A DNA stretch of 64,000 bases, from positions 640,001-704,000 of the forward strand of contig JAXGZN010000002.1 of the NCBI GenBank assembly GCA_040776945.1. Reading direction: 5' to 3'. The notes under the pieces were generated by a model. It worked only from the letters and a program-made list of their open reading frames with translations. It did not search any database and had not been told where the DNA came from. Position numbers and translations under genes: made by a program. The stretch's first letter is position 1, and the number at the start of each line of letters is the position of its first letter. This DNA comes from Methanomassiliicoccaceae archaeon (lineage in GTDB: Archaea; Thermoplasmatota; Thermoplasmata; Methanomassiliicoccales; Methanomassiliicoccaceae). Of this stretch, positions 1 through 64,000 are shown in pieces.

Positions 1-735
1 GTCGAAGGCACGTACTACATCCTGATCAAAATGCTGAACGACGAAAAGGTCAGAAAGCGCATCGTCGTACCCATCGGCCTGGCGCTTCTCGTGTTCGGCA
101 TATTCGCTCTCCTGGACCCCATCATAATGCTGTTCCAGGGCTCAGCCGAGGTGTCGTTCACCAACATGGGGCTGGCCATGATCTGGGCGGTCGTCGGCCT
201 GTACCTGGTTATGTTCGCGTACAAGGCCGGAGATAGGGCAAGGGAGTGGTGGAAGGAGACGCAAACCGCGGTGAAGGAAGGAAGCACCATGCTACCCTTC
301 GCTGTGCTGGCGATCATGATATTCCTGTTAGGTCTGCTTTACGGACTGGACGCGGCTCTGTCGGACCCCGAGGCCGAGGTGCTGGAGAAGATCGTGCTGT
401 TCGTGGGCGGCTTCATGTGGATGTGCGTGTTCGCCTACTTCACCTTCCAGGTCGGCCTGTTCATCAATGACTATCTGTCCAAGGGCGTTCTTCAGTACTC
501 GTATCTCGTTGCCTCGGTCACGATATTCGCCCTGGGCTTCATCCTCCAGGGGGCCTTGGACGCTACTCAGGTTTTCTTTGGGTTCCGCAACTATGATCAA
601 GCGGTGATCTTCTTGGAGATCATGGCCGGGTTCCTTCTGGCGGTCTTCGGGGCCCTTCTCAATACGTCCTTGAGGGGGATGAACGGGAAACAGAAGGGAG
701 CGGAGAGCGGCGATCCAGTGGAGAGCGCGGAGTGA
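1..735 (+). CDS. DUF373-like archaeal membrane protein, 5'-partial
   Basis: Frame open from base 1 (VEGTYYILIKML...); several TM helices; stop overlaps the next start (GTGA). Confidence 0.6.
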   Translation, partial: VEGTYYILIKMLNDEKVRKRIVVPIGLALLVFGIFALLDPIIMLFQGSAEVSFTNMGLAMIWAVVGLYLVMFAYKAGDRAREWWKETQTAVKEGSTMLPFAVLAIMIFLLGLLYGLDAALSDPEAEVLEKIVLFVGGFMWMCVFAYFTFQVGLFINDYLSKGVLQYSYLVASVTIFALGFILQGALDATQVFFGFRNYDQAVIFLEIMAGFLLAVFGALLNTSLRGMNGKQKGAESGDPVESAE

Positions 736-1427
736 GCGGACCGATGGACTATGCGGACTGGGAACCTCACTACCTTCGCATTGCGAGCGATTTCGGCTTT
801 TCGATCCGAGAGGACGAGCTTGCTGCGTTGAGGCTCTATGAGCTGGCAAAGGGCAAGGAGACGTGCGCTCCCTCATGCCTCCGCAGCCGAATGGGCGTCG
901 AGGCCACGGTTGTAGGCGACGGGCCCGGCCTTGAACTAGAGCTGAAGAAAGCGCCTTTAAGAGGAACGGTGATCGCAGCGGACGGAGCGACCTCCACGCT
1001 GATGCACACCCTCGGGAAGGTCCCGGACGTGATAGTCACAGATCTGGATGGGAACGTGCCCGATCAGCTTTCGGCAAACGCACAAGGTTCGATAGTTGTG
1101 ATCCTAGCGCACGGCGACAATGTTGAGGCCATCGAGAGATACGTCCCCTGGTTCACCGGACCCATTGTCCTTACAACCCAATCCCGGCCGTTCGACGGCG
1201 TGCATAATTTCGGGGGCTTCACAGACGGGGACAGGGCGGTGATGCTCGCCCGGCATTTCGGGGCTAAGAGAATATTCCTCGCGGGCTTCGACCTCGATGA
1301 CCCTAGGCCGAAGGAGGGCAAGGACCTTGCGATCAAGCGCCGCAAGCTCGAGGAGGCCCGCAGGCTGATTTGGGACATGAACCCCTCGGACGTTGAGATA
1401 GTTTCCTCCATCGCCCTTGATGGGTGA
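732..1427 (+). CDS. mptE: 6-hydroxymethyl-7,8-dihydropterin pyrophosphokinase (archaeal MptE/DUF115)
   Basis: IAADGA, VIVTDLDG, AHGDN, NFGGFTDGDRA, LAGFD and K.RKL motifs. Confidence 0.85.
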   Translation: MSGPMDYADWEPHYLRIASDFGFSIREDELAALRLYELAKGKETCAPSCLRSRMGVEATVVGDGPGLELELKKAPLRGTVIAADGATSTLMHTLGKVPDVIVTDLDGNVPDQLSANAQGSIVVILAHGDNVEAIERYVPWFTGPIVLTTQSRPFDGVHNFGGFTDGDRAVMLARHFGAKRIFLAGFDLDDPRPKEGKDLAIKRRKLEEARRLIWDMNPSDVEIVSSIALDG

Positions 1428-1678
1428 GGCCCGGGAACATGAACGACCATCGTGGCCTTTTTTTTGTTCCAGACAATCAGAAGTCATTTCGATAATTGAT
1501 AAATTTGCAGTCTTTTCTACGATTATAGAAATATAGAATTATCGATAATATATGATGCTGGATATCCTAAACAATTTATGAAATGTCCAATAATTATTAT
1601 ATAGCTCAGTTGTGTTATCAAGGGGTAATGTCTATCCCATTTTTCATAACGGGAAGACGTCATTAAGGAGGAAACTAA

Positions 1679-3538
1679 ATGGAAGGAAGTGCACCTGCTG
1701 CAAAAAAACGCGGCATGAGCAAGAAGCTATTGGCGGTCATCGTCGTAGCCGTATTGCTGATCGCCGCGATTGCTGCCGCCGTCTTGGTCCTTGGCAATCA
1801 GGGCAAGAGCGAGCAGGCAGACAACTGGCTCGATAAGGGCTTTAATCTGGAGATCTTCTATAATTCCGGAAATACGGCCCGCCAGACCGCTTGTGAACTG
1901 ATCAAATCAGGCCTAGAGTCCCTGAACCCCGGCAAGATCAAGATTACGGTCACTCCTCTCGAATGGTCCAACTACCTCGAGTACAGGAAGACCGGCAAGA
2001 TGGCCGCGATGTTCCTCGGATGGGCGCCTGACTATGCTGATCCGGACGACTATCTCCAGCCCTTCTACCTGTCCGGTGGGACCTATGCGTCAATGATAGG
2101 TTACAACAACGCGACCCTTGACGCCATGATCGCCGCCGCTGCCGCTGAGCTCGATGACACTCAGAGGGCTGCGCTGTACAAAGAGATCAGCATGGACATG
2201 TACGAAGAGTGCATCTATGTATGGACCGCCCAGGCCAACAACTTCGCCGCGCAGAGGAACTGGGTGGAGGGTTACGCGTACAACCCCATGTACTCCAACC
2301 TGTACTACTACTCTCTCAGCAAGACGGAGGCGGCCGCCGACACTACGACCTTTAGATATGCTAGTATCGACGGTAATGCAGAGAGCTTCGACCCAGTTGT
2401 CGACTACGAGACCGTGGGCGGTGAACTGCTCCAGAACGTGTATGAGACCCTGGTTTGGTACAACGGCACCTCTTCCAGCGACCTCATTCCGATGCTGGCC
2501 ACAGAGGTCCCCACGATCGAGAACGGCGGCATCTCCGCGGACGGGCTGACCTACACCTTCAACATCCGCTCCGGTGTCGAGTTCAGCGATGGGACCCCCA
2601 TGACCGCCGAGGATGTCAAGTACAGCTTTGACCGCGGCCTCATGTACAACGACCCGCACGGGCCGTTCTGGATGTATGGTCAGGTCCTGATACCTGACTA
2701 CTACAACTACGGCATGGCGACCTTCACCGATGCCGGCGTCATGCAGCCCGAGATCACTCAGGCCATGTGCGATGCCGCCATTTGGGTCGTCGACAGCGAC
2801 ACCGTCCAGTTCAACCTGACCCAGCCCTACCCTGCGTTCCTGAGCACCCTTGCCTTCAACGCTGGGTCCATTGTCTCCAAGAGCTACGTGGAGGCCAACG
2901 GCGGGCTGTCCAAGAACGGATATACCTTCATGAGCACTCACATGATGGGCACTGGTCCGTTCGTTCTTGGCGATTTCGCCACTGATGCATACTACAACCT
3001 GGACAGGAACGACAACTACTGGAGGGAACCCGCTGCCCTGGCCCACGTGATCATCAGCCAGGTCCCCGAGGTTGGCACCAGGATCCTTCAGCTCCAGAAC
3101 GGAGATGTGGACGCTGCGGCCATTCCCCGCGACAAGAAGACCACCCTTGAAGCTATGGAAGGCGTGGTCCTGAGGACCGGCTCCCCCTCGTTCAACGTGG
3201 ACTTCCTGGGCCTGAACCAGAAGCTGAACCTGACCGGCGCCAACCCCGACCTGACCAACGTCCCGTCGGACTTCTTCGCCGACAAGAACGTCAGGCTAGC
3301 GTTCGCTCACGCCTTCAAGTATTCGACCTATATCGAGAACACCCTGCAGGGCACCGCACTGCAGCCTAACGGAGCCATACCAAAGGGCATGTTCGGCTAC
3401 AGCGCTGATGTCCCCATCTACGACTACAATCTCGAAAAGGCCAAGGAATACCTGAAGGCGGCCAAGCTGCCGGCCGGCACTTCGTCCGCCTCCGCGCTGG
3501 ACGAGGTAGTTGCCGCGATCGCCAGGTTCGAGCTGTAA
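1679..3538 (+). CDS. oppA: Oligo/dipeptide ABC transporter substrate-binding protein (family 5), circularly permuted
   Basis: N-terminal TM anchor; GWAPDYADPD, DP..DYET..GE..QNVYETL, DGLTYTF.IR.GV.FSDG, GTGPF and YNLEKAKEYL motifs; GAGG RBS. Confidence 0.9.
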   Translation: MEGSAPAAKKRGMSKKLLAVIVVAVLLIAAIAAAVLVLGNQGKSEQADNWLDKGFNLEIFYNSGNTARQTACELIKSGLESLNPGKIKITVTPLEWSNYLEYRKTGKMAAMFLGWAPDYADPDDYLQPFYLSGGTYASMIGYNNATLDAMIAAAAAELDDTQRAALYKEISMDMYEECIYVWTAQANNFAAQRNWVEGYAYNPMYSNLYYYSLSKTEAAADTTTFRYASIDGNAESFDPVVDYETVGGELLQNVYETLVWYNGTSSSDLIPMLATEVPTIENGGISADGLTYTFNIRSGVEFSDGTPMTAEDVKYSFDRGLMYNDPHGPFWMYGQVLIPDYYNYGMATFTDAGVMQPEITQAMCDAAIWVVDSDTVQFNLTQPYPAFLSTLAFNAGSIVSKSYVEANGGLSKNGYTFMSTHMMGTGPFVLGDFATDAYYNLDRNDNYWREPAALAHVIISQVPEVGTRILQLQNGDVDAAAIPRDKKTTLEAMEGVVLRTGSPSFNVDFLGLNQKLNLTGANPDLTNVPSDFFADKNVRLAFAHAFKYSTYIENTLQGTALQPNGAIPKGMFGYSADVPIYDYNLEKAKEYLKAAKLPAGTSSASALDEVVAAIARFEL

Positions 3539-3540
3539 TT

Positions 3541-3577
3541 CCTTCCCAACCTTCTTTTTCTTTTTCTTATTTTTTTA
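3541..3577 (+). terminator. Oligo-T terminator after the binding-protein gene
   Basis: CTTCTTTTTCTTTTTCTTATTTTTTT directly after the stop. Confidence 0.55.
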
Positions 3578-3677
3578 CCTTGGCCAGCGGTATGGAACCG
3601 CCTTCGTTCCGTAAGTATCGCCCTTAGAACTATCATATGTATTATATAGCGATGAAAGGCTCCATGAATCGATTCTG

Positions 3678-4700
3678 ATGGGTCTGAAACGGTATATATT
3701 CAGACGGCTGTTATTGATAATACCCGTTCTCATCGGGGTTTCCATCATCATCTTCTCCCTGACCCGGATGGCAGGGGACCCTGCTGCGGCATACATCAAT
3801 GAAAAGATGAACGCCTCACAGATAGCCGACGTCTACCAGAAATACCATTTCAATGAACCCGTCTATGTTCAATACTTCTACTGGCTCAATGGCATACTGA
3901 ACCTGGACTGGGGATGGTCGAAGACCGCGACGATGCCAGTTACCGACGCCATAGCCTACTATTTGCCCGCAACGTTCGAACTTGCACTTACCAGCATCAT
4001 CATCGCCATAATCGCGGGCATCGCATTGGGGACCACATCGGCGGTCAAGAAGAACAGGCCGTTCGACCATACGACCCGGGTCATATCGCTCATAGGTGTT
4101 TCTATCCCGGTCTTCTGGCTCGGCCTTCTCCTGTTGTTGGTCTTCTATGCCCAGCTCGGCCTGTTCCCCAAGGGCGGGAGGTATAGCGACATCTTCATCT
4201 TGACCGGGGTCACCAAGAACCTGGTGACCGGTTTCATGACCGTCGATTCCCTGATCATGGGAAATCTGAACTTCTTCGCTGACGTCATCTGGCATCTGAT
4301 CCTGCCTGCAGTGACACTTTCGTTCTCCAGTATAGCGCTCATCCTCAGGATGCAGAGGAACAGCATGCTGGAAGTGCTGCATCTCGATTACATAAAGACC
4401 GCCAGGGCCAAGGGCGTGCCGGAGAGAGCGGTCATACGGAAGCATGCCCGAAGGAACGCCCTCATACCTACGACCACTGTCGTCGGACTGGCCTTTGGAG
4501 GCCTGCTCAGCGGAGCCGTGCTTACCGAATCTATCTTCCAATGGCCCGGACTGGGGAGATGGTCGGCGAAGTCGATATTGAGGATGGATACCGCCTCGAT
4601 CCTGGGCTTTTGCCTGCTGATAGCGTTCATCTATGTCATAGCGAACCTGGTAGTGGATATCATGTATGCATATCTCGACCCAAGGGTCAAGCTGGGGTGA
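3678..4700 (+). CDS. oppB: Peptide ABC transporter permease (OppB/DppB)
   Basis: GDPA, PAT.ELA, SIPVFWLG, HLILPA, DYIKTARAKG, HA.RNALIP and E.IF.WPGLG motifs. Confidence 0.95.
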   Translation: MGLKRYIFRRLLLIIPVLIGVSIIIFSLTRMAGDPAAAYINEKMNASQIADVYQKYHFNEPVYVQYFYWLNGILNLDWGWSKTATMPVTDAIAYYLPATFELALTSIIIAIIAGIALGTTSAVKKNRPFDHTTRVISLIGVSIPVFWLGLLLLLVFYAQLGLFPKGGRYSDIFILTGVTKNLVTGFMTVDSLIMGNLNFFADVIWHLILPAVTLSFSSIALILRMQRNSMLEVLHLDYIKTARAKGVPERAVIRKHARRNALIPTTTVVGLAFGGLLSGAVLTESIFQWPGLGRWSAKSILRMDTASILGFCLLIAFIYVIANLVVDIMYAYLDPRVKLG

Positions 4701-4704
4701 TAAG

Positions 4705-5685
4705 ATGGCGATATCCACCAGATCCCGTACCGCAGCAAGCACTGCAACGGACAGCTCGATCATCAGCATTCGCGACATCACCGCCGAGCTACGGCCCAGG
4801 ATCAAGGAATGGAAGAACTCCTGGGACCTGATCCGGCATAACTGGACGGCGATGATGGGGCTTGTGCTCATCATCACCATAATCATCATCGCCATTCTGG
4901 CCCCGGTCCTCGCACCCCCCTCGGGAGTGGACGCGATGTACATCCCGAGGGATTTTGACCTTCCAAAGCCGCCCTTCATCCCCGGGCATCCGCTGGGCAC
5001 CGGAGAGATGGGAGCAGACATCTATTACGGGGTCATTTGGGGCGCGCGGACGACCATCGTCATCTCCCTCTATGTCGTACTGACCGCCGCCCTCGTTGGA
5101 CTGGTCGTTGGAGCGATATCTGGTTACTATGGAGGCGTCATCGACGAGGTCCTAATGAGGTTCACTGACATATTCCTCTCCCTGCCCGCACTGATCATGG
5201 CCATGGCCATCGCGTCTATACTCACGAGGAACCTGGAGAACATGATGTTCGCCCTGATCATAGTGTGGTGGCCGAGCTATGCTCGCCTCATAAGAGGGCA
5301 GGTACTTACGATCCGCGAGAGCACTTACGTAGAGGCGGCAAAGGCCATCGGAAGCAAGCGCGGAAGGATCCTTTTCAGGCACATCGTGCCCAATTCGCTC
5401 TCTCCCCTCATAGTGGCCATCACCCTGGACCTGGGCGCGGTGGCCCTGGTCGCCGCCAGCCTGAGCTATATAGGGTTCGGGGTACCAAGCGGCTACGCCG
5501 AATGGGGAAGAATGGTATCGGACGGGCAGGGATGGTTCCTGGCCAAGGTACCCTTCAATGGCGCCTATCACACCCCTTGGTGGGTAGTGTCGTTCCCCGC
5601 CCTTATGATCCTGCTGTTCACGATGGGCTTCAGCCTGCTGGGGGACGGCCTGAGGGATATTCTGGACCCGAGGTCAAGGAGGTGA
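4705..5685 (+). CDS. oppC: Peptide ABC transporter permease (OppC/DppC)
   Basis: HPLGT..G.DI, YVEAAKAIG, RHIVPN, EWGRM and GDGLRD.LDPR motifs. Confidence 0.95.
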   Translation: MAISTRSRTAASTATDSSIISIRDITAELRPRIKEWKNSWDLIRHNWTAMMGLVLIITIIIIAILAPVLAPPSGVDAMYIPRDFDLPKPPFIPGHPLGTGEMGADIYYGVIWGARTTIVISLYVVLTAALVGLVVGAISGYYGGVIDEVLMRFTDIFLSLPALIMAMAIASILTRNLENMMFALIIVWWPSYARLIRGQVLTIRESTYVEAAKAIGSKRGRILFRHIVPNSLSPLIVAITLDLGAVALVAASLSYIGFGVPSGYAEWGRMVSDGQGWFLAKVPFNGAYHTPWWVVSFPALMILLFTMGFSLLGDGLRDILDPRSRR

Positions 5686-5689
5686 GAAG

Positions 5690-6952
5690 ATGAGCTCTGA
5701 GACCATCATTGAGATCGAGGACCTGTATGTCAACTTCTACACCAAATCCGGAGTGGTCTATGCTCTTGACGGTGTCAATCTGAAGATAAACAGGGGTGAA
5801 GCTCTGGGCCTGGTCGGCGAAAGCGGATGCGGCAAGAGCGTCACCGCCAATTCCATTCTGCAGCTCGTTCCCAGCCCCCCGGGGAAGGTCGAGAAGGGAC
5901 AGATACTGTTCGATATGCCCTCTGAGGTAAGGAGGAAGAAGGAGAGCATAGGCGAGAAGCTGAAGCATTTGGACGAAAGCGCCCCCGAGGCCGCCCGACT
6001 CAGGGACGAGCTCAATACCGAGCTGGCAAAGTACGACATCGTCCGGAAGTCGCAGGAGGAGCTCCGAAAGGTGAGGGGGAAGGCCATATCCATGATCTTC
6101 CAGGAGCCCATGAGCTCCCTCAATCCAGTGTTCACGGCCGGTGATCAGATAGCGGAGGTCATCCTTCTCCACGAGCGGCCTGAGCTCGCTGCGGCGGTCC
6201 TGCGGAGCTTCGACCAAGGAAATGGCGCCGGCGGCATCAAGCTGAAGATCTATCGCAGCCTTTACAAGAGGATGCAGGCCGATCCCGAAGCTCTTCTGCT
6301 GAGGCTCATGTCCAAGGTGCCCCTGCTGCGGAGGTACGAGAGGCCGTTGGTCAAGGAGGCGAACGAGCGCGCGGTCAACATGCTCCGCCTGGTACGCGTG
6401 CCCGATCCGATCAACGTATCCAAGTCATATCCCTATGAGCTCTCTGGAGGGATGCAGCAAAGGGTCATGATAGCCATGGCCTTGGCATGCAAGCCTCAAT
6501 TGCTCATAGCCGATGAGCCTACGACCGCTTTGGACGTCACCATCCAAGCGCAGATAATCAAGCTCATGCGTGAACTGCAGAAGGATACCGGGACGACCAT
6601 CCTCATGATCACCCATAATCTAGGCATCATCGCGGAGATCTGCGATCGCGTGGGCGTTATGTACGCCGGCAACATCGTCGAGCTGTCGTCGAAGCGCGAG
6701 CTGTTCAAGGAGCCGCTGCATCCCTATACCCTCGGGTTGCTGGCGGCCATCCCCCGCATAGACATAGAGCTCCCGAGGCTGGAGATAATCGAGGGGAACG
6801 TTCCCAACCTCACCAAGCCTCCGACCGGATGCCGCTTCCATCCCCGATGCCCTTACGCCATGAACATATGCTCCACCGACAAGCCGTCCATGATAGAGAT
6901 AACCCCCGGTCACTCAGTGGCCTGCCATCTGTACACGGGGGTGGAGAATTGA
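5690..6952 (+). CDS. oppD: Peptide ABC transporter ATP-binding protein (OppD/DppD)
   Basis: [30 protein letters not shown] and GCRFHPRC motifs. Confidence 0.95.
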
Positions 6953-8058
6953 GCGACGACATCCTCATCGACGTCAGGGGGATGAAGAAGTATTTCCCCA
7001 TCCGTAAAAGCCTGTTCTCCCGGAGCGCGTCGGCGGTGAGAGCGGTGGACGACGTATCGTTCTATATCCGAAAGGGAGAGACTCTCGGGCTAGTGGGGGA
7101 GAGCGGCTGCGGAAAGACCACCACTGGTAGATGCGTTCTCCGCCTCATTAGGCCGACCGGCGGTCATGTATATTGGAAGATGCCCGCCGATGTCCGGACC
7201 AGACTGGACGATCTAGAGGCCCGCCAAACAGCGCTCCTCGAAGCAGGCGGATGGAACGGAAGCAAGGAACAACAGGCCGATATCGAGGGCGCCCTTAAGG
7301 AGATCCGCAGAAAGTACGCGATGGAGTACCGCTCCAGCGAGGACCTGCGGCACATGAGAAGGAACATGCAGATCGTGTTCCAGGACCCTTACTCGTCACT
7401 CAACCCGCGCATGCTGATCAAGGATATAGTCGGCGAGCCTCTGCAGATCCATGGAGTGGCGCACGGGCAGGACCTCTTGGAGAGGACGAAGAACCTTATG
7501 GAGGCGGTAGGGCTGAGCCCCGAGCACCTGTATCGATTCCCGCATGAGTTCTCCGGAGGACAGAGGCAAAGGATTGGGGTGGCCAGGGCGCTCGCGCTCA
7601 ACCCTGAGCTGGTGGTGCTCGACGAGCCGACCTCGGCATTGGACATGTCCGTGCAGGCGCAGATACTGAACATGCTCAACGACCTGCAGGCCAGCTATGG
7701 TCTAACATATCTGTTCATTTCCCACGATCTCAGCACCATCCACTACATGTGCGACCGGATCAACGTCATGTACCTGGGCAAGATCGTGGAATCGGCGCCC
7801 AAGCAGGAGCTGTTCGACAATCCCCTTCACCCGTATACCAAGGCCCTACTGTCGTCGATACCTGTCCCGGACCCCGACCTCCAGCGTGAAAGGGTCCCTC
7901 TGGCAGGCGAGATACCCTCTCCGGCCAATCCCCCCTCGGGTTGCCGGTTCCACACCCGGTGCAAGCGCCGGCAGGGAAAGTGCGAGACCGAGGTTCCGCC
8001 GTTGATAAACATCGGCGGGGAACACTTCGTGTCCTGTCATTATTGGGACCAGAAATAG
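6949..8058 (+). CDS. oppF: Peptide ABC transporter ATP-binding protein (OppF/DppF)
   Basis: TTG start overlapping the oppD stop; GESGCGKT, FSGGQRQR, LDEPTSALD and GCRFHTRC motifs. Confidence 0.95.
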   Translation: MSDDILIDVRGMKKYFPIRKSLFSRSASAVRAVDDVSFYIRKGETLGLVGESGCGKTTTGRCVLRLIRPTGGHVYWKMPADVRTRLDDLEARQTALLEAGGWNGSKEQQADIEGALKEIRRKYAMEYRSSEDLRHMRRNMQIVFQDPYSSLNPRMLIKDIVGEPLQIHGVAHGQDLLERTKNLMEAVGLSPEHLYRFPHEFSGGQRQRIGVARALALNPELVVLDEPTSALDMSVQAQILNMLNDLQASYGLTYLFISHDLSTIHYMCDRINVMYLGKIVESAPKQELFDNPLHPYTKALLSSIPVPDPDLQRERVPLAGEIPSPANPPSGCRFHTRCKRRQGKCETEVPPLINIGGEHFVSCHYWDQK

Positions 8059-8060
8059 AC

Positions 8061-8357
8061 ATGGCGCACAAACGCAGGATCGAGGTCGCTGAGCGCGTTC
8101 CCGGGCCGGAGGAGCCCGTTGATGAGATGGGATGGAAAGAGTGGGCTCTCAAGAGGTACGCAAGGGCGTGGTACTGGGTAGGCTGTCTGTTCCTCGATGT
8201 GGTCATATTTCTGGAGATGCAGCGGGCCCTGGACACCCACGTGATCGTGGCCGGATCGGCCTCGGTGGCCGCGGCCGCGGTCCAGTTCGCACTTTACTTC
8301 AGGATCTGGGGACGCGGAGGGCCTTTGGCCGACGACGGTCCCGATGATGAGCGGTGA
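8061..8357 (+). CDS. Small two-TM membrane protein
   Basis: ATG 2 nt after the oppF stop; two hydrophobic segments. Confidence 0.6.
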   Translation: MAHKRRIEVAERVPGPEEPVDEMGWKEWALKRYARAWYWVGCLFLDVVIFLEMQRALDTHVIVAGSASVAAAAVQFALYFRIWGRGGPLADDGPDDER

Positions 8358-8484
8358 CCCTGCCGTAAGATAGGTCCATGAGACGGATGCCAGCACCTAG
8401 GATTTCAAATCTATAGTTTATTATTATTAATCATGAATGATTATCCAGAAAGATATATATGAAACAGCCTCCAATCATAACCCT

Positions 8485-8880
8485 ATGTCGGTGGTCAGCA
8501 TGGAGGAGCTTGTCTCAGCGTTGAAGAACACGTTGGGCAAGAAGGGGATGCAGGAGAGCGACATAAAGAGATTGGCAGAGTACACGATGAGCTTCTTCGG
8601 CTACACCGACTCGGTGATCGATAACCGGCTTACTTCAGAGGACCGTGATGTTTTCTATATGCTGGAAGAGGAAGGGTTCGTTACCACTACAGAGGAAGAG
8701 GTCCATCTAAAGAAGGGGAAGATGTGGCGCATCCATTACTGGATCCTCAAGAAGGACCAGATAATCCGTCTGGCGAACATGCCCGAGGAGATCAAGCCAG
8801 AGGTGGATGAGGTTGCATTGATCTACGAGAACATCGACAAGGACGTGTGGGCTCGCGAATCCCACAGCCAGTATCACTAG
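8485..8880 (+). CDS. DUF6015-like Thermoplasmata protein (wHTH-like)
   Basis: FFGY...IDN.L..EDRDVFYMLEEEG and G..WRIHYW motifs; AT-rich promoter upstream. Confidence 0.7.
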   Translation: MSVVSMEELVSALKNTLGKKGMQESDIKRLAEYTMSFFGYTDSVIDNRLTSEDRDVFYMLEEEGFVTTTEEEVHLKKGKMWRIHYWILKKDQIIRLANMPEEIKPEVDEVALIYENIDKDVWARESHSQYH

Positions 8881-8936
8881 CACGAGCCACCAACGGTTTT
8901 AATAGTGCTATGCCATTAGAGCGATAGAGGAAGTGG

Positions 8937-10526
8937 ATGGACGGACTTCTCATCGCCCTTCTGATCATAGCTGCTTACTTGGCCATCGCCTTGACGCTGA
9001 ACAAGAAAAAGGTGCTCTCCAAGTTCAACATGTCCATGTGGGGCCCGTTCATCATGTGGAGGACGAGGCGTGGGCGCGACCTTATAGATAAGCTCGCTAA
9101 GCCGACAAGGTTCTGGAAAGGCTATGCCGCAATAGGCAAGGGCATCGTCGTCGTGGTCATGGTCGCCATAATGGCCCTTCTGATATGGGAGGCGTTCCTG
9201 GTATCCAACATCCCGGCCGAACAAGCTCCATCGCTGGACATGCTCATAGGGATCCCGGGGATCAACCCCATCATCCCCATTGGATACGGCATCCTGGGAC
9301 TGGTGGTGGCGGTCATCATCCACGAGTTCGCGCACGGCATCCTGACCGTCGTCGGGAAAATGAAGGTCCGTGCGCTCGGCATAGTGTTGATGGTCGTTCC
9401 CATGGGAGCGTTCGTGGAGCCGGACGAGGAGGCCCTGGAGAAGGTGGAGAAGAGGACAAGGTCCTCCGTCTATGCGGTCGGTCCGGCGACCAACATCATC
9501 GCTGCCCTGGTCTGCGCGTTCCTGTTCTCTTCTGTAATGGTGTCGTCGGCCGAGCCGATACGTGATAATCCGGTCATCGTGACGGTCATAGAGAACGGGC
9601 CGGCGCATCTTGCCGGCCTTAAGTACGGTGACCAGATCGTGAGCGTCAATGGGGTGGTGGTCCCCCAGGGCGGATACTCGAACATGACCTCAGGTGAACC
9701 GAACTCCACTGCCGTGGTGAGCTACTATCATGGCAGTGAGCTGCGGCAGGCGAACGTCACTTCGGGACTGGTCATAACGATGACCTCCGACGGCCTTCCC
9801 GCCGCCGAGGCTGGCCTTAGGGCAGGCATGATCCTAAGCTCGCTCAACGGGACGAGCATTACGAGCGAGGCCGAGTTCAAACGTGTGCTCGCAGGGGTCC
9901 CCGCCGGCAGCACGGTCCCTGTCGAGGCCTTACGCTACAATGCCACGAAGGGATTCTATGAGGATGCGGGCGTGACCACGCTCACCACCATCAGCAAGAA
10001 CGACTATTATGAGAGGACCTATGGGCAGTCTGCGGAGAACATATCGTTCATGGGGGTCAACACGGCCTACTTCGGAGCTACGACAAGCGATCCCCAGATG
10101 ATCCTGGACGTCCTGGGCCATCCCTTCGCTGGAAGCGGCTCGGTCGACGGCTTTGTTTACGACCTGCTGCATTACATTGCCCTGCCGTTCTATGGACTGC
10201 AGCCGCTGTCCCCGCCGCTCTCGGAGATATTCGCTCCTACCGGCATTTTCGCGTGGATGCCGACAGATGTGTTCTGGATGGTCGCCAACAGCATGTATTG
10301 GATCTTCTGGATAAACCTGATGGTGGGGATAACGAACGCCATGCCGGCCATCCCCCTGGACGGAGGGTTCCTGTACCGTGACTGGATCGATACCATCGTT
10401 TCCAAAGCCAGAAAGGGGCTGGAGCAAAAGGACAGGGACCGCTATGTTAACTCCATCGTTATGACCACTAGCCTGTTCGTTCTGTTCCTCATCATGTGGC
10501 AGCTTATCGGTCCAAGAGTGCTTTGA
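8937..10526 (+). CDS. Site-2 intramembrane metalloprotease (M50) with PDZ domains
   Basis: HEFAH, GAFVEPD, GP..N and N.MPAIPLDGG motifs; two PDZ-like PA..AGL segments. Confidence 0.9.
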   Translation: MDGLLIALLIIAAYLAIALTLNKKKVLSKFNMSMWGPFIMWRTRRGRDLIDKLAKPTRFWKGYAAIGKGIVVVVMVAIMALLIWEAFLVSNIPAEQAPSLDMLIGIPGINPIIPIGYGILGLVVAVIIHEFAHGILTVVGKMKVRALGIVLMVVPMGAFVEPDEEALEKVEKRTRSSVYAVGPATNIIAALVCAFLFSSVMVSSAEPIRDNPVIVTVIENGPAHLAGLKYGDQIVSVNGVVVPQGGYSNMTSGEPNSTAVVSYYHGSELRQANVTSGLVITMTSDGLPAAEAGLRAGMILSSLNGTSITSEAEFKRVLAGVPAGSTVPVEALRYNATKGFYEDAGVTTLTTISKNDYYERTYGQSAENISFMGVNTAYFGATTSDPQMILDVLGHPFAGSGSVDGFVYDLLHYIALPFYGLQPLSPPLSEIFAPTGIFAWMPTDVFWMVANSMYWIFWINLMVGITNAMPAIPLDGGFLYRDWIDTIVSKARKGLEQKDRDRYVNSIVMTTSLFVLFLIMWQLIGPRVL

Positions 10527-10784
10527 TCACTTTCGGATGATCACGAGATCTTCATTGCATCGCGGGCACAGATCATAGTCCAATGCCCGGAAGTTGGACG
10601 TGACCTCGAAGATGAGGCCGCATCTCTTGCACTTCTTGAACGCTACCATGGCGGGTGTGAAATGGTCGCATTCGTATACCAGCTCACCCCGGGAATATAT
10701 GCATAGATCGGCTGAACAGTTATCGCAAAGGCTGCGCCTGTTCAGGTTGACCCAAAGACGTTCGCCGACCTTGACCCGTCCCAT
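10527..10784 (-). CDS. Small Cys-rich zinc-binding protein
   Basis: CDNC..C...C, CKRC and CPRC motifs; GGTGA RBS before the ATG. Confidence 0.65.
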   Translation of the reverse strand: MGRVKVGERLWVNLNRRSLCDNCSADLCIYSRGELVYECDHFTPAMVAFKKCKRCGLIFEVTSNFRALDYDLCPRCNEDLVIIRK

Positions 10785-10943
10785 CTCGTCACCTCTTGAC
10801 CTGTCAATTCCCAATGACTCACAACCCCTATAAAATGACATAGCAGAATATTCGCTAAAGAAAACAATGATTATTGAAAATTAAGGGGAAAAAGAGTGTA
10901 AAGAAAGGCAGAGGCCTATAGGCCTCCATTTAGGGCCGATGGT

Positions 10944-13064
10944 TCAGCCTATGATGTTGCGGTGGCGGTCCCTTAGCTCTCCCATCTTGCCCTTGTTCCA
11001 GCCCCTGGTCTTGGAGAAGAAGCCAGTAACGCGGGTGATGCCTTCGATGTCCGGGGACCCGCAGAACGTGCAGGCCTCATGGAGGCCCCTGGTGGTGCGT
11101 CCGCAGCTCAGGCAGGATGTGAACTCCGGCGAGAACGCGATCTGAGCGTTCTGAGTGTTCTGGAAGGTCTTGATGACGAAGGCCGCGATGCTCTCCGCCG
11201 GCGGCTTGGACTCCCCAAGCCAGACGTGAGTTAGCGAGCCTGCATCGATCAGGGGGTGGAACAGTCCTTCCTGCTTGACCCTCTCGATCGCCGAGATGTC
11301 CGCCCCGACGTTCAGGTAGGTCGAGTTGGTGTAATAGACCTCTCCAGAGGACTTGTTGCCCTTGATGACGGTGGCCGACTGCAGCGGATAGTACTTCATG
11401 TCCAGCTTGGCGAAGCGGTACGCGGTCGATTCGGCCGGTGTCTGCTCCAGAGGCATCTTGAGCCCGAACTCCTCGCCGATGCGCTCAGACTCGGTCTTCA
11501 TGTAGCTTATGACCTTAAGGCCGAACTTGAGGGCCTCCTTGGATTCATGCATCTCCTTTCCCGTATGGTATTGGACCAGCTCGTTGAGGCCGACCATTCC
11601 CACCAGGAATGAGGACTTGTTTATGCGATAGTAGGTCTCCCCATCCATGTTCATGGTCAGCAGGGACAGCGGACCATTCTTGCCCATGTTGAACAGCTGG
11701 GTGATGAACTCCCTCTTAAGGATGTGGGCCTGGGCCACCATCTCGATGCGCTTGGTCAGCAGCTCGAACAGCCGGGCATCGTTCTGATGGGCATCGTAGG
11801 CCACCCTCGGGAGGTTGATGGTAACGTTCTGCATGGCGCTGTAGCGCATCTTCCAAGGTGTCTTGGCGTCATCCAGATCGCTCTGTTCCAGCTTGAAGGT
11901 GAGGCGGCAGCACTCTGAAATCTTGGCGGTGCCGCCGCGGTCGAACACAAAGTAGGTGTTGCCCTTCTCGGAGGCGACCTTGCAGATCTTATTGAGGAAC
12001 TCCTCGTGACCCTCGGTCTTGAAGAACTTCTCGGTCATGTGCACGTTCGGCTTCGGGAAGAAGAACGGCCGCCCCATGGCGTCACCCTCGAGGTACACGT
12101 CGAAAAGCGCGTTGACGAACCTCTGCGCTTCCGGCAGGTAATCCTCATAGTTCTTACCGGTGAACTTGCCCTCCGGACCTATGGCCGGAACTCCCATGAA
12201 GTGGTCGGGGCATTCCCAGTACAGGTTAAGGTCGCTGAATATGGATTGCCCGCCACGAGCGACGGCCTGCTGCGCGAACTCGTATATCAGGATCTGGGCG
12301 ATCTGCTTCATCCTCTTGTCGTCCACGTCCACAAGGTAAGGGGCAAGGAACAGGTTGAAGGCGTCCCATCCAATGGCCCCGGAGAAGTGCCCTTGCAGGG
12401 CGGCGGAGAACTTTATTATCTGCTCTATCAGCACCTCGGGATGCCTTGCGGGCTTCGCTATTGAGAGCGCGTTGGGCAGATTGAGCCCGAACTTCTTCAC
12501 GTACTCGATGCTTTGTCCCGAGCAGTAAGGGCGGTCTACCATTCCTAGGTCGTGCAGATGAATATCGCCGCGCATATGCGCATCTGCAAGGTCCTGGGAA
12601 AAGACCTCGAGCAGGGCGAACTCCTTCTTGATGTTCTCTGCGAGCGTGAGATTGGTGGCCTCAGGACCGTGGGGGACGTTGGCGTTCTCCTTGTTCGGAG
12701 ACATGATGATCTGCCGGGCATCGTAGAGAGGGACCCCCAGGCGGGTGTGTTGTTTCCTTATCTTAGAAAGTCCGTACTCGACGAGCTTCGCGTTCGTAAG
12801 CTCCCTTATCAGGGGAGCGGTGATCATATCGATCTCAAGCTCCGAGATCATCTTCTCGACCTCGCGGGAGATGATCGCCGCGGCGTCCTCGCTGATCGTG
12901 GTCTCCCTTATCAGCGCATCATATATCTTGGAGCGGTCCCACTTCTTAAGCTCCTCGTCGGAAGTCCTGACGAATAAGGTCAGCTCGGTCGATTCCTTGT
13001 CACCGTATATGTCCGTGGCTCCCGCCATAGGATCAGATGCCTTCATGATATCACACTTACCCAT
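10944..13064 (-). CDS. nrdD: Anaerobic (class III) ribonucleoside-triphosphate reductase with N-terminal ATP cone
   Basis: ATP cone; GDIHLHDL, PYC, ECCRL, EQTPAES.AYRFA, YYTNS, CxxC...CxxC and glycyl-radical loop RVTGF. Confidence 0.95.
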   Translation of the reverse strand: MGKCDIMKASDPMAGATDIYGDKESTELTLFVRTSDEELKKWDRSKIYDALIRETTISEDAAAIISREVEKMISELEIDMITAPLIRELTNAKLVEYGLSKIRKQHTRLGVPLYDARQIIMSPNKENANVPHGPEATNLTLAENIKKEFALLEVFSQDLADAHMRGDIHLHDLGMVDRPYCSGQSIEYVKKFGLNLPNALSIAKPARHPEVLIEQIIKFSAALQGHFSGAIGWDAFNLFLAPYLVDVDDKRMKQIAQILIYEFAQQAVARGGQSIFSDLNLYWECPDHFMGVPAIGPEGKFTGKNYEDYLPEAQRFVNALFDVYLEGDAMGRPFFFPKPNVHMTEKFFKTEGHEEFLNKICKVASEKGNTYFVFDRGGTAKISECCRLTFKLEQSDLDDAKTPWKMRYSAMQNVTINLPRVAYDAHQNDARLFELLTKRIEMVAQAHILKREFITQLFNMGKNGPLSLLTMNMDGETYYRINKSSFLVGMVGLNELVQYHTGKEMHESKEALKFGLKVISYMKTESERIGEEFGLKMPLEQTPAESTAYRFAKLDMKYYPLQSATVIKGNKSSGEVYYTNSTYLNVGADISAIERVKQEGLFHPLIDAGSLTHVWLGESKPPAESIAAFVIKTFQNTQNAQIAFSPEFTSCLSCGRTTRGLHEACTFCGSPDIEGITRVTGFFSKTRGWNKGKMGELRDRHRNIIG

Positions 13065-13188
13065 CCCAGATAGACATTGGCTAGATGCAAGCTCTGCTAT
13101 CTAGCCTATGGTTTAAAGTAATTTTTGAACGCATTTTGGAGCAGAACTTGGTAATATTAAAACGCAAAAATGTCCATCGTTCAGAATG

Positions 13189-13210
13189 TTTGTTACCATA
13201 TCTGTTATCA
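13189..13210. promoter_or_regulatory. Putative operator upstream of nrdD
   Basis: TTTGTTACCATATCTGTTATCA, 19/22 identical to 13569-13590. Confidence 0.55.
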
Positions 13211-13559
13211 GAAGAAGCGTCCAGAGATAGACCATTAACAATGTTAAGCATAATTAAATGGCGTTAATGCGGTTCTCGATATTATTGTTCCTGATTATAG
13301 GAAAAGGTACTAAGGCCCCTTTCCCGCGAGATGCTGTTGAAAATTATTATGAGCGTTTTTATTCAATTTTTCCGAATGAACAAAATGGTGCATCGTTCCT
13401 CTTGATCTCACATAGCGACCTCCTTCCCTATATCTTGCGCTCAAGATAGCTCCCTGCCCCTTCCTCAATGTACTTCATCGTCGGAGGAGCGGGATGCAAC
13501 ATTGATCGCAAGAGGATGATCGTCTTTGGTGTGCCATGAAAAACGAACCAAGCTATTTA

Positions 13560-13590
13560 TTTATCATATTTGTTACCATATTGGTTACCA
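13560..13590. promoter_or_regulatory. Putative autoregulatory operator (three GTTAYCA-like units, 12-bp period)
   Basis: TTTATCAT/GTTACCAT/GTTACCA at 13560, 13572 and 13584, immediately before ATG 13592. Confidence 0.55.
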
Positions 13591-13591
13591 A

Positions 13592-14188
13592 ATGTTCAAT
13601 CCAGACAAGGCATTGAAGGACATTATCTTCGAAATTTTAAAAAACGACGGAAAATCCATCAGCGCGTTGTCACGAGAACTTGTGGAACGCGATATAAACA
13701 TACACCGACTTATCTTGACCGGCTATCTTCGGGCCTTGACCGACTGCAATTACCTTAAGGAGAAGGAGGTCCCGCCGGCAAAGGTATACGTGCCGGTCAA
13801 GGGCAGGGACAAGGATGTCTATGAGATGATTGGGGAATCCTGCCGAAAGCTGGAGAACGGGCAGGAGGCCGATCTGCTGATCCTCTTCAGTCTGAACAGG
13901 TTGTTCCGTCGTCCGGTGTTCTTCGAGGAGCTGAGGAGGGCAGGGGTGCGGGACATGCCCTCCTCGAAACAGGTAGGGGTCCAAGAGCGCCAGGAGGCCA
14001 GAAAGTTCGTTCAACGAGCAGGCATCAAGGTCGCCGACTTAAACTTGGTTTATCTTCACGAGGACCCCTCGCTTGTCCCGCGGTTCGAGGAGCTCCTTTC
14101 CATGATGCTCTCTGACCTCCTCTCGTTCTCAAGCCTCATCAGGGATACCAAACAGACCAAGCTGGACCTCACTCTGGCCGGGCCGTGA
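13592..14188 (+). CDS. Putative winged-HTH transcription regulator
   Basis: IFEILK..GKSISALSREL...IHRL.LTGYLRAL.D..YL.EK...PAKVY wHTH pattern; divergent from nrdD. Confidence 0.65.
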   Translation: MFNPDKALKDIIFEILKNDGKSISALSRELVERDINIHRLILTGYLRALTDCNYLKEKEVPPAKVYVPVKGRDKDVYEMIGESCRKLENGQEADLLILFSLNRLFRRPVFFEELRRAGVRDMPSSKQVGVQERQEARKFVQRAGIKVADLNLVYLHEDPSLVPRFEELLSMMLSDLLSFSSLIRDTKQTKLDLTLAGP

Positions 14189-14239
14189 GACCCTGGCGGT
14201 CCCGATAATCTATTTAATCTACCAGCCCATTGCAAGGCT

Positions 14240-15238
14240 ATGGACCTACAAGCGCTGGCAGATGGCATAAGGAACTACCCGGGCGTTACCCGGAAAAGGA
14301 CCATCTCCGAGGTCATCAGCTTCTTTCCGCTCATCCCCAACAATAACGTCCTGGCGGCCTATGGCGAAGATGCCGCGGTCATCAAGTTCAATGATGATGT
14401 CCTCCTGCTTGCAGCCGACGGGATCATGGAGTCCCTGATGAAGGTAGCTCCGTTCTATGCAGGCTACTATGCCGTGCTTGTGAACCTGAACGATATCTCG
14501 GCCATGGGAGGGATCCCGCTGGCCCTGGTCGACATAATCTCCATGAAGGACGAGAAGGTATGCGCCCAGGTGATGAGAGGGGTCGAGGAGGCAGTGGAGA
14601 AGTTCGGGGTCCCGATCGTAGGTGGACACACCCATCCTGATTGCGAGTACAACGCCATCGACGTCGCCGTTCTCGGCACCGCCCGGCAGGACAACGTCAT
14701 TTACTCACACACCGCTCAAGAGGGGGACGACATTGTCTTCGCTATGGACCTTGACGGCTTTTTCCCCAGCTCCCTGCCGTTCGCCTGGGATACCACGACC
14801 AAGAAGGACGCCGCTACCTGCCGGAGGCAGATGCTCATAATGAACGAGATCGGGAAGAGACGCCTGGCCCGATCGGGAAAGGACATCAGCAACCCTGGCA
14901 GCATCGGCACCCTGGGCATGCTGCTGGAAACCAGCGGAAAGGGCGGGACCGTGGACATCGGGGCCATCCCTCGGCCGGACAACGTCGATCTATCGCAGTG
15001 GATAAAGGCCTATCAAGGCTGCGGCTTCGCCCTTACCTGCGATCCCAGCCATTCACTGGCGATCGAGCAGCTGTTCGCCACCGTCGGGGTCACCGCGGCG
15101 GTGGTTGGCCGCGTCGACGGCACCCGGCGCCTCACCATCAGAGAGGGGAAGGATAGCGTGGTCGTGTTCGACTTTGCATCCGATAAGATAACCGGTTGCG
15201 ATCCGAGCAGGGTGCCCGCTAGAGGAAAGAAGCGCTAG
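14240..15238 (+). CDS. Methanogenesis marker 2 protein (AIR synthase/PurM-like)
   Basis: GVTRK, GEDAAVI, VN.NDI.AMGG.P, GGHTHPD and KDISNPG..GTLGMLLETS motifs. Confidence 0.85.
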   Translation: MDLQALADGIRNYPGVTRKRTISEVISFFPLIPNNNVLAAYGEDAAVIKFNDDVLLLAADGIMESLMKVAPFYAGYYAVLVNLNDISAMGGIPLALVDIISMKDEKVCAQVMRGVEEAVEKFGVPIVGGHTHPDCEYNAIDVAVLGTARQDNVIYSHTAQEGDDIVFAMDLDGFFPSSLPFAWDTTTKKDAATCRRQMLIMNEIGKRRLARSGKDISNPGSIGTLGMLLETSGKGGTVDIGAIPRPDNVDLSQWIKAYQGCGFALTCDPSHSLAIEQLFATVGVTAAVVGRVDGTRRLTIREGKDSVVVFDFASDKITGCDPSRVPARGKKR

Positions 15239-15543
15239 GCCACGAGGGTAGCCGCTCGGATCGGCGCGAGTGATCCTGCCAGCTTCTCAGCCCCGCTCCC
15301 CTTTGAGCGTTAGTAGTCCACGGTAAGGCTGCTCCCGTCAGGGCCTGACCCGTTCTCCATGACTATGACCGGGCATGCGACCCTCCGATCGCACCTCCCG
15401 GCCGCCTCCAACCCCATAGGACAGGGCCTCATTGTTGTTGTCAGGGCCCGCGCCTTTCCGGTTACGGCGTCCCCCGCTGTCACCCCCGCTGTCGACGTCT
15501 GCGGTGTAAAAGGGCGTGCCGAACGTCCCGGTCGAGCCTAGCC
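15234..15543 (-). ncRNA. ffs: Archaeal signal recognition particle (7S) RNA
   Basis: About 310 nt; 5' GCUAGGC pairs with 3' GCCUAGC (helix 1); helix-8 GGUCAGGCCC-UGAC-GGGAGCAGCC; AT-rich promoter near 15565. Confidence 0.9.
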
Positions 15544-15649
15544 ATCCTCCTAAGATGATGGACCTATTTATTATTTCCTAACATCTGGATGGTCCTTGAG
15601 CATACTGGATGGACAAACTCCCGCCTCGCGGGCCTCTTCCCTCTCGGCA

Positions 15650-15931
15650 TCAGAACCTCTTTGGAGAGGTCCGCTCCCCTCCACGGGTGCAGTAGTGATG
15701 CCCTCGGAACCCAAGCTCGGAATGGACCGGGCACTTCCCGCATATGCACTTCAGCTCCCTGGTCACGCAGTCCGGGGAACGGCCGTAGAAGCAGAACAGC
15801 TTCTCCTCCCTCTCCTTGGCGCACTCGGTGTAGGTAGGGCACTTCGGGCAGGGGCACTTCGATCTCATGGCCGCTATCTCGGCCTTGCGCTTGTCGGGGG
15901 TCATCCGGTTCAGCTCATCAAGGCTGGGCAT
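15650..15931 (-). CDS. DUF2769-like Cys-rich protein
   Basis: CPCPKCPTY..C....EKLFC..G.S..C....CIC..CPV.......YC..G. Confidence 0.75.
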   Translation of the reverse strand: MPSLDELNRMTPDKRKAEIAAMRSKCPCPKCPTYTECAKEREEKLFCFYGRSPDCVTRELKCICGKCPVHSELGFRGHHYCTRGGERTSPKRF

Positions 15932-16046
15932 GTTCGATATGAACGCTTGCCAACGATATCAATCATTGCGACATCGGCATCGATCACGGCCTAACGCGCT
16001 CATGATGGGATTATTATGAAGGCCCGTCCAAGCACGTTCAAGGGCG

Positions 16047-16349
16047 CTACCGTCCGCCCTTCCGGACCTCCGACTCAGTGCCCTTGGTGCAGTAGTAGAG
16101 ATGGCCAAGCCCTGCCCTGTTGGCCACCGGGCAGTCCATCAGGCAGAAGCACCCAAGGTCCTCGGAGGTGATGCATTCCTTGCTCCGCCCTAGGAAGCAG
16201 TACAACAGCTCTCCCGCCGCCTCGGCACAATTGTTGTATGTCGGGCAGTCCGGGCATATGCACTCCGAGCTGAGATCCTTGACCGCCTTCTCCCTCTCCG
16301 CTCCGGTCTTGGAGTCCAGATCGCTCTGCATCTTCTCGTAGGCGTCCAC
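16047..16349 (-). CDS. DUF2769-like Cys-rich protein (tandem paralog)
   Basis: CICPDCPTYNNC...LLYC..G.S..C....CFC..CPV......YYC..G. Confidence 0.75.
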   Translation of the reverse strand: MDAYEKMQSDLDSKTGAEREKAVKDLSSECICPDCPTYNNCAEAAGELLYCFLGRSKECITSEDLGCFCLMDCPVANRAGLGHLYYCTKGTESEVRKGGR

Positions 16350-16458
16350 TCGATCACCTGTGAATTATCCGAGGGCGGTACTATTTAGGGATGACGGGAC
16401 CGGTGCCTCAAGGACATCCGCTGCCTTTTTCACTCCGCTAATGCAATATTGATAGCAT

Positions 16459-17337
16459 ATGGTCGTCGGAGGAAAGCCCGAGTGGCTAAAGATCAGGGCT
16501 CCCACGGGAGACGGCTTTACCAGGTTGAGGGACCTGGCGACGAGGAGCGGCATAAATACCGTCTGCGATTCGTCCCACTGCCCCAATATTTCTGAATGCT
16601 GGTCACGGGGCCATCTGACGTTCATGGTCCTCGGCCGGACATGCACCAGGGCCTGTTCCTTCTGCGCAGTGGAACACGGCGTCCCTGAGAACGTCGATCC
16701 CCTGGAGCCGGAGCGCATAGGGGCCGCGGTCAGGGAACTGGGCCTAAGCCATGCGGTGGTCACCTCGGTGACCCGGGACGATCTTCCGGACCAAGGGTCC
16801 CAGCATTTCCGAGACGTTACGGAGGCCATCCGGCGCCTTAGCCCTGGAACCACCATCGAACTGCTGGTCCCGGACATGCGGTCATCGAAGAAGGACCTCC
16901 GGGTAGTGGCCGAGGCCCGGCCTGAGGTGCTGAGCCATAACATAGAGACGGTGGAGCGGCTGCAGCGGATAAGGGACCGCCGGTGCAGCTACCGCACCTC
17001 GCTCGAAACGCTGTCGTTCTTGAGGAGAGCGGCCCCCGGCGCGGTGATAAAGAGCTCGCTGATGCTGGGTGTCGGGGAGACCCCGGAAGAGGTGTTGATG
17101 ACCCTGCGGGACCTCCGGGACGCGGGGGTGGGGGCGGTAACGATGGGGCAGTACCTGAGGCCCCGGGGCGGCACCCTCCAGGTGGCCGAGTACGTCAGAC
17201 CCGAGGTCTTCTCCGAGCTGGGGGAGGCCGCGAGGTCCCTGGGGTTCGAGCACGTGGCATCGGCGCCCCTGGTCCGTTCATCATATAAGGCCAAGGAAGC
17301 ATTATCGGGCAGGAGGAACCACCATGCTGACCGATGA
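16459..17337 (+). CDS. lipA: Lipoyl synthase
   Basis: KP.WLK, CxxxxCPNxxECW, CTRACSFC, HNIETV, KSSLMLG.GE and LVRSSY motifs. Confidence 0.95.
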   Translation: MVVGGKPEWLKIRAPTGDGFTRLRDLATRSGINTVCDSSHCPNISECWSRGHLTFMVLGRTCTRACSFCAVEHGVPENVDPLEPERIGAAVRELGLSHAVVTSVTRDDLPDQGSQHFRDVTEAIRRLSPGTTIELLVPDMRSSKKDLRVVAEARPEVLSHNIETVERLQRIRDRRCSYRTSLETLSFLRRAAPGAVIKSSLMLGVGETPEEVLMTLRDLRDAGVGAVTMGQYLRPRGGTLQVAEYVRPEVFSELGEAARSLGFEHVASAPLVRSSYKAKEALSGRRNHHADR

Positions 17338-18412
17338 CTACGACCCTCACCGGGGAAGGATGCTGAAGGTGCTCGACCAGAACGGGAAAGTAGTGGAGAA
17401 GGCCCTCGAGCCGAAGCTCGACGATTCGGTGCTGGAGAGAGCATACCGCACCATGGTGCTCTCCAGAGCGGCGGACGAGAAGGCGGTCATCCTCCAGCGG
17501 CAGGGCCGCCTGGGAGCGTATCCGCCCAATCACGGCCAGGAGGCGGCGTCCATGGGCCCGGCGATGGCGCTGGAGGAAGGGGATTGGCTCGTATGGGCGT
17601 TCCGTGAGCTGGCAGGACTGCTGTGGAAGGGCCTTCCTCTGCTGAACTATTATCTATATTGGATGGGGAACGAGGAGGGTAGCCGCTACCCGCCAGGGCT
17701 TAACATCACTCCGGCCTCGATACCGGTGGCGTCCCAGATGCCCATCTCGGTCGGCATCGCCTACGCCTCGGCGCTGCGCTCGGAGAACAGGGTCACCCTG
17801 GCCTTTTGCGGCGACGGGGGGACATCAGAGGGCGATTTCCACGAGGCCATGAACGTTTCAGGCGTTCTCCGCACGCCCAATGTGTTCGTGGTCCAGAACA
17901 ACCAATGGGCCATTTCCGTTCCCAGGAGCAGGCAGACCGCAGCGCCCACGATCGCCCAGAAGGCCTGCGCCTATGGCCTCAAGGGCATCCAGGTGGATGG
18001 GAACGACCTGTTGGCCATGTATATCGCTACCAAGGAGGCGGCGGAGCGCGCGAGGAGAGGCGAGGGCCCAACGCTGATCGAGGCGTACACCTATCGGATG
18101 GGGAACCACACCACCTCGGACGACGCGAGGAAATACCGCCTGGAGAGCGAAGCGAAGGGATGGGAGCTGCGGGACCCCATCTCCCGGCTCAAGGCGTACC
18201 TGATCTCCCGCGGATCGCTGGACGATGACCGGGAGAAGCAGGTTTGGAGCGATGCAAGAGAGGCCGTGGAGAAGGCGGTGGCAGAGGCGGAAGGCTTCCC
18301 GCCACCGGCCCTGGAGGACGTTTTCCAATACACCTACGCGGAGATGCCTTCGGAGCTGAAGACGGAGATGGACAGGCTGCGTGCCGAGCTGAGGGACGGT
18401 GATAAGGGATGA
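17324..18412 (+). CDS. pdhA: 2-oxoacid (pyruvate-type) dehydrogenase E1 alpha
   Basis: QRQGR.G, GQEA, TPP motif GDG..SEGDF...QNN, YR...HTTSDD. Confidence 0.92.
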   Translation: MLTDDYDPHRGRMLKVLDQNGKVVEKALEPKLDDSVLERAYRTMVLSRAADEKAVILQRQGRLGAYPPNHGQEAASMGPAMALEEGDWLVWAFRELAGLLWKGLPLLNYYLYWMGNEEGSRYPPGLNITPASIPVASQMPISVGIAYASALRSENRVTLAFCGDGGTSEGDFHEAMNVSGVLRTPNVFVVQNNQWAISVPRSRQTAAPTIAQKACAYGLKGIQVDGNDLLAMYIATKEAAERARRGEGPTLIEAYTYRMGNHTTSDDARKYRLESEAKGWELRDPISRLKAYLISRGSLDDDREKQVWSDAREAVEKAVAEAEGFPPPALEDVFQYTYAEMPSELKTEMDRLRAELRDGDKG

Positions 18413-19386
18413 GCGAGATGAACATGGTCTCCGCCCTGAACTCAGCCCTGGCAAACCTGATGGAGGAGGACCCATCGGTCGTGTTGCTGGGAGAGGACGT
18501 GGGGAAGGACGGCGGGGTGTTCCGCGTGACCGAGGGACTGTTCGACCGCTTCGGCGGGAACAGGGTCATCGATACGCCGCTCGCTGAGGCGGCCATCGCC
18601 GGCATGGCGATCGGGATGGCCCTCAACGGCCTCAGGCCGGTGGCGGAGATACAGTTCATGGGTTTCTCCTACCTCACGCTCAACCAGATGATATCCCATG
18701 CTTCCAGGCTCCGGAACCGTTCCCGGGGAAGGTTCACCGTGCCCATGGTCATGCGGACCCCGTACGGCGCCGGCGTCAAGGCCTTGGAGCACCACTCCGA
18801 GAGCACCGAGTCTCTGTACGTTCAGATACCAGGGCTGAAGGTGGTGGTGCCTTCCTCCCCGAGAGAGGCCAAGGGATTGCTCATCTCCGCGGTGCGGGAC
18901 CCTGACCCCGTGGTGTTCCTCGAACCCACCCGTTCCTACCGGCTGTTCAAGGAGGAGGTTGAGGGCACCTCGTTCTCCATCCCCCTGGGACGCGCCAGAA
19001 CGGTGCAGCCGGGCAGCGACGTGACGGTCGTGGGCTGGGGCGCGATGATGCCGCTCATCGCGAAGGCGGCGGAGGCCGCCGGCTCAGAGGGGATAAGCTG
19101 CGAGGTGATCGACCTGAGGACGCTCTCGCCTATGGACAGCGCCGCGGTGGTGAACTCTGTGCGCAGGACCGGGCGCTGCGTCATCGTCCAAGAGGCCCCC
19201 AGGACCTGCGGCGTGGCGGCGGAGCTGATCGCCCGGATCAACGAGGAGGCCCTTCTCTCCCTCGAGGCGCCGGTGGTGCGGGTCACCGCCCCGGACATCG
19301 TGGTGCCGCTCCCCCAGGGAGAGCATTATTATTATCTCAACGCGAACAGGATATACGACGCGGTGAAGAGGGTCGCGGCGTTCTAG
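18409..19386 (+). CDS. pdhB: 2-oxoacid dehydrogenase E1 beta
   Basis: GEDVG..GGVFR.T, DTPLAE, EIQF, HHSES and IDLRTL.P.D motifs. Confidence 0.95.
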   Translation: MSEMNMVSALNSALANLMEEDPSVVLLGEDVGKDGGVFRVTEGLFDRFGGNRVIDTPLAEAAIAGMAIGMALNGLRPVAEIQFMGFSYLTLNQMISHASRLRNRSRGRFTVPMVMRTPYGAGVKALEHHSESTESLYVQIPGLKVVVPSSPREAKGLLISAVRDPDPVVFLEPTRSYRLFKEEVEGTSFSIPLGRARTVQPGSDVTVVGWGAMMPLIAKAAEAAGSEGISCEVIDLRTLSPMDSAAVVNSVRRTGRCVIVQEAPRTCGVAAELIARINEEALLSLEAPVVRVTAPDIVVPLPQGEHYYYLNANRIYDAVKRVAAF

Positions 19387-19396
19387 GTGATGAAAG

Positions 19397-20632
19397 ATGG
19401 CGAAGGAGTTCAAGTTCCCTGACCTCGGAGAAGGTGTTACCGAGGGCGAGATCAAGAAGTGGCTGATAAAGGTCGGAGACACGGTCACGAAGGACCAATC
19501 GATCGCCGAGGTGGAGACCGACAAGGCGGTAGTGGAGATGCCCTCGCCATATTCAGGCAAGGTCTTGAAGCTGAACCATCCGGAGGGCGGCATAGTGAAT
19601 GTCGGCGAGGTGCTGGCGGTGATCGGCGAAGAGGATGCAATGGAGGAGCAGGCCGAGCCTCCGCCGTCAACGTCGGTGGTCGGCGAGCTCCCGGAGGCGG
19701 AGACCGAGGTGGTCACCGCCCGGACGTCCGCCGGACCGCCGATCCAGGCCGTTCCCGCCGTTCGAAAACTGGCCAGGGACCTCGGCGTCGACATCGCCGG
19801 CGTGAAGGGCACTGGCCCTGAGGGCAGGATCACCGAGGAGGATGTCCGCAAGGCCGCCGCGCCGGCCGCGAAAGGGGCGGCGCCGGGGTCCGCGGAACCG
19901 AGGATGAGGGCCAAGTTCGACATCTACGGCCGGATCGAGGCGAGGCCCCTCCGAGGGGTCAGGCGTTCGACCGCAAGGCACATGATGGAAGCAAGGTCCA
20001 GCGCCGCTCTCGTCACCACCATGGAGATCGCTGACGTGACCGATCTGGTCGCCCTCAGGAACAAGGTGAACGCCTACGCCCAGGGGTCCAAGGGATTGAA
20101 GCTTACCTTCCTGCCGTTCATCATGAAGGCCGTCATAGCGAGCCTGAGGAAGCACCCCTACATGAACTCCTCCATGGACGAGGAGGCCGAAGAGATAATC
20201 ATCAAGGACTATTACAATCTGGGAATAGCGGTGGCAACCGAGGACGGTCTCCTGGTCCCGGTGGTCAAGGCTGCCGACCAGAAGAGCATCTTCGAACTGG
20301 GCAAAGAGATCAAGGAGCTCGCGGAGGCGGCACAGAGCCGGAAGATCGACCTCGCCGACCTGAAGGGTGGAACGTTCTCCATCACCAACTATGGGGTCTT
20401 CGGAGGGACCTATGCCACTCCCATACCCAACTACCCGGAGGCGGCGATCCTCGGCTTGGGCCGCATTCAGGACGCGCCGATGGTCCACGAGGGAGCGGTG
20501 GTGCCTCGCAAGGTGCTGCACCTGTCCCTGACGTTCGACCACCGGATCATGGACGGGGCGCAGGCGGCCACCTTCCTCACCGACCTGAGGGACTTTCTAG
20601 AACGGCCCGAGCTGATGCTGCTGGACCTCTAG
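19397..20632 (+). CDS. pdhC: Dihydrolipoamide acyltransferase E2
   Basis: Lipoyl domain ETDKA, E3/E1-binding P.VRKLA, catalytic DHRIMDG. Confidence 0.95.
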   Translation: MAKEFKFPDLGEGVTEGEIKKWLIKVGDTVTKDQSIAEVETDKAVVEMPSPYSGKVLKLNHPEGGIVNVGEVLAVIGEEDAMEEQAEPPPSTSVVGELPEAETEVVTARTSAGPPIQAVPAVRKLARDLGVDIAGVKGTGPEGRITEEDVRKAAAPAAKGAAPGSAEPRMRAKFDIYGRIEARPLRGVRRSTARHMMEARSSAALVTTMEIADVTDLVALRNKVNAYAQGSKGLKLTFLPFIMKAVIASLRKHPYMNSSMDEEAEEIIIKDYYNLGIAVATEDGLLVPVVKAADQKSIFELGKEIKELAEAAQSRKIDLADLKGGTFSITNYGVFGGTYATPIPNYPEAAILGLGRIQDAPMVHEGAVVPRKVLHLSLTFDHRIMDGAQAATFLTDLRDFLERPELMLLDL

Positions 20633-21375
20633 CGGGAGAAGGTCCAGGCCGGGTCCTCGTACCGCGCGCGCGACAGCTCCGAGGCCCTCGCGGACTCGGC
20701 GGCGGTGAGAGGCGATCCCGAGCACTCCTTTCCCCGGCAGAAAGCGGCCTGCAGGCTGGCAAGGAGGTCGCCCGCGCCGCATCCGGTGAGCGAGCGCACC
20801 GAGGTCACTCTGTCCCAGGGGTGCGACAGGGCCTTGTCCGATAGCTTGACCGGATCCACCTTGAGCACCGAGAACATCTTCGCGCTGTCGACATCGTACA
20901 GCACCGTGCCGTGCTGGAGAAAGACCCCTTGCCTGCGGGTCTGAGCGCAACCCGATATTTTGCGGCCTCCGGCCAAGATGTCGTTGATCGGAGCGAACTC
21001 CGAGGCTATCCCGAGATCGGCCAACGCCGCGATGACCCAACCGCAGACCTCCCGGTACGAGGCGAGGATGTCCGCCCCCATCATCGGCTCGGGCGCGATC
21101 ACGCTGTATGTGATCTCCCCGGAGCTGTCATGGTATACCGCCCCTCCGCCGGTGCGCCGGCGGACCACATCCACCCCCATGCGGGCGCAGGCCTCCAGGT
21201 CCACCTCGTCCTGGACCCTCTGAAACCTGCCGATGCTTACCGCCGACGGCCGCCAGGCATAGAACCTGATGGTCGGGGGAGCGTTGCCTAGGCCGACCGC
21301 TTCGGCCACCGCCTCGTCCACGGCCATGTTCACCGAGGCCCGGTGGCCGGTGAACGGCAGCAGGCGCCACCTCAC
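20629..21375 (-). CDS. lplA: Lipoate-protein ligase A, catalytic subunit
   Basis: NMA.DE, VRR.TGGGAVYHD, NDI, KISG.AQ and QHGT motifs. Confidence 0.9.
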   Translation of the reverse strand: MRWRLLPFTGHRASVNMAVDEAVAEAVGLGNAPPTIRFYAWRPSAVSIGRFQRVQDEVDLEACARMGVDVVRRRTGGGAVYHDSSGEITYSVIAPEPMMGADILASYREVCGWVIAALADLGIASEFAPINDILAGGRKISGCAQTRRQGVFLQHGTVLYDVDSAKMFSVLKVDPVKLSDKALSHPWDRVTSVRSLTGCGAGDLLASLQAAFCRGKECSGSPLTAAESARASELSRARYEDPAWTFSR

Positions 21376-21656
21376 TCCAGGGCCTCCCTGATCAGACCGG
21401 CGAGGTCAGGAGACTCGAAGCCGATGGCCACTATGCCGCGCTCCTTCAGTACCCTATCGATCAAAATGGAGATGTCCTTCGAGGCCGTGCTCAGCGGCAG
21501 GCCCGCCAGCGCTTCCTCGACGATATCGATGGCCTCCTCCGGATGCATGAAGAAGTCCCCGGATACCTCCGCCCGGACGATGACCGCTCCATCGTGCTCC
21601 AGGCGGACCGAGAGCATCTTGCCCCCGGCGATCTTCCGTCGGGCGGAGGCTTCCAA
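21372..21656 (-). CDS. lplB: Lipoate-protein ligase accessory subunit (LplB / C-terminal domain)
   Basis: K..GGKML, SGDFF.HPE motifs; start likely TTG; stop overlaps the lplA start. Confidence 0.8.
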   Translation of the reverse strand: MEASARRKIAGGKMLSVRLEHDGAVIVRAEVSGDFFMHPEEAIDIVEEALAGLPLSTASKDISILIDRVLKERGIVAIGFESPDLAGLIREALE

Positions 21657-21659
21657 CGC

Positions 21660-21965
21660 TCACTCCTTGGCCAGGTCCAGGATCTGCTGCTTGGTGGTCC
21701 TCATCCCGCAGAGCGCCTTCTTGGTCCTCTCGTTGTACAGGGATGGCACGCCCAGCGAGCCTCCGCATGCCCTTTTAAGGACGTCCCCGTAGGACCGCAT
21801 GAGCTTTGCGTTCTCATCGGAGTGCCATACCTCGAGCTGGGTGATCCCCTGCCCGCCTGCCTTGACCAGCTCCTCGCTCACCTCGTCGACCACCGGGTGA
21901 AGCTTGGCGCAGTGGGGGCATTCGCGACCCCAGAAGAATATCAGTCTGCCGCCTTGTTCCGACAT
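21660..21965 (-). CDS. Thioredoxin-fold protein (CPHC)
   Basis: FFWGRECPHC active site, cis-Pro GVP. Confidence 0.8.
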   Translation of the reverse strand: MSEQGGRLIFFWGRECPHCAKLHPVVDEVSEELVKAGGQGITQLEVWHSDENAKLMRSYGDVLKRACGGSLGVPSLYNERTKKALCGMRTTKQQILDLAKE

Positions 21966-21966
21966 G

Positions 21967-22395
21967 TCATTTCCTCCCTACGAACAGGCCGCACCAGCAT
22001 TCCCCGGTCTCCCTGTAAACAGGCTGTATGAAGAAGTTGCAGGGGCAGATGAGGTCGAGGTCCTCCTCCAGGTTCCCGGTCGTGATCCTGCAGGGACAGT
22101 ACTTCAGGCCATGGTTCCTCTGGTTCTCCAGCTCACCCCTGGCCAGCGTCTTGACGAACTCGGCGTCGGGGTTCAGCCTGAACGGTTTGCCTTCGGCGAA
22201 CCTCTCCCAGACCTCCAAGAGCTGATCGACCTGGTCCAGGCGGTCCCCTCGGTCTATGATGACCTTCTTCGCTTCCGGATAGTCGATCAGCATGAACGCG
22301 TTCTTCGCGCCGCAGGTGGGGCAGACCTCCGGCCCCTTAATGCCATAATGGATGTCGTTGCACACGTTGCAACGCCAGAGCTTCTTCACGGCCAT
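21967..22395 (-). CDS. Ferredoxin:thioredoxin/disulfide reductase (FTR-c type) with N-terminal rubredoxin-like domain
   Basis: WRCNVC...CPTC, then YCPCR, ICPC and CWCGLF. Confidence 0.85.
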   Translation of the reverse strand: MAVKKLWRCNVCNDIHYGIKGPEVCPTCGAKNAFMLIDYPEAKKVIIDRGDRLDQVDQLLEVWERFAEGKPFRLNPDAEFVKTLARGELENQRNHGLKYCPCRITTGNLEEDLDLICPCNFFIQPVYRETGECWCGLFVGRK

Positions 22396-22494
22396 TATAC
22401 TCCTCCATTGACAATGTTATGTATCGAATATAAACAATTGGGGTCTCGCGAGGAAGCAAAGATTTTTAGGGAACGGCACCCATTTTTCCGCGAT

Positions 22495-22854
22495 ATGACC
22501 GCCATGCGATGCCCGTTCTGCGATACGTTCCTGCAAGGTGATGGGGAAGGACCGCTCTCTATTGCGCTTAAAGGCCACCTGTTGGAGGCACATCATCTGC
22601 GAGCGGAACGCGATGTGCTGTCCGGCGTTAAGTTCCGGGAGCACGATCCGCAAATGTGGGAGGGAATGAAGAGCGGCGCCGTGCCGACGGACCGTGCCGT
22701 GGGAGAGGACGTTGAGGAGTCGGTCCTGTGCCCCTTCTGCGGGGAACGCTTCTTCGGACACGACGGGGAGGACCTGACCCAGCATCTAATAGCCCATTTC
22801 CAGGACGTCCACGGCATCAGAACGCCGGGCAGATCGCTGACCCTGGTGCGCTGA
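22495..22854 (+). CDS. Small protein with two CxxC...H-x4-H zinc fingers (DUF1059-like)
   Basis: CPFC...HLLEAH and CPFC...HFQDVH internal duplication. Confidence 0.65.
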   Translation: MTAMRCPFCDTFLQGDGEGPLSIALKGHLLEAHHLRAERDVLSGVKFREHDPQMWEGMKSGAVPTDRAVGEDVEESVLCPFCGERFFGHDGEDLTQHLIAHFQDVHGIRTPGRSLTLVR

Positions 22855-23388
22855 TCAGAGCTTCTTCAGCACCGGGCCCGGGGTCCTGAACTCGCCGTCC
22901 CAGTAAAGGAGGACGTTGGACCTGTCGTAGTTCTTGGCCACATCAGTGTGGACGACCTTGCCCATGTACCATATGTGGTCCCAGTCCCCACGGTCGATCT
23001 GCTCGAGCTTCTTTACCTCGATGTTCAGAGGGCACTCGGCGATGCTTGGCGACCTGATCCGCTTGCCCGGCTCGGGGGTCAGCCCTATCTCGGAGAACTT
23101 GTTCAGCCTGCTGCCGGAATGGTGCCCGCAGCGAACGACGTGGTCCAGTATATCCTTTCCCGGCACGTTCAGGGAGAAATCGTCGGTTTCCTCCAGCAGC
23201 TTATAGCTGTATCTGGATGACCTGATCCCTATGCCCACGATGGTGGGGTCAACCGAGAACACGTTGAACATCCCTATGGTGGTTACGTTCTGCTCCTTCT
23301 CTCCCACTGCCAGGAGCATCACCGGGGCGGGTGGCAACTGCATTACCGCTTCGATCGCTCCCATGTCTAGCTTAATGTCCTCCGTCAT
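22855..23388 (-). CDS. Flavin reductase family protein (flavoredoxin-like)
   Basis: P.PVML, FSLNVP, CG..SG...KF and P.IAECP motifs. Confidence 0.85.
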   Translation of the reverse strand: MTEDIKLDMGAIEAVMQLPPAPVMLLAVGEKEQNVTTIGMFNVFSVDPTIVGIGIRSSRYSYKLLEETDDFSLNVPGKDILDHVVRCGHHSGSRLNKFSEIGLTPEPGKRIRSPSIAECPLNIEVKKLEQIDRGDWDHIWYMGKVVHTDVAKNYDRSNVLLYWDGEFRTPGPVLKKL

Positions 23389-23490
23389 TGAGACACCGTA
23401 CTTCAATCGACGGCCGGCATTATAATAGCGTCTCCTAACGGGTGAGGGCCCGAGCGCGATCTAATTCCTCCCCGGTTTATCAGGGGCAGC

Positions 23491-23913
23491 TCAGTCCATC
23501 TCGGCGGGGTCCTCCTCGGGCGGAAGGGAGATGAGCCGGCGCCAGGTCTCTCGGTCCACCAGCCGGATGTCCCCCCACTCCTCGTAATAATGAAGCTGAT
23601 AATAGGACATCCAGTTGTTGTTAAGCTCAAGCAGCTTCAGCCGGAAGGCCGCTGCCCGGCCCCGGGGGACCAATACCACCAGCCTTGCCCTCCGCCTCAG
23701 CACCTGGGAGTACTCGAAGAGGAGCTTGGGGTCGTCCAGGGACTCGTCGGTCTCCACGAACTCCTTGCTGAGCACGAAGGCGTCCATGTACGCTGTGATG
23801 ATCCCCCTGCGCCCCCGGACCTCGTACCTTACCTTGGCCTCTGGATATTTCTCCCTCACCTCCCGCTCGGCATCGGCCGCCCTTTTCCTGGTAACCTCAT
23901 CGATCACATCCAT
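23491..23913 (-). CDS. Hypothetical protein, paralog of 43086-43472
   Basis: Shared EF(V/F)ET..S...P and V(V/I)VP pattern. Confidence 0.6.
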   Translation of the reverse strand: MDVIDEVTRKRAADAEREVREKYPEAKVRYEVRGRRGIITAYMDAFVLSKEFVETDESLDDPKLLFEYSQVLRRRARLVVLVPRGRAAAFRLKLLELNNNWMSYYQLHYYEEWGDIRLVDRETWRRLISLPPEEDPAEMD

Positions 23914-24033
23914 TCGGACCCCGGAGGACAAACGTCGATGGCACTATTTATCTGCAGGTCCCGAGGGCCTCCGCGGCAGCGATGGATAATCGCGGGACAA
24001 TGATTATCTAGGCGCCGTCTTTCATGATGCCAG

Positions 24034-24396
24034 ATGGCCAGGCGTAAGAAGAGGAGGTTCACGATCAAGCCCGTTCTCTCGGCCTTCGTGTGGGGCGTGC
24101 TCGTGTCCCTGGGGATCGATCCGGGGCAGATGGTGTTCGAGACCGTCGCCGCGCATCTCGGGCCATACTTCCGCATCGCCGCGGTGCTCCTCCTGCTCCT
24201 GACGATCTACTTCTCCTACGATTGGATCGTGGAGGGGATCTCTCGTTCCAGAAAGGCCTTCCGTGCCGCGGGCGCGGTGGGCGTCGCGGCGATCGTCCTG
24301 GCGTTCCTGGCAGGGTTCTTCGTGTTCACCTGGGACAGGGCTGCGATAATGCTTCTCGCCTCCGTGCTGGCCTGGCTGTGGGCCACTTTGAGATAA
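24034..24396 (+). CDS. Small membrane protein
   Basis: About four hydrophobic helices; GIDP motif. Confidence 0.6.
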   Translation: MARRKKRRFTIKPVLSAFVWGVLVSLGIDPGQMVFETVAAHLGPYFRIAAVLLLLLTIYFSYDWIVEGISRSRKAFRAAGAVGVAAIVLAFLAGFFVFTWDRAAIMLLASVLAWLWATLR

Positions 24397-24434
24397 AGAT
24401 AAAGAAGAAGGAGGCCCGAAGGCCGCGAAGGGCC

Positions 24435-24716
24435 TCACTTGGAATCGATGATCTTTATGAGGTGGTAGCCGAACTCCGTCTTGACGGGACCGACGACCTC
24501 TCCCTTCTTCCCGTTGAAGGCGGCATCCTCAAACTTCTTCACCATCTGTCCCCGGCCGAAGGTGCCCAGGTCCCCGCCCTTGCTCTTGGAGGGGCACTCC
24601 GAGTACTGCTTGGCGATGGCCTCGAAGCTCTCACCGGATTTGATGCGGGCAAGAAGCTCGAATGCCTTGCTCTGGTCCTTGACAAGTATGTGCGCAGCGT
24701 GTACTTTGGTAGCCAT
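24435..24716 (-). CDS. ppiC: Parvulin-type peptidyl-prolyl isomerase
   Basis: A.HILV, S.CPS...GGDLG.F..GQM and TEFGYHLI motifs. Confidence 0.95.
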   Translation of the reverse strand: MATKVHAAHILVKDQSKAFELLARIKSGESFEAIAKQYSECPSKSKGGDLGTFGRGQMVKKFEDAAFNGKKGEVVGPVKTEFGYHLIKIIDSK

Positions 24717-25103
24717 GGCCTCTCGGCACGCTTGAACCGGGATAAATATCTTCGTCTGCAGCGGCAGTTAAAGCCGCGTCCTATCTGACCTCTCCAAGGC
24801 CGTGCTCTTTGGTCCGCTAACCGGCGCGGCCGGCGCTGCCGCCCTTAGGCGGCCGTCGACCGACGTCGCGGACGGGGCCCCACTCCGCCGGCCGCGGTCC
24901 CCATGGATCGATGCCCCTTAAACATCCGCGTTGGTCCCAGGGACGCCAAGGCCGTCATGGGCCGCCGTCCAAGCGAGGCGGTGCCTGTCCTACTGCATCC
25001 AATGGAGCGCCTTACACTTCAATATCGCAACGGTGCCTGCATTGGGTCCGTTTGGGCAACGGGAGAGAAAGAGCGTTATTCTCGTTCGATATTGCGCCTT
25101 TGG

Positions 25104-25775
25104 ATGCTGGAAAAGGCCCGTTATCTGGTAAGCCGTCATATCCGTCCCATCAATGCGCTGCAGGAGGGCATATACGGCCTCATCATGGCCCTGGCCACCA
25201 TCAGCGTGGTCTCCCTTACCATAGGGCTGGACGATTCCACCCGCACCACCATTGCGCTCTCGGCCTTGGGGGTCAACATAACCTGGGGCCTGGCGGACAT
25301 GCTTATCATAGGCACCCTGGAGAGCTTGGACCGCGCCTGCCGCGCCCGTCTGGCCGACCGCCTGTTCAGCGAGCCGGACGAGGACTGGGCCCTGGAGGCC
25401 GTCCGGAAGGACCTGGAGGGAACGGTGGTGGACCGCCTGGACCCTGTTGACCGGTCCCGCATATACCTTGATATCCTCGAAAGCGGCTCGATCTCACTGG
25501 AACCTTGCCCCCGTTTCGGGAAAGAGGTCTTTAAGGGCGCCGGGCTGTCCTTCGCGATCACCGTGATCGCGGCCCTCCCGGCAGTGTCGGCCCTCATGCT
25601 CATAGGCCCGGTGGTGTTGGCGTTCCAAGCGGCCTCGACGGCGGTCGTCGTCCTCTTGTTCCTACTGGGCTTCGCCTGGGCCCCCGTCGCCGGAGTGGCC
25701 AGGTGGAAGGTGGGTCTCGCGCTCTCGGGCATCGGGCTGCTGATCGCCCTGTCCACCCTTATCATCGGCGGATAG
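25104..25775 (+). CDS. VIT1/CCC1-like membrane protein
   Basis: EGIYGLIMAL and N.TWG..D motifs; TM2-cytoplasmic-TM3 layout. Confidence 0.6.
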   Translation: MLEKARYLVSRHIRPINALQEGIYGLIMALATISVVSLTIGLDDSTRTTIALSALGVNITWGLADMLIIGTLESLDRACRARLADRLFSEPDEDWALEAVRKDLEGTVVDRLDPVDRSRIYLDILESGSISLEPCPRFGKEVFKGAGLSFAITVIAALPAVSALMLIGPVVLAFQAASTAVVVLLFLLGFAWAPVAGVARWKVGLALSGIGLLIALSTLIIGG

Positions 25776-25816
25776 GCACATCAACCTTATTAGCGGGGGC
25801 TCCATTCGCTGATGTG

Positions 25817-27073
25817 ATGTTGAAGCAGCTGGACGTTGGGCAGTGGAGCGTTAAGAGGCGAGGGAGCATCGCAGAGGTCCGCGCCCCCGTGGAGGATATC
25901 ATAGCCCAGGTCCGGGAGCGGGGGGACGAGGCCCTCCTCGACCTTACCGAGAGGTTCGACAAGGTCCGTCCAGACCGCATACGGGCGACGAGGGAGGATA
26001 TCGAGGACGCATATCGCCGGGTGGACGAGCGGGTGGTGAACGCCCTCAAGCGCTCAAAGGAGAACGTGGAAAGGTTCCATCGCTTGCAGCGCCCCGCCGA
26101 CATGTGGACCCAGGAGATCTCCCCGGGGCTGGTGCTCGGGGTGAAGACCACTCCCCTCGACCGAATAGGGATCTACGTTCCCGGCGGACGGGCGTCCTAT
26201 CCGTCGACGGTCATCATGTGCGCCGTCCCCGCCCGGGTGGCCGGCGTTCCGCACATCGCCATGTGCACCCCGCCGCCGGTGAGCCCACTCACTTTGGTGG
26301 CCGCGGACATCGCGGGGGTAGACGCCGTTTACACCGTAGGCGGGGCCCAGGCCATAGCTGCCATGGCCTACGGCACGAGGTCCCTGGACCCGGTGCAGAA
26401 GATAGTCGGGCCGGGGAATGTGTACGTGACCATGGCCAAGATGCTGCTCCGGGACATCGTGGAGATCGATTCCCCCGCGGGACCGTCGGAGATCGCGGTA
26501 CTCGCGGACGCCACGGCCGACGCGGAGCTCATCGCCGCGGACATGCTGGCGCAGGCAGAGCATGATCCCAACGCGGCCTGCGCGCTCATCACCACCGACG
26601 AGGGCCTGGTATCTAAGGTCGGAAGGGAGATCGAGAAGGCGCTTTCAAGGGCTGAAAGAAAGGAGATAATTGAAAGGTCGCTGAGCAATTGCGGCTATCT
26701 GCTGGCTAGGGACCTGGTTTCTGCGGTCGAGATCGTGAACTACATGGCGCCGGAACACCTGTCGATACAGGTGTCCGATCCGCAGGGAGCGCTTCAAAGG
26801 GTCCGCAACGCAGGCTCCATATTCGTTGGCAGGTATGCGGCGGTGGCCCTCGGGGACTACGCCTCCGGAACAAACCATGTGCTCCCGACAGCTGGATATG
26901 CGCATGTCCACTCCGGCCTCGATGTCATGCATTTCATGAAGCGCAGTTCACTGCAGATCGTGGACCAGGATGGCCTAGAGTCTTTGGCGGACACCGTGGA
27001 GACCCTCGCGAAGGCCGAAGGCCTTCATGCCCACGCGCGATCCGTCGCGGTGCGCCGCAGGAAACGCGATTGA
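25817..27073 (+). CDS. hisD: Histidinol dehydrogenase
   Basis: YVPGG.ASYPS, GGAQAI, GPGN.YV, AGPSE, QAEHD, APEHL and GDY.SGTNHVLPT motifs. Confidence 0.97.
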   Translation: MLKQLDVGQWSVKRRGSIAEVRAPVEDIIAQVRERGDEALLDLTERFDKVRPDRIRATREDIEDAYRRVDERVVNALKRSKENVERFHRLQRPADMWTQEISPGLVLGVKTTPLDRIGIYVPGGRASYPSTVIMCAVPARVAGVPHIAMCTPPPVSPLTLVAADIAGVDAVYTVGGAQAIAAMAYGTRSLDPVQKIVGPGNVYVTMAKMLLRDIVEIDSPAGPSEIAVLADATADAELIAADMLAQAEHDPNAACALITTDEGLVSKVGREIEKALSRAERKEIIERSLSNCGYLLARDLVSAVEIVNYMAPEHLSIQVSDPQGALQRVRNAGSIFVGRYAAVALGDYASGTNHVLPTAGYAHVHSGLDVMHFMKRSSLQIVDQDGLESLADTVETLAKAEGLHAHARSVAVRRRKRD

Positions 27074-27126
27074 TCACGGCAGGCCAGGGATAAAGCTGGC
27101 CTATCGGCTTAAGGTCACGGAGGAAC

Positions 27127-27648
27127 ATGGTCACCACAAAAAAGTTGCCGGCAATGCTGTCGTGGAGGCAGCCTCAGGCCTCCAGGAGGTACTTCGAGCT
27201 TGTTTCAGAGGACCGGACATTGGCCGCCTTGAGGTTTCCCAAGCTGACGGGAACTTTGGCCGAAGCTCAAGCGGACGGTACCAGCTACACGTTCAAGCGC
27301 TCAGGCTTTCTGAGACCGAAGGTCACCATCAGGAAGGCCCCGTTCGACCAGGACATAGGCGTGGTGAATATGTCCCGGAGAGGTGACGGCGAGGTCGACA
27401 TGATCAACGGCAGGCGGTACGTCATCAGGCGCCCGTCGGTCTGGTCCTTCCGATGGCAGGTATTCGACGAGAGCGATGGTTTGATGGCTGATGTCCGTTC
27501 AAGGTCTGGCCTCCTGCGCCTTGAGGGTAAGGCGGACATAACGGAAAAGGGAGCGCTTAGCGCCGACATGCTCCTCCTTCTCGTCCTGGAATGGTACATC
27601 ATGGCCCTTATCCGCCGGGATAGCTCCACCGGCGCCTCGGGAGCCTGA
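27127..27648 (+). CDS. Hypothetical protein (Tubby-C/LURP-one-like), paralog 1
   Basis: Beta-rich with C-terminal hydrophobic helix; similar to the next ORF. Confidence 0.6.
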   Translation: MVTTKKLPAMLSWRQPQASRRYFELVSEDRTLAALRFPKLTGTLAEAQADGTSYTFKRSGFLRPKVTIRKAPFDQDIGVVNMSRRGDGEVDMINGRRYVIRRPSVWSFRWQVFDESDGLMADVRSRSGLLRLEGKADITEKGALSADMLLLLVLEWYIMALIRRDSSTGASGA

Positions 27649-27653
27649 CCCCG

Positions 27654-28127
27654 ATGGCCATCCCTACGGGGGAGATGGTATGGGGGCGACCGAAGCCTTG
27701 GAAGCTGGACTGGGAACTGCGCCAGGGCAGCAAGGTCGTTGCAAAGATGTCGTCCCCGTCGATGTTCGGGACCACCGTCCGCGCCTCCATCGGCGATGAG
27801 CATTATGTGAACAGGAAGGGCGGGCTGCGCAGGCCTGGAGCGGCGATCGCCAGACAGGGCGAGCCGAACGACATCGGGCGGTTGGAGTTCGACTCGCTGG
27901 ACAGAGGAACGGTGCTTCTCGCCGACGGTGCGACTTACAGATGGGAGCGCCAGGGACCGGCCGGGACATGGGCGATGCTCCGCGACGACGGGGACGTGCT
28001 GTTCACCGTCCATCGGAACGCGCGGGATAAATACCCTGTCGGCAGGGTCAAGGTGATGGCGGCCGATCGGTCCATGGGAGTCCTGCTCATCCTCTCGTGG
28101 TTCGTGATCAACAGCACCGAGTGCTGA
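27654..28127 (+). CDS. Hypothetical protein (Tubby-C/LURP-one-like), paralog 2
   Basis: Shares W..P, GT, G.LRP, DIG and terminal LL.L.W with the previous ORF. Confidence 0.6.
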   Translation: MAIPTGEMVWGRPKPWKLDWELRQGSKVVAKMSSPSMFGTTVRASIGDEHYVNRKGGLRRPGAAIARQGEPNDIGRLEFDSLDRGTVLLADGATYRWERQGPAGTWAMLRDDGDVLFTVHRNARDKYPVGRVKVMAADRSMGVLLILSWFVINSTEC

Positions 28128-28523
28128 TCCCTCCCTCCCGATCGTAGCCCATTTCGCGCTTTCTCATGAAGATGGGCACCACGGGGGCGTGGGTGGGAAC
28201 GGGCGCTCGCCCACGAGCATGGAGCCAACGGTCCTCAGCCCCCGAGCCCGTGAACGCGGGATGTCAGCGAGGCCGCCCTCGTCTCCGGCCTCTATAGGAG
28301 GACAGGCTCGGTCAGGTGCCTGGGCACAGCGTCCTCATGGGCCTGCGGCAACCATCCCTCTCGGCAGGATGCTTAACAGGGCGTGTCCAATTACTGGACA
28401 CCGGGGTTTGGCCCGGCCAGGTCGTCCGCCGCGCTCAAGCAGGATCTCCGAACCTCTCGCACGCCAACGAGCCTCTTCCTCATGTCAGCGGTGGTTTGAT
28501 TTCCCTCGCGGCCATCCACCTGT

Positions 28524-29186
28524 GTGGCCGAAAGATATGGAAGGACGCCATCGCAAGCGAGGTCCTATGAGGACCAGAGAGCCTATTGGGACCGCGAGTA
28601 TTCCGGCCCCCATCCCAAATGGAGGGGGCCGCCATCCGGCGTCCTTTCTCCAGACCTTCATGGAAGGGTGCTCGAGTTGGGCTGCGGCAACGGGAAGACG
28701 GCCGGCCTGATCATCGGGCGGGGCGCGGAGCTCGTGGCCGTAGATTTCTCCATCAACGGACTGCGCGCCTGCCGGCGTTCGTTGGGCCTGGCCAACCTTG
28801 AGGCGGTCCTGTCGGACGTCCGCTTCCTCCCATTCACCTGCGGCTCCTTCGACAGCGTGGTAGCATATCACGTGCTTGGTCACCTGATGGAGGAGGAAAG
28901 ACGGGAAGCGGTAAGCGAGGTCCACAGGGTGCTGAGGCGGGGCGGCACGCTGTTGCTGAAGGTCTTCTCGGTGCAGGACATGAGGTTCGGACAGGGGAAG
29001 GAGGTGGAGAGGGGGACCTTCCGCCGTGGCACCGGAATAAGGACACACTTCTTCGAACGGGAGGAACTGCTCGCTTTGACATCGGGCTTCGAGGAGGTAT
29101 CTCTGACGGAGGAGATCGCAAGGAAGCGCTATGGCGGAGAGGAAAGGTCGCGCGGGGAATGGATAGGGACTTTCAGGCGCCCGTGA
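28524..29186 (+). CDS. Class I SAM-dependent methyltransferase
   Basis: VLELGCGNGK, VDFS, LPF..SFD and RVL..GG motifs; start uncertain. Confidence 0.85.
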   Translation: MAERYGRTPSQARSYEDQRAYWDREYSGPHPKWRGPPSGVLSPDLHGRVLELGCGNGKTAGLIIGRGAELVAVDFSINGLRACRRSLGLANLEAVLSDVRFLPFTCGSFDSVVAYHVLGHLMEEERREAVSEVHRVLRRGGTLLLKVFSVQDMRFGQGKEVERGTFRRGTGIRTHFFEREELLALTSGFEEVSLTEEIARKRYGGEERSRGEWIGTFRRP

Positions 29187-29431
29187 GGCGCATCTCCTGA
29201 GAAATGACGCAGGTCTTCCGACGAGCGGGGCCCGAGACATAGTTGGGGCCAACGCCCCCTGAGATCCTGGGATGGAACGATGCGGAGACAGTATCGGCGC
29301 GACCGTCCGGGCGCGCGGCCGTGCCTTCATGCGGTACGCCGATACTAGAGGAACACCTCGCTCGGCCCTCCGCTTATACGCCTTGCTAATAGTGGCGGTC
29401 GCGTTCGCGGGGCCCGGGGGGGGGACAGGCG

Positions 29432-31216
29432 TCACTTTCTCAATATCTTTCGTTCCTTGCCGGGGACCCGCCTGAGCTTTCCGTTGTCCAGCGCCCATTG
29501 GAAGTTCGCCTTCTCCGACGGGGCTACCAGCACCTTGTCCCCAGCCGCATACTTGGTGCGGGAGGCCCAGTCGGTGAAGCCGGATACGACCTTGTAGACC
29601 TCCGCCTCCTCGACCACGTCCCGCCCCGGCCGGGCGCCCTTGTATTGAGAATAGCTGCCCTTGAACACCGTCAGCTTGCCGTCCCTCAGCTCCGCCACCT
29701 CGCTGCACGCAGAGTCCAGGAGATATCGGTCGTGGGTTACGATGATGAAGGTGCCGCTGTAATCGGCCAGCGCCATCTCCACGGCATGCTTGGCCATCAG
29801 GTCCAGGTAGTTCGTCGGCTCATCCAGGACCAGGAAGTTGAGGTCCATAGACAGGAGGAGCGCCAGCCCCACCCTGGCCCGCTCCCCGCCGGAGAGGGTA
29901 GAGATCGGCCTTTCCGCGTCCTTCTGGGTCAACATGAACCGGTAAAGGAACGATCTTGCTCTGGCCCTCGCGTCCCCTGCCAGTGATCTGTCGATCTGCT
30001 CCAGGGCGGAAAGCTTAGGGTCCATCAGGTCGTGGCCCTGGGCGAAGTACCCGATGCGGGCCCCCGGCGCGACCCACAGGTCGCCTCGGAACGGCAGATC
30101 GCCCAGGATGGCCTTTATCAGAGTGGTCTTCCCCGAACCGTTGGGGCCGAACAGACCGATCTTGTCGCCGCTGTCGATGTCAAGATCAAGGTCCTGAAAG
30201 ATCACCCGCTTGCCCCTGGTGACCTTCAGCCTCCTAGCTATGACCACGTTCTTCCCGGACTTCTGGGCGGTGCCGATGTCCAGGGTGAGGTCCTTCCTCT
30301 TGTCGGGCGCCTCCTTGACCTCCATTCGCTCCAGCATCTTCAGGCGGGTCTTGTGGGTGGAGGAGAACCATAGGGCCCGATGCTGCTCTTCCGCGATCTT
30401 TGCCTGCCTGTCGCGCTCCCGGACGTTCCTCTCGTACTCCTTGCGCTGCCTCTCCAGCTCCATGGCCTTCTTGTCCACGAACTGCGAGTAGTTGCCGCCA
30501 TAACGCCTGAGCCGAGCGTTCTCCAGCTCATAGACCTGGGTCACCGTCCGGTCGAGGAAGTACCGGTCATGGGACACGATCAGCACGGCGCCCTTGAAGT
30601 CCAGCAGGTGCTCCTCCAACCACTCCACGGCGTCGATGTCCAGATGGTTGGTCGGTTCGTCAAGGATGAGCAGGTCCGCTTTCTCCGCCTGCGCGAGCAC
30701 CTTCGCCAGCATGACCTTGGTCCTTTCGCCCCCGCTCAGCTCCGCGACCTTGCCGGACATCCGGTCGTCGATGCCGAAGGTCCTGAGGTGCTCCAGGGCC
30801 CGCTCGGCATCGCTCATGTTTTGCGGGCTCGATCCCTCCTGCAGCCTGGCATACTCCAAGGAAATGTCGTTCCAATCCATCCCCCGGGGCAGCTCCCCGG
30901 AGGCCATGATCGCCTCCAGTTCCTCCATCCGCTTCTGCTCCTCGGTGCGAGGCGCCGCGGCAAGTGCATCGTTCACGGTCGTAGAGCCATCGAACGAGGG
31001 GAATTGGGAGAGATACACGATCTTGTTGGTCTTGATGGACACCTCCCCGGTGTCCGCTCTCACCTCTCCCGTTATGATCTTCAGCAAGGTGGTCTTACCG
31101 GCCCCGTTCGGTCCCACCAGGGCGATGCGGTCATTGTCGTTGATCTGCATGGAGGCGTTCTTTATGAGTTCCTTGGGACCGAAGGCCTTGGACACGCCTT
31201 CCAGACGAATGAGCAT
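29432..31216 (-). CDS. ABC-F family ATP-binding protein
   Basis: Two ABC cassettes (GPNGAGKT/LSGGE/LDEPTNHLD/SHDRYFL; GPNGSGKT/LSGGE/LDEPTNYLD/THDR), GNYS linker, no TM. Confidence 0.93.
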   Translation of the reverse strand: MLIRLEGVSKAFGPKELIKNASMQINDNDRIALVGPNGAGKTTLLKIITGEVRADTGEVSIKTNKIVYLSQFPSFDGSTTVNDALAAAPRTEEQKRMEELEAIMASGELPRGMDWNDISLEYARLQEGSSPQNMSDAERALEHLRTFGIDDRMSGKVAELSGGERTKVMLAKVLAQAEKADLLILDEPTNHLDIDAVEWLEEHLLDFKGAVLIVSHDRYFLDRTVTQVYELENARLRRYGGNYSQFVDKKAMELERQRKEYERNVRERDRQAKIAEEQHRALWFSSTHKTRLKMLERMEVKEAPDKRKDLTLDIGTAQKSGKNVVIARRLKVTRGKRVIFQDLDLDIDSGDKIGLFGPNGSGKTTLIKAILGDLPFRGDLWVAPGARIGYFAQGHDLMDPKLSALEQIDRSLAGDARARARSFLYRFMLTQKDAERPISTLSGGERARVGLALLLSMDLNFLVLDEPTNYLDLMAKHAVEMALADYSGTFIIVTHDRYLLDSACSEVAELRDGKLTVFKGSYSQYKGARPGRDVVEEAEVYKVVSGFTDWASRTKYAAGDKVLVAPSEKANFQWALDNGKLRRVPGKERKILRK

Positions 31217-31487
31217 GGCCCTCGATATGGCCGCCCGGCCATAAGCTTTGCCCAGGGAACGGCGCGCTTGGACGGGACCAGCGCACGATGGCCTTTGCAC
31301 GCCGGCACCGCCCTCGCGGCCCGCGCCCTGCGCTAGTGGCTTTGGAGCGCTCGACGGTCTTCACGCATCTCTGCCCATCCTTCGCCGCCGATGACGTCGG
31401 AGAGAGGCTCTAACTCATTCAGGCCGAACGATGGAAAAAACCGAAAAGGAGATATGCTCGAGCTTTCTGTCAGTCGAACGATAGACC

Positions 31488-31706
31488 ATGAGGATCAAGC
31501 GCTCTGAGATCTACTCTCATGTTAAGAGCTATGAGAACAGGACGGACATGACCGGATTTCTCGAGTTCATCGACTCGCCCATTCGAGAGCTTAGGGTGAT
31601 CAAGCTCCCCGAGGACCGCATAAGGCTGAAGTACATCGATCAGCACAACAACATCCAACGTGTGGACGTCGGAGCGGATGAGAGCGAGGAGATAGAGTTC
31701 CCCTAG
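31488..31706 (+). CDS. Small hypothetical protein
   Basis: 72-aa ORF with protein-like composition; convergent stop overlap. Confidence 0.5.
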   Translation: MRIKRSEIYSHVKSYENRTDMTGFLEFIDSPIRELRVIKLPEDRIRLKYIDQHNNIQRVDVGADESEEIEFP

Positions 31707-32026
31707 GACGGGGGCCCGGCCAGGACGTTCTCGACCATAAGCCCCGCCGACGGGCGGCACGCCTCGCAGTAGGCCCTCATGCGCATCATGAACCGTTTGA
31801 ACATGATGTCCGATCTCCACTTCTCTATGGCCTCCATGCTCTCGAACGGCATGAAGCTGTAGAACAGCCTTGGATCGTCGGAATCCTGAACAAGGACGCC
31901 TTCCGAGGCGCCCATACTCGCCTCCGCCGTCCATTGGACCAGGTCGCTCCAGGTCGACCTGAACTCGTCCTCTCTTCCCGCCTTGATGGTCCATGCTCCG
32001 AACGAGCAGTGCTTCTTTGAGCTCAT
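31703..32026 (-). CDS. Antibiotic biosynthesis monooxygenase (ABM) domain protein
   Basis: W.IK.GREDEF...W, L.QD.DDP..F.S..FES.EA...WR motifs. Confidence 0.75.
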   Translation of the reverse strand: MSSKKHCSFGAWTIKAGREDEFRSTWSDLVQWTAEASMGASEGVLVQDSDDPRLFYSFMPFESMEAIEKWRSDIMFKRFMMRMRAYCEACRPSAGLMVENVLAGPPS

Positions 32027-32152
32027 GTCAGTTCCACCATCCCTGTATTAACAATCGTTCTCCTTGTTCTTATTCTTTTCATCGACCAGATTCTTCTTGG
32101 AATCTAATGTCGCCGGCGAAAAGGATATGCACCTCTATGCCCAGTAAGCATC

Positions 32153-32467
32153 ATGCAGGATGAACTGCGCCCGCCTCGTGAGTGCATCATCGACCTCGCG
32201 CTCCTGCTGGAGAGCGAACTGGACGAGGGCGATGACTGGTGCACGGGAGACCAGGTCATGGACGTCTTTCACCTCAAGCGGCGCCTCAGGGAGCAGGAGG
32301 AAAGGCTGGACCGGGCCCTCAACAAGGTCCGGCTCCAAGGCGCGGCACTGGTCCTCACGTCGCTGCAGAGAGTGGAGGTGAGGCGCGAATTGATCGCCCT
32401 CATAGAGGTCTGCATGAACATGCTGCAGGCGACCGACCTGCTGGAACCAAGGACCTGGGAGGAATGA
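32153..32467 (+). CDS. Hypothetical helical protein
   Basis: 104-aa ORF with coiled-coil-like composition. Confidence 0.45.
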   Translation: MQDELRPPRECIIDLALLLESELDEGDDWCTGDQVMDVFHLKRRLREQEERLDRALNKVRLQGAALVLTSLQRVEVRRELIALIEVCMNMLQATDLLEPRTWEE

Positions 32468-32571
32468 GCGGACCGAACATGAAAGAGGCGCAGGCCTCCT
32501 CCTCCAACATGCTCAGCTCGTCCCGCGGAGGCCTCGGCCCGTCCCAAGATTAATCTCGCATCGCCGCATTA

Positions 32572-33003
32572 ATGGAAGGCGAGATGAAAAGGGAACTGCC
32601 GGCGGACCTCAGGGCGAGAATGGAGGAGATGAAGGCCGCCCCCTTCGCTCTACGCTTGGGGATCGAGACAGTGTCCGTAGGGGAGAACGAGGCCGTTGTA
32701 AGGATGCCGGTGAGCGGCCTCACCAACGCTCTGGGGATGGCCCACGGAGGCGCGATCTTCTCCCTCGCCGACCAGGCCTTCGCCCTTGCGGCCAACTCCC
32801 GAGGGGAACCTCAGGTCGCCATCAGCGCCAGCATCACTTACCTGAGGCCGGGCCGGGGAGATCTTGTAGCTAGGGCCAGGAAGGTGGAGGAGAACCGGAC
32901 GACCTCAGTGTACGAGGTCCAGGTGCTTCAGGGGGACGCGGTGGTGGCGATCTTCCAGGGAATAGGCTACAAGCTGAGACGGTCGGAGAAGAAAGTAGAT
33001 TAG
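32572..33003 (+). CDS. PaaI-family hotdog-fold thioesterase
   Basis: N..G.AHGGAIFSLAD.AF..A.NS motif. Confidence 0.9.
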   Translation: MEGEMKRELPADLRARMEEMKAAPFALRLGIETVSVGENEAVVRMPVSGLTNALGMAHGGAIFSLADQAFALAANSRGEPQVAISASITYLRPGRGDLVARARKVEENRTTSVYEVQVLQGDAVVAIFQGIGYKLRRSEKKVD

Positions 33004-33026
33004 CCTCGGCCTTAGAACGATATCCC

Positions 33027-33200
33027 ATGAGGACCTGCATGAAATGCCTGGCCGAGAACGACGACCATCAGAGCATCTGCCGAGTGTGTGGAAGCGACCG
33101 GCTGGTGGTGAGGAAGGAAAGCCTGGTGCCCTGCAAGCACTGCGGAGAGGACAACAAGGCCGGGGACAGGGAGTGCTATTCCTGCCGCCACCCGCTGTGA
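33027..33200 (+). CDS. 57-aa double zinc-ribbon protein (not in ORF track)
   Basis: MRTCMKC...CRVC...CKHC...CYSCRHPL*, four CxxC pairs. Confidence 0.7.
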   Translation: MRTCMKCLAENDDHQSICRVCGSDRLVVRKESLVPCKHCGEDNKAGDRECYSCRHPL

Positions 33201-33850
33201 TCCAACGGCCCAAATGGACGTTCGTTCCAGGCCTTGGAGCCTGGCTTCGAACCGGCGGACCGGCCTGAACAGGCCATGGTCCCCCTCGGAGATGACATCC
33301 CCGCTGAGGACCGGCCGGGACATAGGGCACCTTATCCAACCGGCGGCGGCCTTCCTCCGGCGCAGCGCCTTCCCAAGGCCGGCGAATTAGACGATATCGA
33401 TATCGGCCCGGCTCATCCGGAGACAGGTGCTCTTAACCACATCCGTATCGCGCGGTACCGATGGCCCCAACGGCAATCCGGCGAACTGTCCGTGCAGGCC
33501 TTGGAAGGACTCAGGAGCCCACGTATCGAAGGCGCAGGATGGCGAGGGGGCGTTCGAGGGAGGGGGGGCCGCATCCGGCGGGGGGACGGCATGTCTTCTT
33601 CCAAGCGGTCCCGGCGATGCAGGAGGCGGAGACCTCGGCGACCTAGTGCACGGGATCCTTTTCGAACTAGATGTTGCGCCCGGCGAAAGAGTGGTCCGGC
33701 GCTTGGAGGGCCGGTCCGAGCATATCCTCGCTATGCTGGACCGCGTCCAAGGAGACCGCCGCCACGGGCAACGCTTATATTCAAAGGCCTCAGAACGTCG
33801 TCCTGCGCCGCCGATAGCCGGCGGCCATCGAACGCCTTCAGGAACAAGGG

Positions 33851-35149
33851 GTGATGGAAATGGAAAGAAGGAACACCATATTGGCCGCGGTGATCGGCAT
33901 CGCGATCCTCGCGGCCGCCGCCGGAGGGATATTGTCAATCAGCTCCGGCCCGAACACCGCCGATGTGACCAGCGAGGGACAGGACGACATCCGCCCGATG
34001 GGGCCCGCGGGCACCATCACCAGCGCCGAGGTCCAATCTGCCGCGGCCGGGCGTTCTAACGCGTCCGCACTTTCCGAACTGAGGGCGGAGCTGAACGCGA
34101 CCTCCAACACTACGGAGGAGCCCGATCTCCTGATGAAGGTCGGGATCACCAACAATCGGGACAGCGGCGTCACGCTGAACGCAACAGGCTTCATGGCCGT
34201 TCTGGACAACGGTTCAAGGGCTCAAGCCCTCAATGATCGGGACATCACCATCGGACCGAACGAGACCGCCTTCCCGGTGCTCGCCTTCCGGACCAATGGC
34301 TGCGAGGTGAGGTCAGCGGGCTATAGCGAAGGCCCGGTGCCTTTCTCCATCAGCATAGTCTCCCAGGATGCCGGCGGAGCGCTGCCTGACATGGTGACGG
34401 CGAGGTCCCCGTCGGGATGTCTGACCGTTCCGGAAAACCTGAGCTTTGCCAGCCTTGCGGCATGGAACATAACGGCGAACGGCAGCTCGCCCATCGACCT
34501 GAGGTTGGGCAACGGGAGCGCCGTGCTCGCAGTGATGGCCGTGACCAATAAGAACGCATCGATAGCGGAGCTAAAGGCAACGGACCTCTGGCTCGACGTG
34601 GGCAACGATACCTGGGTCAGAGGGGACGCGGGGATGAACAACAACCTGCCTTCCTTCCTGGGCAGTGATACCACGGTGCCTTTCCTGATCGGCTTCAGGC
34701 TGTCGGAGAACATGACCGCCAGCGGCAAAGCCTACTATTGGCCTGACCAGGGCCCCACAGCGGCCGAGATCCCGCTGAGGATGGAGAGTGCGGCCAAGGG
34801 CGCCGCGGGATTGGCCCTCTGGAGCATCTGGGGGCCTGGCATGAAGAGTGGGGGCAACGCCTCTGACGCCGACAACGCCACCGCCGCGTCCGACCGGACG
34901 GGCGCCGCAATGCTGAAAGTCAGGCTGCTGGCGATCGGCGACAATGCATCTGTGTCGGGCATAAGCGGCGTCAGGGTCTGGACCCTGAAGGGCGGTGCTG
35001 TGAACGTCACGCCCGCGGCCGGCAAGGACGGCCGGAGCCTCGATGTGAGCCTCGAACTGGCAAAAGGTGACGTGGCGACTCTGGTGCAGTACGAAATGGG
35101 CGGCGAGACCCGGTTCGTATGGCTGAGGCCGCTGGTGGCTAGGAAATAG
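33851..35149 (+). CDS. Membrane-anchored secreted protein with Ig-like (DUF4352-like) repeats
   Basis: N-terminal TM; many N-x-S/T sequons; repeated V..TN motifs. Confidence 0.6.
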   Translation: MMEMERRNTILAAVIGIAILAAAAGGILSISSGPNTADVTSEGQDDIRPMGPAGTITSAEVQSAAAGRSNASALSELRAELNATSNTTEEPDLLMKVGITNNRDSGVTLNATGFMAVLDNGSRAQALNDRDITIGPNETAFPVLAFRTNGCEVRSAGYSEGPVPFSISIVSQDAGGALPDMVTARSPSGCLTVPENLSFASLAAWNITANGSSPIDLRLGNGSAVLAVMAVTNKNASIAELKATDLWLDVGNDTWVRGDAGMNNNLPSFLGSDTTVPFLIGFRLSENMTASGKAYYWPDQGPTAAEIPLRMESAAKGAAGLALWSIWGPGMKSGGNASDADNATAASDRTGAAMLKVRLLAIGDNASVSGISGVRVWTLKGGAVNVTPAAGKDGRSLDVSLELAKGDVATLVQYEMGGETRFVWLRPLVARK

Positions 35150-35169
35150 GCCTCCACGGCCTTTTTTTA
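35148..35169 (+). terminator. GGCC hairpin plus oligo-T terminator
   Basis: AGGCCTCCACGGCCTTTTTTT between convergent genes. Confidence 0.55.
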
Positions 35170-37176
35170 TTATCTCACTTGATCGATGGAGGCCCCGCTC
35201 TTCCGGGGAAGCAGCACGACGAACCTGGCGCCCAAGGTATGGTCCCCGGGCACCCGGTCCTCCACCCAGACCCTTCCTCCGATCTCCGACACGATGTTCG
35301 CGACCAGGAACAGTCCCATGCCGTGGCCGGACGCCCTGGTTTGACCGCGCTCTCCCCTTGAGAAGAGAACGCTCTTCTGCGGGTCCGGTATCCCTGGTCC
35401 GTTGTCAGCGACGTCGACCCGGACATAATCGATGCCTTGATGATAGTAGGGTCGAACCGTCACCACTATGCTCGCCTTCCCTCCCGAATGCTTCACCGCG
35501 TTATCGATGAGGTTCGCGAACAGGTCCGGCAGAAGCTCGGTGGCGGTCACCACGGCATCATGCGTGCCGGAGTACATTATCTCCACACCGTCCCCGTGCG
35601 GCAGGACCTGCCCTATCGCCGCAGGAAGGACCGTGTCCAGGTCAACGTGGGTGACCGGGGATGGCCCGCGATCGTGGACCCGCCTGATCGTATCTATCAA
35701 GCGGGCGGAATCGCCCAGCGAGCTCAGGGCCTTCTCTATCCACTTGGCCGTTCTCGCGTCCTCAAGTCCCGATCGGTCGATGAGCTGCAGGTAGCCCGAG
35801 GCGGCGGTCAGGGAATTGGAGACGTCGTGGGTGAGCAGGTCGATGTAGAACTCGGCCCTTTCTCTGGCCTCCTTAAGCTTCTGCTCAAGCCTGATGCGTT
35901 CGGTAATATCATGCTGGACCGCCACCGCGCCGAGGAGCCTGCCGCTCCCATCGGTTATCGGGGCGGCGGAATTGAGGATTGTGCCGAAGGACCCGTCCAG
36001 CCTCTCGATGTCGATGGCCACCCCCAGGGTGGTCTCTCCGTGCTTCAATGCCTTGACCACGGGGCACTCCCTCACCGGCCCTCCGCCATCTGAATAGTAC
36101 GCGGGCAGGCCGCAAAGCTCGTCGATAGTCGTGGAGGGTGCAGGCCTCCCTCCCCAGATCTTAGAGCGGAGCGCGTTCGATTCTATCTCCCGGCCATTCT
36201 GGTCGGTGATAAGTATGCCTACCGGCAGCGTGTCGATGATCGTCCGGAGACGGGACCGCTCCTCATTGGCCAGCCGTTCCGAGCGCCTTACCGACTCATA
36301 TGCCCGGGCATTGGAGATGCCCGATGCGATCCTCTCCGCGGCCACGGTCAGCAGGGACGTCTCGCGGGCGCTCTCCTCGTGGCGCTCGGTCCATTCCACC
36401 TCCAGCACTCCCCCCTTCTCCCCGTCGATGTCGAATGGTACCTTGAGCAACGAGACCTCCCGCCGGCCATCCTCGCTGGGAACGCGTCCGAAGAACGCCC
36501 GGCCATCTCCGATGACCCGTTTGTTGAGGTCCAGGTCCAGGGCCGGGTCCGCCCTTGTGCTCCTGCTGTCAATGCCAGAGCAGGCCTTGAGCCTGAGGCC
36601 GCCGTCGTCGACCAGCAGCAGGGCCGCGCGGTCCGCGCTCATCACCGAGCGGAGGGTGCCCAGGACCGAGCGCATGATGGTCTCCAGGTCAAGCGTGGCC
36701 ACCGCCGCGCTGGCCACTTCCTCCAGGGCATGGAGGTCGTTCTCGGTGCGCTTCCTCTCGATCGCGAAGAGCATCGAGCGGACCAGCTCATAGGACCGGA
36801 CCTCGCCTTTGACCAGATAGTCCTGCGCTCCCGCCTGCACCGCGGTCCGGGCGAACGCGTCGTCGACATTGCCGGTGATTATGACCACGGGGGTGCGGGG
36901 CACCACCTCCTGCACCGAGGTTACGGTATCGAAACCAAAGCTGTCAGGCAGGTTAAGGTCCAGGAGCACGATGTCGAACCTCTCCCGGCCAAGCCTCTCC
37001 AGGGCCGGCCTCAGCCTGCTCTCGCTGTGCAGCTCGAAGAGCGGCTCGCGCGAGGACCCCAGGGCGGCCTCGATGAGGGCCGCGTCGCCTGGATTGTCCT
37101 CGACCAGCAATATCCTCAGGGCACCCCGGGAAGGCTGGGCAGTGGTGGTCCGGGCCGTTATCATGATCGACGCCAA
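35170..37176 (-). CDS. Hybrid sensor histidine kinase (REC-GAF-PAS-HisKA-HATPase)
   Basis: LLVEDN, LLDL.LPD, DYLVK; H-box THDVSN; NLIDNAVKH, DNGPG and GMGL motifs. Confidence 0.92.
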   Translation of the reverse strand: MASIMITARTTTAQPSRGALRILLVEDNPGDAALIEAALGSSREPLFELHSESRLRPALERLGRERFDIVLLDLNLPDSFGFDTVTSVQEVVPRTPVVIITGNVDDAFARTAVQAGAQDYLVKGEVRSYELVRSMLFAIERKRTENDLHALEEVASAAVATLDLETIMRSVLGTLRSVMSADRAALLLVDDGGLRLKACSGIDSRSTRADPALDLDLNKRVIGDGRAFFGRVPSEDGRREVSLLKVPFDIDGEKGGVLEVEWTERHEESARETSLLTVAAERIASGISNARAYESVRRSERLANEERSRLRTIIDTLPVGILITDQNGREIESNALRSKIWGGRPAPSTTIDELCGLPAYYSDGGGPVRECPVVKALKHGETTLGVAIDIERLDGSFGTILNSAAPITDGSGRLLGAVAVQHDITERIRLEQKLKEARERAEFYIDLLTHDVSNSLTAASGYLQLIDRSGLEDARTAKWIEKALSSLGDSARLIDTIRRVHDRGPSPVTHVDLDTVLPAAIGQVLPHGDGVEIMYSGTHDAVVTATELLPDLFANLIDNAVKHSGGKASIVVTVRPYYHQGIDYVRVDVADNGPGIPDPQKSVLFSRGERGQTRASGHGMGLFLVANIVSEIGGRVWVEDRVPGDHTLGARFVVLLPRKSGASIDQVR

Positions 37177-37325
37177 TGGATTTCCACCCCGGCCGATTTA
37201 TACCATTCCCTGGGTGGAACGTCCTGGCGGTGGCATTTCCGTGAGGGACGCTCATGGACAGGACCGCGGCCCGAGAAGGGGAAGCTTATTTCCATGACCT
37301 TCGACATTCGGAGGGAGCGATAGAC

Positions 37326-39122
37326 ATGGCCGAGCCGATAAGATGGGACCTCTCACAGCTGGTCAAGGACACTGATGCAGATTCGATCATCTCCGAGCTT
37401 GACCGGCTGGTCGCCGATGCGGTCAAGTTCCGGAACAAGTACCAGGGCAACATTACCGGCCTGGACGCCGCGGGGGCCCTGAGCTTCCTTGAGGAGCGCG
37501 ATGACCTGTACGTGAGGCACGAGGGGCCGGTCATGTTCGCCCAGCTCCTGTACGCCGCGGATTCCACGAACCCGGTGGCCAAACGCCTCAACGACGCGGT
37601 GCGGAAGGCCGGCACCAGGGCAGGCCAGGAGATGGCCTTCTCCGATATCGAGTTCGGGGAGCTGCTGAAGAAGAGGCCTGAGCTGGTGAACGACCCTGTG
37701 CTCAAGGAGTACCATCATTACCTGGAGAAGGTGCTGGCCAGGGTGCCCCACCTGCTGTCGGAGAGCGAGGAGAAGCTGGTTATGGCCAAGGACCAGAACG
37801 GGGTTGACGCTTGGTCGCAGCTCCAGCAGGATTGGCTGTCCACGAGGACGTTCAAGTTGGGCATCGACGGCGAGATTAAGGAGCTTGCCTACGGCGAGAT
37901 AATCAGCTATTATTCTGACCCCGATCGCGAAAAGAGGCGCGGCGCCAACAGCGTGGTATATTCGGAACTGGGGAAGGACGACATCCTTTGGTCCTCGGCC
38001 ATACGTTCGATCTGCTCCGACCATCTTCACATGTGCGAGTGGCGCGGTTACTCGAGACCGGTGGAGCCCAGCCTGCTGGACAACGACGTGGACGCCGCGG
38101 CCATTGATGCTCTAATGAACGTCATGCGCAAGAGCGCGCCCATTTACCGCCGATACCTCAAGCTCAAAGCGAAGCTCCTAGGCCTCGAGGTTCTCGGGAA
38201 CTGGGACCTACAAGCGCCCCTGCCGGGAGCGCCGGACACCAAGTACGATTGGTCCAGGTCCCGGGACCTGGTCACCAAGGCCTACCGATCGTTCGACCCC
38301 CAGTTCGCTTCCTGGGCCGATGAGATGTACGCCCGGTCCCACATCGACGCGGAGCCTCGTAAGGGAAAGGCCAGCGGGGCCTTCTGCAGCTATTGGTACT
38401 CCGGGAAGAGCGCCTACGTGCTGCAGAGCTTCAACGGCCGCCGGAGCGACGTATATACGCAGGCCCACGAACTGGGACACGCCATCCACGCCTATCTGGC
38501 TTCGAGGGCCCAGAAGCTGAGCAACTTCAGCGCGGGATCGTGCATAGCCGAGACCGGATCGATCTTCGGGGAGCTCCTGCTGACAGACCAGCTCCTGAAG
38601 GACGCGTCCTCCGGTGCGGAGCAACTGGCGGTCCTGGACACGGTGTGGGAGGAGTTTGGCATGGCGGCCTTCCAGGTAAGCGCCAGGTACCACTTCGAGC
38701 AGAGCATGTACGACGCCATCAAGGCCGGCAGGTTCTTGGACGGGGAGACCGTGGCCGCTCTCTGGACCAAGGCGCGGGACGACGTGTACGGGGACGCCGT
38801 GGAATGGCTGCCGGAGATGAAGTGGGAATGGACGATGAAGATGCACTACTACATCCCCAACTACCGCTTCTACAACTATCCTTACGTGTTCGCCCAGTTG
38901 TTCGTATACGCCCTGTACAAGCTGTACCAGGAGCAGGGACCGGCCTTCGTGCCCAAGATGAAGGCCCTTCTGTCCGCCGGCTCCAGCCGGTCGCCGGCCC
39001 AGCTGGCGAAGGACCAGGGCTTCGACATCACCACCGAGGGGTTCTGGCAGAAGGGGATCGACCAGGCAGTGGTCTTCCTGGAGAGGATGGAATCGCTGGC
39101 CGGCGAGAGGGGCGGGGCTTAG
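37326..39122 (+). CDS. pepF: Oligoendopeptidase F (M3B)
   Basis: WDL, PHLLSE.EE, GK.SGAFC, HELGH, AETGS.FGE and FYNYPY motifs. Confidence 0.92.
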   Translation: MAEPIRWDLSQLVKDTDADSIISELDRLVADAVKFRNKYQGNITGLDAAGALSFLEERDDLYVRHEGPVMFAQLLYAADSTNPVAKRLNDAVRKAGTRAGQEMAFSDIEFGELLKKRPELVNDPVLKEYHHYLEKVLARVPHLLSESEEKLVMAKDQNGVDAWSQLQQDWLSTRTFKLGIDGEIKELAYGEIISYYSDPDREKRRGANSVVYSELGKDDILWSSAIRSICSDHLHMCEWRGYSRPVEPSLLDNDVDAAAIDALMNVMRKSAPIYRRYLKLKAKLLGLEVLGNWDLQAPLPGAPDTKYDWSRSRDLVTKAYRSFDPQFASWADEMYARSHIDAEPRKGKASGAFCSYWYSGKSAYVLQSFNGRRSDVYTQAHELGHAIHAYLASRAQKLSNFSAGSCIAETGSIFGELLLTDQLLKDASSGAEQLAVLDTVWEEFGMAAFQVSARYHFEQSMYDAIKAGRFLDGETVAALWTKARDDVYGDAVEWLPEMKWEWTMKMHYYIPNYRFYNYPYVFAQLFVYALYKLYQEQGPAFVPKMKALLSAGSSRSPAQLAKDQGFDITTEGFWQKGIDQAVVFLERMESLAGERGGA

Positions 39123-39146
39123 GCCCTACGGGCCTCGGGAGGCGAG

Positions 39147-40076
39147 GTGATGTTCCGCACCGCAGCTGGACGATTGGCGCACACCTATTCTATAGTGGCC
39201 CGGGACCCGGACACCGGGGAGATGGGCGTGGCGGTCCAGTCCCACTGGTTCTCGGTCGGCAGCGTGGTCGCCTGGGCCGCAGCGGGCGCAGGAGCGGTGG
39301 CAACCCAATCCATGGTCAACCCGCTCTTCGGCCCCCTTGGGCTTGAGCTGCTGAGGAACGGAAGGACCGCGGCCGAGACCGTGGCCGAGCTGATAGCGGC
39401 GGACGAGCATCGAGAGGTCCGACAGCTCGCAGTGGTCGATGGCAGCGGAAGGACCGCGGCGTTCACCGGAGATAGATGCATACCTCAGTGCGGCCATCTT
39501 GCCGGCAACGGTTTCTCGGTCCAGGCGAACATGATGACCTCCGGCGAGGTATGGCCGTCGATGGCCAGGGCCTTCGAGCGCGCCGAAGGCCCCCTGGCCG
39601 AGAGGATGGTGGCTGCCCTGGAGGCTGCCGAGGCGGAGGGCGGCGATTTCCGCGGAAGGCAGTCGGCCGCCCTGCTGGTGGTGAGGGGCGAGCCCACCGG
39701 GAACGTCTGGAAGGACCGCTTGATCGACCTGAGGGTCGAGGACCACAACGATCCGGTGGCCGAGCTGAGGAGGCTTCTCAAGGTCCACCGGGCCTATGAG
39801 AGCATGAACGAGGGCGACCTGGCGCTGGAGAGGGGCGACATGGCCGCGGCCATGGAGCTTTACGGCTCGGCCCGGAGGCTGTGCCCCGACAACGAGGAGA
39901 TGATGTTCTGGCACGCCGCCATGCTCGCGAACAACGACCGGTGGGAGGAGGCGCTCCCCCTCTTCGCCGGATCCTTCTCCAGGAACCCCCGGTGGAGGGA
40001 CGCGGTCCCGGACCTGGCGAGGCTCGGGCACCTGCGGATGACCCCGGAGCAGGTCGAGAAGGTCCTCAAGCTCTGA
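39147..40076 (+). CDS. DUF1028 Ntn-hydrolase-like protein with C-terminal TPR
   Basis: TYSIVARD, GAVATQ, RQ, GGD.RG.QSAA and DLRVEDH..P..EL motifs. Confidence 0.85.
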   Translation: MMFRTAAGRLAHTYSIVARDPDTGEMGVAVQSHWFSVGSVVAWAAAGAGAVATQSMVNPLFGPLGLELLRNGRTAAETVAELIAADEHREVRQLAVVDGSGRTAAFTGDRCIPQCGHLAGNGFSVQANMMTSGEVWPSMARAFERAEGPLAERMVAALEAAEAEGGDFRGRQSAALLVVRGEPTGNVWKDRLIDLRVEDHNDPVAELRRLLKVHRAYESMNEGDLALERGDMAAAMELYGSARRLCPDNEEMMFWHAAMLANNDRWEEALPLFAGSFSRNPRWRDAVPDLARLGHLRMTPEQVEKVLKL

Positions 40077-40132
40077 TGTTCGCCGAGGACGACGTGAGGC
40101 GCCCGGCGATAGAATGCACCGAGGAGGCCGTT

Positions 40133-40456
40133 TCAGGCCTCTCCTCCCGTAAGGCGCAGTCCCACTATGCCCACGATGATGAGGGCGATGAAGGCCAGCC
40201 TGACCAGGTCCTTGGAGTCCCCGAAAAGGACGATGCCCAGGAGCACCACGCCCACCGAGCCTATCCCGGTCCATACCGCGTACGCGGTCCCCAAGGGAAG
40301 GTCCTTGGTCCCGAGCATCAGGAAGTAGAAGCTGAGGATGTAGGTTATCACCGTGGCGATGCTTGCAAAAAGGTCCCGGAAACCATCGGAGTACTTCAGC
40401 CCGATGGCCCACCCTATCTCCAAGGCCCCCGCGATGACGATGTATGTCCAGCCCAT
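40133..40456 (-). CDS. sugE: SMR family efflux transporter (SugE/Gdx-like)
   Basis: AG.LE.GWA.GLK.S.GF, LP.GTAYAVWTGIG and G.VGL motifs. Confidence 0.88.
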   Translation of the reverse strand: MGWTYIVIAGALEIGWAIGLKYSDGFRDLFASIATVITYILSFYFLMLGTKDLPLGTAYAVWTGIGSVGVVLLGIVLFGDSKDLVRLAFIALIIVGIVGLRLTGGEA

Positions 40457-40638
40457 GTGCCGCCGTTAGGCCGCCCATATATATAACGGGAACTCGAAGG
40501 GCGGCCGTTCGGGCCCGCAGGCGGCACGGCGGATCTTGGCCAGAGCGTCAAAGGTCCGCAGATGTTGCGGTCAACCCATATATATGATGGGCGGGGACGT
40601 CGACCCGGGCGGTCATGCCGCCGGGAAAAGGATGGACT

Positions 40639-40965
40639 ATGGTCACCACGGAAACAAGGAAGAAGCTCTCCGAGGCGGGGAAGAAGGGGGCCGAGGAGAG
40701 GTGGTCATCTGGAAGGGAGATCAGCGATCAGACCAGGGCCAAGCTGTCAGAGGCCGGAAGGCGCGGGGCGGAGGCCCAGCCCCGGGAGGCCAAGGTGCTC
40801 GGCGGGGAGAGGGGAGCTGCGGCAAGATGGGGCTCGGGAAGGGAGATATCGCCAGAGACCAAGGAGAAGCTCTCCATGGCCGGGAAGAAGGGCGCGGCGG
40901 CGGAGCCTCGGGAGGCCAAGGTCAAAGGCGGCAAGAGGTCGGCGGAAGAACGCTGGGGCACCTAG
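40639..40965 (+). CDS. Small hydrophilic repeat protein (KGG/GsiB-like)
   Basis: Repeated KLSEAG(K/R)(K/R)G; 42-aa tandem units. Confidence 0.7.
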   Translation: MVTTETRKKLSEAGKKGAEERWSSGREISDQTRAKLSEAGRRGAEAQPREAKVLGGERGAAARWGSGREISPETKEKLSMAGKKGAAAEPREAKVKGGKRSAEERWGT

Positions 40966-41170
40966 ATCGACGTCGGAAGCGCCGAGCTCGCGCCTGAAGC
41001 AAAAGCATCGCCGGAACGGCGGAGGATGCGGCAGTTGGCCCGTTCACCTTCCGGACCCGCTCCGATGCCCGTTCTCGCGGCCTCAGACCCGACCGCTCAC
41101 AGCGCGACCCGCCGCCCGCCCGGCTCCGGAGCCCGGCGTCCCGGGCGGCATGCTCCACCCGTCGGCGGTC

Positions 41171-41545
41171 CTACCTGCCGTCCTGCTTGAGCGCCCGGGA
41201 GATCTCGGCGTCCAGGCCCTTGAGGGCCTCCTTGACCATGGCCGGGGGCCTGATCTCCATGGTGAACGCGTTCTCTGGACAAAGGTGAGTGCAGCGGGTG
41301 CAGCCCCGGCAGGCCCGGTCGTCGACCGCTGCCTTTCGGTCGTCCCCCATGGATATGGCGCCGAAGCGGCAGAAGCCCTTTCGAACGCATGCGCCGCAGC
41401 CCACGCACCGCTCCTTCCGCACCAGCGCCCTCAGGCCCGGAACGCGGGCGTACTTGTCAGCGGCCTTCCATGTCTTCCTGATCGCCGCCCTGCCAATGAC
41501 GGAGACCGGGTTCTCGTATCTCGGGTCCATTCTCATGTCTCTCAC
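41171..41545 (-). CDS. 2x[4Fe-4S] ferredoxin-domain protein
   Basis: CVGCGAC....C and CRGCTRCTHLCP motifs. Confidence 0.8.
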   Translation of the reverse strand: MRDMRMDPRYENPVSVIGRAAIRKTWKAADKYARVPGLRALVRKERCVGCGACVRKGFCRFGAISMGDDRKAAVDDRACRGCTRCTHLCPENAFTMEIRPPAMVKEALKGLDAEISRALKQDGR

Positions 41546-41894
41546 GGGGCGCGCATCGGGGCACGTCCAACGCTCAAAATCCCGAAGGAGTACTTAGAGC
41601 TGTCAGCCCGTCTTTCAATATCGGCGGCATCCATGCGGAAGATCCGCCTGAACGCGGCTGAGGGACATGCCTGCGGAGGACCGAGGGCTCCGCGGAAAAT
41701 AAAATTAGAGCAATCTTTATTAATAATAGGCTCAAGTAAATAGTGTTCGAACGGCGACGCCCCCTGATGAGCGGATGGAGCCTGGCGGGGGCATAGCGCT
41801 CTGGCAAAGTTTGAAGAAAGGCTCATTGGTAGTATTGCTTCGGAGAACTATCGAGCGCCCGGAAGAGAGAGAGGCATCGTTGCACAAGGACGGG

Positions 41895-42359
41895 ATGATA
41901 TTGGACCGCAGCTCCGAGGAGATCGCAGACCAAGGGAAGGCCAAGCCGAGGCAGCCGCTGAAGATACTCCTTGCGGAGGACAACCCCGGCGACGTTCAGC
42001 TGCTGATGGTCCTATTGGACATGTCCGGCCTGTCGTTCCATGTCAAGCACGTGACCGATGGGGAGAAGGCGCTGTCATATCTTCGCGGAGCGACCGATAC
42101 CGAGCTTCCGGACATTGTCCTTCTGGACCTGAGGATGCCGAGGATGGACGGCTTCGATTTTCTGAGAGAGCGGCTCAAGGACCCTCGGTTGTCCTCCATC
42201 CATACGGTGGTCCTCACAAGCTCCAACGCTCCCCGCGATCGCAGGAAGGCGATGGAACTGGGTGCTGACCTCTTCATGTTAAAGCCAGACCGGATGGACG
42301 AGGCCGAGGACCTTGTACCATGCCTTGAGCGCCTCATCCGAGAAAAGGAAGCGGCATAG
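41895..42359 (+). CDS. Single-domain response regulator (Rcp1-like)
   Basis: LLAEDNPGD, LLDL.MP.MDG, VVLTSS and KP motifs. Confidence 0.9.
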   Translation: MILDRSSEEIADQGKAKPRQPLKILLAEDNPGDVQLLMVLLDMSGLSFHVKHVTDGEKALSYLRGATDTELPDIVLLDLRMPRMDGFDFLRERLKDPRLSSIHTVVLTSSNAPRDRRKAMELGADLFMLKPDRMDEAEDLVPCLERLIREKEAA

Positions 42360-42477
42360 TCCCGCAAGGGCGGGTATTATAGAAACGCACGCCTTACGTG
42401 GAACGCAGCGCGATGACGTGGTCGACCGTTCCGGCCGGTGAACGCACCGGGGATCCATTGAAGGGAGGACAGGCGCG

Positions 42478-42921
42478 ATGAGCGCCCTCAATGTCCTGTT
42501 GGCCGAGGACAACGCGGCCGATGCCATGATCATCGAGGAGATGCTGAAGGAGACCGGCATCGACTCCTCTTTGACCTGGCTTAAGGACGGCGAGGCCGTA
42601 CTGGACCATTTCAGCCGGGGGAACACCGCGGACGTGATCATACTGGACCTCAACATGCCCAAGATGGACGGCCATACCCTGATCGGTCGATTGAGGGAGC
42701 GGGACGAGTCCCGCCGCATCGCCATCGTGGTACTGACCGGCTCCTCATCCCCTGCGGACAAAGAGAGGGTCCGAAGGTCGGGCATAGACAGCTACCTGAT
42801 CAAGCCCATGGGGATCGAGGAGATGGACGATGTGGTCAGGACCTTGAGGACGACCCTTTTAGGGGTTAAGGCCTGCCGAGATGGAATGAGGAAGGACGGG
42901 ACATCGGAAGAGCGTACCTGA
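42478..42921 (+). CDS. Single-domain response regulator (Rcp1-like)
   Basis: LLAEDN..D, ILDLNMPKMDG, VVLTGS and YLIKP motifs. Confidence 0.9.
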   Translation: MSALNVLLAEDNAADAMIIEEMLKETGIDSSLTWLKDGEAVLDHFSRGNTADVIILDLNMPKMDGHTLIGRLRERDESRRIAIVVLTGSSSPADKERVRRSGIDSYLIKPMGIEEMDDVVRTLRTTLLGVKACRDGMRKDGTSEERT

Positions 42922-43085
42922 AGTGCCGTCGAACGAACGGAACGTCCCCCTCATATCGGCCATGAGGTCCGCTTGCTCCTTGTTTTTCACACTGGGCAGG
43001 CCCTCTCCGGCCCCTGAGGCCGGGAAGCATGGATGACCATCGCCAGGCCAGGAAGGAGCGGCCCGTTCCGCGCTCCATCCCGGAC

Positions 43086-43472
43086 CTATGCCCTTATCGC
43101 CGGCCTGATGTCGAGGTCGCTGTAAAGGTAGGTCGTGAAGCCCTCGATCCCCTGGTCCACCGCCAAGCGCCGGAACTCTGCGAACGAATTGTCCGGCACT
43201 ATCACCGCCACGGGATAGCCCTCGTCCACGGCGAGGTTGTAGTCCCGGACGGCATTAGGCCTCTTCCAGCTGTCCTCGGTCTCGAAGAACTCCACCCCCA
43301 CCACCCTGTCGTCCCGGCCGAGGACGTGCATGATGCCCCACTCGTTCTTGTCATCGGAATATACTGTGTACTGCACCGCGAGGTCAGGGTCCCTAGAGGT
43401 CAAGCTCTCCGCACGAGCCGCCAAAACGCTCCTTATGTCGATCATTTCCATCCAAACGACGTCCGTCCTCAT
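43086..43472 (-). CDS. Hypothetical protein, paralog of 23491-23913
   Basis: EFFETEDSWKRP...VAVIVP...TYLY pattern. Confidence 0.6.
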   Translation of the reverse strand: MRTDVVWMEMIDIRSVLAARAESLTSRDPDLAVQYTVYSDDKNEWGIMHVLGRDDRVVGVEFFETEDSWKRPNAVRDYNLAVDEGYPVAVIVPDNSFAEFRRLAVDQGIEGFTTYLYSDLDIRPAIRA

Positions 43473-43596
43473 GGTATAATTAGCTATCCCGGCCGGGGGG
43501 CGGGCGATGGCGCGGGGCCCGGCCTCACGGCATGTAAGGCATGATTTCCCGGAAGGCTTGGATGGCCTACGGGCCGGGCATGCATAGGCCCGAAGC

Positions 43597-45567
43597 TCAT
43601 CCCTTCCTGCGCACCCACCTGATATACAGCGCCATGCTTCCCAGCAGCACTACCGCCGCCAGGCCCGCCATGACCATCACCGGCACACCCCCGCTCTCCC
43701 CGGTGCCGCTCCCTCCCTGAGCCCCGGGATCGTCAAGGTCTATGGTCTTGGTCAGGCTCCTCGACGTGCCGGCGGCATCGGTGACGGTCAGCGTGACCGT
43801 ATGGTTGCCGCCGACCGCGAAGGTGTGGTCGACCTTCGCCCCTGCCGCGGTCTGGCCGTCATCGAACTCCCAGTGGAAGCTCAACGTGCCGTTGCCTCCG
43901 TAGGAGGAGCTGGCGTCAAAGTGGGCGGTCGTCCCGCTCGCGGTGAAGGTGAACAGTCCCACCGGGGGCATGGACCGTCCCTCGCCCTCCAGAAGACTGG
44001 CTATGACCGATCCAGAGGTGGAGCCCAAATAAAGCATGCCGTCGGAGATGGATGGGGAGGCGCGGACGTTGGCCCCCGGCTCGATGGGCTCGGTCCACTC
44101 CACGTTGCCGTCATCGCTGATGGCGACCACCCGGCTGTTGGTCTCGTTGGTGACCAGATAGGTCATTCCGTTGACGGTCACCGGCGAGCCTCCGGGCGTC
44201 TCCGATCCGTAGGAGGCGGTCCACCGCACGCTGCCGTCGAGGGACAGCATGGAGAGGCCCTGTGAGGAGATGGACACCGCTCCTTGTTTCGAGACCGCCG
44301 CCTGGCCTGCGTTGCTCGCGGTGGTCGCCTTCCACACAATCGAACCGTCATAGGATATCGATGCCGCTCCGCCTCCCGACCCGGTGCCCGCGGGGTCCGA
44401 ATAGGTGACGATGAGGCGGTCGTTCATCGCCACCGGGGCGTTCAGGGCGCCCCCGACCTTAACGCTCCATTCGACCTTGCTTCCGTCCCCGGCCACGGCG
44501 TACAGCGAGCCATCGCCGCCCGGCACATACAGGGTCACGTCAAATAGCGCCGGCGTGGCGGACGCCGTGGTTCCGATGCTTCTGCTCCACGCCCTTGCTC
44601 CTTTCGCGGTCACCGCGGTTATCGTCCCGTCATCGGCGGTGACGATCAGCAGGTTCCGAAAGGTCAAGGGGGACGCAGAGATCCCGCCGCTGGTCACTGT
44701 ATAGGTCCACAGCTCGCTTCCCGTCTCCTGATCGAAGGCGTACAGCTTGCCGTCGTCCGAGGCCACGTACACAGTGTAGTCCCATAGTAGGGGTGAGGCG
44801 GTCTGGTGGCCTCTTCCCACCGGCGCGCTCCACAGGACCTCTCCCGAAGGGTCCAGGCAGAACAGCTTCGAGTCGGTGGTGTAGGACCCGGAGGAAGCTA
44901 TGCCGGAGGTGACCGCGAATATCCTCCCCCCTGAGGAAACGATAGGCGCGTCGACGGCCCCGTTGCCGAGGTCCTTCTGCCATTTTTGGACGATGCCCGA
45001 CGGTTCATAGCTCAGGTCGCTGCCGGTGTTGGCGAAATCGCCCCTCTCCGAGATCCACGGGTCCCGATACTCGGGCGTGGCCGCCGGAGGCCCGATGTAG
45101 GGGTCCCGGGCATATATGGCGGCGATTGCCTTGGTGGCGATGGGGTCGATCCCGTCCAGGAGGGTCGCCGAGTAGCGCCATTCCTTGGTATTGCTGTCCC
45201 AGACCCATAGCCGCCAGAAGTCGTAGGGCTGCTGCGGGTTGGAGAAATTATAGTTGCCTGCGTACCCGTCTATGCTCATGATCGTGTTCCCCCAGGGAGC
45301 TTCATAAGCATGGGTCTCGCTGAGCCCCAGGGTCCGGGTGGCGTTCTCGAACACGTGGAAGCCCGTCATTCCTTTCGTCACCGGCACGTCGACCCACTGT
45401 GCGCGGCCGTTCCCGAAATCGATGAGGAAGGCGCAGGCGTCAGCCTCTTGGGCCGCGGCTGCGCCGCTGTAGGCAGCAACCGAGATCAAGGCCGAGCATA
45501 TAAGGGCGGCCAGCAAGGAGCGGCCTGTCCCGGCCCTGCCCGTTCGGGACTCAAGGCTCCCGTCCAT
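43597..45567 (-). CDS. Cell-surface protein: DUF4430-like domain, PQQ-type beta-propeller, PKD domain, C-terminal TM
   Basis: Signal peptide; LIDFGNG...I.SIDG...W.LW.W; repeated G..LW propeller blades; FDAS.S...W.F.DG...HTF PKD. Confidence 0.8.
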   Translation of the reverse strand: MDGSLESRTGRAGTGRSLLAALICSALISVAAYSGAAAAQEADACAFLIDFGNGRAQWVDVPVTKGMTGFHVFENATRTLGLSETHAYEAPWGNTIMSIDGYAGNYNFSNPQQPYDFWRLWVWDSNTKEWRYSATLLDGIDPIATKAIAAIYARDPYIGPPAATPEYRDPWISERGDFANTGSDLSYEPSGIVQKWQKDLGNGAVDAPIVSSGGRIFAVTSGIASSGSYTTDSKLFCLDPSGEVLWSAPVGRGHQTASPLLWDYTVYVASDDGKLYAFDQETGSELWTYTVTSGGISASPLTFRNLLIVTADDGTITAVTAKGARAWSRSIGTTASATPALFDVTLYVPGGDGSLYAVAGDGSKVEWSVKVGGALNAPVAMNDRLIVTYSDPAGTGSGGGAASISYDGSIVWKATTASNAGQAAVSKQGAVSISSQGLSMLSLDGSVRWTASYGSETPGGSPVTVNGMTYLVTNETNSRVVAISDDGNVEWTEPIEPGANVRASPSISDGMLYLGSTSGSVIASLLEGEGRSMPPVGLFTFTASGTTAHFDASSSYGGNGTLSFHWEFDDGQTAAGAKVDHTFAVGGNHTVTLTVTDAAGTSRSLTKTIDLDDPGAQGGSGTGESGGVPVMVMAGLAAVVLLGSMALYIRWVRRKG

Positions 45568-45875
45568 GGTCGATGACTGACCTTAATGATATTTCAAGAT
45601 TCCCGGGGTTAGGACCGTTAAGTATTGATTCCTAGGTGAACTTCCTTCCTCATCATTGGAATCTCAATGGGGCCTTGTCCGGGCCCGGCGGGGCCTCCCT
45701 GCCCTGACAGGATTGCGTGATTATCGTCATAGATAATGCCAGGGGCGTAGAACGCATGCTCTGACCGACCGGCGGTCCGCTGGCCAGCGTCACTGGCGCT
45801 CCATGCGGGGGCGAAGGCCTGAAATCGATTCCGATAATAACGCAAAAAAGGTTAATACCACTTGACTTCTCCAAG

Positions 45876-46799
45876 TTGAGATTTGCTTTGAGCAGACGAC
45901 CGCTCATTATAATGGTGGCCGCCACGGCATTGTTGTTGGGGTTGCTCATAGCCCCTGTCTCTGGCTGGGCCGGAGGGGGAGGGAACAGCAACTACCAGGC
46001 AGGCGATTGCAGTTGTCATGGAACGGTGAGCTCGGCCACGGTGACCATGTCAGCGTCCTCCAAGGTCCTCCAGCCCGGAGAGAGGGTCACCGTGACGGTG
46101 ACCGTTGCCGGCGGCGAGACCGTGAACAAGCCGCTAGGCGTCATGATAATTTCCAAACTGAGCGGGAGCAGGACCATGCCCACCGAGAACGGTTGGAAGA
46201 TCCTGTCCGATTCCGTCGGCACCGCCGTCAATTACAACGAGGTGCCCTCCTATAGCGGGAGCGCCACATTCACCTGGACCCTTCAGGCCCCTGCCAATCC
46301 CGGCGCATACACCTTGTACGCAAGGATGGAGAACAGCGTCAACGGGATAGGATACTATAAGGACTACAGCGCGGGGATCGCGTTTACGGTAAGGTCCGGG
46401 GACGGTTCCTCCCTGGTGGCCATCGAGTCGCCGGCGAACGGTTCGACCCTGACCGGGAACGTGACCGTGGGCGCCATGGTGGAGGGGAAGAACATCACCT
46501 CCACCCAGCTTCTGATAGACGGCAAGCTGGTCTCCACCGGCGACGGGAGCCCGTTAAGCTATTTGATCGATACGAACGATCTGACCGATGGGGCCCACAA
46601 GATACAGGTCATCGCGACCTCGAGCGATGGTGAGGTCATCACCAGGGAGTCCAACTTCACCGTGAACAATCACGGGGCGCTCATCTTGCCGGTCCAACAG
46701 TCCGATTGGATGCCCGCCGACATGGTCTTCCTCGCCCTGATAGGATGCATGTTGGTAGTGGGCACCCGCGGGCTCAGGAGCAGTAAGAAATGGCGTTGA
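45876..46799 (+). CDS. Secreted membrane-anchored protein with N-terminal CxCH motif, reeler-like and Ig-like domains
   Basis: Signal peptide; GDCSCHG; F.WTL.AP..PG.Y; I.SP.NG..L.G Ig fold; C-terminal TM; start approximate. Confidence 0.7.
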   Translation: MRFALSRRPLIIMVAATALLLGLLIAPVSGWAGGGGNSNYQAGDCSCHGTVSSATVTMSASSKVLQPGERVTVTVTVAGGETVNKPLGVMIISKLSGSRTMPTENGWKILSDSVGTAVNYNEVPSYSGSATFTWTLQAPANPGAYTLYARMENSVNGIGYYKDYSAGIAFTVRSGDGSSLVAIESPANGSTLTGNVTVGAMVEGKNITSTQLLIDGKLVSTGDGSPLSYLIDTNDLTDGAHKIQVIATSSDGEVITRESNFTVNNHGALILPVQQSDWMPADMVFLALIGCMLVVGTRGLRSSKKWR

Positions 46800-48013
46800 A
46801 GTTGCCAAAGACAAAGTTGCCCGCCGGGCTGCGCTTGCCGCCCCGCGGTAAAGGTATCGACATCACACATCTCAGAGCGCTTCCATCGAAGCTCCCCAAG
46901 GTCGTGCGGAGGAACGCGGAACGGTACATCGGGCTCGTCATCGGGTTCTTCCTGTTCGTGGCGCCGTTCACGGTGTTCACCTGGTTCGCCTACTCGCTGA
47001 CCGGCTCTTCGGGGAACGCTTCCATTCACTCCATCTGCTACCGCCTGCCCCTTGATTGGCTCATTGGAGGCTCGGCCGCCTCGGTCGGCCCCATCGCCGC
47101 CGCCTTCGTGATAGGCGCGCTGGCAGTTGCGCTGTTGTTCGGCCCGCTGTTCTGCGGCCGCCTGTGCCCGGTCGGCGCGATGAGCGAGCTGGTGAGCCGG
47201 ATCACCCCCCTTCCGTCAAGATACAGGATGCGGATAAGGGACACAAGGGTGACGGCAAGCCTCCGCTACGGCTTCCTGGCCGGTTTCATCCTAATGGGCC
47301 TGGCGGCCGGCGGACGGGTGGCAGAGTGCTCCTACGGGGTCGACCTCGGAAGGTACTGCTCCTCCTCCATCACGGAGTACATGTCACTGGGGCTGTTCGG
47401 CGGAGCGCTGCCGGCCAACTTCTGGAACACCGGCCTGCTGCTCACCCTCTTCGCCTGGCTGGTGCTCGGGGGCATCATGATGGTCGGAGGACGGGGCTGG
47501 TGCCTGTTCTTCTGCCCGCTGGGAGCGCTGTCCGGGCTGTCCCACGCGCTGGGCTCAAGGCTCGGCCTGTACCATGTCCAGTTCCACGAGGACAAGTGCC
47601 GGCGGTGCCGGCGGTGCGAGGTCAGCTGCCCGATGTGGGCCATCGGCCTCGACCGAAGGGTCGAGCACTCGCTGTGCATAAGCTGCGGGGAGTGCGTCCA
47701 TAACTGCTCGTTCAAGGCCTATCAGGGAGGCTTCGGCCGCACCGGGGTCAAGATCACCGGGGCCGTGAAGGACCTCCTTGGACGGATCAGGTCGGTCGGC
47801 ACCTTCGCCCTGGCCTCCTCCACCGCGCCGGTGGCGGCGGTCCTCACCGGGCCCTGCGCCTCGGTGGGCTGCGCGGCCTGCCCTCTCGGGGGCGCCTGCT
47901 CGCTCGCCATGCCCCTCCTCTTCGGAGGAATGATCGCCGCTAGGAGGTCCAGGAGGATCAAGGCGGCTCTCTCCTCGCTTCGCGGACGCCTTCGCCGGAA
48001 GAGGAAGGACTAA
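46790..48013 (+). CDS. NapH/MauN/RdxA-like membrane polyferredoxin
   Basis: FCGRLCPVG and WC..FCPLG; CxxCxxCxxxCP and CxxCxxCxxxC; extra Cys-rich C-terminus. Confidence 0.85.
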   Translation: MALKLPKTKLPAGLRLPPRGKGIDITHLRALPSKLPKVVRRNAERYIGLVIGFFLFVAPFTVFTWFAYSLTGSSGNASIHSICYRLPLDWLIGGSAASVGPIAAAFVIGALAVALLFGPLFCGRLCPVGAMSELVSRITPLPSRYRMRIRDTRVTASLRYGFLAGFILMGLAAGGRVAECSYGVDLGRYCSSSITEYMSLGLFGGALPANFWNTGLLLTLFAWLVLGGIMMVGGRGWCLFFCPLGALSGLSHALGSRLGLYHVQFHEDKCRRCRRCEVSCPMWAIGLDRRVEHSLCISCGECVHNCSFKAYQGGFGRTGVKITGAVKDLLGRIRSVGTFALASSTAPVAAVLTGPCASVGCAACPLGGACSLAMPLLFGGMIAARRSRRIKAALSSLRGRLRRKRKD

Positions 48014-48043
48014 TGAGGGGCGGCGCTCATTAAGTGGGACGTC

Positions 48044-49996
48044 ATGAGCCTGGGCGATATACTCCTGGTCCTGGCGGCCCTGTCCGCGCTGACGTGCATC
48101 ATAGCGGGCCTCATGGGACCTCGAGCCGCGGCGGGCCGGGCAGCGGCCTCGTCGCGCTTCGCCGCCCTGGCCGCCTTCGCATCGATCTCCGGCGCCCTTG
48201 TCCTGCTGGCCGCGGCCTTCGCCTCCTCCGACCTCAGCTACCGCTATGTATGGTCCCATTCATCCACAGGCCTGGACGCCTTCTATAAGCTGGTCGGCGT
48301 ATGGGCGGGGGGCGAGGGAGGATTGCTGCTGTGGGCTTGGCTGATGGCCCTGTTCCTGGCGGTCGAGGTGCTGGCTGAGAGGAGGCGGGAGGCCGGTCCA
48401 AAGTACGCCGCGGCGTTCCGGGTGGCGGCATCCAGCATCGTCCTTCTCTTCTCCCTTATCCTCATGGCCGCCGACCTGTTCGGCCCCACCAACAGCGCAG
48501 AGCTGCTTCTTCACCCTGAGGGCCTGGGAATGAACATCGCGCTGCAGACCGTGGAGATGGCCGTCCATCCGCCCCTGGTCTTTTCCGCCTACGCCGCCTG
48601 CCTGATGCTCTTCTCAGCATCCATGGGCAGGCTGGTGGCGGACGATGATGGCTGGAGGGATGCCGCGCTTCCCTGGGCCAAGGTCGCCGGAGCGCTCCTT
48701 CTCGCCGGTATCGCGGTCGGCGCGGTTTGGGCCTACTATGAGCTGGGGTGGGGAGGGTTCTGGGTCTGGGACCCGGTGGAGACCGCTTCGCTCTTCCCTT
48801 TCATCGCGGTCATCGCCTTCCTGCACGCGGACCGGTCCAGGGGCGCAAGGGAGGGGGCCCTGCAGCCTTTCTTAGGCACGCTTTCCTTCGTCTTCGTGCT
48901 CCTGGCCTCTTTCATCACCCGCACCGGGGGACTGTGGGGGTCCTCCGTCCACACCTATGGGAGCATGGTCAGCGGATCGCTGGAGGCTAGGCTCGTCACG
49001 GTGCTGACAGGCGACATGGGCGTGATGGGCCTGTTCGCGGTCATCATTGTGCTTTTCGCCATCTGCCTGGTCCTTTCCTACCGGACCATGCTTAGGGCGG
49101 GCGAGAGGGGGCGGGTGAGCGCCGGGGTCCTGGCTACCGTCGCCTCCCTGCTGATCTATGCGGCCCTCCTTCTCCTGCTGCTGATAAAGAACACCGGCCT
49201 GGACCAAGGGGCCAACTTCATCGAGATCACCGAGAAGACCACCCTGCTCTCCTTCCCCATGGCGCTCCTTCTGCTGTTCGGCCTGATAAGCGGCCCGCTG
49301 GGCCGACGGAACGCCGCGAGGGCATGCGCAGCGGTGGCCGCGGCCTCGGTCGCGCTGGCCGCGGCCGCCCTGATCCTCGGGACCTTTCCTTGGCTCGCAG
49401 CGCTCGCCGCACCACCCGCGGGGACGGTCATCGGCGCATCGGCGTATCGAATCGCCATGATCGACCGGGCGCCGCCCGCCAGGTGGCTGGGCGGGGCAGG
49501 CGGGCATCTCGTTCATGCCGGGATCGCCATCGTGCTGCTGAGCTTCATAATCTCCTCAACCATGCAGGCCCACCTCCCTGAGGACGATGGGAACATGTCC
49601 GTCGGCAGCGAGGCGAGGGTGGGCGGCCATACCATTATCCTTACCGGACTGAGCGTGAGACCTTGGACCTCTTCCACGGGGGAGGCGGGGGAGGAGAGGG
49701 CCGCCACCTTCGTGGTGAGGTCCGGCGGCCCCGAGATCACCGTGACCGTTTCCAACCTATACAAGGCGGAAGGTTCAGGTTTCACGCTGGTGCGCTCGGG
49801 GACGGCCATAATCAACGGCGCCGTCGAGGACCTCTATCTTGATTATGGGTGGGTGAACGGCGATACCGCGATGGTCCAAGCGAGGGTCGTTCCCTTGGTC
49901 AGCGAGGTATGGGCCGGGTTCGTCCTGGCGACCGCAGGCATGGTCGCCACGTTGTTCGGACGGCCTCCTCGGGAACGTCCGGACGATTTGTTCTGA
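48044..49996 (+). CDS. ccmF: Cytochrome c heme lyase CcmF/NrfE family
   Basis: W.G.EG.LLLW, HPP, WAY.ELGWGGFW.WDPVE.AS, LH, TR.G..SVH and H.G motifs; about 15 TM. Confidence 0.9.
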   Translation: MSLGDILLVLAALSALTCIIAGLMGPRAAAGRAAASSRFAALAAFASISGALVLLAAAFASSDLSYRYVWSHSSTGLDAFYKLVGVWAGGEGGLLLWAWLMALFLAVEVLAERRREAGPKYAAAFRVAASSIVLLFSLILMAADLFGPTNSAELLLHPEGLGMNIALQTVEMAVHPPLVFSAYAACLMLFSASMGRLVADDDGWRDAALPWAKVAGALLLAGIAVGAVWAYYELGWGGFWVWDPVETASLFPFIAVIAFLHADRSRGAREGALQPFLGTLSFVFVLLASFITRTGGLWGSSVHTYGSMVSGSLEARLVTVLTGDMGVMGLFAVIIVLFAICLVLSYRTMLRAGERGRVSAGVLATVASLLIYAALLLLLLIKNTGLDQGANFIEITEKTTLLSFPMALLLLFGLISGPLGRRNAARACAAVAAASVALAAAALILGTFPWLAALAAPPAGTVIGASAYRIAMIDRAPPARWLGGAGGHLVHAGIAIVLLSFIISSTMQAHLPEDDGNMSVGSEARVGGHTIILTGLSVRPWTSSTGEAGEERAATFVVRSGGPEITVTVSNLYKAEGSGFTLVRSGTAIINGAVEDLYLDYGWVNGDTAMVQARVVPLVSEVWAGFVLATAGMVATLFGRPPRERPDDLF

Positions 49997-50149
49997 ACCT
50001 TGCGGCCTTCGAGAGGGATATCGAGACCAGAATATGAGAGGGGTCACCTGCGTAGGATGAGCTTCGAGGCATGCTCCGGCCACGGTCAATATGGGCCCTT
50101 TGTAAAGTACGATCGATAAGAAAAAGGGAGGAAGGGTGAGCCTGGTGGC

Positions 50150-50989
50150 TCAGTTCATTTCCTTGGCCATCTTCTTGGTAAGCCCGTACGCTACCGGCAC
50201 CAGGAGGACTGCCAGCGCTATCGCGAACGCCCAGGACACGTTGGCAACTATCGAGGTGACGTTCGGGAAGGTGGCGAATATCGCGCCCGCGCCGATGATC
50301 AGGAAGATCGAGTACAGAACGAACTTTGCGTACCCGGCGACAGAGCGGAACTCGGCGTGGTCCTCGACGATGGACCGGACAAGGGTATCGGTCAAGATTA
50401 TGCCGACGCCGATGATCACGAAGCCGAGAATCAGCGGATAGATCGTTCCTCCGGACAGCAGCATGGTGTCGAGGGCCAGCAGGATGATGAAGGCGATCAG
50501 GCCGATGAACAGGAGGTTCTTGATCATATCGGCGATCTCTACCTTCTCGGGCGGGAACATCGGCCGGATCATCTTGCCGATGAAGTTAGCCAGGAAGTCC
50601 ACCAGAACCACGCCCAGTATGAGTATCAACAGACCGCCGAGAAGCCTCGGGAGGTAGTCGGCCACGACCGTGAGGTATGAGCCCAGCGTGCCGCCAATGC
50701 TCAGGATCTCGATGGCCCAGACGATGGCCAGGACGATGATGAAGGCCTTTACGAACATTCCGATGACGTTCGATAGGTCCAAACCGGCCGCTCTGAACGA
50801 TTTGCCGGTGCTGCTCTGATCGAACGCCCTCTCCATGCCGATCTTCTCGACCAGAATGTTAACGGCCTTCCCGACAATAGTGCCGACCAGCCAGCCGATG
50901 GCTATCACGATCACGGCGGCCAATATCGTCGGGATCGCGAGTATGATGTCCTCCACCATTAACTCCAATGTCTCTATGATGTCAACCAA
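50150..50989 (-). CDS. Membrane protein with MscS-type TM-helix repeats (CmpX-like)
   Basis: IP.ILAA..I..IGW.V and YLP.LL..L.I repeats. Confidence 0.65.
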   Translation of the reverse strand: MVDIIETLELMVEDIILAIPTILAAVIVIAIGWLVGTIVGKAVNILVEKIGMERAFDQSSTGKSFRAAGLDLSNVIGMFVKAFIIVLAIVWAIEILSIGGTLGSYLTVVADYLPRLLGGLLILILGVVLVDFLANFIGKMIRPMFPPEKVEIADMIKNLLFIGLIAFIILLALDTMLLSGGTIYPLILGFVIIGVGIILTDTLVRSIVEDHAEFRSVAGYAKFVLYSIFLIIGAGAIFATFPNVTSIVANVSWAFAIALAVLLVPVAYGLTKKMAKEMN

Positions 50990-51607
50990 CTCTAATCACT
51001 TCCTTTGCATGGGGAGCCGAATCTTCATATATGCATTATTTTTATTTTTTTCGTTATATGTTGATTCTTATGCTTCAAAATATAAATATCTGGATATCCA
51101 TTCTTGCGAGTTAAAAAATTTGTCCTTATAATGAACATAATGCCTGCCGTCCTTCCTTGAGCAATCCAAACGGCCCTTGGGACGCTTTTTTCGGCAGCGG
51201 TCCGCCGGTCCTCGTAGCCGGCATGCTCAAGGCCGCGGCGGTCCGGTAACAAATTCTGATGGCCGGAGACGGAGGCGGGCATATCGCCGGTCCGGACGGC
51301 ACCGGGCCTCTTTGCTCGATGCTTGAACCATGTTGTCATTCCATTGCAGTGTTCGCCGGGCGCATCGGGCCTGGGCGTCGTTGCTCCATTCGGGGCGATG
51401 TCCCTCCTGATCGACATCACCTTTGTTGGGCGGCCCCCATCTTCTAACGCCATAGTTCCTTCCGCAATCGACCAGCGAGGTTATTTCATGACAGGGTCAC
51501 GTCGCCTCCAACAGACGTCCGACGATGAGTCCTGGTCAACGTTATGTGATGGGACAACTAAGGTTCGATGCCGTAAGGTTTTACGTGAAGGGTCATGCCG
51601 GCGCCGA

Positions 51608-52159
51608 TCACGCGCTGGTGATGAGGCCGAGCTTCCTGCGCAGGATCTCGGCGGTCTCAGGCACAAGGTCCGTTGACCAGAAGATGCGCTCGTAGACGTC
51701 CTCGGGAGTCCAGGCCTGGACATCCTTGGCCGAGAGGTGGGCCACGGCCAGGAGCCTCTCCAACACTTTCTCATCGCTCGTGGCGGGAAGAGCGTTGATG
51801 TTGACGGGGCCGAAGGTGGCGAAGCTGGAGGCCAGACGCAGGCCGTTCATCAGCGCCTGCCTTTTCTCTCGTCCGAAGAGCTCGTAGGCCAGCTTCTCCG
51901 CCAGGGCGGACAGGGACTCCTTGATCTCCGGCGGGATGCCTTGCAGCCCGCCGATCTCCCTCTTTAGGTCGTTCGAGCGTGCCTTGGTCAGAAGCCGGCA
52001 GTCGGTTGAGCGGATCACCAGCCGCTCCAGGACCGAGTCGTACATGTCCAGGGGGTCCCTGTCCCTGAGCTGCGGAACGTTGGTGTAGCCGACCGCATAG
52101 ACCAACAAGGCCGCGGACGGCGTGATGCCCGGCACTTTAATGATGTCCATCAATGGCAT
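51608..52159 (-). CDS. Hypothetical protein with HhH/DUF4332-like N-terminus
   Basis: VPGI.P..A.L...G..NV.QL...DP motif. Confidence 0.5.
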   Translation of the reverse strand: MPLMDIIKVPGITPSAALLVYAVGYTNVPQLRDRDPLDMYDSVLERLVIRSTDCRLLTKARSNDLKREIGGLQGIPPEIKESLSALAEKLAYELFGREKRQALMNGLRLASSFATFGPVNINALPATSDEKVLERLLAVAHLSAKDVQAWTPEDVYERIFWSTDLVPETAEILRRKLGLITSA

Positions 52160-52333
52160 AGAGCGCTCACCTGGCTCGAATAATATTGAGGAGGTAGATA
52201 TCAATTGCTATGGGGACCTTTGGTCCCGGGGGTCGGTACAGCGTGTTCTGGCAGGGAGGAAGGGAACGGGACGAAGCGGGTCTTTCATCCCGAAGTAGGT
52301 CTTTACCGGCCGCTGTTCCATATCGGCCGCAGC

Positions 52334-52933
52334 TCAACCGCCATTGTGTTTCAGCATCTCCTGTACCAGGGCCATGATGTCAGAACAGGTGGCATTCGCA
52401 TCGATATTGCCGCGAACCTCTCCGCTTGGAAAGCCCTCGGTTATGACGTTGATGTATAGATTTCCCGCGTCCAGCTCGCCAATGAACTTGGCCATTGAGG
52501 CCCCGGCCATCGGTCCGGTGAGGGTACGTTCGGTAATGGAGCCCAGAGCGATAATGCCTTCATCATCCTCGCCATGTCTGGTATGCATTACAAGGGAGAG
52601 ATATGCGACCGCTTCACCGGTCTCCCTTCCATCCCGGGCCCAATTGATGCTCACCTGGGTTACGTCGTCGTCAAGCTCAGAGACGTGGACCATGTAGCAT
52701 ATCTCGTTCAGACCGTCATTGAGCCAAAAGACCGCGACCCCAGTGCCTTCAGTATAAACTGGGTGAGGTCTCACTTGGTCTCCGAACAGCGGCACTATTA
52801 CGGCTGGGTTCCAGCCGTGCGTCCCATCTTTTTCGGTCTGAGCATTCGTGGCAGTGAATATCACAGCCACGGCCGCGACGACAGCAACGAGCAAGCCAAA
52901 TGCGATCATTACCTTGCCAAGTTCCATTCTCAT
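52334..52933 (-). CDS. Secreted CHRD-domain protein
   Basis: Signal peptide; L.G.Q..P.V.T..TG.A and G.LY.NV.T..FP.GEVRG motifs. Confidence 0.8.
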   Translation of the reverse strand: MRMELGKVMIAFGLLVAVVAAVAVIFTATNAQTEKDGTHGWNPAVIVPLFGDQVRPHPVYTEGTGVAVFWLNDGLNEICYMVHVSELDDDVTQVSINWARDGRETGEAVAYLSLVMHTRHGEDDEGIIALGSITERTLTGPMAGASMAKFIGELDAGNLYINVITEGFPSGEVRGNIDANATCSDIMALVQEMLKHNGG

Positions 52934-53281
52934 CCCTCGTCCCTCGACCTCTGACCTTCAGGATTAATAATTAGCTCCTCAGCTAAGGCGAGGGTTAACT
53001 GTCAAGTCGCTGAGATAACGAAAATCGGCGAGTTATCGAACAGCGGGGACAACCGCCCTTGGCCGAGCCTATCGGGCCTGCCCGCGCAACGATGATGAGC
53101 GTCCGAGCATGAGCGACCTATTATGCAATGGTTAGACGTCCATGTGTATGGACGTGACTTTGTTCAGAGTCGGTGGCGTTCGGCCGTCCCGTCCAGATCT
53201 AAAACAGAAAGGAATCGGCCATCGAGGTACTTCAGAGATGTGCCGCCCTTGGTCCGAACATTAACTCATGCGTTCCTATGA

Positions 53282-53479
53282 CATGATCTGCGCCGCGGCG
53301 GGAGCCATATGATGTATCGGGCCGGCGTCCAGCTCGAAAAGATAGCCTGAATATTCGGGCATTCGGACAGTAGGACGACCGCCCATTACATTGGGCTCGA
53401 TATAAAGGATATGAGCGCTCGTATGGAGATTCAGTGTATGTGGGAATTTCCGCGTTTCACTGAAAATAGTAAGAAATGA
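53282..53479 (+). pseudogene. Tyrosine integrase C-terminal remnant
   Basis: HDLRR...GVQLEKIA*IFGHSD.RTT.HYIGLD..DM with internal TGA at 53348; ends just before the att copy. Confidence 0.75.
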
Positions 53480-53494
53480 GACAGGTCGGGAAAT

Positions 53495-53513
53495 TGGTGG
53501 ACAGAGCTGGATT
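53495..53513 (-). repeat. att site: duplicated 3' end of tRNA-Ala (with CCA)
   Basis: GTGGACAGAGCTGGATT (53497-53513) vs GTGGACAGAGCGGGATT (63493-63509), 16/17 identical. Confidence 0.8.
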
Positions 53514-53810
53514 ACTTTCCAAGAAACTAACTGGCTGGAGCCCGTTTTGAACCACGTTCGGTTCACCACCCCCGATCGAGGGTTGATGAGAAAGTAAATC
53601 AAACCTTTTCCTCGCCTTTTTTATAAACCGCCTATTCAGCACTAGTATGCCCACTCCTCAATACTCCCCTTATTTTCCTTATCCTCTTAATTATTATCAA
53701 CACTCTCACCTCATTGAATTAATGACCTCAAAGGTAGAGCAGAGCAAAGGGGATAGCTTAGTACTAATAGGTCGATCAGGACCGATCGCCTCGTGCGTGG
53801 TTCCATATGT

Positions 53811-54725
53811 TCATACCGGGCCTGCAGGGCTAAAGTTGGCAAACTTGCCAATCCTGAGCCTTTCTGATCGGTAGACCTCCCTTATGCCCATCCTGTGAAG
53901 TCTCTCACGATCCGGTACCTCGTCTCTGAGTTCCCTCTGTGCAAGGACGCTTCTCACAGAATCGGTCGAGAGCATTCCTTCCCAAATGGGCCAGGAGAAG
54001 AAATCCTTCTTGTTCATTCTTGTGAAACCTGTTGTCTCTAGCTGACCATCCCTTACAACGCTAGGGAATAGTTGAAGTCCCCGATATGCCAACAGGTTGG
54101 CAGCCCAGACCGTCTTGGGCGGCGAACCGCTTGGATTTTCCCACATGAGCGCATATCTCCGGTCCTCGACGGGGTCCCAGCGCATAGAGTGCTTAGGATC
54201 GTTGTATGTCCATCTATCAAAGAGGCATTGATGGATCTTCTTCTGATCTACGCATCCGATGAGGTCCCTGACGGTCTTAAGAAAGTATTGATGGCCTGAC
54301 CCCTTGATGAAACAGAAAGGGGTGACATATATTTTTCCGCTTTCCTCATCCATACATATGGTACAGCCGAAATTCGTCATCAGATCGACAGAGGTGCGAT
54401 CGGTCGAGCGAGCTTCATCCACTACCTTTATGGCATGTGCCTTGAACACATCCTGACCAACAACGACGTTATCTCCCAGTTCGAGCTCTGTGGTCTTTTT
54501 CTTTAAGCTTTGGTAGATACGGTCCGACAACTGCTCATCTGTAATGGGATTTTCCACTCTCAAAACAGGGTGCCACGTATCTTCCTCTGACCATGACATT
54601 CGTGCACGTATGGAATGATCGGAGGATATGACCGCAAGAACCCCCAATGCGCTTAGATAGCCCAGTGGGTTGATGCCGTCAAGCCCTCTCAGTACTTTGT
54701 CTGATCCAGACGGATCGGAGCTCAT
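53811..54725 (-). CDS. cas8g: Type I-G (I-U) Cas8g2/Csb3-like 'Cas3-extension' protein
   Basis: L.GLDG.NPLG.L.ALG, WD..EDR.YAL, AN.LA..GL..FP and F.WP.W motifs; overlaps the cas3 stop. Confidence 0.7.
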   Translation of the reverse strand: MSSDPSGSDKVLRGLDGINPLGYLSALGVLAVISSDHSIRARMSWSEEDTWHPVLRVENPITDEQLSDRIYQSLKKKTTELELGDNVVVGQDVFKAHAIKVVDEARSTDRTSVDLMTNFGCTICMDEESGKIYVTPFCFIKGSGHQYFLKTVRDLIGCVDQKKIHQCLFDRWTYNDPKHSMRWDPVEDRRYALMWENPSGSPPKTVWAANLLAYRGLQLFPSVVRDGQLETTGFTRMNKKDFFSWPIWEGMLSTDSVRSVLAQRELRDEVPDRERLHRMGIREVYRSERLRIGKFANFSPAGPV

Positions 54726-55945
54726 TCTAGGCCCTCCTCATCTGCCGACTCATATATTAGATCGTATTCACTTGAGCGATGGTCAGCCAACCTGAGGATA
54801 GCTTCGAGGTAGGCTTCCCCCCACCAGCCAAACCGCCTTATGCCTTCCCAGAATCGATCGCCAACACCGCTGCCCACTAGATCCATTCCAGTATCGCTGG
54901 AGTGCCTTAGAATCGAACCTCCGGTTTCGAGGGTGACCTCGCGAGGGCTTTGGTCCCAGACCACAGGGGCGAATGGTCGGCAACGACCGTGGTGGCTTGA
55001 GATCAGGTGGAGAATCAGGTCGCGTTCAACACCGAGCTCTATCTGTTCCGCCAAACGCGCCGAAAGCAGCTCGTGCCTTCCGCCCTTGGGGTAGCCTGCC
55101 CTGATTCGTGCCTGTTCGTATTGGGTGAACGTGGATGCTAACCAATCCGATTTCGCCAATAGATCCGTACCTGCGGCTGCGGCCCTTATATCTCCGCCGC
55201 GAAGGAGGGCCTGAAATCTTATGTCGGCTTTGCCTGTGTCATGCAAAGCTGAGGCCTTTTTCATTGGAACAACAAACGAGCTTGGCAGGGTTTTTATGCA
55301 AAACTCGCTGGCGATTCGTTCAACACTATCCGAGTGAGAGCTAAGAGTCACAGGTGCGGCTGGTCCATCTCTCGATCGCACTCTTCCTTTCTCGCCCCAA
55401 ATGATCAATCCTTGTCCCTGAGGATATGGAACTACGTTGGTGCGTTTTAGACTGGCCACGCCGTTCACGATCTCCCCCATTCGCCCGGGCAAGCCACTAG
55501 CGTTCGTCAACTCGCTCAATGCGTCCCTTAGATCATCTACGAAGTCGTTATCATATGATCTCTCGGCAAGATTGGGATCATTGATCAGATCTAGGATCCT
55601 ATCTTTCACCCTCGATGCTGGCCAATTTGAAATCAATGACGGATGTAGTCTCAGCAGGACTCGTTTCCCCGTTACGAATGCAGCCTCATCTCCACGGTCA
55701 ATGGCGGCCGAGTTGGGAGGAACGTCTGGGATGTGTCCGAGCGACTCTCAACCTCCCATGGAAGAGGGCAGAACAACGATTTCCCCCGGCTGTACCTCAC
55801 TAGGATTGTCTACGACCCTGCTCTCAGCACCGCCCCTCCACACGAGCATGTGCATCGGACACATCGGCTCTCCCCCCTCATTAGAGGTAAACGCCCCCTC
55901 TACGTCCGTCAGGTCCGAATCGTGGTTGACCGTTCTCACCAACGG
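54722..55945 (-). pseudogene. cas3: Truncated type I-G Cas3 (C-terminal HD nuclease kept, helicase lost, internal TGA)
   Basis: L..H...V, LHD.GKAD.RFQ, RHE..S, HL..SHHG..RP and GWWG.AYLE..LRLAD motifs; in-frame TGA at 55748-55750. Confidence 0.8.
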
Positions 55946-56051
55946 ACATATTGAGAGACGAGGACTGGGAGATTATCGGCGGAAGAACGATGAGATGTTC
56001 AAGGGTGGTGCTGGCCCGTAGGAACTGGTCGCGACCGGCGCGACACCTATT

Positions 56052-56078
56052 AATACGAATTAAATATTCTTGTTACTA
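56052..56078. promoter_or_regulatory. Putative metal-regulator operator AATAC-N15-GTTACTA (copy 1)
   Basis: Same half-sites and spacing as 60251-60277. Confidence 0.5.
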
Positions 56079-56137
56079 ATGCACGGAAAATGCTGGGTTC
56101 GGTCCTCCGGAGGAGTCCATGCATCAGAGGCTCTTAT

Positions 56138-56995
56138 ATGCTGGACGTGAAAAACATCGAGTTCTCGTACAATGAGGAGAGGGTCCTGGAGGATGTATCC
56201 TTTCAGGCCGTAGAAAATGAGGTCATATCTATCATGGGACCGAACGGCGTGGGCAAGACCACCCTTCTCAAATGCTTGTGCAACTTCCATCGTCCCCAGA
56301 ATGGGAAGATAACCATAGACGGTAAGGATGTGTCGTCCATATCGAGCCGGGAGCTGGCCAAGCATATAGGATATGTTCCGCAGCGGGCGAACACCACCAG
56401 GTCGACGGTGTTCGATTCGGTCTTGATCGGACGACGACCTTACATAGAGATATCAGCCACCAAGAGGGACCTCGAGGTCGCATGGAACGCGCTGGACTCG
56501 CTTGGCCTGGGTAGCCTGGCCTTGCGATACGTCGACGAGATCAGCGGCGGCGAGCTTCAGAAGGTGCATATCGCCCGGGCCATGGTGCAGGAACCCCGAA
56601 TACTGGTGCTGGACGAACCAACCAACAACCTTGACATCGCCAATCAGCATGTCACGTTGCACAATATAATTGATGCCGTGCGTTCCAGGGGGATGTGCAC
56701 GATAATGACCATGCACGACATCAACTTGGCCGTGCATTATTCGGACCGGCTCATGTTCATGAAGGGAGGGCGCATCTTCGCCTTCGGGGGACCGGATATT
56801 ATCGACGAGAGGTTGATCAAGGAGGTATACGGGATAGATGCGGACGTGATCATGCATAAGGGCGTCCCCTTCGTCATCCCCCATACCGCCAAGAACGGTC
56901 ATCCGAGATACACGCATAACCACGTTCATGCGGTCGATCACGACCCCTCAGACCACGTGCATGAGGCTCTTGGAATAGCCCAGGCCAAGGACTGA
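56138..56995 (+). CDS. Iron-chelate/cobalamin-type ABC transporter ATPase with His-rich tail
   Basis: GPNGVGKT, ISGGE.Q, LDEPTNNLD and HDINLA motifs; C-terminal HNHVHAVDHDPSDHVH. Confidence 0.9.
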   Translation: MLDVKNIEFSYNEERVLEDVSFQAVENEVISIMGPNGVGKTTLLKCLCNFHRPQNGKITIDGKDVSSISSRELAKHIGYVPQRANTTRSTVFDSVLIGRRPYIEISATKRDLEVAWNALDSLGLGSLALRYVDEISGGELQKVHIARAMVQEPRILVLDEPTNNLDIANQHVTLHNIIDAVRSRGMCTIMTMHDINLAVHYSDRLMFMKGGRIFAFGGPDIIDERLIKEVYGIDADVIMHKGVPFVIPHTAKNGHPRYTHNHVHAVDHDPSDHVHEALGIAQAKD

Positions 56996-56996
56996 G

Positions 56997-57788
56997 CTAC
57001 ACGTCCCATACCAGTAGTCTCATCCTGTTCAGGCACCTGAACCTGAACTCCCCACCCTCGACCATCGGTTCCAGCACCTTTCGTACGGCCGGTTCGACCT
57101 CCATGCCCTTCCCATAAGGCCTGAAGTCCCGGACAATCTCCGAGACAGCCGTTTCCAACGGAATGGAACGCTCCACCGGGGTGCTGAACTCGGTGACCTC
57201 CGGCCTCCTGCCGATCGATCTGAGTTTCCTCTCCACCAGGTCGGACCCCCTTTCGGCGAAGGAGTAATTCTTGCCCATCTCCCTCCAGACCTCGGCGTGC
57301 AGGTCATCCCAGCCGTTGACGATCCACATGATGTGTGCGCAATGGTGGTCGGTCCAAGCTTCCATCCTTTTTAGCCCTTCGACGGACCCTGTCCCGGGAC
57401 ACAGGGAGGACACAACCGCCGAGCTCCTCCTCTCCGGCTCGTACTCCATGACGTCCGCCTTGACCAATGTGACATTGCTATATCCCATATCTCGCACGGA
57501 GCTCGAAAGGCGGTCCAGCATGACCTGGGAGGTGTCTAGGCCCACCACTGACCTGACCAAGGGTGCCATTGGGAGGGTATACGTTCCAGGACCGCAACCG
57601 AGTTCCAGTACGGTCGCATCGCAGTCTAGGACCCCGGTTCGGTGCAGATGCCCGACGATCTCGTTGACCATGGACCCCTGCTGCGTTCCCGAATACCAGG
57701 AGGCGATGTCGTCCCAGAAGTGGAGCGCCCTCTGCCTGTCGAACCCCTCCCCGACGAACGGGTGGGACCCGGACCGTTGACAGTTCAT
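56997..57788 (-). CDS. Class I SAM-dependent methyltransferase (metal-ABC-associated)
   Basis: FWD..A..Y, VLELGCGPGT and LDTS..ML motifs; overlaps the permease stop. Confidence 0.85.
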   Translation of the reverse strand: MNCQRSGSHPFVGEGFDRQRALHFWDDIASWYSGTQQGSMVNEIVGHLHRTGVLDCDATVLELGCGPGTYTLPMAPLVRSVVGLDTSQVMLDRLSSSVRDMGYSNVTLVKADVMEYEPERRSSAVVSSLCPGTGSVEGLKRMEAWTDHHCAHIMWIVNGWDDLHAEVWREMGKNYSFAERGSDLVERKLRSIGRRPEVTEFSTPVERSIPLETAVSEIVRDFRPYGKGMEVEPAVRKVLEPMVEGGEFRFRCLNRMRLLVWDV

Positions 57789-58876
57789 CGCAGTACCTTC
57801 CTCTTCTTCCTGGTCCCCCTTATCAGAAGGTAAATGAACAGCGGTCCGCCTAGGAACGAGGTTATTATGCCCACCGGCAGCGTATAGACCAGCAGGTTCT
57901 GTCCTACGCAGTCCGCGATGAGCAGGATGATGGCTCCCAGCAGCATCGAGCCCGGGAGCACATACTTATGATCGTTTCCCAGGAACATCCTGACGATGTG
58001 CGGACCGAGCAAACCTATGAAGGCTATTATTCCCATGAACGAGACCACGATAGATGTCATTAGTGCTGAGAGGAACAACGTCTCCATCCTAAGCCAATCG
58101 ACCTTGATACCCAGGGACATGGCCACGTCGTCCCCGGCGTCCAAGGCGTTGAAGTCCCATCTGCGCCACAGGAAGTAGGCGATGACCGCCATGGAGATGA
58201 TGGCGATCAAGGTGAGCTCACCCCAGGACGCCTTTCCAAGGGAGCCGAACTGCCAGAAGACTATGGCCGAAAGGGCGTAATCGTTGTAGATGTACTGAAG
58301 CATGCTTATGCCGGCCGAGAAGATGGAGCTGAGGGCCACACCCGCCAGGACCATGGTTTCCGCGCTGACCCTGGTCACCTTGACCAGGAGGATGATTATC
58401 ACCGTGGCGATCAGGGCCCATGTGAACGCGCTGGCCGAGACCAGGTACGGATTGTTGATGAGTATGGAGGCATGGCTTTGCCCGACCACCAGTCCTCCTC
58501 CCAGTGCTAGAATGCCTAGGGAAGCGCCGAAGGCCGCGGCGTTCGAGATGCCCAGAGTGTAAGGTGAGGCGATTGGGTTCCTGAGGACGCATTGCATCAC
58601 CGTACCCGCAACGCCCAGGGCAAACCCGGCGAACAGGCCGGAGACGATCCGGGGCAGATACAGGTTCCAGAACAGTATCACATCGACCTTGGAATTCTGT
58701 GGGTTGTCCTTATCGAAAATGACCTGGACTATCTCCTCGAACGAAAGGGACCCCAGGTCGATCTTGAGCACGGCTATCGTCGAAATCAAGAGAAGTAGCG
58801 CCAAGGCCACCAGGAATAGGTTCTTCCGCCTTGAATGGGCTAGATACCCTTCTATTCCTCCATTTCTACTGTTCAT
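57785..58876 (-). CDS. FecCD/BtuC-family ABC permease
   Basis: LPR, Q..LRNP.ASP.TLG, GSL, G...A.SLG, I.FIGL..PH and PVG..TS..G.P.F motifs. Confidence 0.93.
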   Translation of the reverse strand: MNSRNGGIEGYLAHSRRKNLFLVALALLLLISTIAVLKIDLGSLSFEEIVQVIFDKDNPQNSKVDVILFWNLYLPRIVSGLFAGFALGVAGTVMQCVLRNPIASPYTLGISNAAAFGASLGILALGGGLVVGQSHASILINNPYLVSASAFTWALIATVIIILLVKVTRVSAETMVLAGVALSSIFSAGISMLQYIYNDYALSAIVFWQFGSLGKASWGELTLIAIISMAVIAYFLWRRWDFNALDAGDDVAMSLGIKVDWLRMETLFLSALMTSIVVSFMGIIAFIGLLGPHIVRMFLGNDHKYVLPGSMLLGAIILLIADCVGQNLLVYTLPVGIITSFLGGPLFIYLLIRGTRKKRKVLR

Positions 58877-58949
58877 CGACCGCCACCATGCCTGACCTGA
58901 GACGCTAGTATGATAAAAATATTGAGCTGGCCTGGGCCAGCGAAGTGGT

Positions 58950-60224
58950 TTAACGCATCGCCGAGAAGGTCATGGTGCCTTCTTCGGATATGAAAATCTC
59001 CCCGTACACGGGATTCGCGCGGCGCACCATGTACATGTTGTTCATGTCCATGTATATGGATGTCGGCTCAGACGGCGCTGGGACATTGGTCGCGGTTATA
59101 TCACGGTTGGACATGTGCGAGCCCAGGAACGCGTCATAGACCGCGTTAACCTTCTGCTCGAACTGCTCCTCGGTCAATAGCCCGTGGGCGTCCTTGAGGA
59201 CCTGGTACGCGGATATCAGGACGTTCTCGAAGTTCATGCCAGTCCATATGTACGGGAAGGCCACATAGGCTTCGTGCCCGATGAACAGCTGCAGGATGCC
59301 CTTGGCCGTGTTGTCCGTGCTCATGTAGAGCCCGGTAGCATCCATGAAGAGGAGAACCTCATCGCCCTCCGCCTCTGCCGCTTGTATGCCCTCCTTGATC
59401 TTGGTCGCCGAATAGGTGCTCACACCCGACCCGTTCATGTCCATGCCCTCGTTGGCCATGATGTTCTTCACCCCGGCCAGGGCGAAGGGCATGTAGTAGG
59501 CGATGGACGAGTCCGGACCGTGGGCTCCATTGTAAGCCAGGGAACCGATGTAGGCGCTGACGTTGGTCGCGGCCTGAGTGGCGATGGTCCTAATGTCCTG
59601 AACCGTATCCTCTATGGCGGCAAGGATCTCCTGGCCCCTCTTATCCATGGCCAGCACCTTGGAGAGCAGGTCAATCTGATCCCTCAGAACGTCCACAACC
59701 CTGAAGGTCACCGGTTCTAGGAAGGTGTAGACGTTGGCGATGGCAACGACGTTCAAGCCCCCATCCAGGAGCGATTGGTACTCGTTGGAGTAATCGGTCT
59801 TGAAGGTTACGGGCACGACCACCAGGGACGGCTCGGCGGTAAGGATGTTGGCCACGTCATCCACGGTGATCCCGCAGTTGGTATGGGAGAAGTCATTGGC
59901 ATCGGATTCGTTGACATCCGCCAGAGCGCGCCCGTGGTACATGAACGACTTGCCCATGAAGTTGGTCTTGTCGTTGATGTCTATCATAATGCACTTGTCA
60001 GCAAGGCCGAAATAGGTCATCCATCGGAAGGGGTCCTGGCCTATCGCCACGATGCCGCGGTCCAGATTGGTGACGGGTTGTATCTCTCTGCCTGCGAAGT
60101 CGATGTCCTCGCCTATGACCGATTCGTTCCCATCGTCCGGCTTTTGGAGCAGAATGCTTCCGCCTATGGCGGCGATGATGATTATCGCAACAGCAGTTAT
60201 TGCGAAGTAGATCTTCCTATTCAT
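58950..60224 (-). CDS. TroA/FecB-like ABC substrate-binding protein
   Basis: N-terminal TM, D.AGR, IVAIG and I....P..V motifs; operon with the permease. Confidence 0.75.
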   Translation of the reverse strand: MNRKIYFAITAVAIIIIAAIGGSILLQKPDDGNESVIGEDIDFAGREIQPVTNLDRGIVAIGQDPFRWMTYFGLADKCIMIDINDKTNFMGKSFMYHGRALADVNESDANDFSHTNCGITVDDVANILTAEPSLVVVPVTFKTDYSNEYQSLLDGGLNVVAIANVYTFLEPVTFRVVDVLRDQIDLLSKVLAMDKRGQEILAAIEDTVQDIRTIATQAATNVSAYIGSLAYNGAHGPDSSIAYYMPFALAGVKNIMANEGMDMNGSGVSTYSATKIKEGIQAAEAEGDEVLLFMDATGLYMSTDNTAKGILQLFIGHEAYVAFPYIWTGMNFENVLISAYQVLKDAHGLLTEEQFEQKVNAVYDAFLGSHMSNRDITATNVPAPSEPTSIYMDMNNMYMVRRANPVYGEIFISEEGTMTFSAMR

Positions 60225-60250
60225 GCGGATGGGAACTGATTTTGCATAGA

Positions 60251-60277
60251 AATACTTTTTTAGAATTCGTGTTACTA
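60251..60277. promoter_or_regulatory. Putative metal-regulator operator AATAC-N15-GTTACTA (copy 2)
   Basis: In the AT-rich promoter of the binding-protein gene; matches 56052-56078. Confidence 0.5.
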
Positions 60278-60491
60278 TTATCATAATGTTTTTAAAAAAA
60301 TATTACGATGTAAAATTAATGAAGTCTCCCGACGGAGGATGACCGTCTCGAACTGGCGATGACCTTGACGGACGCAATTGTTCTAAGAAAGACATCAATA
60401 ATCCTTATGAACAGAACTGTTTCATACTGCGGATCGCCTCAATGAGGCATCCTCATCCTAAGGACGTGACGAAGGGATGAGGCGAACGGAG

Positions 60492-60780
60492 ATGACGGAC
60501 TGGATCGATGAGTGGAAAAACGCCCATGAGCGGTCTATGCTCAAGGTCACCCCGGAGAACGAAGAGAGATGGAAGGTCTTTTAGAGCCTCGATGCCGGGT
60601 ATTATCTTGATGAGGTGAGGTCCGAACCGGCCTTCTATGACCAGGTGATCGACCGCCTGTGCATTGAGGGTTGGGTCCTTGGGAATGACAAGGTCCTCGA
60701 GATAGGCTGCGGACCAGGCACCCTGGCTCTTCCCTTGTACTCAAGGGTCGGTTCAGTTACCGACTTGGACGAGGCGGAGG
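60492..60780 (+). pseudogene. Truncated class I methyltransferase (paralog of 56997-57788)
   Basis: MTDWIDEW...WKVF*(TAG 60582)...VLEIGCGPGT...LD, then abrupt switch to unrelated sequence. Confidence 0.7.
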
Positions 60781-62455
60781 GACACGCCCATTCCCTAAGC
60801 AAGATGCTCCTCGACTCGCCGAACAGGTTCCCCAATGATGCAAGAGCGATGATCGCCAAGGCTTTTCACGCCAAGGTGACCACCGTCAGGGAGTTATCCA
60901 GAACTGCAGACAATACCTTCCTGACCATCAAGGAACCAAAGCCCCCTGCCCTGGAACCGAACCTAACGAGTCCAGCCAAGGTGTGTGACTTGCTACAGAC
61001 GCCATCTGTCCATCACTTAATCGCCGAATCAGACGGCATAAACCGTTTCTTGAAGATGGCTAAGGAGCAGGGTGAGGAGGCGGCCATAACGGCCAAACGA
61101 GAGGAGCTAGCCCCCCGTGTGGAGGCACATGAGAGCAAGATCAGGGAAGATGAGGAGGCCGACATTGCCGCACTCGAGGATGGTTCCTGGTGGGACATTG
61201 TGAACAGTGCGATCGATGAACTTATCGCAGGGGAGCCGCAGCTTAGGAAGGTCATCGTCTTCTCGGCCCTATCGGCTGGATTGAGCGGTAAGAGACAGCA
61301 CCTGATGGCCATCGGTGATTCTCAGACCGGGAAGTCTAATACATTCCGATCGATTGGTTCACGGCTATTTTCTGACCGCTTCATTGACGTAGCAGCAATG
61401 AGTGCAAAATCACTCTATTATGCCACCGATACAGCGGGGGATCCAAGATTATTCGACGGCAAGATCATCCTAGTCGATGAGTTCGCAGACCAGAGCATCG
61501 GGACTCAGAACTTCGTCAAGGCCCTGATGTCCAACGGAACGGAGAAGCTTGCCAACATGACCGTTGATGAGCACCGCAAGTCGAAGACACAGTCCATCGA
61601 GGGCATTCCCGTCATGTGGTTGACTTCTGCGGAGGTCCTGGAGGACCCCGAGGGGCAACTCATGAACCGTCCGCTCATCGTGAACCCTGATGAATCTGCC
61701 GAGCAAACGAGGAAGGTCCTCAACTTCCAGCGGGAAGCGGTGAGCACAGGTTTGCTCAAGACCTCGGACTCCAGAATATCAAGGGCCAGGCGTCTCCTCA
61801 CTCACATCCTCAAAGAGAAGGATTTCGTCATCTACAATCTGTTCTCTAGCCATGTCCAGATATGCGAGGACGATGCCAAGGCCAGGAACACCCTACCAAT
61901 GTTCTTCATCCTGGTTGGCGCCATCGTCTACGCCCACCGCTTCGCTCGCCAGGTCATTAAACTCCCTGACGGGAGGAAGTTGCTTATGGCTAGGTGGGAG
62001 GATAATGTCAAGGCGGCGGAGCTGTGGCAGTGGGCCAGCGGGCCAAAGTCCACTGGACTGCCCAACCGAAACATCGAGCTCCTGAAAATCCTGCCGGCAT
62101 TTGCTGGAGACATCACCGGAGGCTTGGATCTCGATGTTGTCGTGGAGATGTACGCGACCAGGACCGGCCGTATGGTCAGCCACAAGATCATACGGAACTA
62201 CCTCTCGGAACTGTCTACCAAAAATATGGAGACATACTACGAGGATGCTCAGGGCACCAACTGTGGTGCTCGACCGGTTCAGCTCACATCTCTCCAACGA
62301 AGTCCCAGCTGCTCATTGGGATGGATTGCGATGAGGGTAAAGAACTGCTGGACGATGCCCTGAAATCGTTTGAGGAGGCCATCTCCCAACTCCCCATCGA
62401 AATTCGAATTGAGGAGCTAAGGAAGAGAGTCTTCGAAACGTCTCGGAGGTGGTGA
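60781..62455 (+). pseudogene. Mobile-element replication AAA+ ATPase/helicase (MCM-like), N-truncated and frameshifted
   Basis: Walker A GDSQTGKS, Walker B ILVDEF, L.NR; C-terminal wHTH-like part continues in another frame near 62255. Confidence 0.65.
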
Positions 62456-62525
62456 GCTCCCCGTCCCTCTTTGCAGATGAGATAGTGCTATCTAACCGCA
62501 GTGTCCTAACACGAGATGACTGAGA

Positions 62526-63512
62526 ATGCCGTCGAAGGATCGGTGCCTCAGTGAAGCGGTAGAAAAATTTATAGAAACCAAGAGAAAGAAAAAGAGGTCG
62601 GAACATACGATAAAAGGCTACAGCTGGATAATCGGTAAAGTAAGCCGAGAACTAAGGGAGGCGGGTTATGATCCCCATCCGAAGCGTTGGACAGAGAAAT
62701 CCGTGGACTTCCTACTCGATGATGTCTGTAGCGAGTCTAAGCCTGGGGTCACCAGGAGGGAATTCAGCATCCTGAACGCCTACCTAAAGGTGAACGGGAG
62801 CAGCATCATTGAGGATATGGACATCGAATGGCAGGAAGATGGCCGAATAAATGTCCACTGGCTCAGCCTGAACGATGCTAGGAGAATCGAGCAGGAAGCC
62901 AACGGCTTTGAGAGGCTGGTAGTCCACTTGGAGCTGCACATCGGCCTAAGACGAATCGAAGTTTCGAGGCTGAACGTGTCCGACATCCAACTGGGATACT
63001 TCAACATTCTGGGAAAGGGTCGCCGAGGAGGTAAGTGGAGGCAGAATCCATTCGACATGGAAACGAATGCCGAGCTTGCTTACTTCTTCGAGCTTCGGGA
63101 CATGGAGATAATGAAGGCCAAAGCAAAGAATCCTGCTGTGGTCATCTCCGACAACCTGTTGATCTACGAGCGGGGCGGGAACCTTCATCCCTTCAAGCGC
63201 AGCACCGTGGACAACATGCTGAAACGCATACAAGAGCGGACGGGGATTAAGTTTTCGAACCACGTCCTAAGGAGGCAATTCGCCAAGGAGCTGCACATTT
63301 CCGGCGTCCCGATAACTCGCATCTCCGAGCTGTTGGGGCATAAGGACGAACAAACGACCCGCCTTTACATCGGGATAGACATGGATCTAAAGGCCGATGC
63401 TATGAACCAGGTCGCCCAATGGAGAGCACAACAAAGGGCCCAAATGGGCCTGCCCCGGAACGGGGCATTTTTGAGTGAAGCCAGAATAGTGAGTGGACAG
63501 AGCGGGATTTGA
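62526..63512 (+). CDS. int: Tyrosine recombinase/integrase, catalytically intact
   Basis: GLRRIEV (R), GKG (K), HVLRR, LGH and LYIG (Y); last codons lie within the tRNA 3' end. Confidence 0.92.
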   Translation: MPSKDRCLSEAVEKFIETKRKKKRSEHTIKGYSWIIGKVSRELREAGYDPHPKRWTEKSVDFLLDDVCSESKPGVTRREFSILNAYLKVNGSSIIEDMDIEWQEDGRINVHWLSLNDARRIEQEANGFERLVVHLELHIGLRRIEVSRLNVSDIQLGYFNILGKGRRGGKWRQNPFDMETNAELAYFFELRDMEIMKAKAKNPAVVISDNLLIYERGGNLHPFKRSTVDNMLKRIQERTGIKFSNHVLRRQFAKELHISGVPITRISELLGHKDEQTTRLYIGIDMDLKADAMNQVAQWRAQQRAQMGLPRNGAFLSEARIVSGQSGI

Positions 63513-63566
63513 ACCCGCGGCCTCGACATTGCGAATGTCGCGATCTTCCAGCTGATCTATCTGCCC
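63494..63566 (-). tRNA. tRNA-Ala(CGC)
   Basis: GGGCAGATAGATCAGCTGGAAGATCGCGACATTCGCAATGTCGAGGCCGCGGGTTCAAATCCCGCTCTGTCCA; G3:U70; no intron; CCA not encoded; TTATAA box upstream. Confidence 0.95.
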
Positions 63567-64000
63567 TTGTAGGTCGAGGTAATGGAATCCTGCTTATAAT
63601 CTTTTTCTCGACGGGCTCCTCGCCAGCACGTAAACGAACGACCTGCGCCACGATGAACGACATCCGAGATAGGAGTGCGATGGTACCCTCCTGTGGGTGT
63701 CGCTGAATGCGGCGCTGCACGAACGGATAAGGAATGCGTTCCTGTGTCCCCTAGGTGCCTTCCGAGAGCATCTCTCACGAGGCCGCGGGTCTATCGGTCC
63801 GGGAGGCCTTCATGCTGCACGACTGTCTAAGCCGGCTCCTTAGACGAACCGATCGTTTCCTCTTCAAGCCGTAACTCCTTATCGACATCCTTCCAAATTA
63901 GTGTGCCACCGCTGACCCGGCCATATGATGATCTCCATAGGAAAGCTCATCGAATCGGTCAGTTGCAAGTTGAACTCCCCTGATTCCCCGGAACCCTTCC

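Follow-up and report, generated by a model that had tools for sequence, protein, structure and literature searches.

A methanogen from a group said to be free of cytochromes holds a conserved gene set apparently built for attaching heme to a cell-surface protein and linking that protein to iron-sulfur electron carriers. The set is a three-gene operon, with all genes on the + strand, at 45876-49996 of the window (the whole 64,000-nucleotide stretch analyzed here). Its host is a Methanomassiliicoccus that carries mcrA, with a genome that is 99.8% complete. The open reading frames (45876-46799, 46790-48013, and 48044-49996) agree exactly with the tight layout given in a preliminary description of this DNA, so that genes 1 and 2 overlap by 10 nt and genes 2 and 3 are separated by a 30-nt gap. 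The favored reading, to which a probability of roughly 55% is given, is that a reduced synthase derived from System I fixes scavenged heme on an atypical surface cytochrome, while a polyferredoxin supplies or carries electrons.

The putative synthase is the product of gene 3, with the following features:

48044-49996, + strand: gene 3, 650 aa, a divergent CcmF/NrfE-family membrane protein and the sole PF01578 protein of the genome
48566-48568, + strand: His175, by alignment to chain 6zmq_A; 14/14 orthologs
48749-48781, + strand: WWD motif W-G-G-F-W-V-W-D-P-V-E, residues 236-246; 14/14 orthologs
48824-48826, + strand: His261, the membrane His after the WWD motif, by alignment; 14/14 orthologs
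48950-48952, + strand: His303, the second external His, by alignment; 14/14 orthologs
49514-49516, + strand: His491, the second membrane His; 14/14 orthologs

The product of gene 3 has a PF01578 match and can be aligned end to end with CcmF/NrfE models. The WWD-type motif and conserved histidines attributed to it earlier were located at residues 236-246 and at His175, His261, His303, and His491, and all are retained in 14/14 orthologs whether CcmE is present or not. His175 aligns with the first external His of CcmF. The protein scores far under the curated CcmF/NrfE cut-off (159 vs 569 bits), and profile search detected no CcmF_C domain in the clade to which it belongs. Between ordinary CcmF and this clade the scores fall from 342 to 161 bits, and a quick tree separates the two by a long branch. 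No CcmF is known to function without holo-CcmE, which, like the low score and the undetected domain, counts against the favored reading.

The absence of ccmABCE, previously noted for the window, extends to the whole host genome, where gene 3 is the only PF01578 match (leaving no CcmC), CcmE has no match, and the best CcmB match reaches 15.8 bits against a cut-off of 24.9. None of the 11,380 six-frame ORFs of this genome contains two or more CxxCH motifs, and 39 contain a single one. Sixteen of these are probably spurious, and among the other 23 only two have a hydrophobic N-terminus, namely a zinc-ribbon/TPR protein and a 113-aa ORF without a family. The six-frame scan thus yielded no convincing secreted CxxCH protein in the genome, and gene 1 is the only plausible substrate for the CcmF-like protein.

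The features of gene 1 are as follows:

45876-46799, + strand: gene 1, 307 aa, with signal peptide, N-terminal beta-sandwich (choice-of-anchor V), Big_7 Ig domain, and C-terminal membrane anchor
45939-46349, + strand: choice-of-anchor V type beta-sandwich, residues 22-158; NF041895, 52.5 bits vs cut-off 42
46008-46019, + strand: codons of the CxCH site C45-S46-C47-H48; CxCH in 10/10 genus orthologs
46416-46610, + strand: Big_7 Ig-like domain, residues 181-245; PF17957, E 1.5e-11
46710-46766, + strand: hydrophobic C-terminal anchor, residues 279-297, by hydropathy scan, with a basic tail after it

Every feature ascribed to gene 1 in the preliminary description was found: the N-terminal hydrophobic segment is signal-like, C45-S-C47-H48 occurs once, about a dozen residues past the Gly-rich start of the mature protein, and the Ig-like domains and C-terminal anchor are present. 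An AlphaFold model of the beta-sandwich is all-beta (mean pLDDT 83), and a helix is predicted at residues 265-302, over the C-terminal anchor. The family of gene 1 is large and archaeal (309 representatives at E<=0.001), and in 122 of these representatives the match covers the motif site. His and at least one Cys are present there in 122/122, and C-X1-5-CH is present in 104/122, as CX3CH (58), CX2CH (19), CX1CH (11), CX5CH (10), or CX4CH (6). The Cys adjoining the His is absent in 14/122, some relatives keep one Cys only, and in three sister-family loci with both CcmF and NapH the site reads C-S-[A/F]-H. The CxCH motif is therefore invariant within the genus but not beyond it, where the spacing ranges from 1 to 5. 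To our knowledge, CxCH has no precedent as a heme attachment site, whether in nature or in experiments. A literature search found no biochemical report of one, and a single pipeline lists CXCH as a pattern.

Synteny ties gene 1 to gene 3. A gene-1 relative lies within ~6 kb of the CcmF-like gene at 16/16 usable loci of the order, a locus counting as usable if its CcmF-like gene is intact and its flanks are adequate. The adjacency is kept in three different gene arrangements, and in 2 of the 16 loci ccmA, B, C, and E lie between the two genes, completing ccmABCEF. CcmE occurs, within or beside a ccm cluster, in 4/201 sampled genomes, so the order, regarded as cytochrome-free in the preliminary description, is not uniformly without Ccm genes. 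Among 401 Thermoplasmatota genomes, PF01578 is found in 92/93 with a gene-1-like domain vs 195/401 overall, a phylum-level co-occurrence that is confounded by shared ancestry. In the one exception, a 78% complete genome, the gene-1-like copy is inside a cluster of multiheme cytochrome c genes with a cytochrome b561 gene. Outside the order, gene-1 relatives adjoin ccm genes in 0/20 loci.

Gene 2 encodes the membrane polyferredoxin:

46790-48013, + strand: gene 2, 407 aa, a NapH-like membrane polyferredoxin; CX3CP (Fer4_5) and 4Fe-4S motifs, two of each, and a hydrophobic hairpin at the C-terminal end
47573-47722, + strand: two 4Fe-4S ferredoxin motifs, residues 262-311, by Fer4 family matches and Cys positions
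47855-47899, + strand: Cys4 motif C356-X4-C361-X2-C364-P-L-G-G-A-C370, within a ~45-residue hydrophobic stretch

Its earlier description as a NapH-type membrane ferredoxin with an extra Cys-rich tail holds, as both CX3CP, the 4Fe-4S motifs (invariant in the homolog alignment), and the Cys4 tail were found; homologs are named NapH in public records. The Cys4 motif stands beside a NapH-like core in 11/11 Methanomassiliicoccales loci and in 6/9 other archaeal loci tested, and in some relatives it is a separate small ORF. The NapH-like/Cys4 module also occurs in other archaea beside a different secreted protein, an unrelated one of ~195 aa that ends in G-G-x-C-H or C-C-S (5/5 inspected Methanomethylicia-type and Methanoregulaceae loci), with no gene-1-like or CcmF-like gene within ~8 kb of those five loci. 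Since the module exists without any CcmF and can serve a non-heme partner, the proposal that gene 2 is a dedicated partner of the lyase does not stand. Structure prediction for a complex of gene 2 with gene 1 gave a score of 0.45 (best control 0.00, partner pLDDT of at least 81, run agreement on at least 51% of contacts). The pass mark is reached by 58/80 solved complexes and 2/110 mismatched pairs, and because passes of <=0.60 comprise just 7 of the 80 solved complexes together with both mismatched pairs, this is a weak pass, lending weak support to the predicted complex.

It is proposed that the operon is a reduced, self-contained module for cytochrome c maturation and electron transfer. Gene 1 would be exported and anchored at the cell surface, where a flexible N-terminal arm would bear C-S-C-H. 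Gene 3, descended from System I CcmF, would attach heme to C-S-C-H by thioether bonds without CcmABCDE or CcmH. As for the heme itself, searching the host genome for heme (ahb) synthesis genes, as previously suggested, recovered no known ones: AhbD and AhbC were far under cut-off, and neither an AhbA/B-type domain nor ferrochelatase was found. Nor was any system for heme uptake identified. This counts against a heme cofactor. Yet the host encodes an intact 536-aa heme catalase (618 bits to PF00199), so heme is expected in the cell and is most likely scavenged; KatG is present in 2/10 other genus genomes. Scavenged heme may reach the outward-facing WWD site with no need for an export step. The Fe-S clusters of gene 2 would lie on the cytoplasmic side, with the Cys4 hairpin probably extending into the membrane, and gene 2 may move electrons between the ferredoxin pool of the cytoplasm and the outer face. 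They would hold the heme iron and the cysteines reduced while heme attaches, and gene 2 would afterwards probably stay in use as the path by which electrons pass to or from the surface heme. If true, this could explain electron exchange between such methanogens and their surroundings. The interpretation offered in the preliminary description is thus partly supported: it is upheld for the retained heme residues, the sole plausible substrate, the synteny, and the C-Xn-CH site with its invariant His, and fails for CxCH beyond the genus, for an order wholly without Ccm genes, and for the dedicated NapH partner.

Several other explanations bear on the same evidence. That the operon is what remains of a lost Ccm system, decaying and with no present function, is hardly credible. 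It would fit the missing ccmABCE and a relative (G106) in which the CcmF-like gene is broken by TGA stops and the cluster truncated, but no reading frame is broken in the window or in 9/10 other sampled genus genomes. Purifying selection acts on all three genes (dN/dS 0.08-0.32, four ortholog pairs). Four metatranscriptome runs of three studies also hold matching contigs, in 17 pieces that all have an identity of at least 99% to the window; these extend over genes 1 and 2 and parts of gene 3 and cross both junctions between the genes. It is very improbable that gene 3 matures another cytochrome c encoded elsewhere, with its place beside gene 1 incidental. The 39 single-CxxCH ORFs offer candidates, but none looks secreted, including the two with a hydrophobic N-terminus, and the adjacency of genes 1 and 3 survives rearrangement across two families. 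The view that gene 3 loads gene 1 with a different tetrapyrrole or cofactor in place of protoheme, for which the preliminary description left room, has a small chance of being correct, given that no heme b pathway was recognized, that the motif is not canonical CxxCH, and that methanogens must make the precorrin-2-derived cofactors F430 and corrinoids. However, CcmF-type thioether formation uses the vinyl groups of heme, which F430, corrinoids, and siroheme are not known to carry; the heme-holding four His and WWD motif are unchanged, and the catalase again suggests heme in the cell.

The main rival, unlikely but of real weight, holds that gene 1 uses its Cys/His arm as a metal (Cu, Fe, or other) or redox-active thiol site, which would be reduced by gene 2 and its Cys4 hairpin, acting from the cytoplasm like the Fer4_5-family cupric reductase CcoG, with gene 3 a mere neighbor having a separate or residual role. 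In its favor are the company that the NapH-like core and Cys4 motif keep with the unrelated secreted protein, the variable motif spacing and single-Cys variants, the lack of heme synthesis genes, and the weak gene 1-gene 2 prediction. The best Foldseek matches of the gene 1 N-domain are also copper-binding beta-sandwiches, the AmoB cupredoxin domain (E 9e-6, TM 0.51) and YcnI, with modest scores. Both bind copper at the mature N-terminus, and YcnI, like gene 1, has a C-terminal anchor. These matches are nevertheless generic Ig-like sandwiches with tied scores and low TM-scores (0.37-0.51), and both proteins use an N-terminal His rather than Cys-x-Cys-His and have no CcmF link. A metal or thiol site would also leave unexplained why a CcmF-like gene that is intact, under selection, and complete in its heme residues stays beside gene 1 at every usable locus, as well as the relatives found beside a full ccm cluster or inside the multiheme cytochrome cluster.

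Comparison with known systems places the proposed heme attachment by gene 3 in context. Gene 3 resembles System I CcmF, which acts with CcmH (Thermus thermophilus, 6ZMQ), in PF01578, full-length architecture, WWD motif, and four His at equivalent places, but differs in its low score, its undetected CcmF_C, a host without CcmC, CcmE, CcmB, or CcmH, and a putative substrate alongside that bears CxCH. In System II, heme is handled with no chaperone of the CcmE type by CcsBA, a single membrane protein that has WWD and histidines in the membrane. The action proposed for gene 3 resembles that of CcsBA, whereas gene 3 itself is of the CcmF type and not CcsA/CcsB. Dedicated lyases exist for atypical heme motifs, namely NrfEFG (CXXCK) and CcsA1 (CX15CH), and there too a CcmF/CcsA-family protein is encoded beside the one protein with the unusual motif. 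In contrast to the operon, these lyases operate in hosts that also have a complete general maturation system, and they serve motifs other than CxCH. Cytochrome f, a c-type cytochrome, has a beta-sandwich fold and carries its heme site at the N-terminus of the mature protein, and gene 1 is similar in that a heme-type motif right after the signal peptide is followed by a beta-sandwich and, at the C-terminus, by a membrane anchor. The fold matches of gene 1 include a cytochrome f chain (Z 8.6, rmsd 3.6, 126 aligned), which is tied with dozens of unrelated Ig-like folds, making this an analogy and not evidence of kinship. Gene 2 shares with NapH/MauN/NosR/CcoG (Fer4_5) two CX3CP between membrane helices and two 4Fe-4S motifs, but it scores far below the curated NapH cut-off (52 vs 213 bits), has the extra Cys4 hairpin, and is partnered with a secreted Cys-His protein; the operon shows no partner of the NapG or NapA type. 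Methanosarcina acetivorans has a streamlined CcmABCEF, an archaeal System I without CcmD, H, and I (PMC9084895). Relatives G043 and G056 of the order are similar in carrying ccmA-B-C-E ... F beside gene-1-like genes, whereas the genus of the window lost or never had ccmABCE and has a NapH-like polyferredoxin in the operon instead.

Translation of gene 1 more likely begins at the TTG at 45888 than at 45876, as it then yields M-S-R-R-P-L, matching the orthologs. Upstream of it lies a possible promoter element, read from the sequence:

45853-45858, + strand: TTAATA, perhaps an archaeal TATA-like box, ~30 nt before the likely gene 1 start

In four runs, the 5′ ends of the RNA-library contigs fall at 45891-45897.

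Three co-oriented open reading frames make up the operon, and an ORF listing confirmed them where the preliminary description had placed them:

45876-46799, forward strand: gene 1, 307 aa, surface-anchored beta-sandwich protein with a CSCH motif
46790-48013, forward strand: gene 2, 407 aa, NapH-like membrane polyferredoxin with a four-Cys tail, overlapping gene 1 by 10 nt
48044-49996, forward strand: gene 3, 650 aa, CcmF/NrfE-like membrane protein and putative heme lyase, 30 nt after gene 2

TTG at 45888 is the likely start of gene 1 and is preferred because the predicted N-terminus is then the same as that of the orthologs. The host genome (2.17 Mb, 59.6% G+C, rated 99.8% complete) contains mcrA, and the closest homologs of genes 1, 2, and 3 in public records are named Methanomassiliicoccus sp. 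Pairwise dN/dS across four ortholog pairs is 0.08-0.32 for each of the three genes. The stretch is found in metatranscriptome libraries from sludge and digesters, where 17 contig pieces at least 99% identical to it, from four RNA runs of three studies, span both junctions between the genes and extend over gene 1, gene 2, and portions of gene 3; given possible DNA carry-over, such contigs are not in themselves proof of transcription. They start at 45891-45897 in all four runs. Neither 45700-45846 nor much of the 3′ half of gene 3 is covered (the gap common to the four runs is about 49230-49520), which implies neither the end of a transcript nor its absence. The neighbors of the operon encode a beta-propeller/PKD protein and a mechanosensitive-channel-like protein. 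The former, at 43597-45567 on the reverse strand and divergent from gene 1, is secreted, is 656 aa long, and combines PQQ-like beta-propeller repeats with a PKD domain and a C-terminal anchor; its ortholog holds the same position in at least six loci of the genus Methanomassiliicoccus. The operon stands at the edge of a G+C-rich block, as the G+C content is about 0.61-0.66 over positions 16001-50000 of the window and 0.53-0.57 over 50001-64000 (genome mean 0.596), falling just 3′ of gene 3.

The best-supported account of the operon, at a rough probability of 0.55, is that of a reduced synthase derived from System I. Scavenged heme would be joined by gene 3 to the Cys-x-Cys-His arm of the gene 1 surface protein. 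Electrons for this chemistry, and probably for the later work of the gene 1 protein too, would come from the cytoplasmic Fe-S pool by way of gene 2.

Gene 3 matches the Cytochrom_C_asm family (PF01578) at 87.1 bits, above the cut-off of 29.9. Its match to the CcmF/NrfE model TIGR00353 (NCBIfam) stays below the curated cut-off of 569 at 159.4 bits, with residues 51-640 aligned to positions 1-575 of the 578 in the model. The CcmF_C domain (PF16327) is reported neither in gene 3 nor in the precomputed domains of its clade and is present in more distant CcmF matches; the NCBIfam alignment reaches the C-terminal part. Similarity scores set the clade apart (342 bits inside it vs. 161 bits for ordinary bacterial CcmF), and in a quick midpoint-rooted tree, which supports this statement only, the CcmF-like sequences of the order Methanomassiliicoccales form one clade on a long branch. 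Aligned to the Thermus CcmF structure (6zmq_A), gene 3 keeps the WWD motif and His175, His261, His303, and His491. No change at any of these positions is seen among 14 orthologs, which come from two families of the order and from genomes with or without CcmE. Of the four CcmF histidines, two external and two in the membrane, two are ligands of a membrane heme b and two are ligands of the heme in the WWD site. On this conservation, gene 3 looks able to handle heme.

A relative of gene 3 is present in 20 of the 201 sampled genomes of the order, two of these copies being broken or fragmentary. By group, it occurs in nine of the 10 other genomes of the genus, in 10 of 47 from the second family, and in none of 114 from the largest family. 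After exclusion of four loci from the synteny count (two at contig ends, one with a broken gene, and one fragment), a gene-1 relative lies within about 6 kb of the gene-3 relative at all 16 that remain. Genes 1-2-3 are colinear at the 10 loci of the genus, and genes 1 and 2 are divergent from gene 3 at three loci of the sister family. At one locus, gene 3 is divergent from the gene-1 relative, and a gene for a small His-bearing membrane protein comes after the latter. At the two others, an MFS gene comes after gene 3, and beyond it lie CcmE, CcmC, CcmB, an ABC ATPase, and, last, two gene-1 relatives. Thirteen of the 16 loci have a NapH-like gene, and the two with ccmABCE lack one. One further locus, L041 (G106:C1:1143511-1153222), looks like a decaying ccm cluster, with a CcmF-like gene in pieces, TGA stops, and a shortened CcmE gene; ccmA-C were not seen there, and a P-type ATPase-like ORF lies nearby.

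The preliminary description had noted that ccmABCE are missing from the window, and this holds for the whole genome, which contains a single PF01578 gene, no CcmE at E ≤ 1, and at best a CcmB score of 15.8 bits vs. 24.9. The System I combination of CcmC and CcmE with CcmF is thus not present in this genome. CcmE was found in none of the 10 other genomes of the genus and in four of the 201 genomes of the order, all in the sister family. None of 11,380 six-frame ORFs of the window's genome contains two or more CxxCH motifs and 39 contain one. Sixteen of the 39 are probably spurious, and only two of the other 23 have a hydrophobic N-terminus, namely a zinc-ribbon/TPR protein and an unsupported 113-aa ORF. 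With no convincing secreted CxxCH protein in the genome, gene 1 is left as the one evident candidate for a substrate of gene 3.

Heme itself may come from elsewhere. In the window's genome, AhbD and AhbC are not near their cut-offs, and neither an AhbA/B-type domain nor a ferrochelatase was found; no Ahb gene exceeds its cut-off in any of the 201 genomes of the order, and among the genomes checked, two of which have a complete ccm cluster, none showed an AhbA/B domain or a ferrochelatase. The window's genome nevertheless encodes an intact monofunctional catalase (536 aa, PF00199 at 618 bits; G000:C1:1014079-1015689, equal to L190:380-1990). A monofunctional catalase is found in none of the 10 other genomes of the genus, two of these relatives carry KatG, and cytochrome bd was not found in the genomes checked. 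Because catalase or KatG is present and heme synthesis genes were not found, the lineage seems to be a heme user that has no known route to heme of its own, and the simplest reading is that heme is scavenged. Bacteroides thetaiotaomicron, taken as a control genome, likewise matches PF01578 and catalase and does not match ferrochelatase. As a separate observation, radical SAM proteins that match the AhbD model over its full length at about 300 bits (cut-off 500; E ≤ 1e-40) are encoded by 18 of the order's 201 genomes, most of them from families that lack the CcmF-like gene (e.g., G024:C1:575603-576634 and G037:C63:260-1288).

The predicted gene 1 protein matches the choice-of-anchor V domain (NF041895) at 52.5 bits, above the cut-off of 42 and as the sole match in the genome, and also has a Big_7 Ig domain. 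By hydropathy and alignment, it has the marks of an exported protein, with a basic n-region, a hydrophobic signal-like N-terminal segment, and a C-terminal hydrophobic anchor. Its single motif, C45-S-C47-H48, reads C-S-C-H in place of the CXXCH of c-type cytochromes. A profile of the N-terminal domain recovers 309 representative proteins at E ≤ 0.001 from a library of 1.84 billion proteins, and among the best 150 of these, 122 cover the motif site. A C-X1-5-CH arrangement is found in 104 of the 122 (58 CX3CH, 19 CX2CH, 11 CX1CH, 10 CX5CH, and six CX4CH), while four have only the Cys adjoining the His and 14 have only the upstream Cys; the His is present in all 122. The invariance of CxCH raised in the preliminary description therefore holds within the genus (10 of 10, nine CSCH and one CDCH) and breaks down across the family, in which the spacing runs from X1 to X5. 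A paralog with the canonical form C-N-S-C-H is found in one genome of the genus and C-D-N-C-H in a sister-family ortholog, and a Met about 10 residues downstream of the site is almost invariant in close relatives. Gene 1 is thus one member of a large, as yet unstudied family whose site resembles those for heme. Since the family is large and its function undescribed, a single experiment would annotate many genomes.

Structure models of gene 1 are all-beta (mean pLDDT 81 and 83), and fold searches with the whole model and with the N-terminal domain return generic Ig-like sandwiches only. The top Foldseek rows for the N-terminal domain are the AmoB cupredoxin domain and YcnI; these copper-protein rows and a cytochrome f row are taken as leads and not as findings. 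The ESM Atlas returns unnamed Thermoplasmatota clusters only, plus a Reeler lead below threshold (0.88).

Gene 2 contains Fer4_5 (two stretches with two CX3CP motifs) and Fer4 (two 4Fe-4S motifs) and has the helices and motifs of NapH/MauN proteins. Its scores are below the cut-offs of the NapH models (52.2 bits vs. 213 for TIGR02163 and 48.7 vs. 234 for NF007013), with matches limited to the C-terminal third of the models, and no NapG, periplasmic nitrate reductase, or amine dehydrogenase partner was found at the locus. The Cys residues at 122/126, 238/242, 270-280, and 296-306 are all invariant in the gene 2 alignment. The Cys4 motif, a C-terminal hairpin with four Cys, lies within a hydrophobic stretch of about 45 residues. 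Full-length relatives with this tail are found only in the genus, and relatives of the core of about 290 aa (41-51% identity) occur in Methanomethylicia-type archaea, Bathyarchaeia, Methanoregulaceae, and other archaea. The Cys4 motif is seen at 11 of 11 Methanomassiliicoccales loci and six of nine others. Only 11 of 79 gene-2 loci, those labeled Methanomassiliicoccales, have relatives of gene 1 or gene 3 nearby. In other archaea, a secreted and unrelated protein of about 195 aa comes before the core at five of five inspected loci; it ends in G-G-x-C-H or C-C-S, has no family match, and is encoded by a gene overlapping the start of the NapH-like gene:

Loci with the 195-aa secreted protein and the NapH-like gene (Methanomethylicia-type and Methanoregulaceae)
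L125:7423-9149
L118:7345-9233
L116:7426-9077
L117:7375-9060
L147:6314-8014

Several of the five have a small ORF with the Cys4 motif, here C-X3-4-C-X2-C-P-M-G-G-x-C, after the NapH-like gene, and a PadR-type regulator gene (Pfam match tested for L125 only) is divergently upstream in four. Homology between the gene 1 domain and the 195-aa protein was considered and rejected, with a profile comparison probability of 0.75%. Since the NapH-like core stands beside an unrelated secreted Cys-His protein in other archaea, a polyferredoxin of the gene 2 type seems to serve such proteins generally and not the lyase as such. Complex prediction for gene 2 with gene 1 (score 0.45; best control 0.00) lends this pairing weak support, as the mark is reached by 58 of 80 solved complexes and two of 110 mismatches, and at scores of 0.60 or below by only seven of the 80 and by both mismatches.

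This CcmF-free NapH-like module fits the main rival explanation, a metal or thiol site on gene 1 served by a CcoG-like reductase, which is also in line with the copper-protein leads from the fold searches. Such a site leaves the persistent and selected CcmF-like gene unexplained, and this alternative is considered rather improbable next to heme attachment by the reduced synthase. Even if the site binds metal, the NapH-like/Cys4 module and its secreted Cys-His proteins would constitute an undescribed trans-membrane redox system in several lineages of methyl-reducing methanogens. A more far-reaching version of the heme account is speculative and rather doubtful as a whole. It holds that some "cytochrome-free" Methanomassiliicoccus make a cytochrome, with a lone CcmF-type synthase, lacking CcmABCDE or CcmH and driven by a ferredoxin-linked polyferredoxin, loading scavenged heme onto the CxCH of a surface-anchored beta-sandwich protein. 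The Fe-S clusters and Cys4 hairpin of the polyferredoxin would then form a trans-membrane electron conduit with the surface heme. If this were true, the conduit would exchange electrons with partners, minerals, or electrodes and thereby offer a molecular pathway behind the reported extracellular electron uptake of Methanomassiliicoccus (bioRxiv 10.1101/2024.03.29.587405), and the gene 1 relatives would be a large overlooked family of archaeal C-Xn-CH cytochromes.

Methanomassiliicoccales are stated to be without cytochromes in two sources (PMC10804542; bioRxiv 10.1101/2024.03.29.587405). The second also describes extracellular electron uptake by a Methanomassiliicoccus strain, for which the only entry points proposed there are the Fpo-like complex and archaella. 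A genome survey gives CcmCF or AhbABCD in none of 12 genomes (PMC8351635), the excerpt of PMC4429474 mentions the genus only for cell structure, and that of PMC9084895 has no mention of it. A description of the operon was not found in searches of the literature on Methanomassiliicoccales cytochrome c or CcmF, atypical heme attachment motifs, and choice-of-anchor domains with cytochromes, a scope outside which supplementary tables may list the genes. Should the operon make a surface heme protein, the textbook split of methanogens by cytochromes would have to be slightly qualified, CcmF would prove able to function independently of the CcmE chaperone, CxCH would count as a further heme c motif, and there would be a candidate conduit, open to testing, for the unexplained extracellular electron uptake of Methanomassiliicoccus.

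Among 401 genomes of the phylum Thermoplasmatota, the gene-1-like domain is found in 93 and PF01578 in 195, with both in 92 of the 93, a co-occurrence inflated by relatedness. The lone exception, a genome 78% complete with no PF01578 found, has its gene-1 relative inside a cytochrome cluster (L090:4877-13002), where the protein (C-V-N-S-C-H) stands among a NapC/NirT-type tetraheme protein, a seven-heme-type cytochrome, a cytochrome c7-type protein, and cytochrome b561. At 20 loci outside the order, tblastn detected neither a ccm gene nor a NapH-like one up to about 8 kb from the gene-1 relative. Four loci from marine-type Thermoplasmatota with small genomes share a conserved trio, in which a gene-1-like protein with C-G-G-[SA]-C-H stands beside a protein of about 885-916 aa with an N-terminal CxCH (seen in three of the four):

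Loci with the marine-type trio
L094:5290-9607
L098:6721-11125
L093:6076-9472
L101:5182-9616

The third member is a membrane protein of 185-196 aa with no family match, and a membrane protein of the same kind follows the gene-1 relatives at loci L034 and L033.
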